Source: Candidatus Latescibacterota bacterium
Lineage (GTDB): Bacteria; Latescibacterota; UBA2968; UBA8231
Length of the DNA: 64,000 nt
Assembly (NCBI GenBank): GCA_965261395.1
Contig: OZ253462.1
Location: 1,632,001-1,696,000 of the forward strand
Reading direction: 5' to 3'
Below, piece after piece: positions 1 through 64,000 of the stretch; the first letter of the stretch is position 1, and every line of letters starts with the position of its first letter. A program made the translations under genes and the position numbers. The notes beneath the pieces were generated by a model. That model was not told where the DNA came from. It made no database searches and saw only the letters and a program-made list of their open reading frames with translations.

Positions 1-208
1 CCATGCCTCCGGCACAAGTAGCAAGAAAAACCGGCCATATATCCAAGAGGCCGCTCCCCACCAGATAGGCACTAAACACCACCACCGTATCGCCCGGTAT
101 GGGCGGCACGATATTTTCCAAAAAGGCACTAAGCAATAAGAGGCCATACACCCATAGCGGATCGACGCCCGACAGGGCCGCGAGCAGAGATTCCAAATAG
201 GCTGCCAT
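1..208 (-). CDS. DedA family membrane protein (5' part; runs off the window edge)
   Basis: Manual translation from ATG at 208: MAAYLESLLAALSGVDPLWVYGLLLLSAFLENIVPPIPGDTVVVFSAYLVG..., with the DedA-type E-N-x-x-P-P-x-P-G-D motif. Starts 3 nt after the ispDF stop. Confidence 0.8.
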   Translation of the reverse strand, partial: MAAYLESLLAALSGVDPLWVYGLLLLSAFLENIVPPIPGDTVVVFSAYLVGSGLLDIWPVFLATCAGGM

Positions 209-211
209 GTT

Positions 212-1378
212 TTAGAGTGCCAAAAGGGCCACGGCTTGGGCCTCCATACCCTCCTCGCGCCCGACAAACCCCAAGCGCTCGGTCGTCGTGGCCTTGAGCG
301 AAACCTGCCCCACCTCTAGGCCCAAAGTCGCAGCTAGCGTTTGGCGCATCGCTGCTATGTGCGGCGCGAGTTTGGGCCGCTGGGCCGCGACGACGGCGTC
401 GATGTGCAGGACCCGAGCCCCTCGTTCCGCCATCAGAACGCCGACCCGCTCCAGCAGCACCAAGCTCGATATATCCTTGTACTGCGCGTCCGAGTCGGGG
501 AAGAGCTGGCCGATATCCCCAACCGCCAAGGCACCCAATAGCGCGTCGATTATGGCATGTGTCAGCACATCCGCGTCCGAGTGGCCTGCCAACCCCCGCG
601 CAAAGGGTACGACGACTCCACCCAAAATTAGGGGCCGCCCTTCCTCCAAGCGATGCACGTCGTAGCCCTGTCCTATGCGCAAGCCCATAGCAGGCACCTC
701 TTCCCTTTCGCGTACTAGCCACTCGGCCCAAGCCAGATCCTCGGGCGTAGTGAGCTTGCGGTTATCGACCTCGCCGGGCACGACGCAGACCGCGTGCCCT
801 AGCCGCTCGACTAGCGCGGCATCGTCGGTGGCCACCGCGTCGGTCCCGGCCGCGTGATATGCCCTCAGAAGCAGTTCGCGGTCAAAGCCCTGCGGGGTCT
901 GCGCCTGCCACAGCCGCTCGCGGCGCATCGTACCAACGACCCGGCCGGCCGCCACTTCCTTGATCGTATCTACTACTGGTAAAGCGGGCAGCGCCGCTCC
1001 GTGCTCGCGAGTGGCGGCGACCACCCGCTCCAGCAGTTCCTCCGAAATAAACGGCCGCACGGCGTCGTGTACCAAGACCATATTGGCGCGGGTCTCCTGC
1101 AGGCCCCGATACACGGATGCGCTGCGCTCCGCCCCCCCGGGCACGAGAGCGGCAACTTTGGCAAAGCCTCCGCTCGCGCTCAATTGGCCGCGACAATAGT
1201 CCATGTCTTCGCGCCGCACGACCAAGACGATATCGGTCACCAGCGGGCTAGCTTCGAGCCGCGCGAGCACATGCCAGAGTACGGGCCGGCCCCCTAACGG
1301 AAGGTACTGCTTGGGCCGATCTGCTCCCATGCGCTGCCCCCGACCGCCGGCCGGGACGATGGCGGTTATGCATCCCAT
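212..1378 (-). CDS. ispDF: Bifunctional IspD/IspF (MEP cytidylyltransferase / MEcPP synthase)
   Basis: AGGRGQRMG..PKQY, HDAVRP, QTPQGF and KLTTPEDL (IspD), followed by RIGQGYDVH, GHSDADVLTHAIIDALLGA and KATTTERLGFVGREEG (IspF). Confidence 0.97.
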   Translation of the reverse strand: MGCITAIVPAGGRGQRMGADRPKQYLPLGGRPVLWHVLARLEASPLVTDIVLVVRREDMDYCRGQLSASGGFAKVAALVPGGAERSASVYRGLQETRANMVLVHDAVRPFISEELLERVVAATREHGAALPALPVVDTIKEVAAGRVVGTMRRERLWQAQTPQGFDRELLLRAYHAAGTDAVATDDAALVERLGHAVCVVPGEVDNRKLTTPEDLAWAEWLVREREEVPAMGLRIGQGYDVHRLEEGRPLILGGVVVPFARGLAGHSDADVLTHAIIDALLGALAVGDIGQLFPDSDAQYKDISSLVLLERVGVLMAERGARVLHIDAVVAAQRPKLAPHIAAMRQTLAATLGLEVGQVSLKATTTERLGFVGREEGMEAQAVALLAL

Positions 1379-1382
1379 AGCG

Positions 1383-2411
1383 TCACACGATCATCATAGC
1401 ATCGCCGTAACTATAAAAGCGATAGCCTCGCTCTATAGCCTCGCGATAGGCGGCAAAAAGCCGTTCCCGCCCGACGAAGGCCGCCACGAGCAACAACAGG
1501 CTCGAGCGCGGCAAATGAAAGTTGGTCACCAGCCTATCGACCGCTTTGAATCCGTAGGGCGGATAGATAAACGCATCCGCAAATTTCCCGCCGACACACA
1601 CATTGCCCTCGGCATCGACGCTCGACTCCAAGGTCCGTACCACGGTAGTACCAACGGCGACGATACGCCCACCAGCCGCGCGGCAACGCCTAAGTGCGGC
1701 CGCCACCGGCTCGTCGATTTCGCAGTATTCGGGTTCGAGCACATGCTGGCGCGGATCTGTGCAGCGCACCGGCTCGAACGTGCCCGGCCCCACGTGCAAG
1801 AGCACTTTTAGGACTTCCACGCCTTTGGCAGCGATCGCAGCAATTAACTGAGGGGTAAAGTGCAGGCCAGCCGTGGGCGCGGCAACAGCCCCCGGACGCG
1901 CCGCATAGATGGTCTGATAGCGCTCCCGGTCCGCGGCCTCGGGCGGACGTCGAATATAGGGAGGCAGCGGTATTTCCCCGATCTCTTCCAGCCGCGCCAG
2001 CACGTCCTCGACGGCAAAGCGCACGCGAAACCGTCCCGGCGCAACCTGCTCGACGATGTGCGCTTCCACCGCTCCGTCACCAAACTCCAACCGCGTCTTT
2101 GGTTTTAGTCCCCGCCCAGGCCGCCCCATAGCCAGCCAATCGCTCGCAGTCAGCGGCCTGAGCAGCAGCAATTCAACCCGGCCTCCGGTAGCGGACTTAC
2201 GGCCCCTGAGCCGAGCCGGCACGACCTGTGTTTGATTCAATACTAGGGTGTCACCGGGCGCGAGCTGATCAACGATGGCGCTAAAGTGCAGGTGCTGCAA
2301 TGAGCCATCCGCCCGATTCAAGAGCAAGAGGCGCGCTTGATCACGCTCGGGCGGCGGGCGTTGGGCAATCAGGGCATCGGGCAGGTCGAAATCGTAGTCC
2401 ACCAGTTGCAT
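1383..2411 (-). CDS. queA: tRNA preQ1 S-adenosylmethionine ribosyltransferase-isomerase
   Basis: DYDFDLPDALIAQRP, PLPPYI, YQTIYA, AAPTAGLHF, HVGPGTF, TNFHLPRS, YRFYSYGDAM. Start taken at MQLVDY (2411). Confidence 0.97.
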   Translation of the reverse strand: MQLVDYDFDLPDALIAQRPPPERDQARLLLLNRADGSLQHLHFSAIVDQLAPGDTLVLNQTQVVPARLRGRKSATGGRVELLLLRPLTASDWLAMGRPGRGLKPKTRLEFGDGAVEAHIVEQVAPGRFRVRFAVEDVLARLEEIGEIPLPPYIRRPPEAADRERYQTIYAARPGAVAAPTAGLHFTPQLIAAIAAKGVEVLKVLLHVGPGTFEPVRCTDPRQHVLEPEYCEIDEPVAAALRRCRAAGGRIVAVGTTVVRTLESSVDAEGNVCVGGKFADAFIYPPYGFKAVDRLVTNFHLPRSSLLLLVAAFVGRERLFAAYREAIERGYRFYSYGDAMMIV

Positions 2412-2425
2412 CGAGCAGTGCCCAC

Positions 2426-3133
2426 CTATCCCCGAGACCGCGTAGGACGCCACCGCGCATAGCGGAAAATGGTCCAGAGAATTTTGTATCCGGCCCGCAG
2501 CGTGCCGCTGAGCGTGCCGGTGATCTTGGAGGTGCCGATGCGACGGCGGTAGCGCACGGGCACTTCGGCTGAGCGCAGGCCCAGCCGAGCGGCTTTGACC
2601 TGCATCTCCGCGGTCCAGCCAAAGTTGCGGTCCTGCATCTCCAGCCGCACGAGCGCGTCGTAGCGCAAGGCGCGAAAAGGTCCCAAATCCGTAAAAGTGA
2701 CGCCGAACAACAGGCGAATTAAGAAAGTGGCCAACCAGTTGCCAAAACGAGCTTGGGGCAAGAGCGCACCCTTTTCTCGCTGGCCTAAGACCCGCGAGCC
2801 AATGACCATATCGGCGCGGTCGGTGACGAGCGGGTTTACTAAGGCTGTCATATCCTCGGGGTAATCGCTGTAGTCGCCGTCGAGGAAGACGACGATATCC
2901 GGGCCATCGAGCTGGGCCATGCCCGCCAGACAGGCTTGGCCGTAGCCGCGGCGCGGCTCGCCGACGACGTGAGCACCCAAGCGACGGGCCACTTCGGCGG
3001 TGCGGTCGCCTGAGCCATTATCGACGACGATGATCTGCTGTGCAATGTCCGGAATGTCTTGCAGCACCTTGCCGATAGCTTCTTCTTCGTCGCAGGCGGG
3101 GATGACGACGGCAATGGCCGGAGGTGAGTCCAT
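2426..3133 (-). CDS. Glycosyltransferase family 2
   Basis: VVIPACDEE, VVDNGSGDRT, GYGQAC, FLDGD, TDLGPFRA. Start taken at MDSPP (3133). Confidence 0.9.
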   Translation of the reverse strand: MDSPPAIAVVIPACDEEEAIGKVLQDIPDIAQQIIVVDNGSGDRTAEVARRLGAHVVGEPRRGYGQACLAGMAQLDGPDIVVFLDGDYSDYPEDMTALVNPLVTDRADMVIGSRVLGQREKGALLPQARFGNWLATFLIRLLFGVTFTDLGPFRALRYDALVRLEMQDRNFGWTAEMQVKAARLGLRSAEVPVRYRRRIGTSKITGTLSGTLRAGYKILWTIFRYARWRPTRSRG

Positions 3134-3161
3134 GCGCTGGGCACCGCAGGTAGAGTCTATA

Positions 3162-3992
3162 CTAGAGGTTTTCCTCCAACCAGAGGAAGAACAGATCCTG
3201 CGCCTCGGCCACATTGTCGAGCAAGGCAAAACCGTGGTCCGCCGAGTCTGGAAAAACGCGCACATCTTTTGGCTCGGCCGTCTGCGCCTCTAGGCTGCGG
3301 GCGAACTCCGCATAGCTGAGAATGACATTCCCAGCCTCAATTTGATCCTGATCGCCCGCCATAAAGAGCATGGACCGCGGGCCAAACGGTTCGAGGCCGG
3401 CCCCGATGACCAACGGCTCTAGCGAAGCGGCCCCCCACAGCCCGGGCGAGAGGGAGACGCCGGTTTTTATGAGTTCGGGCATTCTTCCCGAACTCACGTA
3501 GGCCACATTACCCCCCGAGCCAGTGCCCACTACCGCGATGCGGCTGACATTGACCTTAGACTGGCTCTGCAGCCAGACCAGCGCGGCATGGACATCGAGA
3601 AAGCTCAGTTCCAGATCGATCAATTCTAAGACCTGCCGAGCATCGGGCAGCGGGGTTTGACCGTGCCCGCGCATGTCGATGGCCAAGGCGGCGTAGCCGC
3701 GCTCGAGCAAGGCCACGTACGTGCCGGTGTCGTTCAACCAGTTGGATTTGTTCCCACCCAGATCGTGCAGGAGGATCACCACCGGCAGCAATTCGTCGGC
3801 CTGCGCCGTGCCAAAAAGCGCGCTCACCTCGACGCTGTCGATGGACGAGAAGCTAACTGCTGAAATGGGATAGGCACGGCCCGGTCCCTGGGGCAACTCG
3901 GGACCGACGATCCGTAGCTCCTCCTCCGAGTCGCTGCACCCCACGACCCCAACGGCGAGTACCCAAACCCACCTGCACAGTATCTTGCTCAT
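3162..3992 (-). CDS. Alpha/beta-hydrolase-fold lipoprotein
   Basis: Lipobox-like VVGC after a hydrophobic stretch; VILLHDLGG, AIDMRGHG, elbow VVGTGSGG, C-terminal DHG. Confidence 0.8.
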   Translation of the reverse strand: MSKILCRWVWVLAVGVVGCSDSEEELRIVGPELPQGPGRAYPISAVSFSSIDSVEVSALFGTAQADELLPVVILLHDLGGNKSNWLNDTGTYVALLERGYAALAIDMRGHGQTPLPDARQVLELIDLELSFLDVHAALVWLQSQSKVNVSRIAVVGTGSGGNVAYVSSGRMPELIKTGVSLSPGLWGAASLEPLVIGAGLEPFGPRSMLFMAGDQDQIEAGNVILSYAEFARSLEAQTAEPKDVRVFPDSADHGFALLDNVAEAQDLFFLWLEENL

Positions 3993-4111
3993 AAGATCAT
4001 ATCCTCGCCCAAAAGCACGTTGCGCGCTCCTTCAATTGGCAGCGCTCCTAATTTTCGTAACTCCTTGAGTTTGAATAAACAATCTCACTCTCTAGCTGTC
4101 AACTTGACGCC

Positions 4112-4140
4112 TTGACGGCAAAATTCTTTTGCCGTATGCT
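4112..4140 (+). promoter_or_regulatory. Sigma70-type promoter with an internal perfect inverted repeat
   Basis: TTGACG (4112-4117), 17 nt, TATGCT (4135-4140). ACGGCAAAA-TTC-TTTTGCCGT at 4115-4135 overlaps it. Confidence 0.6.
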
Positions 4141-4148
4141 GCCGCTTT

Positions 4149-5855
4149 ATGATCCGCGTCGAAAAACTCAGCCTTAGCTATCGCGGGGGTCTAGCCGCCT
4201 TGTGCTCCATTGATCTCCATATCAACCCCGGGGAAGACATCGCCCTCATCGGTGCCAATGGCTCGGGCAAAACCACCCTCGCTCGCTGCTTAAATGGACT
4301 ACAACAGCCCCAAGAGGGCCGGGTCCTCGTCGATGGTATGGATGCCAGCAATCCGGCTCAACTCCGCTCCATTCGCCAGCTAGTCGGCATGGTCTTGCAA
4401 AACCCAGACGATCAGCTAGTCGGCACCACGGTCGCCGACGAATTGGCCTTTGGCTTGGAAAACCTAGCCCTAGCCAGCGATGAGATCTGCCACCGTGTCG
4501 AAGAAACGCTCGCCGTTTTTGACCTCGAAGCCTATCGCCGCTATCCGCCGCACCGGCTCTCCGGGGGTGAGAAGCAGCGCGTGGCCATTGCCGCAGTGGT
4601 GGCGATGCGACCGCGCTATCTGGTCTTGGACGAATCGACGGCCCTGCTCGACCCCGCCGAAAGACAGCAAGTGGCCGAGCTGCTCCATCGGCTGCGCACC
4701 ACTCACGGCATCGCGACGATACTTATAACCCAGTCCCCGGAAGAAGCCGCTCGCGCCGACCGCGTTATCATCCTCCACGCGGGCCGGGTCCATACAGACG
4801 GCCCCCCTGCCGCGCTTTTTGCCGACTCGCCCAAGCTCCGCACCCTCGGCCTCGACCTCCCCTTTGCAAGTACCCTTGCCGCTCACTTGTCCCTGGCCGA
4901 GACCCACTTGGGATTAGACACCTTGTCCGACGCGTTAGCCGTGCTAAAACCCGAGCCGTCCCTACCGCCTTGGACTCCGCCCGCTCCGCTGTCGCCAGCC
5001 CCGAGCAAACTAGCGGCTGAAGAGCTGACGTACCTTTACGACGAACATCTGCCCTCTCAGCGTCGCGGCATCCGCGACATTACCATGGACGTCCCCATCG
5101 GTGCCGTACTGGCCCTCGTAGGTACCAATGGCTCGGGCAAGACCACCCTCGCCCAGCACTTCAACGCCCTGCTCAAACCCTCGCGCGGGCGCGTGCTCCT
5201 CGACAACTGCGACATCGGCTCCCAACCCCCAGCTCGCGTGCGCCAACGCGTCGGCTTGGCCTTCCAGTTTCCCGAACTCCAGCTCTTCGCCGAAACCGTG
5301 GCCGAGGATGTGGCCTTTGGGCCGCGCAGCCTCGGCTTTGCTCCCGAGCGCGTCGATTCCCTCGTGGCGCGCGCACTCGCCTTGGTGGACATGCCGCTGG
5401 AAGAATTCGGGCCGCGCCAGCCCCTCTCGTTGAGCGGGGGCGAAAGGCGTCGCGCCGCACTCGCCGGCGTCCTCGCCATGGACCCAGAGGTCTTAGTACT
5501 CGACGAGCCGACCGCTGGCCTCGACCCTCGGACTACGGCCCGCTTGTGCCAGCTCTTCGCCGAGCTGAGTGGCCAAGGACGCACCCTCGTACTGATTAGC
5601 CACGATATGGAGATAGTCGGCCGCCTAGCCACCCACGTAGCGGTCCTGCGCCAAGGACGCATCGAGCTACAAGGGTCGGCCCGCGCCGTGCTCGCCCATC
5701 CCGAATTCGAGTCTATTAGTAGGCTTATGCCGCCGATGTCCGTGCAGTTGGTCCACCGCCTGCGACAACGAGGTTTAGCTCTAGCTGGCGACCCATTGAC
5801 TCTAGAAGAAACCATCCATTGGCTCGCTCCACTCCTCGCCCTTGCCCATGTCTAA
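4149..5855 (+). CDS. ECF-transporter ATPase, fused EcfA-EcfA' (two ABC domains)
   Basis: Two Walker A motifs (GANGSGKTT, GTNGSGKTT), two LSGGE signatures, QNPDDQL and FQFPELQLF motifs typical of EcfA1/EcfA2. Confidence 0.9.
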   Translation: MIRVEKLSLSYRGGLAALCSIDLHINPGEDIALIGANGSGKTTLARCLNGLQQPQEGRVLVDGMDASNPAQLRSIRQLVGMVLQNPDDQLVGTTVADELAFGLENLALASDEICHRVEETLAVFDLEAYRRYPPHRLSGGEKQRVAIAAVVAMRPRYLVLDESTALLDPAERQQVAELLHRLRTTHGIATILITQSPEEAARADRVIILHAGRVHTDGPPAALFADSPKLRTLGLDLPFASTLAAHLSLAETHLGLDTLSDALAVLKPEPSLPPWTPPAPLSPAPSKLAAEELTYLYDEHLPSQRRGIRDITMDVPIGAVLALVGTNGSGKTTLAQHFNALLKPSRGRVLLDNCDIGSQPPARVRQRVGLAFQFPELQLFAETVAEDVAFGPRSLGFAPERVDSLVARALALVDMPLEEFGPRQPLSLSGGERRRAALAGVLAMDPEVLVLDEPTAGLDPRTTARLCQLFAELSGQGRTLVLISHDMEIVGRLATHVAVLRQGRIELQGSARAVLAHPEFESISRLMPPMSVQLVHRLRQRGLALAGDPLTLEETIHWLAPLLALAHV

Positions 5856-7146
5856 ATTTTCTGCCGACTTGCTCGTCCGCCAAGGCCGCCTCATCGACCC
5901 GGCCAACGGCACCGATTCCCTAGGAGACATCCTCATCCGCCAAGGGAAAATAGTCCAATCGGGCCCGAGCCTCCCGACCCCTCCAGACGTGCCCGTCCTG
6001 ACGGCCACCGGCTTGGTCGTTGCCCCGGGTTTTATCGACATTCACACCCACCTCCGCGAACCGGGCTACGAACACAAGGAGACGATTCAGAGCGGCACCG
6101 CGGCGGCGGCGGCCGGCGGCATCTGTGCAGTGGCCGCCATGCCCAATACCAACCCTCCCCTCGACAGCAGCGACCACTTGCGGTTAGCGCTGGAGCGAGC
6201 GCAGACGGCCGCGGTGCGCTACTATCCAATCGCCTGTGTGACAGTGGGCCGCCAAGGCCGCGGCTCGCTCGCTCCTCTCGCGGAATTGGCTGAATTAGGC
6301 GCGGTGGCCTTTTCCGACGACGGCGACCCGGTCGAAGACGAGGTTTTGATGCGGCGCGCCCTCGAAATCGCCCGCGACCTCGACCGACCCATCTTCCCCC
6401 ACGAAGAGGTCAAGTCGCTTACGGCCGGCGGCTGTATGCACGCAGGAGAAGTGGCGGCGCGCCTCGGCGTCAAGGGTATGTCAGCAGCAGGTGAGGAGGA
6501 AATGGTCGCCCGCGATATAGAACTCGTCCGCCAGACCGGCGGCCCTTTGCACATCGCCCATATCAGCACAGCTGGCACCGCGCAGTTGGTCCGACACGCC
6601 AAGGCCGATGGCCTACCCGTGACCTGCGAAGTGCTGCCCCACCACTTCGTACTCACCGACCGCGAGGTTGAGCGCCAAGGCACGGCCGCTAAGATGAGCC
6701 CTCCGCTACGCGAGGCCGCCGATGTCGAGGCCATGCTGGCGGGTCTAGCCGATGGCACCATAGAGGTCATCGCGACCGACCATGCGCCACATACAGCCGC
6801 GGAAAAAGCCCAATCCCTAACCCAAGCCCCTATGGGTATTGTCGGCCTAGAGACGGCCGTCGGTCTCACCTTGACCTATTTGGTGGACCGCGTTTTGCCC
6901 CTGTACGAGGCCATCGCTCGCTGGACTTGCCACCCGGCGCGCATCTTACGTCTGCCTGGAGGCGCACTCACCCCGGGGATGCCCGGGGATCTAACCATCC
7001 TCGACCTAACGCGTGAATGGGAGGTAGTCCCCGCGCGCTTCCGCTCCAAATCGCAGAACACGCCCTTTGCCGGTTACCGCCTAGAGGGCAAAGCTGTGGC
7101 CACCATCGTCGGCGGCCAGATCGTCTATAGCGAGTTAGCCCCTTAG
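5848..7146 (+). CDS. pyrC: Dihydroorotase
   Basis: DIHTHLREPG, AMPNTNP, FSDDG, HIAHIST, KMSPPLR, ATDHAPH, SKSQNTPF. Confidence 0.95.
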   Translation: MSKFSADLLVRQGRLIDPANGTDSLGDILIRQGKIVQSGPSLPTPPDVPVLTATGLVVAPGFIDIHTHLREPGYEHKETIQSGTAAAAAGGICAVAAMPNTNPPLDSSDHLRLALERAQTAAVRYYPIACVTVGRQGRGSLAPLAELAELGAVAFSDDGDPVEDEVLMRRALEIARDLDRPIFPHEEVKSLTAGGCMHAGEVAARLGVKGMSAAGEEEMVARDIELVRQTGGPLHIAHISTAGTAQLVRHAKADGLPVTCEVLPHHFVLTDREVERQGTAAKMSPPLREAADVEAMLAGLADGTIEVIATDHAPHTAAEKAQSLTQAPMGIVGLETAVGLTLTYLVDRVLPLYEAIARWTCHPARILRLPGGALTPGMPGDLTILDLTREWEVVPARFRSKSQNTPFAGYRLEGKAVATIVGGQIVYSELAP

Positions 7147-8489
7147 TCGAGGAGCTTGAACGCGTCCGGCCAATGCTCAATCACCGCGCCGTCTGCGCTC
7201 AGCCACACGGCGATCACGTCGAAGCGGCAGACCGTATCGGCCGCGGCGCGGTATTGGATATAGTGCTGGGCGGCCCGCGTCAGACGCTGCCGCTTGGCGC
7301 GATCCACCCTTTGTTCGGGCCGGGACGCGCGCTGGCTGGCCTTTACCTCGACAAAGACCAACTCGCCCCTCTCTTCGGCCACCAAGTCGATCTCGCCCCC
7401 AGCGGCGCGATAGCGGCGCGCCCGGATCCGATAGCCCCGTTCTTCCAGATAAGTCTCGGCTTCCGCTTCACCCCGCCGCCCGGTGTCTCCCAGCTTGTCG
7501 CGCTGCTCCCGATAGGCTCCTCTCAGGGCCGCTAGCTCGTCGGCCGTTAACTCGGCGGCGGCCTCTTTGACCAACTGTCCCAACCTGTCTAGCTCGGCAA
7601 GGTTCGCGCAGTCGTATATGCCCTCCTCAAAACGGAGGAACAGTTCCGAACGTGGCTCGGCGACTAGCGCGGCCACCGGGCCGAAACTGCGGCGGTGCAG
7701 CGGGCAAGGGCCATGGGCATTAAGCGCGGCTAAGTGCGCGGCACTGCCGTAGCCCTTGTGCGCGGCAAACCCGTATTCGGGATAGCGGATGTCGCATTCG
7801 CACATCAGACGGTCGCGATGTACTTTGGCCACGATCGAGGCCGCGGCAATCGACAACGAGCGGGCGTCTCCGTCAATAATGGCTTGTTCGGGATAGGGAC
7901 TGCGCGCCGGCAGGTGACCGTCAATCAGCACCCGGTCGGGTGGAGTGTGCAAATTCTCCAACGCCAAGCGCATGGCCTTGAGCGAAGCCTGCAGGATGTT
8001 CAACCTGTCAATCTCGTCAGCCTCGACCTGCCCTATCCCCACGGCTAGAGCCTGGGCCATGATCTCTTCGTACAGGACTTCGCGCTGGGTCCGCGACAGC
8101 TTCTTGGAATCGTCGATCTTGGCGATGACACAGTCCGGCGACAAGACGACGGCGGCGGCCACCACGGGCCCCGCCAAGCAGCCGCGCCCGGCCTCATCGA
8201 CGCCAGCCACCCGACTCACTCCCTGTGCCCAGAGATGCCGTTCAAAGTGCAGCAGCCGCTCGCGCCGCTGGGTCTCCGCCTGCTCCCGCGTATCGCGCCG
8301 CCGACGCTCGACCACCAAGCGCCGGACGCCGACGCGGCGATCCTTTTCGAGCAAGGCCCAGCCCGGATCGCCGCTTTCCCACTCCGCCACTTGTGCGCGT
8401 ATCTGGGCGATCGTCATTTCGGAGAGCTCGACCGCGGCGTCCCCTTCGCAGGAACGGTTCATACCGGCAGACGTCTCATCTATTGACAT
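7143..8489 (-). CDS. rnhB: Ribonuclease HII fused to a C-terminal YraN (UPF0102) domain; true start may be downstream (e.g. 8417)
   Basis: GVDEAGRG, DDSKK, AASIVAKVHRD, HKGYG, HRRSF; then GRRGE..A..YL..RGY, GEIDLVA, LVFVEVK, RFDV in one frame. Confidence 0.92.
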   Translation of the reverse strand: MSIDETSAGMNRSCEGDAAVELSEMTIAQIRAQVAEWESGDPGWALLEKDRRVGVRRLVVERRRRDTREQAETQRRERLLHFERHLWAQGVSRVAGVDEAGRGCLAGPVVAAAVVLSPDCVIAKIDDSKKLSRTQREVLYEEIMAQALAVGIGQVEADEIDRLNILQASLKAMRLALENLHTPPDRVLIDGHLPARSPYPEQAIIDGDARSLSIAAASIVAKVHRDRLMCECDIRYPEYGFAAHKGYGSAAHLAALNAHGPCPLHRRSFGPVAALVAEPRSELFLRFEEGIYDCANLAELDRLGQLVKEAAAELTADELAALRGAYREQRDKLGDTGRRGEAEAETYLEERGYRIRARRYRAAGGEIDLVAEERGELVFVEVKASQRASRPEQRVDRAKRQRLTRAAQHYIQYRAAADTVCRFDVIAVWLSADGAVIEHWPDAFKLLD

Positions 8490-8510
8490 TAGGTATCGAC
8501 CTCGTATATT
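8483..8510 (+). promoter_or_regulatory. Putative sigma70 promoter of the 8540 gene
   Basis: TTGACA (8483-8488), 16 nt, TATATT (8505-8510); GAGGAG RBS precedes the ATG at 8540. Confidence 0.5.
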
Positions 8511-8539
8511 TGCGAAAAGCCACCAAGAGGAGCCTTAAC

Positions 8540-9121
8540 ATGAAGCGCTACACGGCGTTAGTTGCCTGCTTGTGCCTCGTTCTGCAGCCCGTCATGGCCC
8601 TCGCCGAGACGGAATCGGATATCGTTGGGGCAGACACCCGACTCTACCTAGCCGATGGCAGCTTGGTGGAAGGCAATCTGATCGAAAAGGCCCAAGATCT
8701 GGTCATCCTGCGCGTCAACGACAAGATCTTCACTTTCGACAAAACCGAAATCGACAAGATCATCACCCTCGAATCGCTGGGCGGGGGTGCCCAAACGATC
8801 TCGGTGACCGAGTTCCCCTATATCAGTTTTCTCGGGGGATCCCTTGCCTTTAGCCTGCTCTCTTGGCTGCAATTCGACCGCGCTTCCGACAACGAAGCCG
8901 AAGCGGCCCTCAACCGCGAACACGGCCAGGCAGCTCGCGCCCAAAAGCTCGACGATAAAGCCGATCGCGCCCGCCTCTACGGTTGGTCCACAACCGTGCT
9001 CGCCGCCGGCAGCTTCGGGATCGCCCTAATCCCGCGCAAAACCACCCGCCGCGTCTTTCCCGAACTCAGTTTCCGCGACGGCGAGCCGCGCATCGGCGTA
9101 TCCTACGTCTATTCGTTCTGA
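8540..9121 (+). CDS. Exported/membrane hypothetical protein
   Basis: RBS plus signal peptide [22 protein letters not shown]; small beta domain ([11 protein letters not shown]) and two hydrophobic segments. Confidence 0.75.
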
Positions 9122-9573
9122 GAGCCTTCCGCACCCCTCAGGTGATGCACCAAAGCCTCTAGCCCGAGCACGTAGCTAAAACTGCCAAAACCCGCGATTT
9201 GCCCCAAGCAAACGGGCGCGATGACCGAGTGCTGGCGAAACGCTTCCCGGGCGTGGACATTGGACAGATGTACCTCAACGGTCGGCAACCCCTTGGCCGC
9301 CACGGCGTCGCGCAGGGCAAGGCTATAGTGGGTGAAGGCCCCTGGATTGAACAACAGGCCCTGCTCTTGGGATTGGTGCAGAGCGTCGATTAGTGCGCCC
9401 TCGCAATTGGATTGGTGGCAGCGCACCTGCACCCCGAGCCGCTGCGCGTGGTCGGCGATCAGCGCGTTGATCGCGGCCAAGGTCTCCCGACCATATACCT
9501 CGGGCTCGCGCGTTCCCAGCAAGTTGAGATTGGGTCCGTGTAGGACTAGGATGCTAGTCAAGTTGACCTCCAC
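9109..9573 (-). CDS. aroQ: Type II 3-dehydroquinate dehydratase
   Basis: [40 protein letters not shown]. Confidence 0.97.
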
Positions 9574-10435
9574 CGTTTCGCGCTACCACGCAGATCCACG
9601 CCTCTTTTGCCAAGATGGTATCGACCTCTAATGTAGCTTCTGTGACCCAGCGGCAAAAAGCCGCTTCTTCCCGCGCCAGCAAACCCGAAAACGCGATCCG
9701 TCCATCCGCTGCCAACAAGCCGCGCAAAGGGGTCAAAAGGGGTCGCAGCACGTGGCTTTGGATATTGGCCAAAACCAAGTCAAAGGACCTTTCCGCGACT
9801 GTCTCAACCCCCCCCAACCGCACCTCAACCTGCTCAGAGCCGATGCGGTTGTGCGCCAAGTTTTCTCGCGCATTGGCCACGGCCTGCTCGTCGATATCCA
9901 CGGCGAGTACCGGCCCGGCCCCCAGCAGCGCGGCGGCAATGCTGAGAATGCCGCTGCCGGTCCCCAAGTCCAGACAACGCGCCCCGGGGCGCAGATAGCT
10001 CTCCAGCGCCTGCAAGCAGAGCTGGGTCGATTCGTGCGCACCCGTGCCAAAGGCCATTTTGGGATCTATGCTCACGGCGATCTGGCCCTCGGCCATCTCG
10101 ACCGGAATCCACGAAGGATGGACGACGATCCGCTCGGTGGCCCACACCGCCGCAAAGAACCGCCGCCACTCGACCTCCCAATCCTGTTCCTCCACGCATT
10201 CGGTGTCTATTGGTGGCATCAAACCAAGCGCGGCGAGCCTATGCGTCAGCTCGCGCCGCACCCCAGCCAAATCGCACGTCGGCTCGGCCGCAAAGTACGC
10301 GCTCAACCGCGTTTGCTCCCCTGCTTCCTCGGCCTGCAGACCGCAGCTACCCAACTCGTACGCCCACGCGCTCACGTCCTCGGCGCAGGCCGCAGGCACC
10401 GCTAGCCGCAAGCAGTGCCAAGCCCGCTTATTCAC
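9554..10435 (-). CDS. prmA: Ribosomal protein L11 methyltransferase
   Basis: [49 protein letters not shown] start at 10435 overlaps the mrp stop. Confidence 0.93.
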
Positions 10436-11201
10436 TGGCCTCCAAGCGGCGCAGCTCGGCGACGAGCCCCTCGCCGATTGCGGCGAAAAGGGGGTCCGGC
10501 TCGGCCCGTCCTTCATCTCCGCTCTGGCGGATTGCAGCCGAGAGAGGCAGCGCCCCAAAAAAGGGCAACCCCAACCGCTCCGCCGCCACAGCCCCGCCGC
10601 CACAGCCGAAGATCTCGTGGCGTTGATCGCATTGGCTGCACAAGTAGTAGCTCATGTTTTCGACGATCCCAAGGACGTCCACCTCGACCTTGGAAAACAT
10701 GGCAATGCCCCGCTCCACATCCTCCAGCGCCACGCTCTGCGGAGTGGTCACAATCAAGGCACCGGACAGGACTACGGCTTGGCTCAAGGTGAGCGGCACA
10801 TCGCCGGTGCCGGGCGGCAGATCGATCAACAAATAGTCGAGCGGCCCCCATTCTACTTGGTTCAAAAACTGTTGCAACGCTCGCGCCAACAGCGGCCCGC
10901 GCCAGACCACGGGCGCGTCCTCACCCGCGATAAAACCAATCGACATCAGGGCGACCCCCGCTTTGTACACCGGGCGCATGGTGCCATCCAGCCCGGTTGC
11001 AGGCTGCTGTCTGACACCCATCATCAAGGGAATGCTCGGGCCGTAGATGTCGGCGTCGAGCAGGCCGACGCGAGCTCCTTGGGCCGCCAGATTTACGGCC
11101 AAGTTGATACTTACAGTTGATTTGCCCACGCCGCCTTTGGCACTGGCAATGGCGACGGTATGGCGCACTTGGGCTAAGGGACCGGTTCGGGGAACGGACA
11201 A
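10428..11201 (-). CDS. mrp: Mrp/ApbC (NBP35) family P-loop Fe-S carrier ATPase
   Basis: SAKGGVGKST, DADIYGPS, WRGP, DLPPGTGD, VTTPQ, ENMSYYLCSQC. Confidence 0.93.
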   Translation of the reverse strand: MSVPRTGPLAQVRHTVAIASAKGGVGKSTVSINLAVNLAAQGARVGLLDADIYGPSIPLMMGVRQQPATGLDGTMRPVYKAGVALMSIGFIAGEDAPVVWRGPLLARALQQFLNQVEWGPLDYLLIDLPPGTGDVPLTLSQAVVLSGALIVTTPQSVALEDVERGIAMFSKVEVDVLGIVENMSYYLCSQCDQRHEIFGCGGGAVAAERLGLPFFGALPLSAAIRQSGDEGRAEPDPLFAAIGEGLVAELRRLEASE

Positions 11202-11213
11202 ATGTACCTGCTC

Positions 11214-12353
11214 TTAGGAGTGGAAGGCTTTGCGCATTTTGGCCAAGAAGCTGTCGCCCTCTTTGGCGACGCGCTCTTTTTCGAGCTCGGCTAGCTCGGT
11301 GAAAAGTTCGCGCTCTCGTCTATTAAGGCCCTCGGGAGTCCACAAGACGACTTGGACTAGCTGGTCGCCGACCCCGCGGCCGTTGACGTCCGGGATGCCT
11401 CGGCCGCCCATGCGGAAGACACGCCCAGATTGGGTGCCAGCGGGGATCTTCAACATGGCCCTGCCGGACAAGGTCGGAACTTCTACCTCCGTGCCTAGGG
11501 CGGCTTGGCCAAAACCCAAGGGCAATTGGTAGATCACGTGGTTGCCGTCGCGAGTGAAATAGTCGTGCTCTTTTTCTTCTATAAAGACCAAGCAATCCCC
11601 GGACGGCCCACCGCGCGGCCCGACTTCGCCTTGGCCACGCAATGGAATGTAGTTACCCTCTTGGACGCCGGCGGGAATCCGCACCGTCAGGGTCGTTTGG
11701 CCGCGCTCGCGGCCCTCGCCTCGGCACTCTGGGCAGGGATTGGACACAATGTGACCCTCCCCTTCGCAGGTCGGACACGTCACCACAGTCATCGACGGCC
11801 CAAAGAGGGTGCGCGCCATCTGTTGCACTTGGCCCTGCCCGCCGCAAGTGCCGCAGGCTTTGCGGCCCGCTCCACTGGCCGCGCCGGTACCCTCGCAGCT
11901 TTTGCAGCGCTGCAAGCGCGTCAGCGCGATGTTCTTTTCCACGCCCGTGGCGATCTCCTCTAGGGTCAAGGCCACCTTAATCTTCAAGTCGCGACCTCTT
12001 GGCTTCTCCCCCCCCCGCGACCGCCGACCACCGCCGAAAAAGCTCTCAAAAATATCGCCGAAAACGTCTTGAAAATCGCCAGCGTGCGAAAAATCCGACC
12101 ACTGAAAGCCACCGCCGCTGAATTTGCCCTCAACTCCAGCGTGGCCAAAGCGGTCGTACGCGGCCTTCTTCTCTGGATCTGAAAGCACCTCGTATGCTTC
12201 GGATGCCTCCTTGAATTGCTCTTCGGCCGCGGCGTCACCGGGATTGCGATCGGGATGGTACTTCAGCGCCTTCTTGCGGTAGGCTCCTTTGATCGCGCTT
12301 TCGCTGGCACCCCGCTCGACGCCCAGTACTTCGTAGTAGTCCCTTTTGGCCAT
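11214..12353 (-). CDS. dnaJ: Chaperone DnaJ
   Basis: [13 protein letters not shown] motif, G/F-rich region, four CxxCxGxG repeats. Confidence 0.98.
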
Positions 12354-12361
12354 TCTGCTCC

Positions 12362-13015
12362 TCAGCTCTCCGCACTCGCCCTGCTGACGACGACGCGCGC
12401 GTAACGGACCACCTTATCGTTGAGTTTGTAGCCCTTCTCCATCTCCTCAATGATCGTGCCTGGGGCGTGCTCGTCGTCTGGGACTTCGGCTAGGGCCTCG
12501 TGGACTTCGGGGTCAAAGGGCTGTCCCACCGACTCGATCTCGGCTAGCCCATAGCCTTTGAGCACATCGTTGAATTGGCCGCAGATCAACTCGACGCCCT
12601 GCTTGAGCAACTCGGCTTCTTGGGTCTCCTGATGGAGGGCGCGGCGCAAGTTGTCCAAGATGGGCGCAACTTGCAACAAGACATCACGCAAGGTCTCATC
12701 CCGCGTTTCCGCGCGCATCCGCACCGTGCGCTTGCGATAGTTATCCAACTCGGCGACCGCCCGCACATAGCGGTCGTAATTAGCCGCTGCCTCGGCGCGT
12801 GCAGCCTCGAGCTCGGCTAGCCCATCGGCCTCAGGCTCCGCTGCTGCTTCCTGTGATTCCGCTGCTTCCTGCGATTCCACCGCCACTTCTTCTTGCTGCG
12901 ACGCTGCCGCTTCTTGTTCGCATGACTCCGACACTTTCTCCTGCGGCTCGACGGCACTCTCCGTGCTCGTCTCGTCGTCCACTGCGACGCGGTCTTGAGT
13001 TTCGCGCTCGCTCAT
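12362..13015 (-). CDS. grpE: Nucleotide exchange factor GrpE
   Basis: [34 protein letters not shown]. Confidence 0.97.
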
Positions 13016-13059
13016 CGACGCTCCTTACTCTTACTGGGAAAGATTGGAACAAAAACTCG

Positions 13060-14094
13060 TTAGCAGATCAGATCAGCCGCTCGGGAGGCCGCGCAATTGA
13101 CCAAGTTCACCAAAGACCTGTAAGGCATGCGCGTCGGGCCGATTACGCCGATCACGCCGACCGCGCCTTTGGCCCCGGCGACCTCGTAGCTGGCCGTTAC
13201 CATGCTGCACCGCTCCATCGCCCGCGGCCGGTGCTCGGAACCAATGGTGATAACCACGCCACGACGCTCGCTCATAAGCTGGGCGAGGAGGTCCTTTTTC
13301 TCCACCAAATCGACCAAACCGGCCACTTCGCTCGGATCGTCAAATTCGGGCTTTAGGCAGAGATTGCGAGTCCCCGAAACGTGGAGATCGGCACCGCGCG
13401 TAGTGGCCAAGCCTTCGATCTGCCGCACGACGGCTTCTATAACCGGCCGTGAGACTGGCCCCAGCTCGATCATTCGCTCCTCGACCGCGCGTTGGATTTC
13501 AGCCATCGTCAGCCCGTGCAAGCGCTCGTTAAAAAGCCGGCTCAGGACCTCTAACTCGCGCTGCGACACCGCGCAATTTACTTCGACCATCAAGCTCTTT
13601 GTCAGGCCCCCACGCATGGTGACGATGAGCAACAGGCGACGCTCCCCCAAGTGCCAAAGTTCCAGCTTGTGAAAGATGCCTTGATTAAAGCGCGGGGCCA
13701 AAACCAGCCCTAATTGGTTCGACAAATCGCCGATGGTTCTCGCCAATTGATGCAGGATCTCCTCGTAATTGCCCTCCTGTTGTGCAGCTTCTAGCTGCTG
13801 CCGCAGAGCGATCTCAGCCTCGTCTAGGCCAGCGTCTGCCGTCGCCATGCAGCGCTGCACGTAGAATCGGTAGCCCTTTTCAGAGGGAATGCGGCCTGCC
13901 GAGACATGGGGCTGGGATACGTAGCCCTTTTCCTCTAGGCAGGCTAGAGTGTTGCGTATGGTAGCCGAACTGACGCCCAGATCCTCGTGCTGGATCAACG
14001 TCTGCGAACCAACCGGGACGCTTTGGGCAACGTGGACTTTGACCAAAGCAAGGAGAACTTGGATTTCGCGTTTGGAAAGTGGGCTAGTGGCCAT
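13060..14094 (-). CDS. hrcA: Heat-inducible transcription repressor HrcA
   Basis: PVGS, VSSATIRN, QPHVSAGRIPSEKGYRFYV, GVIGPTRMPY. Start taken at MATSP (14094). Confidence 0.95.
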   Translation of the reverse strand: MATSPLSKREIQVLLALVKVHVAQSVPVGSQTLIQHEDLGVSSATIRNTLACLEEKGYVSQPHVSAGRIPSEKGYRFYVQRCMATADAGLDEAEIALRQQLEAAQQEGNYEEILHQLARTIGDLSNQLGLVLAPRFNQGIFHKLELWHLGERRLLLIVTMRGGLTKSLMVEVNCAVSQRELEVLSRLFNERLHGLTMAEIQRAVEERMIELGPVSRPVIEAVVRQIEGLATTRGADLHVSGTRNLCLKPEFDDPSEVAGLVDLVEKKDLLAQLMSERRGVVITIGSEHRPRAMERCSMVTASYEVAGAKGAVGVIGVIGPTRMPYRSLVNLVNCAASRAADLIC

Positions 14095-14150
14095 GGCCGG
14101 GAAGCATCTCAAGCGGCATAAACGCCAGATAAATACTGAAGCTTTGAGAA

Positions 14151-14178
14151 ATAATAAAAGCCGCCGATTCCTTGTCAA
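14151..14178 (-). promoter_or_regulatory. Putative sigma70 promoter for the hrcA operon
   Basis: Minus strand TTGACA (14178-14173), 16 nt, TATTAT (14156-14151). Confidence 0.55.
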
Positions 14179-14197
14179 GGTTCGCTTACCAGCTTGC

Positions 14198-14226
14198 TTG
14201 ACAGCCAATTTACAGGATCGTACTAT
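14198..14226 (+). promoter_or_regulatory. Putative sigma70 promoter for glnA
   Basis: TTGACA (14198-14203), 17 nt, TACTAT (14221-14226). Confidence 0.65.
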
Positions 14227-14288
14227 TAAAGCTTCATTTTTGTCTCAAACCACCCTAAAGCATTATTCGACGCGAGAAAGGAATTCTC

Positions 14289-15764
14289 ATGGCCAAAGCC
14301 AAGGCTAAAGCCAAACCGAAAGCCAAAGCCAAAACGAAGTCATCCGGGCCCAGCGCGGTCGATGCCGCGCTGGCCTTAGCACGCAACCAACAAGCGCAGA
14401 TGGTCGATTTCAAGTTCGTCGATCTGCCCGGCACCTGGCAGCACTTCACCATGCCCATCGCCGGCCTCGAACCCGATCTGTTCGACGATGGCCTCGGCTT
14501 CGATGGCTCCTCCATCCGCGGATGGAAGGCGATCGACGAATCCGACATGCTCGTCGTGCCCGATCCGACCACCGCGGTGATGGATCCGTTCACCGCGGTG
14601 CCGACCCTGTCGCTGATCTGCTCGATTGAAGACCCCATCACCCGCCAGCCCTATGGCCGCGATCCCCGCGGCGTTGCCCAGCGTGCCCAAGCCTACTTGC
14701 TGCGCACCCAGCTGGCCGACACGGCGTTTTTCGGGCCGGAAGCAGAGTTTTTCATCTTCGACAACATCCAGTTCGACCAGCAACCCCATCAGGCCTTCTA
14801 TGCGATTGACTCCGCCGAAGGACGCTGGAACAGCGGTGCCGACGAAGGACCCAACCTCGGCTACAAGCCCGACTACAAGGGCGGCTACTTCCCCGTGCCG
14901 CCCACCGACTCCCAGCAAGACCTCCGCACCGAGATGGTGCAGACGATGCTCGACTGCGGCATCGACGTGGAGATTCACCACCACGAGGTGGGCACCGCCG
15001 GCCAGGGCGAAATCGACATCCGCTTTTGTCCGCTGCTTATTTGCGGCGACCGGATGATGATGTATAAATACATCGTCAAGAATGTGGCACGTCAGCACGG
15101 CAAGACGGCTACGTTCATGCCCAAGCCGCTGTTTGAGGACAACGGCACGGGCATGCACACCCACCAGAGTCTGTGGCAGGGCGACCAGCCGCTGTTTGCT
15201 GGCAGCGGCTATGCGGGTATCAGCCAGATGGCGCTGCACTACATCGGCGGACTGTTGCACCACGCACCGGCGCTGTTGGCGTTTACCAATCCGACGACCA
15301 ACTCCTACAAGCGGCTGGTGCCCGGCTATGAGGCCCCAGTGAACTTGGCGTATTCGCAACGCAATCGCAGTGCGTCGGTGCGCATTCCGATGTATTCGCC
15401 CAGTCCCAAGAGCAAGCGGGTGGAGTTCCGCTGCCCCGACCCGTCGTGCAACATCTACTTGGCGCTGTCGGCGATGCTGATGGCGGGGTTGGACGGCATT
15501 GAGCAGCAGATGGATCCGGGTGAACCGCTGGACAAGAATCTGTATGATCTGTCGGCGGAGGAGCGGGCGGGGGTGCCGCAGACGGCCGGCTCATTGGAGG
15601 CGTCGTTGGATCACTTGGAGCAGGATCGGGACTTTCTGTTGCAGGGCGATGTGTTCTCCGACGACCTGATCGACGCGTGGATCGACTACAAGCGCACCGA
15701 GGAGGTCGATGCCCTCCGACTGCGTCCGCATCCCTATGAGTTCTCACTCTACTACGACGTGTAA
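14289..15764 (+). CDS. glnA: Type I glutamine synthetase
   Basis: [54 protein letters not shown], adenylylation loop KNLYDL. Confidence 0.98.
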
Positions 15765-15789
15765 ACAACTGCTAACTACGGGTACTCAC

Positions 15790-15828
15790 AGCAAGGGAAG
15801 ATTTTCACTGGGGGAATCTTCCCTTGCT
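15790..15828 (+). terminator. Strong hairpin after glnA (terminator or stabiliser)
   Basis: 14-bp perfect stem AGCAAGGGAAGATT / AATCTTCCCTTGCT; no clear U-tract. Confidence 0.5.
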
Positions 15829-15854
15829 CTATATACACCCTACGGTCACACCTC

Positions 15855-16760
15855 GTGAAACTCGTCATCGGCAGCCGCGGCAGCCAACTCGCCCTCGTCC
15901 AAGCCCATGAGGTCCGCAACCGCTTGCTAGCGCTGCACGACGGGCTGGACATTGAGATTTCAATCATCCGCACCACTGGCGACGCGACGACGGGTTCGCT
16001 GCGTCGCTTGGGAGGCATGGGCGTTTTTATCAAAGCCCTTGAATCCGCCCTGCTGGCCGGGCACATCGACCTAGCGGTTCACAGCCTGAAAGACCTGCCG
16101 ACCCAGATGGACGGCGGCCTCGCCCTCGTCGCCACGCCCGAGCGCGAAGATGTGCGCGACGCTCTCGTCGGCCCCGGCATATCCTCGCTGGCCGATTTGC
16201 CGGACGGCGCGCGGGTGGGCACAGGCAGTCTGCGCCGCCGCGCCCAACTCAAGGCCCTGCGGCCCGACCTGAACATTCTAGATATCCGCGGCAACCTAGA
16301 CACCCGCATCGACAAGGCCATGCGCGGCGAGTGCGATGCCGTCGTCCTGGCCGTTGCCGGACTCAACCGCCTCGGCTGGCAGGAGCGCATTGGCTGCTAC
16401 CTGCCCCTAAATCAGGTACTGCCCGCGCCCGGCCAAGGCGCTTTAGGGCTGCAAATGCGCGCCGATCACCCTGCGCGCCCCACCGTCGTAGCCCTCAACC
16501 ACGCCCCGACCCTAGCCGCAGTGCAAGCCGAGCGCCACCTACTACACACCCTGCGCGCCGGGTGCCACGCGCCCGTCGGCACTTGGGGCCGCATCGAGGG
16601 CGACCTCCTCGCACTCGACGGCTTGGTGGGCCATCCCGAAGGCACCCAGTTGCTGCGCGCCGAGTTGCGTGCCCCCCGTGCCCGTGCCGAATCCCTAGGT
16701 GCATCCCTTGCAGACGCCCTGCGCACCCAAGGCGCCGATGCCCTCTTGCAGATGCCCTGA
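15855..16760 (+). CDS. hemC: Hydroxymethylbilane synthase
   Basis: GSRGSQLALVQ, DLAVHSLKDLPT, GTGSLRR, IRGNLDTR, PAPGQGAL, GCHAP. Confidence 0.97.
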   Translation: MKLVIGSRGSQLALVQAHEVRNRLLALHDGLDIEISIIRTTGDATTGSLRRLGGMGVFIKALESALLAGHIDLAVHSLKDLPTQMDGGLALVATPEREDVRDALVGPGISSLADLPDGARVGTGSLRRRAQLKALRPDLNILDIRGNLDTRIDKAMRGECDAVVLAVAGLNRLGWQERIGCYLPLNQVLPAPGQGALGLQMRADHPARPTVVALNHAPTLAAVQAERHLLHTLRAGCHAPVGTWGRIEGDLLALDGLVGHPEGTQLLRAELRAPRARAESLGASLADALRTQGADALLQMP

Positions 16761-18286
16761 TGTCCGCTGAATACGCCACTCCAGGCACCGTGTACATCGT
16801 CGGAGCCGGTCCCGGCGACCCCGGCCTACTGACTCTCAAAGGACTGCGCTACCTGCGCGAGGCCGACGTCGTCCTCTACGACGACCTCCTCGACAGCCGC
16901 TTGCTGGACCTAGTGCCCAGCACGTGCGAGCAAATCGCGGTCGGCAAACGCGGCGGCCGCAAAAACCCCTCCCAAGACGAGATCCATGCGCTCCTCGTTG
17001 ATCGCGCCCGCCAAGGCCATATCGTCGTCCGCCTCAAAGGCGGTGACCCCTTCATCTTCGGCCGCGGCGGCGAAGAGGCCCTGCACCTGCGCCAAGCCGG
17101 CATCCCCTTTGAAATCGTCTCCGGCGTCTCCGCGGCCTCTGGCGTCTTGGCCTACGCAGGCATCCCCTTAACTCATCGCGGCATCGCCTCGGCTGCGCTG
17201 CTGGTCACTGGCAATGAGGATCCGGCTAAGCCCGCGACCATCGACTGGGACCAACTAGCGGCCTTTGACGGCACCCTCGTCATCTTCATGGCCGTCCGCA
17301 AGCTCGCCAGTATATGCCAGCATCTCATCGCTCGGGGCCGGCCAGCTTCGACACCGGCCGCAGCCATTGAATGGGGCACTTGGCCCGACCAGCGCACGGT
17401 CGTCGCCGATCTCCAACACCTGCCGGCCCAAGCCGTTGCCCAGCAAATCCGCTCGCCGGCCCTCATCGCAATCGGCCCAGTCGTCGCGCTGCGTCAAGAG
17501 CTCAACTGGTTTGAGAGCAAGCCGCTCTTTGGCCGCCGCTTGCTCGTCACCCGCAGCCGTGAACAGGCCGGCCCCCTCCAGCAACGCCTCGAAGCCGAAG
17601 GGGCGGCCGTATCGACACTGCCCCTTTTGCACATCGGCCCACCCGACGACTGGACGGCTGTGGATGCGGCCCAAGACCGGCTTAGGGACGCTGCTTGGGT
17701 CGTCTTCACCAGCCCCAACAGCGTGTCCTTTTTCTGCGACCGGCTCTACCAGCGCGGCCTCGACGCCCGGGTCTTTGCCCACACGCGCATCGCGGCCGTC
17801 GGCTTGGCTACGGCCGCGGCGCTACGCCAACAGGGCTTAGTTGCCGACCTCGTGCCCCCGAGCCAATCGCAGGCCTCGCTAGCGAGCGCCTTTGCTGCAT
17901 TCGATGTGGCCGGCCAAGAGATCCTCTTACCGGCCTCTTCCATTGGGCGCACTGAACTCGCCAATACGCTCGCAGCACGCGGTGCCCAAGTTCACCACCT
18001 AACGACGTACGTAAATCGCCTGCCGGACCAAGTCGAACTCCCCGCCGAGCTGGCCGAGAACAAACTCGACCTCATCGTCTTTGCCAGCCCATCCAGCGTC
18101 CACAATTTTCATCAGGTTCTAGGGTCCAAACGCGCAGAGGCCGTATTGGCCCGCACCCACATTGCCTGCATTGGTCCGACCACGGCCGCAGCCGTGCGCC
18201 AACTCGGATTTGCCGTTCACGTGCAGCCCCGCGAAAGCAGTATCCCCTCGCTCGTCCAAGCTATCATCGCCTTCTACGCCCCGTGA
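16760..18286 (+). CDS. cobA: Uroporphyrinogen-III C-methyltransferase / synthase fusion (CobA-HemD)
   Basis: VGAGPGDPGLLTLKG, RLKGGDPFIFGRGGEE, GIPLTHRG; HemD part LFGRRLLVTR, FTSPN, FASPSSV, CIGPTT. ATG overlaps the hemC TGA. Confidence 0.95.
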   Translation: MSAEYATPGTVYIVGAGPGDPGLLTLKGLRYLREADVVLYDDLLDSRLLDLVPSTCEQIAVGKRGGRKNPSQDEIHALLVDRARQGHIVVRLKGGDPFIFGRGGEEALHLRQAGIPFEIVSGVSAASGVLAYAGIPLTHRGIASAALLVTGNEDPAKPATIDWDQLAAFDGTLVIFMAVRKLASICQHLIARGRPASTPAAAIEWGTWPDQRTVVADLQHLPAQAVAQQIRSPALIAIGPVVALRQELNWFESKPLFGRRLLVTRSREQAGPLQQRLEAEGAAVSTLPLLHIGPPDDWTAVDAAQDRLRDAAWVVFTSPNSVSFFCDRLYQRGLDARVFAHTRIAAVGLATAAALRQQGLVADLVPPSQSQASLASAFAAFDVAGQEILLPASSIGRTELANTLAARGAQVHHLTTYVNRLPDQVELPAELAENKLDLIVFASPSSVHNFHQVLGSKRAEAVLARTHIACIGPTTAAAVRQLGFAVHVQPRESSIPSLVQAIIAFYAP

Positions 18287-19296
18287 AGACCTACCCAGCC
18301 GGCAAGCTGCCTCCCGCTGAATTAAGCCGTCTGCTCGCGGCCTATACCCACCGCCACGAACGCCTGCTCGTGCCGCCGACCGTGGGCGAGGACGCGGCGG
18401 TCATCGACTGCGGCGACCGCTTGCTAGTGGCCAAGACCGACCCCATCACTTTTGCCAGCGACGAGATTGGCTGGTACGCAGTCCACGTCAATGCCAACGA
18501 CATTGCCGCCATGGGGGCGACGCCCCGCTTCTTCCTCAGCACCATCCTCCTCCCCGAGGGACGCGCCACGCCCGAGCTTGCGGCATCCATTTTTCGCTCC
18601 ATCCACCAAGCTGCCGAGAGCTTGGGCGTCGCCGTCTGCGGCGGCCACACGGAGGTGACCTACGGACTCGACCGCCCCCTAGTCATCGGCCAGATGCTCG
18701 GGGAAACCACGCGCGACCGCTTGGTGCGCTCCTCGGGCTTGCGACCCGGCCACGCCCTACTTCTGACCAAGGGCTTGGGCATTGAAGCCACCGCCATCAT
18801 CGCCCGCGAAAAACGCGCACAACTGCGCGATCACGGCTGTACGCCGGCCTTTTTGGACGCCTGCGCCGACTTCCTCCACACCCCCGGCATCAGCGTCGTG
18901 CGCGATGCCCAAGTCGCCGTCCAAGCCGGACGAGTCACTGCCATGCACGACCCGACCGAAGGCGGGGTTGCCACGGGCCTGTGGGAATTGGCCACTGCGT
19001 CCGCAGTGGGCGCAGAAATCGACTACCACGCGCTGCCCATCGATCCGGCCACAGCACACCTCTGCGCGGCCTTTGAACTCGATCTCCTCGGCGTGATTTC
19101 CTCGGGTGCGCTACTGATCGGCTGCACGGCCGATTCCGCCGACGCCATACTCGCGGCCCTGCACGACGCTAACATAGCCGCAGCCCGCATCGGCACGGTC
19201 CGTCCCCCTTCTTTCGGGCTTCAGCTACGCCGCGACGGCCACCTGACGACATTGCCCACTTTTCCGGTGGACGAAATCTCGCGCCTCTTTACCTAA
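18283..19296 (+). CDS. AIR synthase-related (HypE/ThiL-like) protein
   Basis: GKLP, GEDAAV, DPITF, NANDIAAMGA, GGHTEVT, MHDPTEGG, SSGALL. Confidence 0.9.
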   Translation: MKTYPAGKLPPAELSRLLAAYTHRHERLLVPPTVGEDAAVIDCGDRLLVAKTDPITFASDEIGWYAVHVNANDIAAMGATPRFFLSTILLPEGRATPELAASIFRSIHQAAESLGVAVCGGHTEVTYGLDRPLVIGQMLGETTRDRLVRSSGLRPGHALLLTKGLGIEATAIIAREKRAQLRDHGCTPAFLDACADFLHTPGISVVRDAQVAVQAGRVTAMHDPTEGGVATGLWELATASAVGAEIDYHALPIDPATAHLCAAFELDLLGVISSGALLIGCTADSADAILAALHDANIAAARIGTVRPPSFGLQLRRDGHLTTLPTFPVDEISRLFT

Positions 19297-19314
19297 TCGC
19301 GGTCTTATCGGTTA
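18940..19314 (+). repeat. Direct repeat copy 1 (3' end of the AIR-synthase-like gene plus ~20 nt downstream)
   Basis: Colinear with 22545-22920; about 32 mismatches in ~375 nt by manual comparison. Confidence 0.95.
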
Positions 19315-19443
19315 TTGTGAACTCGGTGGTGTCCGAACTACGACTGAATAGCTGGGCGGTGGGTGTTCCGCCGGACCAGACGCCATACATGCGGAAGCTC
19401 CGGCGGGTGCGCGGAGCTCCCTTGCCTATGATGGAGAAGTGCA

Positions 19444-21273
19444 GTGAAGCTACCTGTTCATAATGAGGTTCTGGATGCGTGCAAATATGCGGCAACCATA
19501 TCCAGGTTCAAATTCCATGGAATGGATCGGAGGTTCGTTCCACTCCCAGCGGTCAAGACGGCCACCGTTACCTTTATCGGAATCAACTATAAGACCTATG
19601 CCATCACTGCCCGCCATGTGATCGAGCATTTTCAAGAACGTGCCCGTGCGGAAGAGCGGGAGCACGAGGGTTTTTATTGCCCCCAGTCTCCCGGAGTGGT
19701 CATTGAGGGCCCTTTCCTGACGCCCCCGGCCAATTATCCGGAGGCCCCTCCCGACATCGCGATTTGCCCAATAGACAGGTGCCTTCCTAGCTACGTCGGG
19801 AAGGAGGCATTCGTGGTGCGGCCAGAGGGTGACCCAGAATGGCCCGTCTCCCATGCCGTTGTATTCGGATTTCCGACCGAAGAAAAACACAACATAAAGG
19901 ACGAGCACGGGAATACTAGGCTCGCTATGCCGTGCATTCACGTGTTGGCAGAGGGAGTGGAATCCGATGGACTGGGCGATCAAGTGCTCTTTTACAGTTC
20001 TCTGCCGGAGCCACCAGTCGTTCAAAACCTTAGTGGGATAAGCGGCGGCCCAGCCTTCTGGACAGATGAATCAAGCTATGGCCTCGTTGGCTTTGTGACG
20101 GAAGGGAAGGTCGTGGTGCCGGATGAAGGCGAAGGCACACCGAACGGGGATTCAAGACTGCACTATTTCCTCCAACGGGTCGACTACTCCATCTTGGAGA
20201 GGTGGACGGAGTACATAGACGAGAACTGGGAGAGCAAATGTGCCGAAATCGACGCGACGATCAATAGGGACCGTGGGCACCAAGCCGCGAACAAAGGTGC
20301 TGAGAGCGTCTACGAGGCGTACTCGGACGCGATGGCCGACATAGTGGGTGTCGCGAACAATCCGATATTGGAGTTGTTGGGGCCATCAGTGAGGGACATT
20401 GACGAAGTCGTCGATGATGAGTTCGTGGATCGAAAACGGACGCAAATGTTGCGGCTCCTCCGTGAGCAAAACGTGGCGCTTGATGGAGCGAAGTCCGAAG
20501 ATCTTGTTGAACTTTTGGGCGAGACGCATTTCTATGTACTATGCAAGAAAGAGGGGATTGAGCTTGACCAAGTCGTCGATGCAGGACACCCGGCATTCCG
20601 GTGTAGTCGGGACGAACGCCCATTCCGTCTTGAAGTCATCACTCCTTCTTTCGTTGGCGGGGACTCAGCCATCGAGGCGATGATCGAGGAGTCCTTCGAA
20701 AAGAAGGTCGCCATGCAGGAGCGCTTGGCTGAAGGACATTCTGTCGCAGTATCCCAACAAGTGATCGCGCCCTATGGAGAATTCCCTCATGAGCAACGGG
20801 TTACTCACCTTATACAACGGTTACAGGAGAAAGTACGCGCAAATGTGAGGGCTGGACGGTTCGATGCCGAACAACGGTTCTTGGTCTGCAATCTGATAGC
20901 CTTGCCTCCTTACGCCAATACTGACTCGATCCTGAGGCCGGTCTACTGTCGTCATGTCGCGGATGAAGGAATTTACACAGTGACGGGGGAACTGTGGATG
21001 GTTGCATTTGCCCGTCCGGGGATGCTCATCCATTCCGAACCGGAGTTTTCGTGGAGTCGTGGTGTTGAAGGGACAATCCAGACGACCGGTATCCTCGTGG
21101 ATGAGACATTCGATCGTTTCGCGGGGATCATATTTGTCGTATATGACCTACAGAGAACGGCAAGGACTCTGGCGGTGTTTCGTGACAAAGACTGCATGGG
21201 GAGGACCATGGTGACGCTGGTAGGTGATCGTTGGAATGATGAGGGCGATAGTAATGGCTGGTGTCTAAAATAG
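19444..21273 (+). CDS. Two-domain protein: trypsin-like serine protease plus uncharacterised, possibly degenerate PD-(D/E)xK C-terminal domain
   Basis: ITARH (His), PDIAI (Asp), GISGGP (Ser); GGAG RBS before the GTG. Confidence 0.7.
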   Translation: MKLPVHNEVLDACKYAATISRFKFHGMDRRFVPLPAVKTATVTFIGINYKTYAITARHVIEHFQERARAEEREHEGFYCPQSPGVVIEGPFLTPPANYPEAPPDIAICPIDRCLPSYVGKEAFVVRPEGDPEWPVSHAVVFGFPTEEKHNIKDEHGNTRLAMPCIHVLAEGVESDGLGDQVLFYSSLPEPPVVQNLSGISGGPAFWTDESSYGLVGFVTEGKVVVPDEGEGTPNGDSRLHYFLQRVDYSILERWTEYIDENWESKCAEIDATINRDRGHQAANKGAESVYEAYSDAMADIVGVANNPILELLGPSVRDIDEVVDDEFVDRKRTQMLRLLREQNVALDGAKSEDLVELLGETHFYVLCKKEGIELDQVVDAGHPAFRCSRDERPFRLEVITPSFVGGDSAIEAMIEESFEKKVAMQERLAEGHSVAVSQQVIAPYGEFPHEQRVTHLIQRLQEKVRANVRAGRFDAEQRFLVCNLIALPPYANTDSILRPVYCRHVADEGIYTVTGELWMVAFARPGMLIHSEPEFSWSRGVEGTIQTTGILVDETFDRFAGIIFVVYDLQRTARTLAVFRDKDCMGRTMVTLVGDRWNDEGDSNGWCLK

Positions 21274-21500
21274 CCGACCGAGGCAAACGCTTTGAGGAAT
21301 TCGTTCTCCAAGGAGGAGTAAGCCTGGGGAGTGAGCTCCGCCTATCGAAGGACCTGCAAATGACCATCAGAGAGCTTACCCCTTGGGTGTGTTTATCGCC
21401 TTGACAGAGGGCCCCAAAGGGCACCTCTTTTTATCTATACGTTCTCTCAAAGGATGGACCGAACGGTCCAAGGAGCAGCGGAAGCCTCAGAATAGAGAGG

Positions 21501-22052
21501 GTGGAGCAGGGTTTGGATCAATTCCAAGAAAGCCTTTTGGTATGGGAGCCTCTTCTCACTGCTTATGGCAACCTTGCCAGTATTGTAGGATTGATTCTGA
21601 CAATCATGGGGTTTGCCTTTACGGCGTGGAAGATCATACAAACGCGTAGATCGGCCGAAGAGGCAACCCGAATAGCGAAAGGAGCTATCGCTCAAATCAG
21701 TACTCGGCTTTTTTCAAACCAGATTGCGGATGGGGTTCGTCTCGCTTCCGAGCTCAAGAATACCTGTCGAATGGAACAATGGGAAAGGGCAATTGATCGG
21801 TGTGAACAGCTTAGGCTCCTTCTTGCATCAGTTGTTGAGGATCGCAATATTAGACCAGATGAGAGTAACTATATTTCAGTGGCGATTGATGACCTTGGAC
21901 TCATATTGCGGCGGCTGGAAGGAATGACAAGAGAGGGAAGTGCTACTTCTCTTACCCCAAATATGCAAAAGGTTCTGGATACTCTCACTATTACTTTAGG
22001 ACGCTTGGATGGCCGCTTAAAGAACGCAGCATTGGAGATTGACAATGGCTAG
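21501..22052 (+). CDS. Hypothetical single-TM protein
   Basis: Hydrophobic LASIVGLILTIMGFAFTAW followed by a helical domain; overlaps the next ORF; AT-richer than the core genes. Confidence 0.7.
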   Translation: MEQGLDQFQESLLVWEPLLTAYGNLASIVGLILTIMGFAFTAWKIIQTRRSAEEATRIAKGAIAQISTRLFSNQIADGVRLASELKNTCRMEQWERAIDRCEQLRLLLASVVEDRNIRPDESNYISVAIDDLGLILRRLEGMTREGSATSLTPNMQKVLDTLTITLGRLDGRLKNAALEIDNG

Positions 22053-22425
22053 CGAGAAATTCAGCATGCTACTTGACAAATTGTTGTCAAAGACACGTGA
22101 AAAAGACATCCGTTGGCATGAAACCGCAAATGACTCTGCTTTTCGCATTGCATTAGGGGACGGATTAATTCGCATCGAATATGAGGTGGACTCTGATGGT
22201 GACATGTACTATGCTGCTTATCTGCAAAACAGAAAAGGACGTACACTTGACCAGATAGGCCCACTCTACCGGGGAGATTCCACGAACGAACTACTTCCTG
22301 AACTCTTTGAGGCAGCTAGAATCTCAGCTTTGGGAGTAGATGAAATCCTTGAGAGTATGGCAAAGGATGCGGAATTAGGAAAAACTCAGCCCCTCCCTTC
22401 AGAAGAAGACGACCTCCCTTTTTAG
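22045..22425 (+). CDS. Hypothetical acidic protein
   Basis: GGAG RBS, start overlaps the previous stop, ends DDLPF. Confidence 0.7.
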   Translation: MASEKFSMLLDKLLSKTREKDIRWHETANDSAFRIALGDGLIRIEYEVDSDGDMYYAAYLQNRKGRTLDQIGPLYRGDSTNELLPELFEAARISALGVDEILESMAKDAELGKTQPLPSEEDDLPF

Positions 22426-22544
22426 GGAGATCGACAGATTTTAAATTAGCCCTCGCTATCTTTGCACTTCCTGGACCTGCTAGGTCATGCTCCGGACCGT
22501 CCCTGGGTCATGGAGATGCAGAGTTTTCCCAGCGAAAAATATCC

Positions 22545-22920
22545 GCCATGCACGATCCGACCGAAGGCGGGGTCGCCACGGGCCTGTGGGAATTGGCCAC
22601 CGCATCCGCTGTGGGCGCTGAAATCGACTACCACGCGCTGCCCATCGATCCGGCCACAGCGCACCTCTGCGCGGCCTTTGAACTCGATCCCCTCGGCGTA
22701 ATTTCTTCGGGTGCGCTGCTGATCGGCTGCACGACCGATTCCACCGACGCCATACTCGCGGCCCTGCACGACGCCAACATAGCCGCGGCCCACATCGGCA
22801 CGGTGCGCCCGCCTTCCTTTGGACTTCAGCTACGCCGCGACGGCCACCTGACCCCATTGCCCACTTTCCCGACAGACGAAATCACGCGCCTCTTTGCCTA
22901 ATCGCGGTCTTGCCGGTTAT
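22545..22920 (+). pseudogene. Direct repeat copy 2: 5'-truncated duplicate of the AIR-synthase-like gene
   Basis: MHDPTEGG...DEITRLFA, near-identical to the last 117 aa of 18283-19296. Confidence 0.93.
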
Positions 22921-22972
22921 CTTGACATCGGCAACGAGAGCGGAAACGCGGTATGGAATAGGAGGGAATGCA

Positions 22973-25900
22973 ATGTATAGGGAGCCTTGCAGGAGATCGG
23001 GTCGAGCAGTGGCCATCATGGCGCTGGCACTTGGGATGGCGATGTGCAGCCTTTCCCACGCCGATCTCCCTCCCCCAGCCGTGGTCTGGTGGTCGGCACC
23101 GGTCCTGCCCGGTGAGATCGTCGTCCTGCACGGGGGAGACTGGGGCGACGATCCCAAAGTGGAGATAGCATCAATCCGCAACTCCGAACCGGGAGAAGCT
23201 GCTACAGGGCGTACGCCCGTCATGGGTGATGTGCGCGTCCTTGCCCCCATCCACCGCACAGAGACCGGTCTCAGCTTCGTCCTGCCGGAGACGCCGGAAG
23301 GCCTGCACATGTGTCGGGTCGTTTTAGGCGGGGGTGGGGCTTCAGCACCTTTCGTCCTGAACGAACCGACCTCGTGGTGGGTCCAAGGCGATCGCGGACG
23401 AGCGGCATCGCCCGGCGGATGGCTGCGTGTCTTCGGTCGCTGCCTCTCCTTCGACGCAAAGGCGCGGATGGCCCTGAAGCGGGGCAACGACCACATCGAA
23501 CTGCCCCTTCAGCAACAGGACTCGTGGTCGGTGACGGCTTCCCTGCCGACGAAGCTCGCGTCAGGGGCATACGAGGTCTTCGTCCACAATGGCCACGGCG
23601 GCCCGGCTGGTTGGCGCCGCGTGGGAACCATGGCCATCGCCGTGCACGAGGAGGTCTGGGAGAATCGGGTCTTCGACGTGGTCGATTTCGGTGCCGTGCC
23701 CAACGACCGGGCCGCCGACACCCAAGCCCTGCGCGCGGCCTTGGCGGCGGCTGGCCAGAACGGCGGCGGCATCGTCCACCTGCCGCGAGGCCGCTACCAG
23801 ATTCACGGCACCTTGGAGATCCCCCCGTTCACTTTGCTGCGGGGCGAGTCCCTAGAGCTGAGCCAGCTCTATTGGCCGGACACGCAGAAGCCACCCGCGG
23901 CATTGATCAAAGGCAGCCATGACTTCGGGGTGGAAGACCTGTTCATCACGTCCGGGAACTACCTGAACGGCATCGTCTCCGGTCGCCTAGCCGACCCCGC
24001 GAGCGGGCGGGTCATCATTCGCCGGGTCCGGATGCGCCTCTTGCGGGACCAGTACGTCAGCGCCGAGGAACGCCTCCGTCGCCACAGCCTGCCGGGCCAT
24101 GCCCTAGACCTTGAAGGCGAGTTCGTCCGCGTCACCGACTGCGACATCGCGACCAGTGGCCGCGGCGGGAGCTTCGCGCTGCGCGTCCGCTACGGACAGG
24201 TCGCCGGCAACCGGTTTATCAACGGCGGCAACTCCATCTCTGGATCGGAGAACCTGATCTTCGAGGACAACACCGTGACCGGCGGCGGCGTCAGCGTAGC
24301 CCCTTTGCCGCTCTACCAGCGCAACATCTACTTCGCCGGCAACCGCCTAGAGCGGAACTTCGCCCACGACCGCGAGGCCATGACCCTCGACGGCAGGACC
24401 CACACCTACCAAGGTGCCGTGACGAACGTGGCCGGCAACCGCCTAGTGCTCGCCGATGAGGGCATGGCCTGGCGCAACGGCGCCGATCACTGGATCAACG
24501 GCGGCATCATGGTCTTCGCTGGCCGGGGCGCGGGCCAGCTACGGCGCATCCGCCGCATCGACGGCAGGACCGTCGAAGTGGATCGGCCCTGGACGATCGA
24601 GCCCGACGACAGCTCCCTGATCGCGATCTCCTACTTCCGCGAGCGCCACCTGTTCGTCGGCAACCGCATCGAGGACGCCACCATCGCCCTGCAACTCCAC
24701 GGCTCTCTCATCGAAGGAATCGTGGCGGGCAATACGAGCACCCGGGCCGGCGGGTTCCACAGCTTCGGCATGTGGAAGGGCGGCGGGCCCGAGCCCTCCT
24801 GGTATGTCCAGTATTTCGACGACGAGATCCTCGAGGGGAACGCCTACCGCGGCCCCATGAACGAGATCCCGTCGCTCGACTCGCATCTGGCCATCCAGGA
24901 CCGCGGGAACTCGCAGACGGACTATTCCTTCACCCGCACCTGTCTGGCTCGGCGCTGCATTCTGCGCAACAATGCCCGCATCGAGGTGCTCGGCAACGGC
25001 ATCGCCGACAACGTCCTCATCGAAAACTGCTTGGTCGAGAACGCCGACATCGGGCTGTACGTGGATCCGCGCGCCCAAGGCGTGATCCTGCGGGGCAACC
25101 GCTTCGACAACGTCCTCCAACCCATGACCGGCACCATCGAGCGCGCCGTCACCCATCCGGCCGATCTCGTGCTCGCCGCCCTGTCCGGCGCCCAAGCACA
25201 GCTCGGCGCAGGGGCACCCGCCGCCTGGGCCCGAATCCAGAGCGAGCTCGAAACGCTTGCCGTTGAGGGTGACCTAGCGTCCAAGGCCACAGCGGCAAAA
25301 GCTAGGGCCTTCCTCGCAGAAGCGGTCGCTGCACTGGCGTCCAGCGGTTCAGAGGAATACACCGCCGACTTGATGCGGACCCTGCTGGGCATCGACGTCG
25401 CGGTTGATACAGACGCCCTCGCCGCCGCCGCGACGACGGGCAAGGCGACCTCCGTGCCCGTGCAGGTATCCGTCCCCTCATGGTCGCTACCGGTGTCGGT
25501 CGCGCTGCACGTTGATCCGTTTCCCGGGTGGACAGTGGCGTCGAGCCCGACCCAAGCGATCGAGCCGGGCGGAACCGCCCATTTTGCCCTGCAAACCGCC
25601 GGCCCCAAGCGACCGGCCAGCCCCTTCGACCTGCCCTTTACCTGCGACGTGCACGGCGACGGCTGGCGGTTGTCATTCACCGACCACGCTGGGCCGGCAC
25701 GGCTCACCGTCACCGACTGGCTCGTCGTGGGGCCCTTCGAGAACGAGAGCGGCGAGGTCATCGACACGACCGTGCATCCCCCAGAGCTGAAGCTGGACGT
25801 GACCGCCCGCTACGAAACCCGGGACGGCGTGAAGGGCTGGAAGCCGATCCGCAGTACCGCCGACGGGAGGCTCGATCTGACCGCCCATTTTACGGACGCG

Positions 25901-26263
25901 GATCGGGCCGTGGCCTACGCCGCAGCCTGCGTGCGCGCGGCCCGGGACATTCCGGCGATGGTCACCTATGCCGGCATGACCTCCACGGACGGGGTCATGC
26001 TCTACGTCAACGGGCAGCGAATCGGCACGCGCTGGCGCTTCAACCAGTGGGGCCCGACGCTGCTGCGACAGGGAGACAACATCGTCTTCGCCGTGCTCTC
26101 CAACCTCGACCGCGACTGGCGGGCAGGCATGCAGGTGGAACCGATGGCTCCCCTCGCCCCTGGCGAGCTCATCGCCGTCCCTGCCGACAAGCTCTCCGAC
26201 GTGGCGGCCCTGAAGAGTGCAGTCGAAGCGGTACCGGAAGGCCGGGCCCGTGGACTCGACTGA
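22973..26263 (+). CDS. Large exported right-handed beta-helix (pectate-lyase/GH28-like) protein with accessory beta-sandwich domains
   Basis: AGGAGG RBS, signal peptide, FDVVDFGAVPND..DTQALRAAL...GGIVHLPRGRY N-cap, repeated Asn-ladder segments, WLVVGPF module. Confidence 0.8.
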   Translation: MYREPCRRSGRAVAIMALALGMAMCSLSHADLPPPAVVWWSAPVLPGEIVVLHGGDWGDDPKVEIASIRNSEPGEAATGRTPVMGDVRVLAPIHRTETGLSFVLPETPEGLHMCRVVLGGGGASAPFVLNEPTSWWVQGDRGRAASPGGWLRVFGRCLSFDAKARMALKRGNDHIELPLQQQDSWSVTASLPTKLASGAYEVFVHNGHGGPAGWRRVGTMAIAVHEEVWENRVFDVVDFGAVPNDRAADTQALRAALAAAGQNGGGIVHLPRGRYQIHGTLEIPPFTLLRGESLELSQLYWPDTQKPPAALIKGSHDFGVEDLFITSGNYLNGIVSGRLADPASGRVIIRRVRMRLLRDQYVSAEERLRRHSLPGHALDLEGEFVRVTDCDIATSGRGGSFALRVRYGQVAGNRFINGGNSISGSENLIFEDNTVTGGGVSVAPLPLYQRNIYFAGNRLERNFAHDREAMTLDGRTHTYQGAVTNVAGNRLVLADEGMAWRNGADHWINGGIMVFAGRGAGQLRRIRRIDGRTVEVDRPWTIEPDDSSLIAISYFRERHLFVGNRIEDATIALQLHGSLIEGIVAGNTSTRAGGFHSFGMWKGGGPEPSWYVQYFDDEILEGNAYRGPMNEIPSLDSHLAIQDRGNSQTDYSFTRTCLARRCILRNNARIEVLGNGIADNVLIENCLVENADIGLYVDPRAQGVILRGNRFDNVLQPMTGTIERAVTHPADLVLAALSGAQAQLGAGAPAAWARIQSELETLAVEGDLASKATAAKARAFLAEAVAALASSGSEEYTADLMRTLLGIDVAVDTDALAAAATTGKATSVPVQVSVPSWSLPVSVALHVDPFPGWTVASSPTQAIEPGGTAHFALQTAGPKRPASPFDLPFTCDVHGDGWRLSFTDHAGPARLTVTDWLVVGPFENESGEVIDTTVHPPELKLDVTARYETRDGVKGWKPIRSTADGRLDLTAHFTDADRAVAYAAACVRAARDIPAMVTYAGMTSTDGVMLYVNGQRIGTRWRFNQWGPTLLRQGDNIVFAVLSNLDRDWRAGMQVEPMAPLAPGELIAVPADKLSDVAALKSAVEAVPEGRARGLD

Positions 26264-26362
26264 CAGCGCGACGGCACCAAGTTCGGGTCGTTGCACAGGT
26301 TTGTGGTGATGGGTCGGAAGACGTTTTTTGTTTGCATGAATAGACTCTTCTATTAACGAAGC

Positions 26363-27031
26363 ATGATGATGAAATTCACTCTTTTACTTTTGACCTTATA
26401 CCTGGGCACATCACCTGTTTTTGCACAGGAAACGCAAGTGGATTCTACGCGGAGCGACCGACCGACATTTTCGCTGACGCCTACCTGAGTGGGCTGACCT
26501 GGCGAAGGCGCACCACTTCGGGGAAGTGGCATTCATACGAAATTTGCACTTTCGGGGCGGTATGTACATACGTCGATGGACCGTCCGCAGTGGCGGTTTA
26601 CCGCCAATTACAGACTGCATCAACGCCTGCAAGTTGGGATCGAGCTGAATCCAAAAGCAGAAGAGGTAGGACCTCTTGCGACCCTGTTTTTGCTAACCGA
26701 GACAGAGACGCGTCCGGCACTCTTTTTGGGCACGAGTTCAGATCGAATTGGATCGCCGGCGGGCGAGCAGTCTTACTTCGCGACTGTAAGTAAATATATA
26801 CCTCGGTTGCGCACTTCTTTTTACGGCAGTTTGAATTATTCGGAATGGGATGGGAAGTTCAATATTCCCTTTGGCGTGGGGGTTGAATTGGGCAAAGGCT
26901 TTTCATTGCGACCGATGTATGATGGCGACCGGAGGCATGTGATGCTGAATTATTTCGCCACGCAATACGGTGTCAGTTTGATGTATGTGTGGCTCGAAAC
27001 CATGGGTATTTCGTTTTCTCTTGGATTTTAG
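26363..27031 (+). CDS. Candidate selenoprotein: signal peptide, UxxU motif, beta-barrel-like domain (two in-frame TGA codons)
   Basis: MMMKFTLLLLTLYLGTSPVFA-QETQ...LTPT-TGA(26486)-V-G-TGA(26495)-PGEGAPL... in frame with the 26576-27031 ORF, which ends ISFSLGF. Confidence 0.7.
26513..26529 (+). promoter_or_regulatory. SECIS-like hairpin
   Basis: CCACTTC-GGG-GAAGTGG. The G-containing loop lies 22 nt after the second TGA and 31 nt after the first. Confidence 0.55.
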
Positions 27032-27043
27032 TGTGGAGGATCA

Positions 27044-27733
27044 ATGCGTTGTTGCAATTTTTTATTTTTAATTGTTTTGGCAAGTTCGGTTACGCTTATA
27101 GCTGAAACTCAGATTCCCGATAAGGCACTTTGTAGTGTCTGTGCATTAAAGGGCGGCGAGACAGAGTTGGAAAAGGTCAAGGCCCATTCGGAACACGATG
27201 GCAAAGCGTACTATTTTTGTTCTGAAAACTGCAAAATAGAATTTGACTCAGATCCCTTGGCTTATTTACCACCGGTATTTCCACGACCTGCACCAGCCTT
27301 TGTCGTTGAAATGCTGGAGGGCGGGGACCAGGCGTTGGGGGATTTGCAGGGCAAAGTTGTGCTCGTAGATTTTTGGGCAACATGGTGCAAACCTTGTCTT
27401 GAGACAATGCCCCGGTTGCAAAAACTCTACAGCGCTTATTCCGATAAGAGTTTTGACGTTTTGGGTGTGTCTATAGATGAAGACGAAGACGAAGACCGGG
27501 TTAAGAAGATCAAAGAGATGGTGGACAAAATGGATATTTCTTATCCCATCTTTATAGACGCTAAACAGACGCCCGCTTGGTATCAGTTTAAGGTGAAAGC
27601 GATTCCTGCGATGTATCTTCTCGATGGAGAAAGTCAGATCGTCGCGCAGTGGACGGGAAAGATAGATTACGAGGAAGTGGAGCAGGAAGTCTTGCGACGG
27701 TTAAAAAAAAGGCTCCACGTTGAAGAGCCATGA
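27044..27733 (+). CDS. Exported YHS-domain plus TlpA/thioredoxin-like disulfide reductase
   Basis: GGAGG RBS, signal peptide, CSVC...YYFCSENCK..F..DP..Y (YHS), VLVDFWATWCKPC, IPAMYLLD. Confidence 0.9.
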   Translation: MRCCNFLFLIVLASSVTLIAETQIPDKALCSVCALKGGETELEKVKAHSEHDGKAYYFCSENCKIEFDSDPLAYLPPVFPRPAPAFVVEMLEGGDQALGDLQGKVVLVDFWATWCKPCLETMPRLQKLYSAYSDKSFDVLGVSIDEDEDEDRVKKIKEMVDKMDISYPIFIDAKQTPAWYQFKVKAIPAMYLLDGESQIVAQWTGKIDYEEVEQEVLRRLKKRLHVEEP

Positions 27734-27768
27734 GCGAGCTTTATCTTTCTGGAAACCCAATAAATCCC

Positions 27769-28767
27769 ATGACACAAATAGTCTCCACTGTCGACTTTGA
27801 CCGCGATGGCAAGCAAATCGGCTGGTTGCATGTGCCGCATTCGGTCACTCGCAGCGCCTACGGGGTACTGCCCATCCCCGTCGCCGTCATTCGCAATGGC
27901 CCCGGGCCGCAGGTCCTGCTGACAGCCGGCAACCACGGCGACGAGTACGAGGGCCAGGTGGTCCTGACGCGCTTGATCCAAGAGGTGCAGCCCGAGCAAA
28001 TCCGCGGCGGGCTTATCATCATACCGGCGCTGAATCAGCCAGCCGTGCTAGCGGCAGCGCGGGTCAGCCCGCTGGACGCAGGGAATCTGAACAGGGTCTT
28101 CCCGGGCGATCCCGGGGGCGGACCGACGTGGAAAATTGCGGACTATGTCGAACAGCATCTGCTGCCGCGGGTTGAAGTGGTGGCCGACTTCCACGGCGGC
28201 GGGGCCTCCCTGGACTACCGACCGCACGCCAGCACCCACTTCGGCCCCAACACGTCCTCTGAGCACAAGCGCCTAAGCCTGGATTTGGTTTCCAAGCTAG
28301 GTGTGCCGCACGTAATGGTTTTCGAGAACCGCACTGATAAGGGAGGGCTACCCGATGCCGCCATCCGGCAGGGCGTGATCTCTCTGGGCGGGGAATACGG
28401 TGGTACGGGGAGCGTATCGCGGTCCGGGGTAAAGCTGGTGCAACAGGCGGTTGACCGATTGCTGGCAGCCCTGGGGGTTAAGGGTACGCTGCCGGACGAC
28501 CTCGAGACGCCTCAGGTCCTCCACATCTTCGGCCCCGACGCGTACTCTTATGCACCGGAACCAGGCCTGTTCGATCCGGCCACCGATCTGGGTGACGAGG
28601 TGAGTGCCGGCGATCTGTGCGGTCAGGTCCTGTTTCCGGAGAATCCTTCGCGGCCCCCCGTGCCCGTCACTTTTCGAGGCGAGGGTACGGTGGTCTGCAA
28701 ACGGCACCTGGGCAGGGTGGAAGCCGGAGACTGCGTCGCCCACCTAGCAGCCCCTGTAAGCGACTGA
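27769..28767 (+). CDS. Succinylglutamate desuccinylase/aspartoacylase family (DoeB-like)
   Basis: GNHGDEYEG, NLNRVFPG, DFHGGG, GEYGG. Confidence 0.88.
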   Translation: MTQIVSTVDFDRDGKQIGWLHVPHSVTRSAYGVLPIPVAVIRNGPGPQVLLTAGNHGDEYEGQVVLTRLIQEVQPEQIRGGLIIIPALNQPAVLAAARVSPLDAGNLNRVFPGDPGGGPTWKIADYVEQHLLPRVEVVADFHGGGASLDYRPHASTHFGPNTSSEHKRLSLDLVSKLGVPHVMVFENRTDKGGLPDAAIRQGVISLGGEYGGTGSVSRSGVKLVQQAVDRLLAALGVKGTLPDDLETPQVLHIFGPDAYSYAPEPGLFDPATDLGDEVSAGDLCGQVLFPENPSRPPVPVTFRGEGTVVCKRHLGRVEAGDCVAHLAAPVSD

Positions 28768-28815
28768 CCACCTCCCGTCAATCCATCACTCTATAGCGTC
28801 AGGTTTGGATTTAGG

Positions 28816-29316
28816 ATGACACCTCGCGAGGGCCTAATTGACATTAAACGCCTTGCAGCCGATGAGGGGCTGCGTCTACGCACGATCCGGTTGCGGGCTC
28901 TGGCCGATGCGCCTGACGCCTTTGGCAGTACCTATGACGAGGCCGCTGCCCGGCCGCTGGACAGTTGGGCGGCGCAACTCCAAGAGATCGCCACCTTCGT
29001 AGCGGTTGTGGATGGAGAGGACGTGGGCCTAGTGCGGGGCGCGCTCGATGACTTACAACCTGACGCCGCTTGGCTGATTTCGATGTGGGTGTCCCCAGAG
29101 GTCAGAGGACAAGGCGTGGGCGAAGCGCTCATTGACGCCGTCGTTGGGTGGGCGCGGGTCAGTGGCGCTCGGCGGGTGTTATTGGATGTCGGAGACCATA
29201 ATCAGCCGGCCATCGCCCTGTATGCTCGCAAGGGCTTCAAGCCCAACGGGACAATTGGTTCTCTGCCGACGCCACGAAGCCATATTCGCGAGCATCAACG
29301 AGAGTTGCAGCTCTAA
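28816..29316 (+). CDS. GNAT acetyltransferase
   Basis: SMWVSPEVRGQGVG, NQPAIALYARKGF. Confidence 0.9.
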   Translation: MTPREGLIDIKRLAADEGLRLRTIRLRALADAPDAFGSTYDEAAARPLDSWAAQLQEIATFVAVVDGEDVGLVRGALDDLQPDAAWLISMWVSPEVRGQGVGEALIDAVVGWARVSGARRVLLDVGDHNQPAIALYARKGFKPNGTIGSLPTPRSHIREHQRELQL

Positions 29317-29334
29317 CTAAAAAAGGGCCTTTCC

Positions 29335-30075
29335 TCACTCAATCTCATACACCACAGTGACATTCACGGTGACAGTGAGTTCACCTGCGACAATGGGAGT
29401 GGAAGTACGCGCGGCATCATCAAAGTCTGCTTCTGCAGTCGCAAACGGGATTGGCGGACCTTCGAAATAGGTACTTTCAGTGATAGTAATAGGTTCTCCT
29501 AGCGTTACACCGCTTGCTTCCGCTAAGGTTTGTGCTTTCGCTTCAGCATCCTTTACCGCCAAACTACGTGCCTGGGTTTGTAATGGTGTGGTATCATCAA
29601 TCATAAATTGAATAGAGTTAATGACGATGCTATTCCCTCCCGCTGCGGCAGCAGCATCCATGACATCGCTGAGGGTTGCCAATTCTCGGATCTTCGCCCG
29701 AACGGTGTTGTTCACTCTGTAGCCACGAAGTATGCGCCCATCGTCTGTATAGTCGTACTGGGGATAGATACTGAAATTCTCAGTTTTAATGTCTTTTTCA
29801 GCAACGTTGTTCGCTTTCAGAGAAGCGATTAACGCTGTCATCGCACTCGCAGCTTCTTCACGTGCCTCTGCGACGGTCTCTTTCTCAACAGACACACCTA
29901 AATCGAGCGTTGCAATATCTGGTTCACCAGTAACTGAACCGCTCCCGGTCACATAGATAGTTCTGTCAGTCGCTGGGGAAGATAATACCTCCGAGGCAAT
30001 ATTCACATCACAGGCAGTGAGGGCTAAAATCAGCAATGTGCCGATCGCTAAAAACCAATAATTGCATCTTTTCAT
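29335..30075 (-). CDS. SIMPL (DUF541) family lipoprotein
   Basis: GGAGG RBS, lipobox LTAC, VTGSGSVTGEPDIA, YPQYDY, V.V.V.YEI. Confidence 0.88.
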   Translation of the reverse strand: MKRCNYWFLAIGTLLILALTACDVNIASEVLSSPATDRTIYVTGSGSVTGEPDIATLDLGVSVEKETVAEAREEAASAMTALIASLKANNVAEKDIKTENFSIYPQYDYTDDGRILRGYRVNNTVRAKIRELATLSDVMDAAAAAGGNSIVINSIQFMIDDTTPLQTQARSLAVKDAEAKAQTLAEASGVTLGEPITITESTYFEGPPIPFATAEADFDDAARTSTPIVAGELTVTVNVTVVYEIE

Positions 30076-30153
30076 TTTTCCTCCTATAAATCTCGACGAA
30101 AACAAGCCCTGGCCGCCAACGGGCCGGCCCAGTCGGCCACAGACGCCACCCAA

Positions 30154-30213
30154 AGGCCGCGCCAAAGACACCTTGTACCGCTTGACCTGACCCCCTAAAA
30201 GGCCCTTTATAAT
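30154..30213 (+). repeat. Dispersed ~55-nt intergenic repeat, copy A
   Basis: AGGCCGC.CCAAA.ACACC...ACCGCTTGACCTGACC.CCTAAA(A)GGCCCTTT, shared with 35225-35277. Confidence 0.8.
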
Positions 30214-30329
30214 TCCTAAGTGAGGCTTTTTATTTATACCCCAATCTCTTTATCCCCCAGTGGATTGTCAATGATACTTGCTAGTGAACTATTCAGCAAT
30301 AGTGAACGGCTCACGGAAGGAGATTATTA

Positions 30330-31175
30330 ATGGCGTACAAGTTTCAGCCGGGCGTGATGTACCTCATGCCCACTCACTTCGGACCGGTGACGGGACCGCG
30401 GCGCGGCCCCGACGGCAAGGGCTATGCCTGCATCGACACCCCCAAGAGCACCAGCTACTCGGTCAGCTTCCTGACCAACGCCGCACAGCTCGAGGAGCTG
30501 CTGCCGGAGGGGTTCACGCTGCACGGCGAGCCAGTGGTGACGGTGTACCAGACCCACATGAAGGAGATCGAGTGGTTGGCCGGACGCGGCTACAACATGA
30601 TGGGCGTAACCTTTCCGGTGACCTACACCGGCAAGCGCGACCGCGCAATGGGACTGTTGCTGACCGTCCTGTGGGAGAACATGACCGAGCCGATCCTCAC
30701 CGGCCGGGAACAGCTCGGGTTCTCGAAGATCTACTGTGAGCTGCCGGACCCGGCAGTGTGCCGGGGCGAGACCCACGTCACAGCGCACTGGCAGGGGTTT
30801 CGCTTCCTCGACATGAAGCTGACCAACATGCGTGAGGTAGCGCCCGCCGACTATCCGGCGCCGACAGCGCCGCGCACCGACGGCGTGCTGACTGGGCATC
30901 TCCATTACAAGTACATCCCCCGCACCGGCCACTGGGGCGAAGCGGACGTGGCCTCCGCCTGCCTTACCCCGGCGGAGGGCAGCAACAGCCGCCTGACCGG
31001 GTTGTGGACGGGTGACGGGACGGTCGAATTTCACCCGGCGCGCTGGGAGGACATGCCGACCCAGTACATGATTGTCAACGCGTTCCACAACCTAGAGATC
31101 AAGGAATTCCGCGGCGGCACCATCAGCAAGACCGTGGGCAGCAAGGATCTCAGCGACCAGCGCATGCTGGTGTAG
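30330..31175 (+). CDS. Acetoacetate decarboxylase family protein
   Basis: YLMPTHFGP, WLAGRGYN, VLWEN..PILTGREQLGFSKIY (Schiff-base Lys region). Confidence 0.8.
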   Translation: MAYKFQPGVMYLMPTHFGPVTGPRRGPDGKGYACIDTPKSTSYSVSFLTNAAQLEELLPEGFTLHGEPVVTVYQTHMKEIEWLAGRGYNMMGVTFPVTYTGKRDRAMGLLLTVLWENMTEPILTGREQLGFSKIYCELPDPAVCRGETHVTAHWQGFRFLDMKLTNMREVAPADYPAPTAPRTDGVLTGHLHYKYIPRTGHWGEADVASACLTPAEGSNSRLTGLWTGDGTVEFHPARWEDMPTQYMIVNAFHNLEIKEFRGGTISKTVGSKDLSDQRMLV

Positions 31176-31193
31176 GGCCGCGGGAAAAGCGCT

Positions 31194-31589
31194 GTGAGGG
31201 GGCTGGATACCAATGTGCTGGTGCGCTATCTGGTGCAGGACGATGCGGCCCAAGCGCGGCGCGCGGTAAAAGAGATCGAAGCGGGATCGGATGCGGGCGA
31301 GATCTATTTTATTGCCGATGTCGTCGTCTGCGAACTGGTGTGGGTGCTCGATCGGGCCTATGGATACAGCCGGGCGCAGATTGGCGGCGCGCTGGAGGGC
31401 ATTTTACAGACGCGCTCATTTCATTTTGTCGACAAAGATCTGCTCTGGCAGGGGCTGGGCGATTACAAAAAGGGCAGGGGTGACTTTGCCGATTATGTGA
31501 TTGGGCGCGTGGGCGAAAAGTCCGGGTGCGAAAAAACGCTAGGTTTTGATCGCGCTTTAAAAGGCGATGTACGATTTGAAGTGCTTTAG
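31194..31589 (+). CDS. PIN-domain VapC-like toxin
   Basis: GLDTNVLVRYL, ELVWVL, DFADY, FDR. Confidence 0.88.
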   Translation: MRGLDTNVLVRYLVQDDAAQARRAVKEIEAGSDAGEIYFIADVVVCELVWVLDRAYGYSRAQIGGALEGILQTRSFHFVDKDLLWQGLGDYKKGRGDFADYVIGRVGEKSGCEKTLGFDRALKGDVRFEVL

Positions 31590-31901
31590 GGAAATCCGCA
31601 TGGTATGGTATGGGGAGATTAGTCGCCAAAAATCCAAATGAAAGTCTCTGAATTGGAATTGGTCAGTCGGATGTTCTAAGAGATACCGGGGCAGGGGTAG
31701 CACATGAGGCCATCTCAGCGAAAGTAATTCGCAGGATATGGGAGAGCGATTCCTATCTTGAGTCCGCGATGCGAGCCTACCGAGACTGGGAATGTGATGA
31801 ACTACTGAGTTGAGCAGCAAACCAATCCAAGGACTGCTCCCCCACGTCGGCAAAGGCATACCGAAACTGTGCAAAATTTAGTCTATAGCGAGGAATATCT
31901 C

Positions 31902-32723
31902 ATGTCACTCCACGAACCCTTTACAGAAGAAGAACTATCGCCGATTCTCGAAGACTTTTACAAAAACGGTGCGACCATCATCCGCAACGTCTTATCCCGG
32001 GAAGAATGCGAGCAAATATGCAGACGCGTCGACCAGATCTTCGCCGAACCCTATTTCGCCGAAATGCGGAATGTAAAAATAAGGCCAGAGCTCGATGACA
32101 AAGCGCCCATCGTTGTACATCGGCTATTTGAATGCGACCGGATGTTCCGCGATCTGCTCGTGCGCGAGCCTATCATATCTATTGCCGAAACAGTCCTCGG
32201 CCCACAGTGCCATTGCATGGCGCAGGGATGCATCTTGAACCGCAGGGATCTGGGTATTAACCGCTTTCACGTAGATGACAGCCTGGAATTTCCAATTGCG
32301 GACGACAATATCAGCCGTCATGACAGGCGTCTGCAGATGCCCGTTTTTCGCATGTCGTTCCAGATCGCCCTGACAGACCAGGACGAAGACCAGTATGGCC
32401 CCAGCCAATTCGTGCCGGGCAGCCACTATGCGGGCAGACAACCCAACGATCCAGAAAATCCAACCTTCGATGGCCAAGGCCCCACGTCCCTGCTCATGCA
32501 AGCAGGTGACCTCTACCTCCTCAGTAGCCAAACCTGGCATCGCGGTGTCCCCAATACATCGGATCGCGTCCGCTACCTCTTTCATCAGGTCTATGGTCAG
32601 CGTTTCGTCGCCCAGCGATTCTGGCCCTATCTCAACTATCACATGCCCGATTACGTCCTCGAAGACGCCGACGAACGCCTCCTGCGCGTTCTCGGGAAAC
32701 ACCCCGAAATGGCCTATGGATAA
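31902..32723 (+). CDS. Phytanoyl-CoA dioxygenase (PhyH) family
   Basis: HVD, VPGSH, AGD, WHRG. Confidence 0.88.
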   Translation: MSLHEPFTEEELSPILEDFYKNGATIIRNVLSREECEQICRRVDQIFAEPYFAEMRNVKIRPELDDKAPIVVHRLFECDRMFRDLLVREPIISIAETVLGPQCHCMAQGCILNRRDLGINRFHVDDSLEFPIADDNISRHDRRLQMPVFRMSFQIALTDQDEDQYGPSQFVPGSHYAGRQPNDPENPTFDGQGPTSLLMQAGDLYLLSSQTWHRGVPNTSDRVRYLFHQVYGQRFVAQRFWPYLNYHMPDYVLEDADERLLRVLGKHPEMAYG

Positions 32724-32770
32724 GCCGCCACGCAACATTAGGCGTAAAATTCACTTGAAAGGGGATATAG

Positions 32771-33558
32771 ATGCTTACCGAAAAGCAGGTTGAAGCGTAT
32801 AAACGCGATGGTTATGTCAAAGCCGAAGGGCTTTTACCCCGGACGAGGTTGAGGAATTTGGGTCAGCAATGAACTGGATTATCAAAGAATGGTGGGGCGA
32901 AGAGAGCATGGGCTGGCGTGGACCGTGGCGTGACGAGTATTTGTCTGAAGCAGAGCGCAAGAATACCAAAGCGGTATTTATCGGCAATCCGCAATTCTAT
33001 TCCGCGGCGTGGGGACGGATTATCTTCCACGAGGGGCTTGTCGGGTGTCTCCAAACCCTGATCGGCCCCGCCGTTCAGTGGCACCACACAATTTTGCACG
33101 GCAAGCCGCCGGAGTTAGGCACCCCGTTCCCGATGCATCAGGACTATCCGTTTTACCCGCACGACGGTCCAGATTTTGTCGATTGCCTCGTTCACCTTGA
33201 TGATACGCCCCTTGATAGTGGATGTCTGCATGTCGTTCCCGGCAGCCACAAGAACGGGCCGCTCGAACACATCACAGGTGAACATACCCGTCCCTATCTC
33301 CCGACAGAGCAATACCATCCCGACAAAGTAGAGACAGTCCCTATCCCCGCAAAGGCTGGAGACGTGATCTTCTTCAGCTATCTCACGATTCACTGGTCCA
33401 ACGTCAACAGGACCGACAAATGGCGAAAGTCGGTGCGTATTGGCTATCACGCACCACAGATGCACCCGCTTGGAATGGATGCAACACAGCCTAACCATAA
33501 GATCATGGCTGGCGGTTTGAAAAATAGGGGGCAGGAGCCGAAGGTGACGTACCGTTGA
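32771..33558 (+). pseudogene. PhyH family gene with a 1-nt deletion near 32832
   Basis: MLTEKQVEAYKRDGYVKAEGL joins FTPDEVEEFGSAMNW...HQD...VPGSH...IHWS only if one T is added to the T4 run. Confidence 0.8.
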
Positions 33559-33587
33559 GTTGAACAATGTATTTTTTCTAAAAGAAA

Positions 33588-35069
33588 TCACTGCGGCGTC
33601 ACGTCTCCCGCAAAGGGTCCGTACATGCCCTTCCCCCATTCGATCCGCGCCGTTTCCACATTTGCGACAACTTTGGGATCGGCCGGCGCGGATGCGATCT
33701 CTGCACCATCCTGGGCAATCGCGATCCGGTCACCATCAGCGATGAACTCAAGTGTGGTTTCTCCCTCTCTCCAAGCCACTGGACCCGCGACGCATCCCGG
33801 CTTGCGCAGCCGGTGCACCGTCCGATACTCGTTCCAGACCTCGTCGTCGTGCAGAAACTCCATTCTCATGTCCCGTTCCGAACACCCCTTCGCGCTTGTC
33901 GAGATGAAGAGCGAATCATCCATCGGGACCATACCCGTTGTTCGATTGCCCCAGCCGTTCCAGACGACCTCCTCGCCGTGAATCTCGTTGTAGCCGACGA
34001 CCCGATCTTCCCAAGGGTGGTTCATCTCATCCGTGATTGCAGGATGCTCGAACATCCTGCGGACAAAGTGCCATTCGTCACCGTGGCGATCGTAGCGCCA
34101 TAACTCGGCCCACGGCCAAATCCCCACGTATATATCTCCTCCGAACAGGCAGATCGTCTGCGCCTCGCGGACGGCGGTTGAAACACCGGGCATCACCGGC
34201 GGCCAATCCTCCAGGTGACGTAGCGCCGTCCCCTTTTTCGCGTATTCCAAGAGGTTCCCGGTCGGATAATGGCCGATCAGCATTCGATCGTACCAGTCCA
34301 ACATCGAATAGAGCTGGTGACTGATGCCCTTCTGCGACTGGCGAATGATCCTCCACGCCGAGCCGTCGAAGGCATAGACTCCTCCGACGTTCGAGGACTG
34401 AATGGTCTCGTCACCTAGTTGCCCGGCGGAGAAAGAGGTTTCGCCCGCGTAGCGAAGATCCAGCGTGATCGCCTTGTCCAGATCGAGCGGACCATCGCCC
34501 GACCGCCAGGGAACCGCATGAAGCTTGCTCCATTCGGGGTCGTTGTTCTGATAGAAGACGAGATGGCCGTGGGAGTAATAGAAATGGTGGTAATGGCCCT
34601 CGTCGGGCTTCATCAGGATCTTCGCACCGTCGTACCATGCCTCGCCGCCCTTGAACTGAAGCAGTTTTCCGGCCAGACGCATCATCCCCTCGCCGCTTGT
34701 CGTCTCCTTGACGCCAAACCTTTCATCGACAACCCAAGTCTTGGATTGGTCATCGTACCATCGCGCGGTGCGATCGAGATGATTACTGAACTGGTAAACC
34801 TTGCCGTCAAGGTCGAACAGATAGTTGCCACCGTCGTCGGATGGAAACGGCAACTTCTCGTAAGTCACCTCTCCACCGTCGTGACGAACGAAAAACTGCA
34901 GCGTCCATCGGTCCATGCGGAAGTGCGTGTTGAAAAGCCCCATGAACCCCGCGCCAAACAGCACCTGACCGTCGCTATCTCGGGCTTCAAACACGGTCCC
35001 TATGTTCTGCCCGAGATCTTCCCCGAAGTTCACCTTCGCAGTGATCTGCATGCCTATCCTCGTACTCAT
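33588..35069 (-). CDS. Hypothetical protein, probably beta-propeller-like
   Basis: 493-aa ORF with GAGG RBS and coding-like bias; aromatic, beta-rich repeats. No motif recognised. Confidence 0.7.
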   Translation of the reverse strand: MSTRIGMQITAKVNFGEDLGQNIGTVFEARDSDGQVLFGAGFMGLFNTHFRMDRWTLQFFVRHDGGEVTYEKLPFPSDDGGNYLFDLDGKVYQFSNHLDRTARWYDDQSKTWVVDERFGVKETTSGEGMMRLAGKLLQFKGGEAWYDGAKILMKPDEGHYHHFYYSHGHLVFYQNNDPEWSKLHAVPWRSGDGPLDLDKAITLDLRYAGETSFSAGQLGDETIQSSNVGGVYAFDGSAWRIIRQSQKGISHQLYSMLDWYDRMLIGHYPTGNLLEYAKKGTALRHLEDWPPVMPGVSTAVREAQTICLFGGDIYVGIWPWAELWRYDRHGDEWHFVRRMFEHPAITDEMNHPWEDRVVGYNEIHGEEVVWNGWGNRTTGMVPMDDSLFISTSAKGCSERDMRMEFLHDDEVWNEYRTVHRLRKPGCVAGPVAWREGETTLEFIADGDRIAIAQDGAEIASAPADPKVVANVETARIEWGKGMYGPFAGDVTPQ

Positions 35070-35160
35070 CTAGCCTCTGGTTGTCACCCTGAGTGAAGAG
35101 GAGAGTACCTCTACGACTTTGGTGCGGATTGTTAAATTGTTAAGATGTATAGATGCATAG

Positions 35161-35277
35161 GGATTATAAAAGGCCTTTAGATGTGTGTCCAGCGGTGTAG
35201 TTGTCCTACGCCGTAACGCAAGCGAGGCCGCCCCAAAAACACCTACACCGCTTGACCTGACCTCCTAAAGGCCCTTT
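35161..35277. repeat. Two outward-facing copies (B, C) of the dispersed repeat, forming a long imperfect palindrome
   Basis: Reverse complement of 35161-35204 is ACAACTACACCGCTGGACACACATCTAAAGGCCTTTTATAATCCC; 35239-35277 is ACACCTACACCGCTTGACCTGACCTCCTAAAGGCCCTTT. Confidence 0.75.
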
Positions 35278-35280
35278 GGA

Positions 35281-36144
35281 ATGGAAAAATTCGCCAAACT
35301 CGGCTCCACCGACCTCAAGGTCAGTCGCCATGGATTCGGTGCGGCGCGCATCGGTGCCGGCGTTCCCCTCAACCAGATAGAGAGCCTGCTCGACAGCCTC
35401 ATCGATCTAGGCATCACCTTCATCGACACCGCTGACTGCTACGCCCGGAGCGAAGAACTCATCGGCCGCTATCTCGGCAACCGCATCGGCGAGTTCGTCA
35501 TAGCCACCAAGTGCGGCTGTATCACTGACGGCGATGAGGGAGAGGCGTATTCCCGCGCCGTTATCGAGCGCAGCATCGACCGGTCGCTCAAGCGGATGGG
35601 TCTCGAGTGTCTCGATCTCGTCTTCCTGCACACCTGTTCGGCCGAGATATTGCGCGCCGGCGAGGCGGCGGATGCCCTACTGCGGGCGCGCGACGCCGGC
35701 AAGGTGCGCTACCTAGGCTATAGCGGCGATGATGAAGATGCCATGCAGGCGATCTCGCTGGGGATTTTCGACGCGCTCCAGGTGACCTTCAACATCCTCA
35801 ATCAGGATGCTCTGGATGAGGTGCTGCCGGCAGCCGCAGGCACCGGCATGGGCGTGGTGGCCAAACGCCCTATTGCCAACGCTAGGCTGCTGCCCAAGGA
35901 CTCGCCGCATTATCACGCTGGTCCTTACTGGGATCCCGTGCGCTCCTTGCTGACGGATGAAGGGGCATGGGACGATCCGCTGGCGTATTCTTTGCGCTTT
36001 ACCTTGTCACATCCGGTGATCACTTCGGCCATCATCGGTACAACCGACCCCGTGCACGCGCGGGAGAACGCCAAACGAGCCCAGGCCGAACCGCTCTCGC
36101 CGCTGTTGCTAGATGCGCTCCACAAGCTGCGTCCGGGAGACTAA
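35281..36144 (+). CDS. Aldo/keto reductase
   Basis: FIDTADCY..SEELIG, IATKCG, SLKRM...LDLVFLH, GKVRYLG. Confidence 0.92.
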   Translation: MEKFAKLGSTDLKVSRHGFGAARIGAGVPLNQIESLLDSLIDLGITFIDTADCYARSEELIGRYLGNRIGEFVIATKCGCITDGDEGEAYSRAVIERSIDRSLKRMGLECLDLVFLHTCSAEILRAGEAADALLRARDAGKVRYLGYSGDDEDAMQAISLGIFDALQVTFNILNQDALDEVLPAAAGTGMGVVAKRPIANARLLPKDSPHYHAGPYWDPVRSLLTDEGAWDDPLAYSLRFTLSHPVITSAIIGTTDPVHARENAKRAQAEPLSPLLLDALHKLRPGD

Positions 36145-36148
36145 CTCA

Positions 36149-37736
36149 ATGCCGGTTCCCCCCGACTATCGAATCATCTACAACTGGGATGGCGCCCCCC
36201 ATGGATATTCTCCGGTGCCGCAGTCGCTGGAGGATTTTCTCGAAAAGGTGTATGCCCCCCTCGAAGACACCCAAGTCGGCGCCCTGTTCTGGAGCGCGGG
36301 CGGCCGGGGTTCACGCTGGCCCAGCGAGGTGGTGGAATTTATCGGCGACGCTCGGGAGCGTCCCTACTCCAGTGCCGCAGCATACAACGGTACTGAGAAC
36401 ATCCTGCAGATGTACGACCGCGGTGAAGATCCTCAGGAGGCCTTGATCGCGCGGGGGCACGAGCTCGGTCTCGATGTTTACGCCTCCGTGCGCATGAACG
36501 ACAACCATTTTGGCGGTGCCCAGGTCGCCGACCTGAACGCGCTGTACAAAGCACACCGCGTCGAAGCCTTGCGGCATGGGCACCCGGAGTGGGTGCTGGG
36601 GGAACGCACCTCGGAGTGGTTTGCCCTGTCCTGGAACATGGCAGTGCCCGAAATCAGACAGCATCGCTTCAATCACGTCGAAGAGATCTGCCGGCGTTAT
36701 GACTGGGATGGCGTCGAGCTCGACTGGCAGCGTCACGCCTTCCACTTCCCCGACGACGAAGGATACCGGCTGCGCTACCTGCTTACCGATTTGCAGCGAG
36801 CCATCCGCCAGATGACCGAGGCTCTTGGACGAGAGCGAGGCCGCCCCGTTTTCCTAGCGGCGCGAGTCTCTGGATCACTCGAGATGTGCCGCCGCATCGG
36901 TTACGACATCCCTACCTGGATCGAGGAGGGACTCGTCGATCTCCTCATTCCGGCGGGTAACGCCGTCACGGACGCCAGCATCGACGTCGCGGGGTTCGCA
37001 AAGCTGTGCGAGGGAACGGACGTCGCCGTCTATCCCGGCTTGGACAGCAATCTTCCCGATCCCTTCGTCGGCCCGGAAGAGCAGGATGAGAAGGATCGCC
37101 TGCGCACGCGCGCCATCGCCAGCCGCTATCACCGTGCGGGTGCTTCGGGCATATACGTCTTCAACTGGCACGCCAACCGCGACTCGAAGCGGCCGCTGCT
37201 GACGACGATAGGATCCCTTGAGACCCTTGGCCGCTACGGACAAGATCTACGCGGCCACCCATCGTTACATACAGCGAGAGGGGGCCTGGCGTGGTGCCTT
37301 CCGCATCGACCGGATCTACGGTCAGGTGCCGGTCGACCTCGTCAGGACGCTGACCGGGGAGGGGCCCACTGTCACGCTCGAGATCGCCGAGGATTTCGAT
37401 GCCCACATGCCAGCTTCGCTGCAGCTGCGACTGCGGGTGAACGAGTGGACGAACAGGGACTCAGTGCAGGTATGGTGGGACGGAGTGGAGCTCGAGCCAC
37501 CGCAGATCGACTATTGCAGGCTCGAGGATCCCTCGCCCCCTGGCGGAGCCTTTCAACCATTGCCGCGCTGGCGAGACCTAGCTGAAGTGAGCAGTGCGGT
37601 TTGGCTTAGCTGGAACTTCAGCGAGAGCGGAGTGTCGGCGGGTGAGCACGCGGTCCGACTCGCGGTGCAGGAACGCAATCCGCAAGTCGCAGCAGGCCTG
37701 ACCCTCACTGACGTCGAATTCGTCGTGCGGTACTAG
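36149..37736 (+). pseudogene. Glycoside-hydrolase-like (GHL10/DUF187-type) TIM-barrel gene with a 1-nt insertion near 37225
   Basis: RIIYNWDG, SVRMND, YDWDGVELDW, GIYVFN. ...SLET continues as LAATDKIY... in the 37218-37736 frame if one C is removed from CCC. Confidence 0.75.
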
Positions 37737-37786
37737 AATTTCGCAACCGCAAAGAGCCATTTCAACAGAGAGGGGGCGATCAGACT

Positions 37787-39040
37787 TTGAAGGTCACCGA
37801 TATCGACATCCACCGGGTAACGCTGCAGTACGACGAGGCCAGGGCCTATGAGCTCATTCACTACCACGACCTGACTCAGCGCACCATTTACGTCGCCCAC
37901 ACCGACAGCGGCCTGATCGGCCTGGGGGAGTCGGAGGGGGTCGAAAAACAGGAGGTGCTGGACCAGTACATCGGCTCGAATCCATTCGACTGGTTAGGCG
38001 ACGAGACCTCCCTCGGTTTGGGGACGGCGATGTACGACCTCATGGGTAAAGCCGCCGGCGTTCCCGTGTACAAGCTCTTCGGCCAGAAGTATCGCTCCTG
38101 GGTTGCTGTCGCGGCGTGGACGGTGAGCACGCATCCCGACCGCATGGCCAGAGCCGTGTTGGCCTACGCTAGGCAGGGCCACACGTGGATGAAGTTCCAT
38201 CTGTCCCCTTTCGAAAACGTGATCGATCAGACCGAGGCCATGCAGAAGGTGGCACCCAAGGGGTTCAAGCTGCACTACGATTTCACCATGCACGGCACCG
38301 AAGACTACATGCCGGGTTTGCTCGACAAACTGTCCGAATACGAGATCGCCGGCTGCTTCGAGGATCCTCTGCCCGGCGAGAACGTTGACGGTTACATAGA
38401 GTTGCGCCAGCGCTCGCGCCGGCCCATCGTACTGCACCACTTCCCGACCGGGGCCACCTATGAAGTCTATCGCCGACCTGCTGACGCATACATGCTGGGC
38501 CATGCAAAAATCGGCGACGCGGTGCGCAAGGCCGGCCTGTTCGCGGCCAGCGACAGCCCTTTCATGCTGCAGAACACGGGTAGCGACATCATCCGCGCCA
38601 TGAACGTCCACATGATGGCGGCCTTCCCCACAGCGAACTTCCACTTCGTCAACGCCACCACCGAAGTATCGAGCGAACGTTTCGTCACCGAACCCCTGAA
38701 TCCGATCAACGGCTTCATTCGCGTGCCCGAGCAACTAGGTCTCGGAGTCGAGTTGGACATGAATGAGGTGAAGCGCCTCGAGCAGATCCGGCCAAGGTCG
38801 AAACCGAAGTTCATCATCGTGTGCAAGTACGACAGTGGGGCGACCCTCTACACCCGCCCCGACCCTGAAAACCCGCATTTCATGGTCCGGCCGGACTGGA
38901 GCCGCACGTTGATGCCGGTGAGCTTCGTGGCGCCGTTGAAGACCGAGTACTGGGATGACGACGGCTCAGTGAACTTCAACGCCATGATGGCGCGTCTCGA
39001 GCGAGATGGGGCCGTTTTGGAAGGCGGCGACGAAGGCTGA
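37787..39040 (+). CDS. Enolase superfamily (mandelate racemase/MLE-like) protein
   Basis: TDSGLIGLGE, AMYDLMGKAAGVPVYKLFG, FEDP, PEQLGLGVELD. Confidence 0.88.
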   Translation: MKVTDIDIHRVTLQYDEARAYELIHYHDLTQRTIYVAHTDSGLIGLGESEGVEKQEVLDQYIGSNPFDWLGDETSLGLGTAMYDLMGKAAGVPVYKLFGQKYRSWVAVAAWTVSTHPDRMARAVLAYARQGHTWMKFHLSPFENVIDQTEAMQKVAPKGFKLHYDFTMHGTEDYMPGLLDKLSEYEIAGCFEDPLPGENVDGYIELRQRSRRPIVLHHFPTGATYEVYRRPADAYMLGHAKIGDAVRKAGLFAASDSPFMLQNTGSDIIRAMNVHMMAAFPTANFHFVNATTEVSSERFVTEPLNPINGFIRVPEQLGLGVELDMNEVKRLEQIRPRSKPKFIIVCKYDSGATLYTRPDPENPHFMVRPDWSRTLMPVSFVAPLKTEYWDDDGSVNFNAMMARLERDGAVLEGGDEG

Positions 39041-39165
39041 CACCAGCTGAAGCGCGGCACGACTGGTGCTGCGAGGCCGGCGCCGTCACTTTGGCCCTGC
39101 CCTCTTCCCAGTCGACACAGGTGCCCGCCTGCACCCGGTCGAAAGCAGCCTGTACGCGGATCAGC

Positions 39166-41301
39166 TCATCGCCCTGCAACACGTCCTCGATTATATGGAT
39201 CGCCCTTACCGTTTGCTTGCAGATGCAGGACGCTCATGCCGTAGACGATGAGGCGAGGAATGGTGAAGCGGACGTTTGATCCGCTCTTTTTGTGCTCGAG
39301 CACAATTGGCTCTCGCATCTCCGGATAGTGCCATTCAACCCGCTCTACCTGCAAGCCGTCGGGTATTTCACACTCTGCTTGGAGCGGCCCGACCGGAAGC
39401 GGTATTTCGATTGCGGCCTCCTCATCCTGCTGGTAGTTGATCCAGTGAATGACCACCGCGTCCACATCCTGTGGACGCCATGCCCGCACCCGCACGAACC
39501 AAGGGGCATCGGTGACCAGCCGGGGCCGGCCGACGAACTGTTCCAGCTCCAACAGAAACCGTTGACCAAAGGTATCGTCTTCGAGCTTGGGAAAAATCGG
39601 CATCTCTTGCGGGATTCCCTTGATCGGCATCGTCTCCGGAGTCCAGGGTCCGTCGGGAATGTACATCCCCCCTCCCATGCGGCCGGCGATCGATCCTGCG
39701 GCCGGCGATGCTCTCAGAGCTTGAAGCAGCGGCTCCTCGTGCGGCGACCCATCGACGTCGAGACGGCCACTATTGCCCGTAAATACCAGACGGCCTCCTG
39801 CGCGGACGAACGCTGCTAACCACTCGCCTTCCGCCGCACTCAGTCTCTGTATTTCCGGTAAAACGAGGACCTCGTAGTCACCGGCGCGCTCCATTAACTG
39901 TTCGTCGAGGATGATGTCGAAGAACCAGTGGCTGTCCTCTAGATGTTGTCCGAGTCGCTTGAGCGCGTCGAGACAATCCATCTCCGCTTGCATCTCGGCT
40001 CTCTTGGGATAGACGAGGGCGATCTGAGACCACGGGGTCGCCGGGTGAAGCAGCTTTTCGTGGTGGAACATGAATCGCTGGTAGCGAATGACGGGGCCGT
40101 AATAATCCTCCGGCGCAACATTGACGCTTTCTTCCTGATCAAGGCGTGGAGGTCCGGCGTGAAAGGCCAGCGCCGTGCCGTGATGGGCCAGCGCCTCGGC
40201 AGCCCAGATGCGCCAACGCTTGTAGTCGTACTTGTTTATGACGAAGGGTCTGCCGCCACCGGCGGCGTACATGAAGCGGGATGGCAAACCCATGTCTGCG
40301 AGGTATCCCTGAGCGAGCGAGCTGATCGCCTTGGATGGCCCCTGGCTGTACCAGATATAGTCCTCCCCCCTCGCCCACAACTCCTGCGGCAGCAGACAGC
40401 GCTCGTCGTGCGGTCGGAAATCGTATTTGTGATTCCATTGCGCTAGGAGCAGGTCCGGTTTGAGCGATCGCCCGTATTCAATGAAAACTTCGTCGAAGGA
40501 CTCTTTGCGTTTCAGGTCGGACCCTTGGGCCAGGACGAACTGCAAACGGGCTGCCAGCTCTTCCGAGCAGTCGGAACTCGCCGTGAACACGTCGGGCACC
40601 TCCTCTAGGTCGGCGATTCCGAAAATCCCCTGAATCTCTTCTGTGGTCAGTCGCGTGCCCAGAAAACGGCGCGCATAGTCGGAGCAGTATTGGCAGTGGC
40701 AGAGGGACTCGTAGTGGTGGGTGGCATTGAAGCCGTCGAGACCAAGCTCGATGCCCTTGTACACCATCGCCTTAAGGACCGCCAACCACTTTGGATTGCT
40801 CATGCAGCCGCGATAGGTGCGATAGGGTCGGCCCGGTATGGTGTGCCATTTGAGCGATCCATCGGCATTGCGCTGCAGGCCCTCTTCAACGGCAGCGCAC
40901 GGCGGTGGTCCCAGCAGATCGTCGGTCCACATGCGCGCCCACTTCTCGCCGAACAGGCCGAGTCGCTCCTCGTGATCCCCGAAGTGCATGGTTGTCGACA
41001 ACTGGCCGGTGACGAGTGCGCCGGCTTCCTGTATTTGAGGAATGACCTCGGCGGCCAAGTCCAGGTTGGCCTTCGCACTCCGCAAGGGCATGCCCGACCA
41101 CGACGGTTCGATATTCTCATCGCCGACAAGCGAATAGAAATCGACTCCAAAGTTCCCCACCTGCACCAACTGGATCCTAGCTCGGCGCACGTGATCGACG
41201 ACCTGAGACGCGGCGGGCAGGGTCCAGTGCTCGATGATGCGGCTTATGCGGCGATGTGCATCCATTTTCTGCCTCGCTTGATTTCCCATTGCGATGCCCA
41301 C
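39166..41301 (-). CDS. Hypothetical glycosidase-like protein (TIM barrel plus GATase-like trimerisation domain)
   Basis: CMSNPKW, GLDG, CHCQYC; YEVLVLP..LS....L..FVRAGG.L; VIHWINY. Confidence 0.65.
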   Translation of the reverse strand: MGIAMGNQARQKMDAHRRISRIIEHWTLPAASQVVDHVRRARIQLVQVGNFGVDFYSLVGDENIEPSWSGMPLRSAKANLDLAAEVIPQIQEAGALVTGQLSTTMHFGDHEERLGLFGEKWARMWTDDLLGPPPCAAVEEGLQRNADGSLKWHTIPGRPYRTYRGCMSNPKWLAVLKAMVYKGIELGLDGFNATHHYESLCHCQYCSDYARRFLGTRLTTEEIQGIFGIADLEEVPDVFTASSDCSEELAARLQFVLAQGSDLKRKESFDEVFIEYGRSLKPDLLLAQWNHKYDFRPHDERCLLPQELWARGEDYIWYSQGPSKAISSLAQGYLADMGLPSRFMYAAGGGRPFVINKYDYKRWRIWAAEALAHHGTALAFHAGPPRLDQEESVNVAPEDYYGPVIRYQRFMFHHEKLLHPATPWSQIALVYPKRAEMQAEMDCLDALKRLGQHLEDSHWFFDIILDEQLMERAGDYEVLVLPEIQRLSAAEGEWLAAFVRAGGRLVFTGNSGRLDVDGSPHEEPLLQALRASPAAGSIAGRMGGGMYIPDGPWTPETMPIKGIPQEMPIFPKLEDDTFGQRFLLELEQFVGRPRLVTDAPWFVRVRAWRPQDVDAVVIHWINYQQDEEAAIEIPLPVGPLQAECEIPDGLQVERVEWHYPEMREPIVLEHKKSGSNVRFTIPRLIVYGMSVLHLQANGKGDPYNRGRVAGR

Positions 41302-41360
41302 AGTTTACGGTGCGCTCGACGATTCACAAAATGCTGCAATTGCCTTAGGGAGACAGATAC

Positions 41361-42362
41361 ATGATTAAACTAGGTATGATCGGCTGTGGCGGCATGGGGG
41401 GTGCCCACATGCGGCGGTTTCACACCCTGAGCGATCGGGTCGCATTGGCTGCGGCGGTCGATGTTGTTCCAGAGCGCGCAGCAGCCGTCGCGCAACAATT
41501 TCCAGGAGCCTGTGTGGCGACGGATTATCGCGAGATTTTAGACTCGGTAGATGCCGTATTGCTCGCGCTACCCCACCATTTGCACTCTTCCGTCGGACAG
41601 GCGTGTCTCAATGCTGGCGTTCACGTCTTGCTCGAAAAACCCATGGCCAATGACGAAGTCGCCTGCCAAGAACTGATTGCGGCATCTGCAACCTCGGGTA
41701 GAGTGCTGATGATTGCGTATTGCATGCGCTTTCATCCCATTGTCCAGCGTCTGCAAGCATTGTTAGATGAAGGCGCGTACGGCGATGTATTTCAAGTGTC
41801 GATCTGGACCGAGCAACTCACTCGCTATCCCCCCGATCACTGGGCTGCGAGCCAAGAGCGCTTGGGCGGAGGGCAGTTGTTTAGTCATGGCTGTCACTAC
41901 ATCGATTTGCTGCTCTGGTTTTTGGGGCGACCCGTGCGCGGCATACACATGGGCACCAATTTTGGTACGCCGTGGATGGAGCGCGAAGGCACGAGCAATG
42001 TGACGATGGAATTTGCCGATGGCCGCCTGGGCTATCACTTCGGCACCTGGGGCGCGCGGGGCACTCGGTTGCGCTACTCAATCCACGCGCATTGCACAGA
42101 AGGTTTGCTCGATGCCGATATCTCAGGCGGCAAACTCGTGCATATCCTACGCGGCCAAGAAAAAGTTTTGTTCGAAGCAGAGCCGGGCAAACACACGGAA
42201 AACGAGATGGCCCATTTTCTCGATTGCATTGCAACCGGGCAAACACCGCTGACCGATGGCAAAAGCAGCTTGCAGGGCTTGCGCGTGATCTGGCAGCTAT
42301 ACGAAGCCGAGCAAGCAGGGCATATTGCAGATTTGACGGGCTTGGGTTTGGACGAGGCCTAA
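41361..42362 (+). CDS. Gfo/Idh/MocA oxidoreductase
   Basis: GMIGCGGMG, HVLLEKPMA, GGGQLFSHGCHYID. Confidence 0.92.
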   Translation: MIKLGMIGCGGMGGAHMRRFHTLSDRVALAAAVDVVPERAAAVAQQFPGACVATDYREILDSVDAVLLALPHHLHSSVGQACLNAGVHVLLEKPMANDEVACQELIAASATSGRVLMIAYCMRFHPIVQRLQALLDEGAYGDVFQVSIWTEQLTRYPPDHWAASQERLGGGQLFSHGCHYIDLLLWFLGRPVRGIHMGTNFGTPWMEREGTSNVTMEFADGRLGYHFGTWGARGTRLRYSIHAHCTEGLLDADISGGKLVHILRGQEKVLFEAEPGKHTENEMAHFLDCIATGQTPLTDGKSSLQGLRVIWQLYEAEQAGHIADLTGLGLDEA

Positions 42363-42379
42363 TAAGATGCATTGGCCGC

Positions 42380-43447
42380 CTACGAACTGTATTGCTCAAT
42401 CTTCGCTTCGTCTACTTCAACGCCCAGTCCTGGCCCCAACGGCACGCGGATGCGCCCATTTTCAAACTGCAACGGTTCAGTTAGCACATCATCCGTCAGG
42501 CCGTGGTAGCAGGTGTCGTTCGGCCCGGAAAAATTGGGGGTTGCTGCCGCAATGTGGGTGATGGCGGCGGTCTTGAGCCCGAGGTCGTGCGAACAGTGCA
42601 TCAGGCACGGCACGTCATACGCCTCGGCGACGGTAGCGACTTTCTTGACCCGTAGCATGCCGCCCGCCGCTGGGGTGTCTGGCATCAGGATATCAGCGCC
42701 CTCGTTGGCCAGTAGGTTCACAACGGTGTCCGCAGTGACAACGCCCATGTTCACCAAGATACCCATGCCGATTTCCGCGCGGAACCGAATCAGCGCGTCG
42801 AGGTACTCAGACGAGCACGGGTCTTCAAAATAGCGAATCCCGAGGTCTTTCATTTTCCGTAGTGTGACTTCTGCATCTTCGGGGGAATACCCATTGTTTG
42901 CATCTGGGCGGAGTATGGCTTGGTCGCCAACAACGGCTTGTATTGCCTCGGCAATCTGCAGGTCCTGTTGTGGGTCGTCCCCCGCTTTTGTTTTTAAGAA
43001 GCGAAACCCCCAGCGGTCCATGTACTCGCGAGCGGTTGCCGCGGACTCCGACGGTGCCTTGAGTCCCATACAGGCGCAGAAGTCCACTTCCTCCCGCACC
43101 ACGCCGCCGAGCAGTTTACAGACCGGCAAATCCGCGCCCTTGCCCATGGCGTCCCAAAGTGCCATCTCAATGCCAGACATCGGGCCTTTGCTGATGCCCC
43201 CTGCTTCCAGCGCTGCAATGGCCCCTTCGATGTTGGCCACATCTTTGCCCGTCAGCATTGCGTTTGGGTCCGTTTCAAACCTGCCCGTTCCTTCGCCCCA
43301 ACCCACTACATCCGTGTCTGTCTCAATTTTCACGATAAGTCCCGCTGCACCCAAAGTGCCACTACTACCACCACGCCCAACGTAAGGTCCAACGGGCGAA
43401 GCGTATGGGATGGCGACGTTCGTTCCTGTGATTCGCTTGATTTTCAT
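42380..43447 (-). CDS. Mandelate racemase/muconate lactonizing enzyme family
   Basis: EMALWDAMGK, KTK, DAN, FEDP, PLGPGLGVEVD. Start at MKIKR (43447). Confidence 0.9.
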   Translation of the reverse strand: MKIKRITGTNVAIPYASPVGPYVGRGGSSGTLGAAGLIVKIETDTDVVGWGEGTGRFETDPNAMLTGKDVANIEGAIAALEAGGISKGPMSGIEMALWDAMGKGADLPVCKLLGGVVREEVDFCACMGLKAPSESAATAREYMDRWGFRFLKTKAGDDPQQDLQIAEAIQAVVGDQAILRPDANNGYSPEDAEVTLRKMKDLGIRYFEDPCSSEYLDALIRFRAEIGMGILVNMGVVTADTVVNLLANEGADILMPDTPAAGGMLRVKKVATVAEAYDVPCLMHCSHDLGLKTAAITHIAAATPNFSGPNDTCYHGLTDDVLTEPLQFENGRIRVPLGPGLGVEVDEAKIEQYSS

Positions 43448-43623
43448 TTTGGCACCTCTGAATGAGATTTGTGGTTTCCACTTGGCGTAGCCTAACACCC
43501 TTAGCGCCTTGTTGTCAATGTAATAGATAACGCGCCTTGGGCAGGCTGTTGACGAGTATGCGGGGGGCGTTACCTTACGGCAGGCTCGCAACCAACCTTC
43601 TTACGGAGGTCGATCCGCCGGTG

Positions 43624-44439
43624 ATGGTGATCTCGGAAAAAGACAAGCAGACGTATGCCGTGCAGGGGTTTCTCATTCTGCGGCAGGCCTTTGCGCAAAC
43701 CCGCATCGCGGCGCTGCTCAAGGGGGTCGAACGCCTGATCGACAAGGGGCTTGCGGGAGCGTGCGAGATAGGCTGGATCGACCGCGAGCGCCGTCTGCCG
43801 GGACGCACCGGCCACCTGCTCGACCCCGACAAGTACCACCCCGCCTTTGCCGACTGGATCGACGAGGATCTCGCACCCCATCTCGAGGCCCTGGTCTGCG
43901 GCCCGGGAGTGCGCCACAGTCTGTTCGGCATGCTCGCCAGCGGCGGTGAGAAGCCGTACACCCAGAAATGGCACCGCGACCTCTGCCGACCGGGCGACGC
44001 GGAGGAAACCGCGTACCTGCGCCGGCACGAAGGCCGCTTCGTGCAGTTCAACGCCCCGCTCGTTGCCGGAGACCGCTTCCTCCATATCGTCCCCGAGAGT
44101 CACCTGCGGGCATCGACGGCTGAGGAAATCGAAGCGTCCCGCAGCGAATCGGGAGAGATGCCGAACGCCCTCGTCGTCGATCTGGAACCGGGAGACATCG
44201 CCTACTACAACGCCAACCTTTGGCACCGGGGCTGGAACCCGGAGGGGCGCAAGCGCTGGACCATGCACTGCGCCTTCTGGAACGCTGGAGCCACGGTGAT
44301 GGCCCACGAGTACGGACAGCGCGAGCAGTTGACCCAACAAGGGCATATGGAGCAAATGCCCCCCGTTACGCGGCAGTACATCCAGAGCTACCTCGACAAC
44401 TATCCCGAGGCGGATCCGCCTTCCCTATTCGATCTGTAG
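43624..44439 (+). CDS. PhyH family dioxygenase
   Basis: WHRD, VPESH, PGD, WHRG. Confidence 0.85.
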   Translation: MVISEKDKQTYAVQGFLILRQAFAQTRIAALLKGVERLIDKGLAGACEIGWIDRERRLPGRTGHLLDPDKYHPAFADWIDEDLAPHLEALVCGPGVRHSLFGMLASGGEKPYTQKWHRDLCRPGDAEETAYLRRHEGRFVQFNAPLVAGDRFLHIVPESHLRASTAEEIEASRSESGEMPNALVVDLEPGDIAYYNANLWHRGWNPEGRKRWTMHCAFWNAGATVMAHEYGQREQLTQQGHMEQMPPVTRQYIQSYLDNYPEADPPSLFDL

Positions 44440-44469
44440 CCATGCACTACTTGAACATTTTCGCGGGAC

Positions 44470-44640
44470 GTGCCGGTTCCCAAGGGAGCCAACGAAACCG
44501 CCGCGGCCATTACCAACTGCAGCAATCCTCATGTGCGCAGGCTCATGCTCGACGGGGTTTATGTCGATGGAGACGACGCTCCGGTTTCCGTAGCGGCCCC
44601 GCCGTTGTCCAAAGATGTGCAGTCGATCATGCAGATGAGG
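44470..44640 (+). mobile_element. Degenerate IS91-like (HUH) transposase fragment
   Basis: NPHVRRLMLDGVYV...AAPPLS resembles the NxHxHxLxLDGVY segment of IS91-family transposases. Confidence 0.5.
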
Positions 44641-44644
44641 CTTT

Positions 44645-45445
44645 ATGACAAAAAGCAGACCTCCAATCCCCGCCGAAGTTGCCGCAGAAATCCAGTTTGC
44701 CTGCAATAACACGTGCTGCATCTGTGAAGAGCGAGGTAAGGCCATTCAGATACACCATCTAGATGGAGATCGGTGTAATCATAGGCTTAGTAATCTTTCA
44801 GTTCTCTGCCTTGAGTGTCACGACCAAACGCAGACTCGCGGCGGCTTCGCGCGCAGACTAACCCAAGAGGTGGTAACCAAATACCGAAATGAGTGGATTA
44901 CACGGGTAACAGAACGGAGACGGGAGGCCGATCGTATTGCTGCTGAGCGTGCTGTGGGTCCTCTCATCAGCACGTCGAAGGCGACCTATCGAGAGTCGGA
45001 GAGAGCCAAGGTCATGCCAAAGGGAGATGCTCTGGAGTACATCAACACGCTTCCAGGCCTGAAGGCAGAACTTCTAAGGAGGGCGCAACCAGAGTGGGAC
45101 AGCGGCGTAACCTCACGGATGGTCCAAGCCTCATACTATTACATCGACGCTCTATCTGGAATACTCTCCGCTCTTGCGGGTTACTACCCGGATGGGCATT
45201 TCAGGAATAAAGATCCACACCAGTTCTTTGCCGAGCAGATCGCTGCGAGGTTTGAATGGCACCGCTCACATGCTGAGCCAAGCGGACCGGGGACAGGAGG
45301 CACAATGGTGAACTTGTTGTGTTGCACAAACGTACAGGCTGACGTTGAAAAGATGGTCGAAGACATGGTCACGTCGATCGTGGGCTACGACGACGAGTTT
45401 GACTGGAAAAGGTGGCCAATCAGGTGGAAGGGAAAAACAACCTAA
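44645..45445 (+). CDS. HNH endonuclease-domain protein
   Basis: CCIC...IQIHHLDGD..N....NL..LCLECHD, followed by an unknown helical domain. Confidence 0.85.
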   Translation: MTKSRPPIPAEVAAEIQFACNNTCCICEERGKAIQIHHLDGDRCNHRLSNLSVLCLECHDQTQTRGGFARRLTQEVVTKYRNEWITRVTERRREADRIAAERAVGPLISTSKATYRESERAKVMPKGDALEYINTLPGLKAELLRRAQPEWDSGVTSRMVQASYYYIDALSGILSALAGYYPDGHFRNKDPHQFFAEQIAARFEWHRSHAEPSGPGTGGTMVNLLCCTNVQADVEKMVEDMVTSIVGYDDEFDWKRWPIRWKGKTT

Positions 45446-45531
45446 CAAACAAATTTCCTGTTTGCACGGTGAAACGGAAAAACGAGATAGTTGATACTGG
45501 CTTTGTTAGACGAGTTAGGAGATAGACGGCG

Positions 45532-46473
45532 ATGAGCGCGAAATACGAATGGTGCTGCGTAACGGAGAACGCTGCCTTCGCAGCTCGCGATGGCGCTGGC
45601 GCATTGGTGTTCCATGATAAAATGTGGCTGCTGGGCGGCTGGAATCCCGGGGACAAAGTCCACTTCCCGCTGATCTGCAACAGTGAGGTCTGGTCGTCGC
45701 CCGATGGCACCTCCTGGACGCTTGAGAATCCTCATGCGCCTTGGGAGGGGCGGCATACGGCTGGATATGCGGTGCATGACGGCCGAATGTGGATCGTCGG
45801 CGGCGATTGCAATCAAGGCCATTATCAGAACGATGTCTGGAGCAGTGCGGACGGCATTCATTGGGAGCTGGCGAATGATCGCGTGCCGTGGGCTCCCCGA
45901 GCGCTTCATTATACCCTAGCTTTCGCCGGCCGGATCTGGGTGATGGGCGGACAGACGCTGCCCGAATTTGCCGGCGCTGATGAGGTCTTCCACAACGACG
46001 TGTGGAGTTCGGCAAATGGGATTAGCTGGACTCGGGTTATCGACAGCGCTCCGTGGGTGCCCAGAGGGATGATCGGGGGAGCCGCTGTGCACGACAACAG
46101 GATGTGGATTCTCGGTGGGGGCACATACGATACGCCTACAACTCCTATCCGCAAATTCTACAACGACGTGTGGAGTTCAGAAGATGGGATCAACTGGGAA
46201 CAGCACATAGCGCACGCTCCGTGGGCACCCAGGCAATACCACGAGGTGGCCGCTTTCGATGGCTGTATGTGGGTGTTAGAAGGCTATGCGGCAGAGAGTG
46301 GAAATCGCCGCGATGTGTGGTATTCACCCGATGGCGTGGACTGGACCGAATTGCCCGATACCCCTTGGGCACCCCGACATGCGGGGAGCGTGTTCGTGTA
46401 CGACGGGTCGTTGTGGATGGTGGCGGGAAATAATATGGAGCCGGATGTCTGGCGGCTTTCGCGTAAGGAATAG
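45532..46473 (+). CDS. Kelch-like beta-propeller repeat protein
   Basis: Repeats of MW..GG...NDVWSS.DG..W....APW.PR. Confidence 0.85.
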   Translation: MSAKYEWCCVTENAAFAARDGAGALVFHDKMWLLGGWNPGDKVHFPLICNSEVWSSPDGTSWTLENPHAPWEGRHTAGYAVHDGRMWIVGGDCNQGHYQNDVWSSADGIHWELANDRVPWAPRALHYTLAFAGRIWVMGGQTLPEFAGADEVFHNDVWSSANGISWTRVIDSAPWVPRGMIGGAAVHDNRMWILGGGTYDTPTTPIRKFYNDVWSSEDGINWEQHIAHAPWAPRQYHEVAAFDGCMWVLEGYAAESGNRRDVWYSPDGVDWTELPDTPWAPRHAGSVFVYDGSLWMVAGNNMEPDVWRLSRKE

Positions 46474-46480
46474 GTGTCTT

Positions 46481-47326
46481 ATGGACCGAAGAATGGAAGA
46501 ATACCGCGCTCAGGGTTATACCGTATTCGAGGGGCTGTACGACGAAACCACCATGCCGGCCTGGCGCGATGAGCAGGATCGGCTGCAAGCCCTCTCCACG
46601 GAGGGACCCGATGTGCGAGAACCGACCACTTGGTTCGGCAATATGCTCGAACGAGCGCCAGAGCTGATGTGGCCAGCAGTGGCTCATCCAGTCATTCTCG
46701 ACTTTGCCGAGCAGGTAGTGGGGCCTCTCGTGCAGCTCGACAACCTCACCTTAGCCGCCTTTCCCTCCATGGATCCAGAAGAAGCCGCCGGCAAGGCCAG
46801 TGCTTGGCACCGAGACCGCTGGGCTCGTATGCCCAACGGCGCGTACGAACGCCCCTTGGCCTTTAATGCCATCTGCTATCTGCAGGATCTGGACGACGAG
46901 TACGGACCGCTTAGGGTGCTGCCCGGTTCTCACGTCGAGCCCATTGCCTTAGCCGAGGAGGAGGTCCGCAAGCCGCACCAAGACGAGCAGTTGATCTACA
47001 TGAAAGCCGGCGATGTGGTTTTGACCCACAATGGCCTGCTGCACTCGGGCACGCCCAATACCTCGGGGCGCAAGCGCTACTTCTTCAGTGTGTACTACAA
47101 TATCTCTTGGCTCAAACACACGGATACGTTCACCGGTCCCAACTGCCAACAACTCATCAACTGGGCCCGGAGCCGACAGGACCACCGGGCCCTGCGCCTG
47201 TTGGGTCAGGACGAGCACTTGCAAGGCCGCGCCAACAGCGGTTTCCTGCAGCCCGATGAAGTGTGCTGGCATCAGTGGACTCAAGCCGACCAGCGCGCTC
47301 TCGAAGAGGCCGCCAGACGGGAATAG
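46481..47326 (+). CDS. PhyH family dioxygenase
   Basis: WHRD, LPGSH, KAGD, LHSG. Confidence 0.88.
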   Translation: MDRRMEEYRAQGYTVFEGLYDETTMPAWRDEQDRLQALSTEGPDVREPTTWFGNMLERAPELMWPAVAHPVILDFAEQVVGPLVQLDNLTLAAFPSMDPEEAAGKASAWHRDRWARMPNGAYERPLAFNAICYLQDLDDEYGPLRVLPGSHVEPIALAEEEVRKPHQDEQLIYMKAGDVVLTHNGLLHSGTPNTSGRKRYFFSVYYNISWLKHTDTFTGPNCQQLINWARSRQDHRALRLLGQDEHLQGRANSGFLQPDEVCWHQWTQADQRALEEAARRE

Positions 47327-47334
47327 TGTCCACG

Positions 47335-48552
47335 ATGTTAGCTTTCAAACCACCTAAACCGAGTGTGACAACGATTCAAATTATACAAGCCCTGATACCG
47401 CTTGCGAATCGCTTGTATTTGAAAGGGTTAACGCTGGATGTCGATGCAGAGTCCATTGCTCGGTTGGAGGCGATACATGGGCATCCTACGGTCTTAGCCC
47501 CGAACCATCCGGCGCACGAAGATCCTATGGTTATGTTTCTCCTGTCAAAGCGGTTATCGCAACCGTACTACTACATGGCAGCTCGGGAAGCCTTCGACAA
47601 GGGTAGATTCGGGGCTATCCAATGCTATCTGATGCAGCGGGTCGGTGTGTACTCGATTGTGCGCGGCACTGTAGATAGAGATGCCTTCCGCACGACGCGG
47701 GAGCTTTTGTTTAAGGGCGACTGGCCGATTGTCATCTTTGGCGAAGGGGAAATTTCGCGCCAAAATGACACCGTCATGCGTTTTGAGAGAGGCATTGTCC
47801 AGATGTGCTTCTGGGCTTTGGACGATATGGAAAAAGCGCAAGTCAGCAAATCGCTCTATGCTGTGCCCGTCGGCATCAAATATCACTATCCGCGCGACAT
47901 GTGGAATTCTATTGATGCTGCTCTCACGAGGTTAGAACGGTATATCCTCCCGCCTGCCGAACAGACGCCGGTAGAACGCTACGATCGGTTGCGCCGCATC
48001 GGTGTCGCGATAGTCAGGACACTCGCAGCGGAATATCAGTATGAGATAGACGAAGCTGTGTCCCTTGATGTACATATCGAAAGGTTGAAAGATGCGATCC
48101 TGTCCCATGCCGAAGGGATTATGGGTATCCACCCTGAAGCCGACATACTCACAAGGACACGTGCGTTGAAAAATATAGTCGATGCCGAAATCTATAAGGA
48201 CATTGAGCAGATGACGGAGTACGAGCAGAAAATACATGGAGAGCAGCTGCAGAAATTTCAACAATTCTATCCCGATCTGGAGCGGTTGATTAATTTTATA
48301 TCAATTTCTGACGGGTATGTTGCTGAAGAACCATCGCCAGAGCGGTTTCTCGATGTGATTCTCCGTCTTGAAAGAGAAGTCTTTGGTAGGTCAGAAATGC
48401 GCGGACCGCGGGTGGCATCAGTCCGCGTCGGTGAACCGAAAAATCTCCGGGAATATTACGATACCTATAGAACTCAGAAAAGAGAAACGGTAGAACAGAT
48501 AACCCATGAACTTGAAACATCGGTTCAGAGTTTGGTCGGTGGGTTATCCTAA
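47335..48552 (+). CDS. PlsC-like glycerolipid acyltransferase
   Basis: NHPAHED (HxxxxD), YSIVRG, IFGEGE, VPVGIKY. Confidence 0.85.
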   Translation: MLAFKPPKPSVTTIQIIQALIPLANRLYLKGLTLDVDAESIARLEAIHGHPTVLAPNHPAHEDPMVMFLLSKRLSQPYYYMAAREAFDKGRFGAIQCYLMQRVGVYSIVRGTVDRDAFRTTRELLFKGDWPIVIFGEGEISRQNDTVMRFERGIVQMCFWALDDMEKAQVSKSLYAVPVGIKYHYPRDMWNSIDAALTRLERYILPPAEQTPVERYDRLRRIGVAIVRTLAAEYQYEIDEAVSLDVHIERLKDAILSHAEGIMGIHPEADILTRTRALKNIVDAEIYKDIEQMTEYEQKIHGEQLQKFQQFYPDLERLINFISISDGYVAEEPSPERFLDVILRLEREVFGRSEMRGPRVASVRVGEPKNLREYYDTYRTQKRETVEQITHELETSVQSLVGGLS

Positions 48553-48590
48553 CCTTATACAGGCAGATCCTCCGGTTTCTGTAGCGTCCC

Positions 48591-48621
48591 TGCCCGCTAT
48601 CTTGACATCAACGACGAGCGC
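48591..48621 (+). repeat. Degenerate direct repeat of 22911-22941 (contains TTGACA)
   Basis: 25/31 ungapped identity with a 12-nt exact core TATCTTGACATC. Confidence 0.6.
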
Positions 48622-48657
48622 TAGCTTATTTTCCCTCTTGCACGCAGAGGATTGTCC

Positions 48658-49809
48658 ATGCCCTTCCAAACTCACTCCGACTTCCGCCATCCCACCCGCA
48701 TTATCCACGGCCCCGGGTCCATCGCCTGTTTGGCAGATTGCTTCTCGCCGGCCGACAAGGTCCTAATCGTCTCCGATCAGGTCTTAGGGGAAATCGGCAT
48801 AGTGGAAGCGGTCGTCGCCGCCCTCGGCGACATCCCCCATGCCGTCTATCTCAAAGACGGTTCGAGTGAGCCCACCGAAGAATCTGTCGAGGCCGGTGCC
48901 CAGACCTACCAACAAGAACGCTGCACGGCCATCATCGGCCTCGGCGGTGGCTCACCCATGGACGTAGCCAAGATGATCGGCGTCCTCGCGTCCAACGACG
49001 GCCGCATCACCGAGTATTTAGGCAGCGACAAAGTCGCAAACGACCTGCCCTATCTCGCCTGCGTCCCCACGACCTACGGCACTGCCAGCGAAGTCACGCC
49101 CTTCGCCGTGCTGGACAATCCCGCCAGCGGCAACAAAGACCCGGTTATTAGCTGGAAGATCGCCCCCCAACTCGGCGTCCTCGACCCAGACCTGTCGGTC
49201 GCCCTGCCCGCCCTTGTCGGCGCAGCCACTGGCATGGACGCCCTGACTCACGCGCTTGAATCCTATATCAATCTGGCGGCCACGCCCATCACCGAAGGCA
49301 TCGCGCTGCACGCCATCCGCCTCATCGGCGACAACCTGCGCCTCGCCTGCGCCAACGATCACGCGCTAGCCGCCACCGAAAATATGCTCATCGCCAGTAT
49401 GCTGGCCGGCGTCGCCTTTTCGCAAACGCGCCTCGGCAATGTCCACGCCATGTCCCATCCAGCGGGCGCCCACTACCACGTGCATCACGGGCTGCTCAAC
49501 GCCATCTTGCTGCCCTATGTCATGGAGTTCAATTGGTTCGCCTGCCCCGGCAAATTCGCCGCTATCGCCGAGGCGCTAGGTGAGCACATTTCCGGCTTAG
49601 ACCAACGCCAAGCCGCACAAGCCGCCATCACCGCAGTGCGCCATATCAGCGCCGACTTAGGCATCCCGGCCAAGCTGGGGGATGTCGGCGTTGATACGGC
49701 CCGCATCCCCACCATGGCGAGCATTGCCATGCAGAGCGGCAACATCGCTGTCAACCCGCGCAAGACCAGCCAGCGCGATCTCGAAATTCTATTCCAACAA
49801 GCCATTTAG
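48658..49809 (+). CDS. Iron-containing alcohol dehydrogenase
   Basis: GLGGGSPMDVAK, PTTYGTASE, GMDALTHALE, HAMSH, HHG. Confidence 0.93.
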   Translation: MPFQTHSDFRHPTRIIHGPGSIACLADCFSPADKVLIVSDQVLGEIGIVEAVVAALGDIPHAVYLKDGSSEPTEESVEAGAQTYQQERCTAIIGLGGGSPMDVAKMIGVLASNDGRITEYLGSDKVANDLPYLACVPTTYGTASEVTPFAVLDNPASGNKDPVISWKIAPQLGVLDPDLSVALPALVGAATGMDALTHALESYINLAATPITEGIALHAIRLIGDNLRLACANDHALAATENMLIASMLAGVAFSQTRLGNVHAMSHPAGAHYHVHHGLLNAILLPYVMEFNWFACPGKFAAIAEALGEHISGLDQRQAAQAAITAVRHISADLGIPAKLGDVGVDTARIPTMASIAMQSGNIAVNPRKTSQRDLEILFQQAI

Positions 49810-49819
49810 GAGGTCCTCC

Positions 49820-51079
49820 ATGTCCCTACCCCGCATGTTCCGCGTTCGCCAGCATTTCTCCGCGCCCACGGTCGAGGATATCCCCGCCGCTGTACGCGCC
49901 GAAGTCCAGCGCCTCGACTTAGGCCCCAAAGTCAATCCCGGCGAGACCATCGCCATCTCCGTCGGCAGTCGCGGCATTGCCAATATCGCACTCGTGATCA
50001 AAAGCCTCGTGGCCGAGTTCAAGGCCCTCGGCCTCCAGCCCTTCCTCGTCCCGGCCATGGGCAGCCACGGCGGCGGTATCGCCGAGGCGCAACAGGGAAT
50101 CATCGAAGGCTACGGCGTCACCGAGGAGTACACTGGCGCACCGATCAAGTCTTCCATGGAGACCGTACAGGTGGGTGCGACTGAGGACGGCATCCCCGTC
50201 TTTTTCGACAAGTACGCGTTCGAAGCCGACCACGTAGCCGTCGTCGGCCGCGTCAAGCCACACACCGACTTTGTCGGCGAAATCGAAAGCGGCCTGCACA
50301 AGATGATGCTCATCGGCTTGGGCAAGCACAAAGGCGCGGCCCTGTACCACCAAGCCATTGTCCACTACAGCTTCGACCGCATCGTCCGCTCGGTCGGCCA
50401 AACCGTCATCGACCAGTGCGGCGTGCTCATGGGGCTGGCCTTAGTCGAAAACCAGTACGACCAAACCGCGCTCATCAAGGGCGTGGGGGCCGACGAATTC
50501 GTGGAGCGCGAAAAGGAATTGCTAGTCCTTGCCAAGCAATGGATGCCGTGCCTGCCCTTCGACGGAGTCGATCTGCTCATCGTCGATGCGATCGGCAAAA
50601 ACATCTCCGGTGCCGGCATGGACACCAACGTCGTCGGCCGCAAGTTCCACGACAACCACGCCGCCGACAAGGAGTACCCCAAGGTCACCCGCATCCTAGT
50701 CCGCGGCCTGACCGAAGAAACCCACGGCAACGCCTCGGGCATCGGCACGGCCGAATACGCCCACAAGCGCGCTATCGAGGAGATGGACCGCGAGATCACC
50801 TACATCAACTGCATGACCGGCAACCACCCCTCTGGTGCACACATTCCCCTCTACTTTGACACGGACCGCATCTGCATTGAAAAGGCCCTAGAGACCGTCG
50901 GCCTCGTCGAGCCTGAAAACGCCAAGGTCCTACGCATCCACAACACCCTAGCGCTAGGCGAGCTCCTCGTCTCAGAAACCTTTCGGTCCGAAGTCGAACA
51001 GCGCGAGGACTTGGAAATCATCACCGAGCCCGAGGAAATGGCCTTCGACGAAAACGGCGATTTGCCGCTTGCGTTCTAA
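49820..51079 (+). CDS. Lactate-racemase-domain (DUF2088-like) protein
   Basis: AGGAGG RBS; GSRGI, PAMGSHGG, KPHTDF, ESGLHKMMLIGLGK, GKNISGAGMD. Confidence 0.8.
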   Translation: MSLPRMFRVRQHFSAPTVEDIPAAVRAEVQRLDLGPKVNPGETIAISVGSRGIANIALVIKSLVAEFKALGLQPFLVPAMGSHGGGIAEAQQGIIEGYGVTEEYTGAPIKSSMETVQVGATEDGIPVFFDKYAFEADHVAVVGRVKPHTDFVGEIESGLHKMMLIGLGKHKGAALYHQAIVHYSFDRIVRSVGQTVIDQCGVLMGLALVENQYDQTALIKGVGADEFVEREKELLVLAKQWMPCLPFDGVDLLIVDAIGKNISGAGMDTNVVGRKFHDNHAADKEYPKVTRILVRGLTEETHGNASGIGTAEYAHKRAIEEMDREITYINCMTGNHPSGAHIPLYFDTDRICIEKALETVGLVEPENAKVLRIHNTLALGELLVSETFRSEVEQREDLEIITEPEEMAFDENGDLPLAF

Positions 51080-51159
51080 GTCGCAGGGCGTGTCCCCCAT
51101 CATTCGCAACATCCAGCGACCGTAAGCTGTAACGCGTCGCCGAGAGGAATTGTGCTGCC

Positions 51160-52038
51160 GTGGATGTGGATCAAAAGATAAAAATGGATAACAACGTCCA
51201 AGACTATCTATTCGACCTCCAAGGTTATTTGATCTTAAAAAATGCGATCTCGGCGGCAGATTTGCGCGAGATGAACCAGTGGATAGACGATCACGAATCG
51301 TATGTGGAAGAGCCGTGGTCAACAAATGGTGATTCGCAAAAAAGCAGTCGCTGGATTGGTCATGTAGAAACGCACACCTACAATGAAGAAAATGGCGTCA
51401 ACTTCCAGAGTATCATCGAGGGTGGCCCTATTTTTGAGCGATTGATAGATCATCCCGCTTGGATCGACTCGGTCAAGAAATACATTCACTCCTCAGTAAA
51501 CGGCCTTTCCATTCACGAGAACTTTCTCAACGTCCGCGGTCCGGGTGGTTACATCCACATTCACTGCGGCGGACATGTTCCACTCAGTTATTTGACGTTT
51601 CGTCAGAATAACACTGGAGAATGGATGGTCGGACAGATTAACGTACTGATGGCCCTCAACGACATCGGTGAAGGCGATGGACCACCTGTCCTAATTCCGG
51701 GCAGCCACAAGTGTACCGAAATTCACCCTCGGCTGGAAGTGGATGGCCGAGGCCTAGTTTACGACGGCGTGAGCGGCAAACCCGCCGGGACCGCCATTGC
51801 TGTAGAGGAAATGTATCTAGAAGCAGGGGATGTTTTGTTATTCACGGATGCGATAACACACGGCTCTGCGGAACGCACCAATCCCGGCTATCGGCGAACG
51901 ATTGTTTACCGCTATTCCCCAAAATATGTGCGCGAGCGATTCAACTATCAAATTTCGGCAGAATTGTTACAACGTTTGACTCCGGAAAGACGGGCAATTA
52001 TTGAGCCCATTGCGCCGCGGCAACCGCCATCCGCATAA
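51160..52038 (+). CDS. PhyH family protein (HxG variant)
   Basis: YLFDLQGYL, IHCGG, IPGSHK, AGD, ITHG. Confidence 0.85.
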   Translation: MDVDQKIKMDNNVQDYLFDLQGYLILKNAISAADLREMNQWIDDHESYVEEPWSTNGDSQKSSRWIGHVETHTYNEENGVNFQSIIEGGPIFERLIDHPAWIDSVKKYIHSSVNGLSIHENFLNVRGPGGYIHIHCGGHVPLSYLTFRQNNTGEWMVGQINVLMALNDIGEGDGPPVLIPGSHKCTEIHPRLEVDGRGLVYDGVSGKPAGTAIAVEEMYLEAGDVLLFTDAITHGSAERTNPGYRRTIVYRYSPKYVRERFNYQISAELLQRLTPERRAIIEPIAPRQPPSA

Positions 52039-52056
52039 CGTTTCAAGGGCTGCTCA

Positions 52057-54147
52057 TTAGTAAACCACCGCTACGCACGCCATCCGCTCCTCGCGCTGCC
52101 GATCCGTCTCCACCGCCACTCTGACCAAATACAAACCCGGCCCGACCAACCGGCCCGATTGATCGCGGCCATCCCATAGCACCGCATGGCGACCGGCCTC
52201 CCGCCCACTTGGGCCGGCGCGCCATAGGCAACGGCCGCGCAGGTCGAACACCTCCTCCACCACCTCGGGCGCGGCCAGCACCTTTAGCAGCGTATAGCCG
52301 ATCCGCACCTCGTCGTTCACCGCGTCCCCCTGCGGCGTAAAAGCAACCGGCTCCACTTCCATTGCGGCTAGTACCGATCCCTGCGCTGCGGCCACGATCC
52401 GCAACTGATTAGTGCCCATATCCTCGCTCACATCCCCGGCCACCACCAACTAGGGAAAACCCGCTCGGCCGCGCGCAAAGACTTCGGCGGCAATCTCCCC
52501 AGCCGCGCTGTAGAGTGCCGTCTCCAGCCGCAGCCGCAGCCGCTGGACGCCGTCCCGCTGGACCGGCTGCGGTAGGTACACGACAAAACCTCCGGCCTCG
52601 GCCACGACGCTGTCGGGCGTGGTCGCCTCCCAAGGTGCACCTATCTCCAACCCGCGCAACACCCCCTCGGCTGGAGTAAAAACCCGCACGGCATCAAAGC
52701 CTGCCTGCGTATCCTCGGTAAAACGCGCCCCAATGTCGCAGACCAACTCGACGCGGCTTCCAGCGGTCACCTCAGCTACGGCCCCTTCGGGGTGCAGATC
52801 GCCGACCGCGGCCACTTCGCCCAGTACGCGCCCGGCCAACAGCGGCGCAAACTCCAACGCCAGCGAGTCGAGGCGGACAAATTCCCACAGATCCTCGGTC
52901 TCAAAACGCACTTGCATTTGGACGAAACGCCCTGGCGGCACTCGCGGCCGGTCCCCGCCCTCGCGCAGCGGAGCTGTCCAGAAACTCCAGTTGTCGGCAT
53001 CGTCTGTGACCGGCCCCTGCCAGCCGAGGGCCAACGGGTCACTGGTGAATCGGCGCACCTTCAAAAACTCGTACTCGGAGCGCGGCACTTCTATCGCCTG
53101 CCCTAGATCGTCGAAGGTATAATAGATTGTGGGCGTCTCGTCCCGCCCGCTCTTGATCGCGACCCTGACCGCAGCCGGTGCCTGCGGAGCTGGCACCAGT
53201 TCGCCCGCTTCGCGCCGCCAAGTACTCGTCTTAAACGACACCTGTCCCACATTGGCCACCTGCCCCAAGTCTATGACCCGCGATTCCCAGCGCGACCGTG
53301 GGACAAAACCGCGACCGTAAACTTCCATTTCCGCGATAGCAAAGCGAGAGTAGAAACCAGAGCCGAGCGGCGGCCCGGCCTGCGGGGACGAACCGAGGGT
53401 CATGTCGGCCTCGCCGTCGGGAAAGGGCCGGAAACGAAAAAAGCGCAGATAGCTCAGCGAAAATTCCACCTCAATAATCGAATCGAAATTTTGCTCCTCA
53501 TCGGCCAAGACGATATCCAGCGGCGCGACCGATTTGGCAAATCCGGCGATGGGGAACACCTGACCGAGATAGGTGTACGAAGCGAGGGATTTCGGCTCTT
53601 GCGTATTGACTAGTTGCTCGTCGTTGCTGGCCGTCAGCGCATAGCCTTCAAAGGCCCAGAAGGGGCGATACGGTATCTGGGTCCCCGGATCCACACCCTC
53701 CGGCGGTACCACCACAAAGCGCTCCGCCGGGACCTGACCCCCCATATCAAGGGTGTAAAAAACCTCCCCGGCCGGCATAATGACATCTACAAAGGCGGTA
53801 TTGATATCGCCGTCTATGAACTTCAGAAAGTTTTGGAACTGCAGTCCCCGCGAAGATGTGCCCGTGCCCTGCCATATCCGGGGCATACCAGAGCGCCAGA
53901 GTGGATCGACGGGTCGCCGGTAGAGCGAGCGCTCCCAGTAGGGCAATTGGGTAATTACATTCTCGTCGGGCCTTAATTCCAGCGGCTGGAGCGCGGGGGT
54001 CGCATCCTCCACCATCAGATCCAGCAGCGTCCATTCGGACCAAGGCTCGCCACCGGTGCCGCCAAAGTGCAATGTGGACACTTCCGCCACGACTTCAACG
54101 GATGCTCCCAGCAGTCCTATTAGGGCCAAGCGGCACCACAAGCCCAT
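52057..54147 (-). pseudogene. Exported protein with a C-terminal FlgD-Ig-like domain, split by an in-frame TAG at 52452-52450
   Basis: Signal peptide; ...GRAGFP*LVVAGDVSED... continues in frame to FTPQGD, VFDLRGR, WDGRDQSG.LV..GLY. Confidence 0.75.
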
Positions 54148-54304
54148 ATACCGGCCTCCGACGAATCGACGCTGCGAATGCCAATAATAATGATTTCGTC
54201 ACGCAGCCGTCCATATGAGGCCCAAACACTGGACAAGAAGCGGACAGCCCGGTTTCTTTATCCGCAAGCAATATCCACCCAACCTATAAAGAAGCGCCCC
54301 TATT

Positions 54305-55399
54305 ATGACTACCGAATACATCGGCATGACCCGCGACGCCATCGACACCCCCGTCCTCTTGGTCGATCTCGACGCACTCGAATACAACATCGCCCGGCTC
54401 GCCGAGCACTTCCGCATGGCGGGCAAAAACCTCCGGCCGCACACCAAGTCGCACAAAACCCCGGCCATCGCCCACCTCCAGCTCTCAGCCGGCGCACAGG
54501 GAATCACCTGCGCCAAGGTCGGAGAGGCCGAGGTCATGGCCGACGCCGGCATCCAAGACATTCTCATTGCCAACGAAGTCGTCGGCCGCCGCAAGATCGA
54601 GCGCCTCATGGCATTGGCCGCTCGTTGCGACATTATGGTCGCGGTCGATGACCCACAAAATCTCGCCGACCTCAACGAGGCCGCCTACGCTTACAAGGTC
54701 TGCCCCCGCGTACTCGTGGAGGTCAACATCGGCCACAACCGTTGCGGCGTCGCGCCCGCCACAGTCGTCGATCTCGCCCGCGCGGCCTCCCAAGCACCGC
54801 ACCTTCGCTTCTGCGGCCTGATGGGCTACGAAGGCCACATCATCGACCTCGAAGACAAAGCCGCCCGCGACGACGGTGCCTCCACCTGCCTCCAGCGCCT
54901 CGTCGATGCCCGCGACGACGTGGAACGCGCCGGCCTCGACTGCCCGATTTGCAGCGCCTCGGGCACGGGCGATTACTACATCAGCACCTCCTACGACGGC
55001 ATTACCGAGGTCCAAGCCGGCTCGTACGCGCTGATGGACGCGGCGTACGCCAAGCTGGACTTGGGCTTCAAAAACGCCCTCAGCGTGCTGACCACCGTTA
55101 CCAGCCGCCCCGCGCCCGGGCAGGTCATCACCGACGCCGGCCTCAAGAGTCTAACACCCGAACACGGCTTCCCCCTCGTCAAGGATCGCCCCGACTTGGA
55201 ATGCCATGCCCTCTCCGAAGAGCACGGCCGCCTCAAGACCCTAGCTGGCCCCTGCACCGATCTCCACCCCGGCGACCTGCTCGAATTTATCCCCGGCCAC
55301 GGCTGCACCACCGTCAACCTCCACGACCGCCTCTACGCGCTGCGCGCAGGTCGATTGGAGGCAATTTGGGAAATCGCTGGCCGCGGCAAAGTCCGCTAA
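54305..55399 (+). CDS. DSD1/D-threonine aldolase family PLP enzyme
   Basis: DTPVLLVD, RPHTKSHK, GLMGYEGH, EVQAGSY, SEEHG, PGHGCTTVN. Confidence 0.9.
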   Translation: MTTEYIGMTRDAIDTPVLLVDLDALEYNIARLAEHFRMAGKNLRPHTKSHKTPAIAHLQLSAGAQGITCAKVGEAEVMADAGIQDILIANEVVGRRKIERLMALAARCDIMVAVDDPQNLADLNEAAYAYKVCPRVLVEVNIGHNRCGVAPATVVDLARAASQAPHLRFCGLMGYEGHIIDLEDKAARDDGASTCLQRLVDARDDVERAGLDCPICSASGTGDYYISTSYDGITEVQAGSYALMDAAYAKLDLGFKNALSVLTTVTSRPAPGQVITDAGLKSLTPEHGFPLVKDRPDLECHALSEEHGRLKTLAGPCTDLHPGDLLEFIPGHGCTTVNLHDRLYALRAGRLEAIWEIAGRGKVR

Positions 55400-55421
55400 C
55401 CACCCAAGAAGCTGCTGTTGT

Positions 55422-56951
55422 TCATCGTCTCTTCCTAGCCACCGCGGATTCCCAGCTAAGGTTGCGGGACCGATACTGCATCAGCACGCTGCGCCGGTCC
55501 TGCTCGCCCATCCACGGATAGGCACCATGGGTCTGAGCACCGGCGAGAAAAATAAGTAGGTCCCCCGCTTCCATGCCGATGTGTCGAATCATGTCCATAT
55601 CGCGATCGGCGGACAGCACCCCTTTGGGTATGGGATAGACCCCCTTGTGGCTGCCCGGAATACAACAGAAACCGCCGTCGGCCGCCGGCACATCCCGCAA
55701 CTGCCAGGCGACGTTGATATACTCGCTATAACAGCGGCCATTGCGAAAGGTGTAGTGATTGGTCTCGGACGGGGTGACGCCGCTGGCATGCAGGTGGACC
55801 CCCGCCCCGCCGCGCTTACTGCAGAGGACTTCGCACTTGGTCACCTCGTAGCCGCTGCCCATCATCCAGTTGAGGCGTTTGATAATCTCCGGATGGGCAA
55901 TCATCCGCCGAAACGGTTCGCCGTGAGGCTGGGGCAGACTCCACGCATCCTCGAGCTTCGACCGATGCGTCCCCCGCAGACGAACGCAATCCGGCTCCCC
56001 CTCCGTCGATACCGTATCGATCCAATCCGCGTTGGCGTCGATCGCCTCGTTGGCCGCGGCCAACGAGGCGGCGTCCATCGCTCCCTTGACCACCAGATGG
56101 CCACACAGATCCCAGTAGTAAAACTCCTTATCGTCGATCGACGGATCGGGATTGCGGATATAGATCGAGGGGTGATAGATATCCGGCTCCGGTTCCAGAC
56201 GGCTGGTCTCACCGTCCGCCCGCACGACTACCGGAGCGCCGCTGCGTTGGGGATCGTGCAATACCGCTCGTTCCGCCGCCGGCAGATCTCCCGCCCACTC
56301 GTAGCAGTCGTCCGCGTCCAAATTGGACCAGTCGTGGGGTCTAACGTGCTTGTTGACGAATCCGTACGCCAGCGTCCGCTGCGGTTCGGTTCCACGCCAT
56401 GCCCGCACCCCGCGCACCAAGGCATCGGCGCAGAGCAAGAGGTCTCCAGCCTGTAGCCTCGGCTGCTCCGGCAGGTCCATATCGTCGGCACCGGTCAGCA
56501 CCGCCTCCGGTGTTTCCACCTCACTGTTATGGCTGGCCGGAATCAGCACTAGGCCGCCATCGCCCGGGCCGACATCGTGCAGCACCCACAACGCGGCCAG
56601 CCCCTGACAGTGGCGGACGCCGTTGCGGTGAAAATAGGCCCGCGACCAGTCCATCCACTCGCTGCCGCCGCTCAGCCGATCATCAGCCTTCCCGCCCGCC
56701 CCCAGCAACGTCGGTCCCGTGTCCGGTCGATAGCCCTCCCCGCACAAGGCCTCCGCATAGCTAGCCAAGACCGGGTGGTCGCGTAGTTGCAGCAACGGGT
56801 CGCAGGCTCCGGCCATAGGCAGCAGGTCTCCGTCGCCGTCAAGCATCTGGTCGATCGCTTTGTTGTACGTGGCCAATTCACCCGGCGACAGGACGCCACG
56901 CACGACAATGAAGCCGGAAATATCGAATCGGTAGCTTTCTTCGTCGTTCAT
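55422..56951 (-). CDS. Tandem two-domain PhyH family protein
   Basis: YRFDISGF...IPASH and YYWDLCGH...LHASG...IPGSHK...THG. Start taken at MNDEE (56951). Confidence 0.82.
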   Translation of the reverse strand: MNDEESYRFDISGFIVVRGVLSPGELATYNKAIDQMLDGDGDLLPMAGACDPLLQLRDHPVLASYAEALCGEGYRPDTGPTLLGAGGKADDRLSGGSEWMDWSRAYFHRNGVRHCQGLAALWVLHDVGPGDGGLVLIPASHNSEVETPEAVLTGADDMDLPEQPRLQAGDLLLCADALVRGVRAWRGTEPQRTLAYGFVNKHVRPHDWSNLDADDCYEWAGDLPAAERAVLHDPQRSGAPVVVRADGETSRLEPEPDIYHPSIYIRNPDPSIDDKEFYYWDLCGHLVVKGAMDAASLAAANEAIDANADWIDTVSTEGEPDCVRLRGTHRSKLEDAWSLPQPHGEPFRRMIAHPEIIKRLNWMMGSGYEVTKCEVLCSKRGGAGVHLHASGVTPSETNHYTFRNGRCYSEYINVAWQLRDVPAADGGFCCIPGSHKGVYPIPKGVLSADRDMDMIRHIGMEAGDLLIFLAGAQTHGAYPWMGEQDRRSVLMQYRSRNLSWESAVARKRR

Positions 56952-57238
56952 AAAGCATGTCTCCGGGTCCTGGGTTGGTGGTGATCTTACGATAGTATGT
57001 AAAAGACCGCCCTCCTTATATAACATGGCTCCTGAATAGGGTAATTTAGACCTACTGTACTGGCTGCTCAACACGTGCTCAAAGGATATGTCGCTTATAC
57101 TTATACTTTCGACGATTGGGAGGTCCCGGCCAAACGGCACCATATCCTTTATTGAGTCCTGCAAATATAAAGGAATATTTTACAGTTTAAGACCGGCCAA
57201 CACCCAGATTCGGTCAAACACCTACTTGAGGAAGAGCA

Positions 57239-58291
57239 ATGGAAAATTTGACTAAACGCACCCTGAGTCGCATAGACGAGCTCGTCGAGGAGCACGCTTT
57301 CTCCGGCGTCGTCCGTGTCCGGCGACATGGCCAGCCGATGTATGAGAGATCTGCAGGGTTTGCCGACCGCGCCAACTCCATCGCTAACACCGCAGAGACG
57401 CGCTTTGGAATCGCTTCTGGAACGAAGCTGCTGACGGCATTGACCGTGGGGCGTCTCATCGACGCGGGTCGGCTGGCATTGACTACTCAAGTGCGCGACT
57501 GCATCTCAGTGGAGCTGCCGGATTACTCAGCGGCCATCACCATCCAGCATCTGCTTACCCACACCTCCGGGATTCCCGACTATTACGACGAGGAGCTCAT
57601 CGAGGATTTCGACAATTTCACCGTCGCCATCCCTTGGTACGAGTTAAGAGGTCCGAAGGACTATCTGCCGGTGTTCCCACAACGGGAGATGAAGTTCGCA
57701 CCGGGGGAAGGGTTCTCGTACTGCAACGGCGGTTACATCCTGCTAGGTGTAGTGGTGGAAGAGGTAACAGGGAAGCGCTTTCAAGACGTCGTCGCCGAGG
57801 AGATCCTCAGGCCAGCAAGAATGGATCGCTCTGGATTCTTTGCCATGAACCAACTACCGGAATGCACGGCCCTCGGCTACATCGAAGACGGAGAGAGCTG
57901 GCGGACGAACATCTACAACCTGCCCATCGTCGGTGCCTCGGACGGCGGTTTGTTTTCGACGCTGGCAGACATCACGGCTCTCTGGGACGGATTCTGGAAC
58001 GGCAAGATCGTCTCCGAGGAATTGGTGCGTACCTTCAGTGCGCCTTTCTCCGGTGCCAGCGACGGCGATTCCAGTCTCCACTACGGACACGGAATGTGGA
58101 TTCGCAGACGCGCAGACGGAACTCTCCAGCACTATATCATGGGAGCGGATGCCGGTATCTCCTTCAAGTCTGCCGTCGACTGTCAGCGGCAGTTGGACTA
58201 CGCGGTTCTCTCGAACACTTCCGAGGGCGCGTGGCCGATTGCAAGGGCTATCGACGACGTTCTCGGAAAAGAGGATGGGGACCCTAGCTGA
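57239..58291 (+). CDS. Serine hydrolase, beta-lactamase/PBP family
   Basis: SGTK (SxxK), LLTHTSG, YCN (YxN). Confidence 0.9.
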   Translation: MENLTKRTLSRIDELVEEHAFSGVVRVRRHGQPMYERSAGFADRANSIANTAETRFGIASGTKLLTALTVGRLIDAGRLALTTQVRDCISVELPDYSAAITIQHLLTHTSGIPDYYDEELIEDFDNFTVAIPWYELRGPKDYLPVFPQREMKFAPGEGFSYCNGGYILLGVVVEEVTGKRFQDVVAEEILRPARMDRSGFFAMNQLPECTALGYIEDGESWRTNIYNLPIVGASDGGLFSTLADITALWDGFWNGKIVSEELVRTFSAPFSGASDGDSSLHYGHGMWIRRRADGTLQHYIMGADAGISFKSAVDCQRQLDYAVLSNTSEGAWPIARAIDDVLGKEDGDPS

Positions 58292-59054
58292 GCATGGCGC
58301 GTTCTTCGTCGCTCATGTCGAGGATGTAATCGGGGGCTTGCGTCTGATGGTAGCCGGGCGCGTGGGCTTGGAAAGATGGACTGTACTTGTAGATCAGCGA
58401 GCGGCGCTGGTGTTGGCCCTGCCATACTAGGGTGCCGTGGGTCAGTGCTTCGGTGAAGATAATGGCGTCGCCGGCTTGGCTGTGGACCTCCTTGACGTAC
58501 TCGCGGTGTTCTTCGTATAGGGACAGCTTCTCGGGCAGGGGAAAATTGGCTTTGTGGGATCCGGGTATGACCGCTAGGCCGCCGTCGCCGGGGCCTTCGT
58601 CGGCTAGCTGGAATTCGACCACGGTCAAGCCGCAAAACATCTGGCCGAATTTGAAGGTGTAGGTCTGCGAGAAGTCTTGGCGCTCAACGCCGCCGCCGTG
58701 CAGCAAGTGGCCGCCGTCACCTTTGTCCATGGCAATGAGCAAGGGACCGTGATCTAGGCGATAGCCGCCGCCGAGCAACTCGTTGAGATAGGGCTGGATC
58801 ACGGCGTGGACGAGTAGGTCGCGAAAAGGCTCGCAGTGCGGGCGCTCCCATTCCAACATGCCCTCCATCCACTTTTGCTTGTTCGTGCCGCCGAGAACCT
58901 TGGAGTTTCCTTCGAGGGTGCGCTCGGTCTGGAAAAAGCGATCGGCGTGGGCGTCGATGGCGGCGTTGCAGCGATCCACTTCCTCCTGGCTCAGCACCCC
59001 CTTGAGGTGGACGAAGCCTTTGAGGTCGAAGAAGAATTTATCGTCGTCTGTCAT
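58284..59054 (-). CDS. PhyH family protein (HxG variant), possibly clipped at the C-terminus
   Basis: FFFDLKGF, LHGGG, IPGSHK, AGD, LTHG. Confidence 0.85.
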   Translation of the reverse strand: MTDDDKFFFDLKGFVHLKGVLSQEEVDRCNAAIDAHADRFFQTERTLEGNSKVLGGTNKQKWMEGMLEWERPHCEPFRDLLVHAVIQPYLNELLGGGYRLDHGPLLIAMDKGDGGHLLHGGGVERQDFSQTYTFKFGQMFCGLTVVEFQLADEGPGDGGLAVIPGSHKANFPLPEKLSLYEEHREYVKEVHSQAGDAIIFTEALTHGTLVWQGQHQRRSLIYKYSPSFQAHAPGYHQTQAPDYILDMSDEERAMLS

Positions 59055-59332
59055 ACGCCAATTTCCCGTAAACAGTGGGACCAGGTGTCGATCTGATCGA
59101 GGGGAAAGCGCTTGCGGATCAGGCCGATGCCAAAGCGGATGCGGAGGTGTTCGGTGTCAATCTCGACCGTCAGGCTGAAGAACAGGGCCAAGAGCACCAC
59201 CAGACTGCCCAAGATCAGCCAAGCGACGGTGGCTGTTCCGGCCAGCCACGCGGGCAGGGCGGCCAGCGGCATGACGGCGATCGTGGTGATGACGGTGACC
59301 GTGCCAAACTGGGTGTGGCGATAGGCGCTCAC
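59051..59332 (-). pseudogene. Two-TM plus PH-like-domain membrane protein, apparently 3'-truncated
   Basis: YRHTQFG, two TM segments, FSLTVEID...IRFGIG.IRKRFPL; ends abruptly at the PhyH start. Confidence 0.55.
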
Positions 59333-59739
59333 AGCATCTGCTCCTGCCAGGGTTTGATCCACAGGCCCACCAACTTGCCGTCCCGGTCGAGGACGACGCG
59401 CACTTCGGGCGCTTGGGACGCGGCTCCGTACCGGCCTCTGAAGCGGTGGATCAGCAGATGCGGCTGGTTTTCTATGGAGTGGGTCTCGACGAAGTCCAAG
59501 CCCTCAAAGGTGCCAAAGAGCTGCCGGATTTGTTGGTAGCTGTGGCGCTGGATTTCTGCGGTGAAAGCCTTGCGAAAGCTCTCGGTGGCTTCTGGCCCCA
59601 AGGCTTCAAAGCGACCCTGCTCGTGGGCTTGGAGGATCTGGGTGGCCAGTTGTGCGGCCAGATGGTGTTGTTCGGACTGGACGGGTGCGCTAGCAATGGT
59701 CTGGGGGGCTGAGGTCGTGCGGGTGTGGGGAGCGTCCAT
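59329..59739 (-). CDS. Hypothetical protein (DUF3887-like)
   Basis: Small alpha/beta ORF ending EVRVVLDRDGKLVGLWIKP; GTGA overlap with the next gene. Confidence 0.6.
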   Translation of the reverse strand: MDAPHTRTTSAPQTIASAPVQSEQHHLAAQLATQILQAHEQGRFEALGPEATESFRKAFTAEIQRHSYQQIRQLFGTFEGLDFVETHSIENQPHLLIHRFRGRYGAASQAPEVRVVLDRDGKLVGLWIKPWQEQML

Positions 59740-59950
59740 GGCGAGCTTCTTTCTATGCAATGCGCGTCCCTAATTGTAATGAATGGCGAGCTATATGTCG
59801 CGTCCCGGAAGCAACTTGGTGAATAGTACTTATTTATTGATTCATTTGCTAATATTTGACGATATACGGTGAATAAGTGCATGTAGCGCACCAGAGCTAA
59901 GGTCTGATGCTGGCTCGCTCACTGGGACAACAGTCTGGAGAGGAGCAATT

Positions 59951-60769
59951 ATGGACGAACTCGCACTGGCGGAGGATTTCCAGTTCGACGCGCAGGGTTT
60001 TCTCATGCTGCGGAATGTCTTTGACGCCGAGGGCTGTCGGCGCTATCTCGAAGAACTTGAGCGGCTGTTCGCGCGCCAGTACGAAGACCCTTGGCTGCGC
60101 GACGGGGTTCGCGGGCAGACGACGGTCCAGATCGCCGAAGGTCAGCGGCGGGTCAACGGCTTGCCACTGTGGACGGAAGTGTTCGATGAGGTCATCAGCT
60201 TTGCGCCGGCGGTGGAGCGCCTGCGGCGCTGGATGCAGCATCCCCAACTCGTCAACACTTGGGCTATCGACAAGACGGAGGGCACGCCTTGGGGTGGGTG
60301 GCACCGGGGGTTAAATCCAGACGATTACACGGTGCGTAGAGGGACGATCCGCACGCGCATGTTGAACTGTGTGTACTTTCTGACGGACAACGATGAGGAA
60401 GACGGCTGCTTAGCGGTGGTGCCCGGCGCACACAAGTCGGAGATCGACTTGCCCATGGCCGAGTACCGGGGCCGCGATTTGCCCGGGGCCGTGCGGGTCA
60501 CCGGCAAGGCAGGGGATATGGTCATGTTCTCGGAGACGCTGCTTCACACTGGCGCGGCAAAGAGTTCATCCCGCCAGCGCACGAACCTCTATTTCAATTA
60601 CATCGACGCCACCTACAACCCGGCGATGCGAGAACTGCTGGCCGGGAACCAAGGCAACGTCAACCACTACGTGTTCCCACCAAAGGTGCGCTCTCGCTTC
60701 GACGCAACCCAGCGCGAGCTTACCGAGTGGATGGAGTGGCAGCGCACGGCACCGGCGTCGAGCGGCTAG
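59951..60769 (+). CDS. PhyH family protein (HxG variant)
   Basis: GAGGAG RBS; FQFDAQGF, WHRG, VPGAHK, AGD, LHTG. Confidence 0.85.
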   Translation: MDELALAEDFQFDAQGFLMLRNVFDAEGCRRYLEELERLFARQYEDPWLRDGVRGQTTVQIAEGQRRVNGLPLWTEVFDEVISFAPAVERLRRWMQHPQLVNTWAIDKTEGTPWGGWHRGLNPDDYTVRRGTIRTRMLNCVYFLTDNDEEDGCLAVVPGAHKSEIDLPMAEYRGRDLPGAVRVTGKAGDMVMFSETLLHTGAAKSSSRQRTNLYFNYIDATYNPAMRELLAGNQGNVNHYVFPPKVRSRFDATQRELTEWMEWQRTAPASSG

Positions 60770-60820
60770 GCGAGATACGCGCGGAAGCAAGCGATTAAAC
60801 GGGAGATAAAGGAGAATCAC

Positions 60821-62200
60821 TTGACCAATACACCCTCTTCCTCGCCAGAGGAAGTCTTGGCCGAAGGGGAAGTGCAGGAGCGACGAGACGTTCTTCGGCG
60901 CACGGTCCAAGAAGCCTTTGCGGCCGAGGATCTGGGCACCCTGCGTCTCATCCTCAACGATCATCATCCTGCGGACTTGGCCGATTTGTTCCGCCACCTA
61001 GACGACGATGAGCAACCCGTAGCATTGCAGGCCTTGGCCGAGCCGCTGGCCGCCGCGGTCTTGGCCGAGATGGACGCGGATGTCCTGCGCGACGTGGCCG
61101 AAGATCTGCCCGCGGACGATTTGTCGGGACTGGTCGATGAAATGGCCCCCGACGATGCGGCCGATGTCTTGGGCGACCTGTCCGAGGAGCAGAGTGCCGA
61201 AGTTCTCGATTTGCTCGAGGGCGAGGAAGCGGGTCAGGTGCGCGAGTTGTTGGCCCATCCCGAGGATACGGCCGGCGGGCTGATGACCTCGCGTTTTATC
61301 GCCGTGTCCGAGGATCTAAGCGCAGCCCAAGCCATAGAGCAGGTGCGGGCTTGGGCCGAAGACGAAGATGAGGTGTTCTATCTCTATTTGACCGACCAAG
61401 AGGGGATGCTGAGTGGCTTGGTGCCGCTCAAGCGGTTGTTGTTGGCCCCGGCCGATGCCCCGGTTGGCACCTTGGCCAAGCGCAATCCGATCACGGTGCG
61501 GAGCGATATGGACCAAGAGGAGATCGCCTATATCTTCGCCGAGTACGATCTGTTGGTATTGCCGGTGGTCGATGATGCAGGGCGCTTGGTAGGCGTGGTG
61601 ACCGTGGACGACATCTTCGACGTCATCGAAGAGGAGACCACCGAGGATATGTACGAGATGGCGGCCATTCCCTCGGAAGAGCGCACGGATCGCTCGGCTG
61701 CGGGCGTGGTGCGTCTGCGGCTGCCTTGGCTGTTGGTTTGCTTGGGGGGGACTCTGCTTGCGGGCGCGGTGATCGAGGGTTTTGCCGATACGCTCGCCAC
61801 GGCGCTTGCCCTGTCTTTTTTCGTGCCCGCGGTCATGGCTATGGGCGGCAATACGGGTATCCAAACTGCCACGGTGACTGTGCGGAGCTTGGCTATTGGC
61901 CGGGGGCAATGGGGCTTGGTGGGCCGCGAACTGCGGGTGGCTTTGGGTATGGGGGTTATTCTGGGCGTTTTGTCTTGGGGCGTGGCTAGCTGGTGGACCG
62001 GCGATGTACTCTTGGGGGGATGCGTCGGCTTGGCGATGGGAGCGGCGGTGATACTGGCGGCGGTGATGGGTGCTGTGGTGCCTTTGGTTTTTCGCCGCCT
62101 CGGGATTGATCCGGCCGTGGCTTCGGGGCCGCTGATCACGACGATCAACGACGGCTTGTCGCTGCTGCTCTATTTTGGGATTGCTGCGTTTTTCTTGTAG
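60821..62200 (+). CDS. mgtE: Magnesium transporter MgtE
   Basis: HPADLAD, DTAGGLMT, CBS pair, RLPWL, MGGNTGIQ, DPAVASGPLITTIND. Confidence 0.96.
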   Translation: MTNTPSSSPEEVLAEGEVQERRDVLRRTVQEAFAAEDLGTLRLILNDHHPADLADLFRHLDDDEQPVALQALAEPLAAAVLAEMDADVLRDVAEDLPADDLSGLVDEMAPDDAADVLGDLSEEQSAEVLDLLEGEEAGQVRELLAHPEDTAGGLMTSRFIAVSEDLSAAQAIEQVRAWAEDEDEVFYLYLTDQEGMLSGLVPLKRLLLAPADAPVGTLAKRNPITVRSDMDQEEIAYIFAEYDLLVLPVVDDAGRLVGVVTVDDIFDVIEEETTEDMYEMAAIPSEERTDRSAAGVVRLRLPWLLVCLGGTLLAGAVIEGFADTLATALALSFFVPAVMAMGGNTGIQTATVTVRSLAIGRGQWGLVGRELRVALGMGVILGVLSWGVASWWTGDVLLGGCVGLAMGAAVILAAVMGAVVPLVFRRLGIDPAVASGPLITTINDGLSLLLYFGIAAFFL

Positions 62201-62276
62201 GGGTGGGGGTGAGGGGGCGTATTCTCCCACTTAGTAGCGGGTTGATCCTGATACGTACCAAAAGGCAATAAGACCG

Positions 62277-62414
62277 TGGAGTTGTCCCGATTTCGTCGAC
62301 ACCCTTTACTTGAGCAAAGGAGGAGGTCCTAGCATGCCGAAATCTCATGTCCCGTACCCGCTGGAACTCTGGAAACAGAAGGTTGAGCTCGTAAAGGCAA
62401 GTCGTAGCCCATGA
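62277..62414 (+). mobile_element. IS3-family left-end remnant (IRL, RBS and 26 codons of orfA)
   Basis: TGGAGTTGTCCCGATTTCGTCGACACC end, AGGAGGAGG, then MPKSHVPYPLELWKQKVELVKASRSP* (62334-62414), resembling IS3 OrfA N-termini. Confidence 0.6.
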
Positions 62415-63250
62415 CAGGAGCCAAAAAACCGTACAAGTTTGATTTTGCAATCTCATTCTCGGGGGAAGACAGGTCAGTAGCCGAGGAACTAGCGGGGCAG
62501 CTTGTCGAGCGAGGAGCCGTCGTTTTCTGCGACAAGTTCTATCGTGGAAGCCTGTTGGGAAAACGCTTGGATCTCGAGTTCGACGGCGTATTCGGTGCTG
62601 GGACGCAATTCTTTGTGCCAATCGTATCAGCTAGCTATGTGGAGAGGCCTTGGCCGCAGTATGAGTGGAACGTTGCCAAACGCGAGGCTGAGAAGCGACG
62701 GGAAGAATTCATTCTGCCGGTTCGTTTGGACGATTCTCTCCTTGTCGGTCTGCTAGATACTGTATGCTACTTAGATCTTCGGTGCCACCCTGTGAGCGAA
62801 GTGGCCGACCTCCTTATCGAGAAGCTTGGGGGTTCGACGGCTGTTATGAACCGCCAGCTAGGAGAGCAAACGTGGGTGGCGGCTTTTGGTCTTCTCACAC
62901 AAGGCCTCCTAGACTGTGAGAACATCCCTCCGGAAGTATCCTCGAGCTATGCTAGATTGTGCGATTGGCTCACCGAAGATTTAAAGGGTCGTTTAGCCCG
63001 AATTCCCTTGGCAGACCCACGGATTACTGAGGACGCTAGAAACGGAGAGACCTTTGGCCTGCGGGTGGCCTTCGAGTGGGGTCCTTCCAAAGGACCACTG
63101 CAACTCGGTGACCTAGGGTGGTGGGAGTTACTGGAGCTTCTTCCGTACGATCAGATTTATGATTCCGCGAGCAACGTCGAAAATTTTGGCCAGCGGCTCG
63201 CTGGGGGGAGGGCTTCGAACTCACCAAGCGAAAGCGAAATGCGACAATGA
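62411..63250 (+). CDS. TIR-domain protein
   Basis: FDFAISFSGEDR, VFCD, S..Y....W...E (catalytic Glu region), ILPVRLD; unknown C-terminal domain. Confidence 0.88.
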   Translation: MTGAKKPYKFDFAISFSGEDRSVAEELAGQLVERGAVVFCDKFYRGSLLGKRLDLEFDGVFGAGTQFFVPIVSASYVERPWPQYEWNVAKREAEKRREEFILPVRLDDSLLVGLLDTVCYLDLRCHPVSEVADLLIEKLGGSTAVMNRQLGEQTWVAAFGLLTQGLLDCENIPPEVSSSYARLCDWLTEDLKGRLARIPLADPRITEDARNGETFGLRVAFEWGPSKGPLQLGDLGWWELLELLPYDQIYDSASNVENFGQRLAGGRASNSPSESEMRQ

Positions 63251-63296
63251 CCCCAAAAAATCGTCAAACTGTTTAATGATCGCTTGCTTAGTGTGC

Positions 63297-63614
63297 CTAC
63301 GCCACCGTCGATAGCCGCTCGACCTTGATTTGGTCGGCCTGTTTCATCGCTTGGGCTAAGTCGTAGGCCGCCTGCAACCGGTACCATGTATTCGCTCCGC
63401 CGCCGAATGCCTTGTCGAGGCGAATCGCCATCTGTGGCGAGATCCCCGAATGACCATTCACGACATCGGATAGCTGCTTCCGGCTGACTCTAAGTTTTTT
63501 TGCCGCTTCCGTCACGCTAAGCCCCAACGGCTCTAGGCAATCGTGACGGACGGATAGTCCCGGATGGGGTGGATTCTTCATCTGGAGATCGTTGTGTCGA
63601 AAGCGGACAATCAT
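63297..63614 (-). CDS. higA: HigA family antitoxin (HTH) carrying an 11-aa HigB-like leader
   Basis: MKNPPHPG...[18 protein letters not shown]...IS..MAIRL..AFG....W..LQ..YDL; HigA ATG at 63581. Confidence 0.88.
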
Positions 63615-63696
63615 TCATAGAATGTAACCTATCACCTCTCAGGTTGCCATTCTTCTTGGTGAACCAGAGATTTGCTCCTAGGAGGCTGCGTCACCA

Positions 63697-63987
63697 ATGA
63701 ACGAAAATTCTACTATGCGCGACCGGACGAATCTTAAGAGGCTGGATAGCCTTACCGACGAAGAGATTGAACAGGCGGCTCGGTCCGATGCCGATACCTT
63801 GCTGTTAGAAGAGTGCGATATAGCGTCCCTAGAAGTCGTGATGCCTGAGAGGAAACAATCGATTTCTTTGCGTGTTGACTCGGATGTATTGGCCTATTTC
63901 AAGTCCTTTGGTAAAGGCTACCAAACGCGGATGAACGCTGTATTGCGCACCTATATGCAAGCCCAACAACGCCAAAAAGAGGTCTGA
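63697..63987 (+). CDS. BrnA-type antitoxin
   Basis: ISLRVDSDVLAYFKSFGKGYQTRMNAVLR; AGGAGG RBS. Confidence 0.88.
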   Translation: MNENSTMRDRTNLKRLDSLTDEEIEQAARSDADTLLLEECDIASLEVVMPERKQSISLRVDSDVLAYFKSFGKGYQTRMNAVLRTYMQAQQRQKEV

Positions 63988-64000
63988 GATACGGTTTTAC

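What the first reader, a model, noticed from the sequence alone, without database searches (positions are those of the whole stretch)
26363..27031. Hidden UxxU selenoprotein candidate: exported beta-barrel-like protein with two in-frame TGA codons
Seen: ATG 26363 opens a classic signal peptide (MKFTLLLLTLYLGTSPVFA|Q). The frame reads ...LTPT-TGA-GTG-GGC-TGA-CCT... and continues with no other stop into the called ORF 26576-27031. The two TGAs (codons 42 and 45) have exact CxxC spacing. A 7-bp hairpin with a G loop follows at a SECIS-compatible distance. The called ORF alone has amphipathic strands and a terminal Phe (ISFSLGF) but no signal peptide, so the upstream extension supplies what it lacks. 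Known: bacterial Sec insertion uses UGA plus an immediately downstream stem-loop; UxxU motifs are rare and best known from thioredoxin-fold selenoprotein L. Inference: an envelope protein with an N-terminal diselenide or metal-binding site. I do not recognise it as a described family.
Basis: partly seen in the sequence, partly recalled or inferred. Interest (0 to 1): 0.92.

Follow-up and report, generated by a model that had tools for sequence, protein, structure and literature searches.

The report
Outer-membrane barrel with two selenocysteines
A gene that public annotation cuts short encodes an exported outer-membrane barrel protein with two selenocysteines three residues apart; the family appears undescribed and almost always sits beside a gene for a metal-binding, thioredoxin-like protein.

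Summary
Window 26363-27031 (+) is one gene: signal peptide, PT-U-V-G-U-PGEGAPLRGSG (TGA at 26486 and 26495), then a 12-stranded outer-membrane beta-barrel. Both TGAs are kept in every assessable homologue: 27 of 27 intact copies in 168 genomes of the phylum, and 39 of 40 species loci (the 40th is cut by a contig end). Variation around them is mostly at third codon positions. Distant homologues (28-31% identity) have Cys at both positions (PTCAGCAGEA). A 7-bp hairpin at 26513-26529, with a GGG/GUG loop, is paired in 98.6% of cells and has two compensatory pairs. It lies 31 and 22 nt after the two UGAs, within the published bSECIS range. The genome has selA, selB, one tRNA-Sec and a Sec-containing selD, and it uses TGA as a normal stop. 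Pfam, NCBIfam and the 2026 catalogue of 119 prokaryotic selenoprotein families do not cover this family. Public gene calls truncate it to about 151 aa or read the TGAs as Trp. A YHS + TlpA-like thioredoxin gene follows in 33 of 40 loci, and Cys forms carry the same three parts in other fusions. Function is inferred, not shown: most likely a periplasmic diselenolate site for a thiophilic metal or for redox exchange.

The parts
26363..27031 (+). Complete selenoprotein gene (222 codons plus TAG stop). Public gene calls keep only 26576-27031.
   Evidence: Full-length homologues with exactly 2 in-frame TGA. Coding signature across the TGAs.
26363..26425 (+). Signal peptide (residues 1-21, MMMKFTLLLLTLYLGTSPVFA, cleavage inferred before QE).
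   Evidence: Read from the sequence. Modelled as helix 2-21. A hydrophobic N-terminus is present in the homologues. No signal-peptide predictor was run, so this is inferred.
26486..26488 (+). UGA 1, Sec42.
   Evidence: TGA in all 42 distinct homologous segments. Cys codon in distant homologues.
26495..26497 (+). UGA 2, Sec45.
   Evidence: Same calls as for UGA 1.
26513..26529 (+). SECIS-like hairpin: 7-bp stem and 3-nt loop (GGG here, GUG in others). It overlaps the codons for P-L-R-G-S-G.
   Evidence: -8.7 kcal/mol. (98.6% of 287 cells paired; pairs 36-48 and 39-45 compensatory; 0 of 500 shuffles reach the covariation score). RNAalifold finds the same helix.
26543..27028 (+). 12-stranded outer-membrane beta-barrel (residues 61-222) ending in ...ISFSLGF.
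   Evidence: AlphaFold2 model: block pLDDT about 68-86 over the barrel. VIA-align: FapF Z 16.7, KdgM Z 15.6, COG4313 channel Z 15.4. Foldseek agrees.
27044..27733 (+). Partner gene, 12 nt downstream. Exported protein with a YHS/TRASH-type 4-Cys domain (C30, C33, C59, C63) and a TlpA/ResA-like thioredoxin domain (W-C115-K-P-C118).
   Evidence: Pfam YHS plus AhpC-TSA/Redoxin/Thioredoxin. NCBIfam ResA/TlpA-like, below cut-off. Directly downstream in 33 of 40 loci. The named Cys residues are invariant in 22 sequences.

Best explanation
Window 26363-27031 is one gene for a selenoprotein with two selenocysteines. The product has a cleavable signal peptide and a roughly 40-residue flexible N-terminal segment carrying PT-U-x-G-U-PGEGAPLRGSG. 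A 12-stranded outer-membrane beta-barrel with a C-terminal Phe follows. Both UGA codons, 9 nt apart, are read as Sec by SelB/tRNA-Sec. They are directed by one short hairpin in the coding sequence (26513-26529) that starts 15 nt after UGA2. This part is shown by comparative evidence. Because both ends of outer-membrane barrels face the periplasm, the U-x-x-U segment should lie in the periplasm or in the barrel lumen; this is inferred. The gene forms a conserved two-gene unit with an exported YHS-domain/TlpA-like thioredoxin. Cys-type relatives carry the same three parts (YHS, CxxC-barrel, TlpA-like thioredoxin) in other fusions. My preferred mechanism is inferred and I put it at about 45%. In it, the two selenolates form a high-affinity site for a thiophilic metal, with Cu(I) the first candidate. 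The metal is exchanged with the YHS domain at the periplasmic mouth of a small channel, and the TlpA-like domain keeps the pair reduced in the oxidising envelope. The main functional rival (about 30%) is a pure redox relay, in which TlpA reduces a diselenide or selenenyl-sulfide.
For: TGA conservation:
- 27 of 27 intact copies among 168 genomes of the phylum have exactly two in-frame TGAs.
- 39 of 40 species loci from genome contigs show both TGAs; the 40th starts inside the gene.
- No TGC, TGT or TGG was seen at either position within this clade.

Frame:
- In 42 distinct 105-nt segments, variable columns by codon position are 14 of 35, 14 of 35 and 33 of 35.
- Pairwise codon differences are 10463 synonymous to 6420 non-synonymous in frame, against 1358 to 15251 and 990 to 15763 in the shifted frames.

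Sec/Cys pairing:
- Distant homologues P0155, P0161, P0179, P0165, P0151, P0149 and P0230 have PTCAGCAGEA aligned to PTUVGUPGEGA.
- TGC/TGT codons were read in the DNA of 8 of the 9 loci L091-L099; L097 showed no motif.

SECIS:
- 98.6% of cells paired. Pair 36-48 is GC 21, AU 10, GU 7, other 3. Pair 39-45 is CG 36, UA 4, other 1.
- The covariation score is 0.168 against a shuffled mean of 0.104 (0 of 500 shuffles reach it). Slid controls give 31-68% paired.
- The changes lie at synonymous sites.
- The loop is 31 nt after UGA1 and 22 nt after UGA2. The loop starts with G and the fold is -8.7 kcal/mol.
- These values fit the published bSECIS constraints (section 5 of PMC13188914).

Sec machinery and genetic code:
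- SelA 478.6 bits and a SelB wing domain.
- One tRNA-Sec.
- selD at 374.9 bits, itself with one in-frame TGA.
- TGA ends 1549 of 3511 genome ORFs of at least 300 aa.
- The orthologue in L019 ends on a third TGA.

Fold.

Module:
- A YHS-thioredoxin gene is directly downstream in 33 of 40 loci and 1.8 kb away in one more.
- It is the only conserved neighbour.
- In Cys-form loci L093-L096 the gene order is a YHS-fused CxxC barrel followed by a TlpA-like thioredoxin. In L091/L092 and L098/L099 the YHS protein is separate.

RNA libraries: contigs from metatranscriptome libraries of two studies bridge both TGAs. X18 record 23 covers 26475-26668 with 0 differences, and X16 record 7 covers 26378-26593 with 1 difference.
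Against: - There is no experimental evidence of selenium in the protein.
- The hairpin is short, and five of its seven pairs are fixed by invariant amino acids. Only two pairs can covary, and related sequences inflate shuffle tests.
- A 75-nt fold is no more stable than shuffles and prefers another pairing.
- The stem starts 24 nt after UGA1. From memory, the E. coli fdhF spacing is about 11 nt. One hairpin serving both codons is therefore an assumption, although the Group 4 hydrogenase paper raises the same idea for UxxU motifs (PMC13582414, passages seen).
- SelA is almost universal in this class: 131 of 168 genomes have it, against 32 of 33 carriers. Co-occurrence therefore does not discriminate.
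- Two carriers gave no SelA hit: G033 (81% complete) and G171 (completeness not given).
- The motif region has pLDDT below 50, so its position relative to the barrel is unknown.
- RNA-library contigs show neither translation nor, strictly, transcription.
- The metal role rests only on the YHS annotation and on selenolate chemistry.
Confidence: 0.85

Rival explanations
1. The gene is real and read through, but one or both UGAs are decoded as Cys (through a SECIS-dependent tRNA-ReC/SelC*-type tRNA) or as another near-cognate residue. The protein would then be CxxC or mixed, not UxxU.
For: Passages of PMC13582414 report that genomes with UxxU hydrogenases often carry tRNA-ReC. They also warn that bioinformatics cannot separate Sec from Cys decoding. 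Cys forms of this family exist.
Against: ARAGORN and the Rfam tRNA-Sec model find one true tRNA-Sec in G000. All other hits except one coincide with ordinary tRNAs; the exception is a weak 20-bit hit at E 0.6. If Cys were the product, TGC/TGT should appear at least sometimes among 42 distinct sequences, and none does.
Confidence: 0.06
2. The TGAs are true stops. Either this is a decayed gene, or it is two products: a 41-aa exported peptide plus the 151-aa ORF from ATG 26576.
For: That is how almost all public gene calls read it. Of the 120 best hits listed, 118 are 130-167 aa long. Some copies in the genus really are decaying: G001 has an extra TAA, G009 an extra TAG, and G021 and G027 are fragments.
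Against: The stretch between UGA2 and ATG 26576 is strongly conserved as protein, with third-position variation. It supplies the first barrel strand, residues 61-68. The 151-aa product would lack both a signal peptide and strand 1. Neither TGA is ever replaced by TAA or TAG. Decaying copies add other stops and break the hairpin (L009).
Confidence: 0.02
3. Same gene, different job. The U-x-x-U pair is a redox centre rather than a metal site: a diselenide or selenenyl-sulfide at the outer membrane, reduced by the TlpA-like partner. It would detoxify peroxides or oxidised chalcogen species, or pass electrons to a substrate moving through the channel.
For: The partner has a classical thiol-disulfide reductase active site, WCxPC, invariant in 22 sequences. 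Most catalogued selenoproteins are redox proteins with UxxC, CxxU or UxxU motifs (section 7 of PMC13188914).
Against: This does not explain why a YHS/TRASH-type 4-Cys domain is always part of the module, fused either to the thioredoxin or to the barrel. From memory, diselenides have very low potentials and are hard for thioredoxin-like proteins to reduce.
Confidence: 0.3

Closest known systems
[quoted passage not shown]
   Same: Two Sec residues with CxxC spacing. They are decoded from UGAs 9 nt apart with a downstream coding-region stem-loop. Cys/Cys forms occur in relatives.
   Different: Those are soluble thioredoxin-fold, HMA-like or zinc-ribbon proteins. Here the motif sits in a flexible N-terminal tail of an outer-membrane barrel. 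There is no Pfam or NCBIfam match to any of them.
12-stranded outer-membrane barrels: FapF, KdgM/NanC, the COG4313 channel, autotransporter beta-domains
   Same: The model superposes on FapF (Z 16.7, rmsd 2.4, 172 residues), KdgM (Z 15.6) and COG4313 (Z 15.4). It has a signal peptide and a C-terminal Phe. From memory, FapF and COG4313 have N-terminal segments that plug the pore.
   Different: Sequence identity is 7-16% and no family model matches. None of them has a Sec or Cys pair. This barrel is very compact, about 160 residues.
Catalogued outer-membrane selenoproteins: GSU2204/MtrB-PioB family barrel and the FCYXU-type TonB-dependent receptor (Table 1 of PMC13188914)
   Same: Sec in an outer-membrane beta-barrel protein.
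   Different: Those have one Sec in much larger barrels of unrelated families. There was no PF11854 or NF041027/NF049945 hit.
PcoB/CopB copper outer-membrane protein
   Same: A small barrel preceded by a flexible N-terminal tail that, from memory, binds metal. The idea of a metal site tethered at the periplasmic mouth is the same.
   Different: The structural match is only middling (7pge Z 9.0, rmsd 4.1). There is no sequence family match. From memory, PcoB's tail is rich in Met and His, not Sec or Cys.
TlpA/ResA-type periplasmic reductases with their metal-centre substrates (TlpA-Sco1/CoxB; the Scs copper-stress system)
   Same: An exported WCxPC thioredoxin is encoded beside a protein with a Cys-type pair that must stay reduced. 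The Scs review title and abstract link such systems to copper (PMC10907172, search listing only).
   Different: Here the partner is fused to a YHS domain, the presumed substrate is an outer-membrane barrel, and the pair is Sec-Sec. All NCBIfam scores are far below the equivalog cut-offs.

Membership tests
Bacterial SelB/SECIS-dependent selenoprotein gene | In-frame UGA conserved in orthologues, with coding conservation on both sides | tested here: met
Bacterial SelB/SECIS-dependent selenoprotein gene | Cys at the aligned position in homologues | tested here: met
   PTCAGC in P0149, P0151, P0155, P0161, P0165, P0179 and P0230. Cys codons were read in the DNA of 8 of the 9 loci L091-L099; L097 showed no motif.
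Bacterial SelB/SECIS-dependent selenoprotein gene | [quoted passage not shown] | tested here: met
   7 bp, GGG/GUG loop, 31 nt and 22 nt from the two UGAs, -8.7 kcal/mol. bSECISearch itself was not available.
Bacterial SelB/SECIS-dependent selenoprotein gene | selA, selB, selC and selD in the genome | tested here: met
Bacterial SelB/SECIS-dependent selenoprotein gene | Selenium demonstrably incorporated at the UGA positions | not testable with these tools
   Needs 75Se labelling or mass spectrometry.
Outer-membrane beta-barrel protein (12-stranded class) | Signal peptide, an even number of amphipathic strands closing a barrel, and a C-terminal aromatic residue | tested here: met
   12 strands plus one 3-residue element over residues 61-221. 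Z 13-17 to 12-stranded barrels. Terminal F is invariant. The signal peptide was judged by eye only.
SelL / Prx-like UxxU thioredoxin-fold selenoproteins | UxxU placed at the thioredoxin-fold active site | tested here: not met
   No thioredoxin-family hit for this protein. The motif lies in a disordered N-terminal segment before a barrel.
Any selenoprotein family with an NCBIfam or Pfam model | Match to the family model | tested here: not met
   0 families at E up to 0.01 in Pfam and up to 0.1 in NCBIfam.
PcoB/CopB | Structural and sequence likeness to the PcoB barrel | tested here: inconclusive
   7pge Z 9.0, well below the top matches. No Pfam hit.
TlpA/ResA-like thiol-disulfide reductase (partner gene 27044-27733) | Exported thioredoxin fold with a WCxPC active site | tested here: met
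   Pfam AhpC-TSA, Redoxin and Thioredoxin_8. W114, C115, P117 and C118 are invariant. NCBIfam ResA scores 97 bits against a cut-off of 170, so it is not an equivalog.

The most novel reading that the evidence does not exclude
One 7-bp coding-region hairpin lets SelB insert selenocysteine at two UGA codons only 9 nt apart. This builds a periplasmic diselenolate (U-x-G-U) site tethered to a very small 12-stranded outer-membrane channel. Together with a YHS metal-binding domain and a TlpA-like reductase, it would form a previously unknown three-part envelope pathway. That pathway would move a thiophilic metal (Cu(I)-class), or a chalcogen species, across or at the outer membrane. In the whole close clade the pathway has become dependent on selenium, since no Cys reversion was seen.
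Probability: 0.3. Interest if true: 0.85.

Novelty: new variant of a known kind. Interest (0 to 1): 0.72.

Why it matters
The finding adds a selenoprotein family that was not found in the sources checked. These were the 119-family catalogue of May 2026, Pfam and NCBIfam release 20.

- **Annotation.** The family is mis-annotated throughout the public gene calls seen, either truncated or read with Trp at the TGAs.
- **Rarity.** Double-Sec UxxU motifs are rare. This one sits on an outer-membrane barrel, a place where Sec is almost unknown.
- **A test case for SECIS.** The family offers a clean natural case for asking whether one bacterial SECIS can serve two neighbouring UGAs.
- **A new module.** The conserved triad of YHS domain, [C/U]xx[C/U]-barrel and TlpA-like thioredoxin points to an uncharacterised envelope system. 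Record titles name several mostly uncultured lineages as carriers, including Latescibacterota, Calditrichota, Poribacteria, KSB1 and Armatimonadota. Its substrate could be found with simple metal-binding and redox assays.
- **Method.** The closest Cys forms are only about 30% identical. Pipelines that depend on Cys homologues may therefore miss families like this one.

Tried and rejected
Alternative helix. The MFE of the 75-nt piece pairs GAGUGGGC, just after UGA1, with the 5' arm of the hairpin. On the 41-sequence alignment this helix is paired in 82.9% of cells against a shuffled mean of 82.4% (87 of 500 shuffles reach it). It is broken in about half the sequences at three pairs, so I rejected it. 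RNAalifold also drew two 3-bp mini-helices (columns 1-3/12-14 and 23-25/30-32). They are too short and show no clear compensatory support, so I left them open.

'Trp homologues'. P0023 and P0060 have W at both positions. The L077 DNA, whose protein matches the N-terminal stretch of P0060 printed, has TGA at both places. I did not see P0023's DNA. P0130 (PACVGWPGEG) may be a CxxU form; I could not see its DNA either, so it stays unresolved.

Family and catalogue searches.
- Pfam and NCBIfam gave nothing for the barrel.
- Paper searches found no description.
- I read Table 1 of PMC13188914 in full.
- I read passages of PMC9312934 and PMC2398784.
- In BSepDB (PMC13326102) none of my six search terms occurred.
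Candidate lists there, such as the GOS Dataset S2, may hold members that I could not see.

Other checks.
- No conserved neighbour other than the YHS-thioredoxin gene appeared in all-against-all clustering of ORFs from the 40 loci.
- tRNA-ReC was not found. ARAGORN's 96-nt 'tRNA-Gly(acc)' at the genome end has a poor, largely unpaired structure, so I set it aside.
- The co-occurrence test with SelA is uninformative because SelA is near-universal in the class.
- RNA-library contigs show presence in RNA libraries only. Bins without cover mean nothing, and DNA carry-over cannot be excluded.
- One row of alignment A4 (L081) was given with wrong coordinates and is mis-framed. Ignore that row; the Cys/Sec alignment does not depend on it.
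- L076 was missed by my motif pattern, so it is not in alignments A3 or. One search shows it has both TGAs and the hairpin.
- I dropped L009 and L018 from A3, and L009, L018, L021 and L050, because they carry extra stops or truncations.
Full report
THE OBSERVATION. From ATG 26363 the + frame reads MMMKFTLLLLTLYLGTSPVFAQETQVDSTRSDRPTFSLTPT-TGA-V-G-TGA-PGEGAPLRGSG... It runs without another stop to TAG 27029-27031. The TGAs are codons 42 and 45 (26486-26488, 26495-26497). A mechanical ORF list gives only 26363-26488 (41 aa) and 26576-27031 (151 aa). The coordinates and the description are correct.

ARE THE TGAs CONSERVED AND IN A CODING FRAME? A six-frame search of 61 related genomes found 18 with a match. 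Ten genomes other than G000 had a full-length match holding exactly two in-frame TGAs and no other stop, down to 56% identity.
- With a profile, 33 of 168 genomes of the phylum matched. Of these, 27 are intact and hold exactly two TGAs. Two hold the two TGAs plus another stop (G001 with TAA, G009 with TAG). Four are fragments.
- A scan of one genome per species found 40 loci. Thirty-nine show TGA-x-x-TGA at the motif, and the last (L073) begins inside the gene at a contig end.
- The motif is PT-U-[V/S/T/M]-[G/A]-U-PGEG[A/G]PLRG[S/G]G. No TGC, TGT or TGG occurs at either position.
- In 42 distinct 105-nt segments around the motif, variable columns are 14 of 35, 14 of 35 and 33 of 35 for codon positions 1, 2 and 3.
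- Pairwise codon differences are 10463 synonymous to 6420 non-synonymous in this frame. In the two shifted frames they are 1358 to 15251 and 990 to 15763.
- The stretch between UGA2 and the annotated ATG is among the best conserved parts of the protein.
- Sequencing error is excluded by the number of independent assemblies.

CYS HOMOLOGUES. A profile search of 1.84 billion representatives gave 215 hits at E up to 0.001.
- Seven distant relatives (26-31% identity for the six full-length ones) cover the motif and have Cys at both places. PTCAGCAGEA aligns to PTUVGUPGEGA.
- In metagenome loci of this Cys type the codons are TGC/TGT in the DNA.
- This Sec/Cys correspondence at both positions is the classical signature of a selenoprotein family.
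- Two closer 'full-length' database proteins (P0023, P0060) show W at both positions. The L077 DNA, whose protein matches the N-terminal stretch of P0060 printed, has TGA at both places. These W residues are therefore best read as a gene caller translating TGA as Trp. P0023's DNA was not seen.
- Of the 120 best database hits listed (675 hits in all), 118 are 130-167 aa, that is, truncated at the N-terminus. The family is mis-annotated throughout these public calls.

SECIS. I aligned 41 distinct sequences. Two copies with extra stops were left out, and L076 was missed by my pattern.
- The 7-bp helix is paired in 98.6% of 287 cells.
- Pair 36-48 is GC 21, AU 10, GU 7, other 3. Pair 39-45 is CG 36, UA 4, other 1. 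Both sit on synonymous sites of Pro/Ser and Leu/Gly codons.
- None of 500 shuffles reaches the covariation score (0.168 against 0.104). Sliding the partner gives 31-68% pairing.
- RNAalifold predicts the same helix. Alone it folds at -8.7 kcal/mol.
- The loop is GGG or GUG. It lies 31 nt after UGA1 and 22 nt after UGA2.
- The published bacterial model asks for a 3-9 nt loop with G in its first two positions, a 4-16 bp stem, 16-37 nt spacing and an MFE of -7.5 kcal/mol or lower (PMC13188914, section 5 read). Both UGAs meet it with the one hairpin.

Caveats on the SECIS:
- Five of the seven pairs are fixed by invariant residues.
- Kinship inflates shuffle tests.
- The 75-nt fold is unremarkable and prefers another pairing. 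That alternative helix fails on the alignment.
- The decaying copy L009 has lost the pairing.

MACHINERY AND CODE. The genome (6.55 Mb, one contig) has:
- SelA at 478.6 bits and a SelB winged-helix domain;
- one tRNA-Sec(UCA) of 99 nt (70 bits with RF01852);
- selD at 374.9 bits, itself holding one in-frame TGA. This is an internal sign that the organism reads some UGAs as Sec.

No second Sec-like tRNA was found. All RF01852 hits but one coincide with ordinary tRNAs, and the exception is a weak 20-bit hit at E 0.6. TGA is also the commonest stop of long ORFs, ending 1549 of 3511. The orthologue in L019 terminates on a third TGA, so a TGA-sense genetic code is excluded.

SelA is present in 32 of the 33 carriers but also in 131 of all 168 genomes, so this does not discriminate. 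Four of five carriers reached through other records also have it.

THE PROTEIN. An AlphaFold2 model built on 37 sequences has mean pLDDT 72.8 and pTM 0.70. It shows helix 2-21 (the signal peptide), a low-confidence segment holding the motif (residues 39-57 have pLDDT below 50), and 12 strands plus one 3-residue element from 61 to 221.
- VIA-align against 48,161 chains ranks 12-stranded outer-membrane barrels first: FapF Z 16.7 (rmsd 2.4, 172 residues), KdgM Z 15.6, COG4313 channel Z 15.4. Autotransporter beta-domains and NanC score about 13, and PcoB 9.0. Foldseek agrees.
- The C-terminal F is invariant.
- The annotated 151-aa ORF would lack the signal peptide and the first strand.

THE MODULE. 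Twelve nucleotides downstream, 27044-27733 encodes an exported protein with two domains. One is a YHS domain with four invariant Cys: CxxC...CSxxC. The other is a TlpA/ResA-like thioredoxin domain with an invariant WCxPC.
- Its orthologue lies directly after the barrel gene in 33 of 40 loci and 1.8 kb away in one (L051).
- Two loci end at the contig edge (L053, L077), and four lack it (L075, L088-L090).
- No other neighbour is conserved.
- In the Cys forms, L093-L096 encode one 411-417-aa protein with YHS domains, the PTCAGC motif and the barrel. It is followed at once by a 159-161-aa thioredoxin with WATWCxxC.
- In L091/L092 a separate 190-aa YHS protein precedes the barrel gene. In L098/L099 a YHS protein follows it.
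- P0151 is named 'YHS domain-containing protein [Armatimonadota bacterium]' by its source.
- The same three parts in different fusions argue for a functional unit.

EXPRESSION. Contigs from four metatranscriptome libraries of two studies lie on the gene.
- X18 record 23 covers 26475-26668 with no difference, and X16 record 7 covers 26378-26593 with one. Both bridge the two TGAs.
- Other contigs of higher depth match only the 42 nt 26494-26535. Their flanks read ...ACC TGA AGC GC, so they are homologues from other organisms.
- Contigs cannot prove transcription or translation.

HOW IT PROBABLY WORKS.
- Shown by comparison: one gene, two recoded UGAs, one conserved hairpin, and an outer-membrane barrel with an N-terminal [U/C]xx[U/C] tail, linked to YHS and TlpA-like domains.
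- Inferred from the general topology of outer-membrane barrels (my knowledge): the tail is periplasmic or sits in the lumen, within reach of the exported partner.
- Inferred from annotation and chemistry: YHS domains are proposed transition-metal, probably copper, modules related to TRASH domains (abstract of PMC4626032 in the listing). Two selenolates with CxxC spacing would bind soft metals very tightly and stay deprotonated at neutral pH (my knowledge).

My preferred reading, at about 45%, is a metal hand-over site at a small channel, kept reduced by the TlpA-like domain. A pure redox relay I put at about 30%. Handling of sulfur or selenium species is possible (about 10%) but nothing speaks for it specifically.

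IS IT KNOWN? Table 1 of the May 2026 review lists 119 prokaryotic selenoprotein families or subfamilies, nearly all with a domain identifier.
- I read the whole table and found no entry that fits.
- Its UxxU entries are the Prx-like oxidoreductase, NF041115 and the FmdB family. Its outer-membrane entries are the GSU2204/MtrB-PioB barrel and an FCYXU TonB-dependent receptor.
- NCBIfam release 20 and Pfam give no hit.
- Two full-text searches and passages of three further papers turned up nothing.
- Supplementary lists could not be opened.
- I therefore treat it as a new selenoprotein family within a new, wider family of CxxC-tailed small barrels. The recoding mechanism itself is the known bacterial one, with the less common feature of two UGAs in front of one hairpin. 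PMC13582414 also raises that idea for UxxU hydrogenases (passages).

VERDICT. I put the selenoprotein call at about 0.9 and the outer-membrane barrel at about 0.9. The functional link to the YHS-thioredoxin partner I put at about 0.8, and a specific metal role at about 0.45. Record titles name Latescibacterota, Gemmatimonadota, Calditrichia, Poribacteria, Eisenbacteria, Krumholzibacteriia, KSB1 and others. Such labels are unreliable: the 'Gemmatimonadota' record of L061 appears to be the same genome as G102, which belongs to the window's own phylum. Both give the same SelA match at the same contig and coordinates.

Noticed in passing
G000:C1:167936-168859 (outside the window; locus L100): The genome's selD (TIGR00476, 374.9 bits) holds one in-frame TGA, so SelD is itself likely a selenoprotein here.
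   Followed up: no
L009 (G001), L018/L050 (G009), L021 (G021), L020/L025 (G027): Within the window's own genus, 12 of 30 other genomes gave a match, three of them to the N-terminal ~30 residues only. Four of the rest look decayed. They show an extra TAA at the signal-peptide cleavage site with a broken hairpin, an extra TAG, or truncated or split pieces. This suggests ongoing loss.
   Followed up: partly
P0130 (209 aa, ENA metagenome protein): A relative at 36% identity reads PACVGWPGEG, with Cys at the first position and W at the second. If the W is a TGA read as Trp, this would be a CxxU intermediate between the Cys and Sec forms.
   Followed up: no
L091:261-617 and 685-1158; L092:36-392 and 460-933; L094:1934-2332; L096:1887-2339: In L091/L092, small exported proteins that are extremely rich in Cys (runs such as CCKGG...CACEAGCKCC) lie just upstream of the Cys-form operon, and further small Cys-containing ORFs lie upstream in L094 and L096. 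The four scanned (L091 and L094, L096) have no Pfam family. Their composition recalls metallothioneins, which would fit a metal theme.
   Followed up: partly
window 26494-26535, RNA-library contigs of X15-X18: Contigs of 732-2925 nt with higher word depth (25-51) match only the 42 nt that encode U-PGEGAPLRGSG and the hairpin. Their upstream flank reads ...ACC TGA AGC GC. They are homologous genes of other organisms in the same libraries.
   Followed up: no
window 27730-28767: A DoeB-like (N-acetyl-diaminobutyrate deacetylase/AstE-AspA family) gene overlaps the stop of the YHS-thioredoxin gene by 4 nt (ATGA). It was found downstream (about 1.3 kb further on) in only 1 of the 40 loci, L052, so it is probably not part of the module.
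   Followed up: partly
window 22910-26263: A large 1117-aa ORF upstream has pectate-lyase-like right-handed beta-helix hits (PF12708, PF13229). Among the 40 loci, only L052 keeps it next to the selenoprotein gene.
   Followed up: no
L061 (record titled Gemmatimonadota) compared with G102: The SelA match of the genome behind L061 has the same contig, coordinates and score as that of G102, a genome of the window's own phylum and class. Phylum labels in MAG record titles therefore disagree with the GTDB grouping.
   Followed up: no
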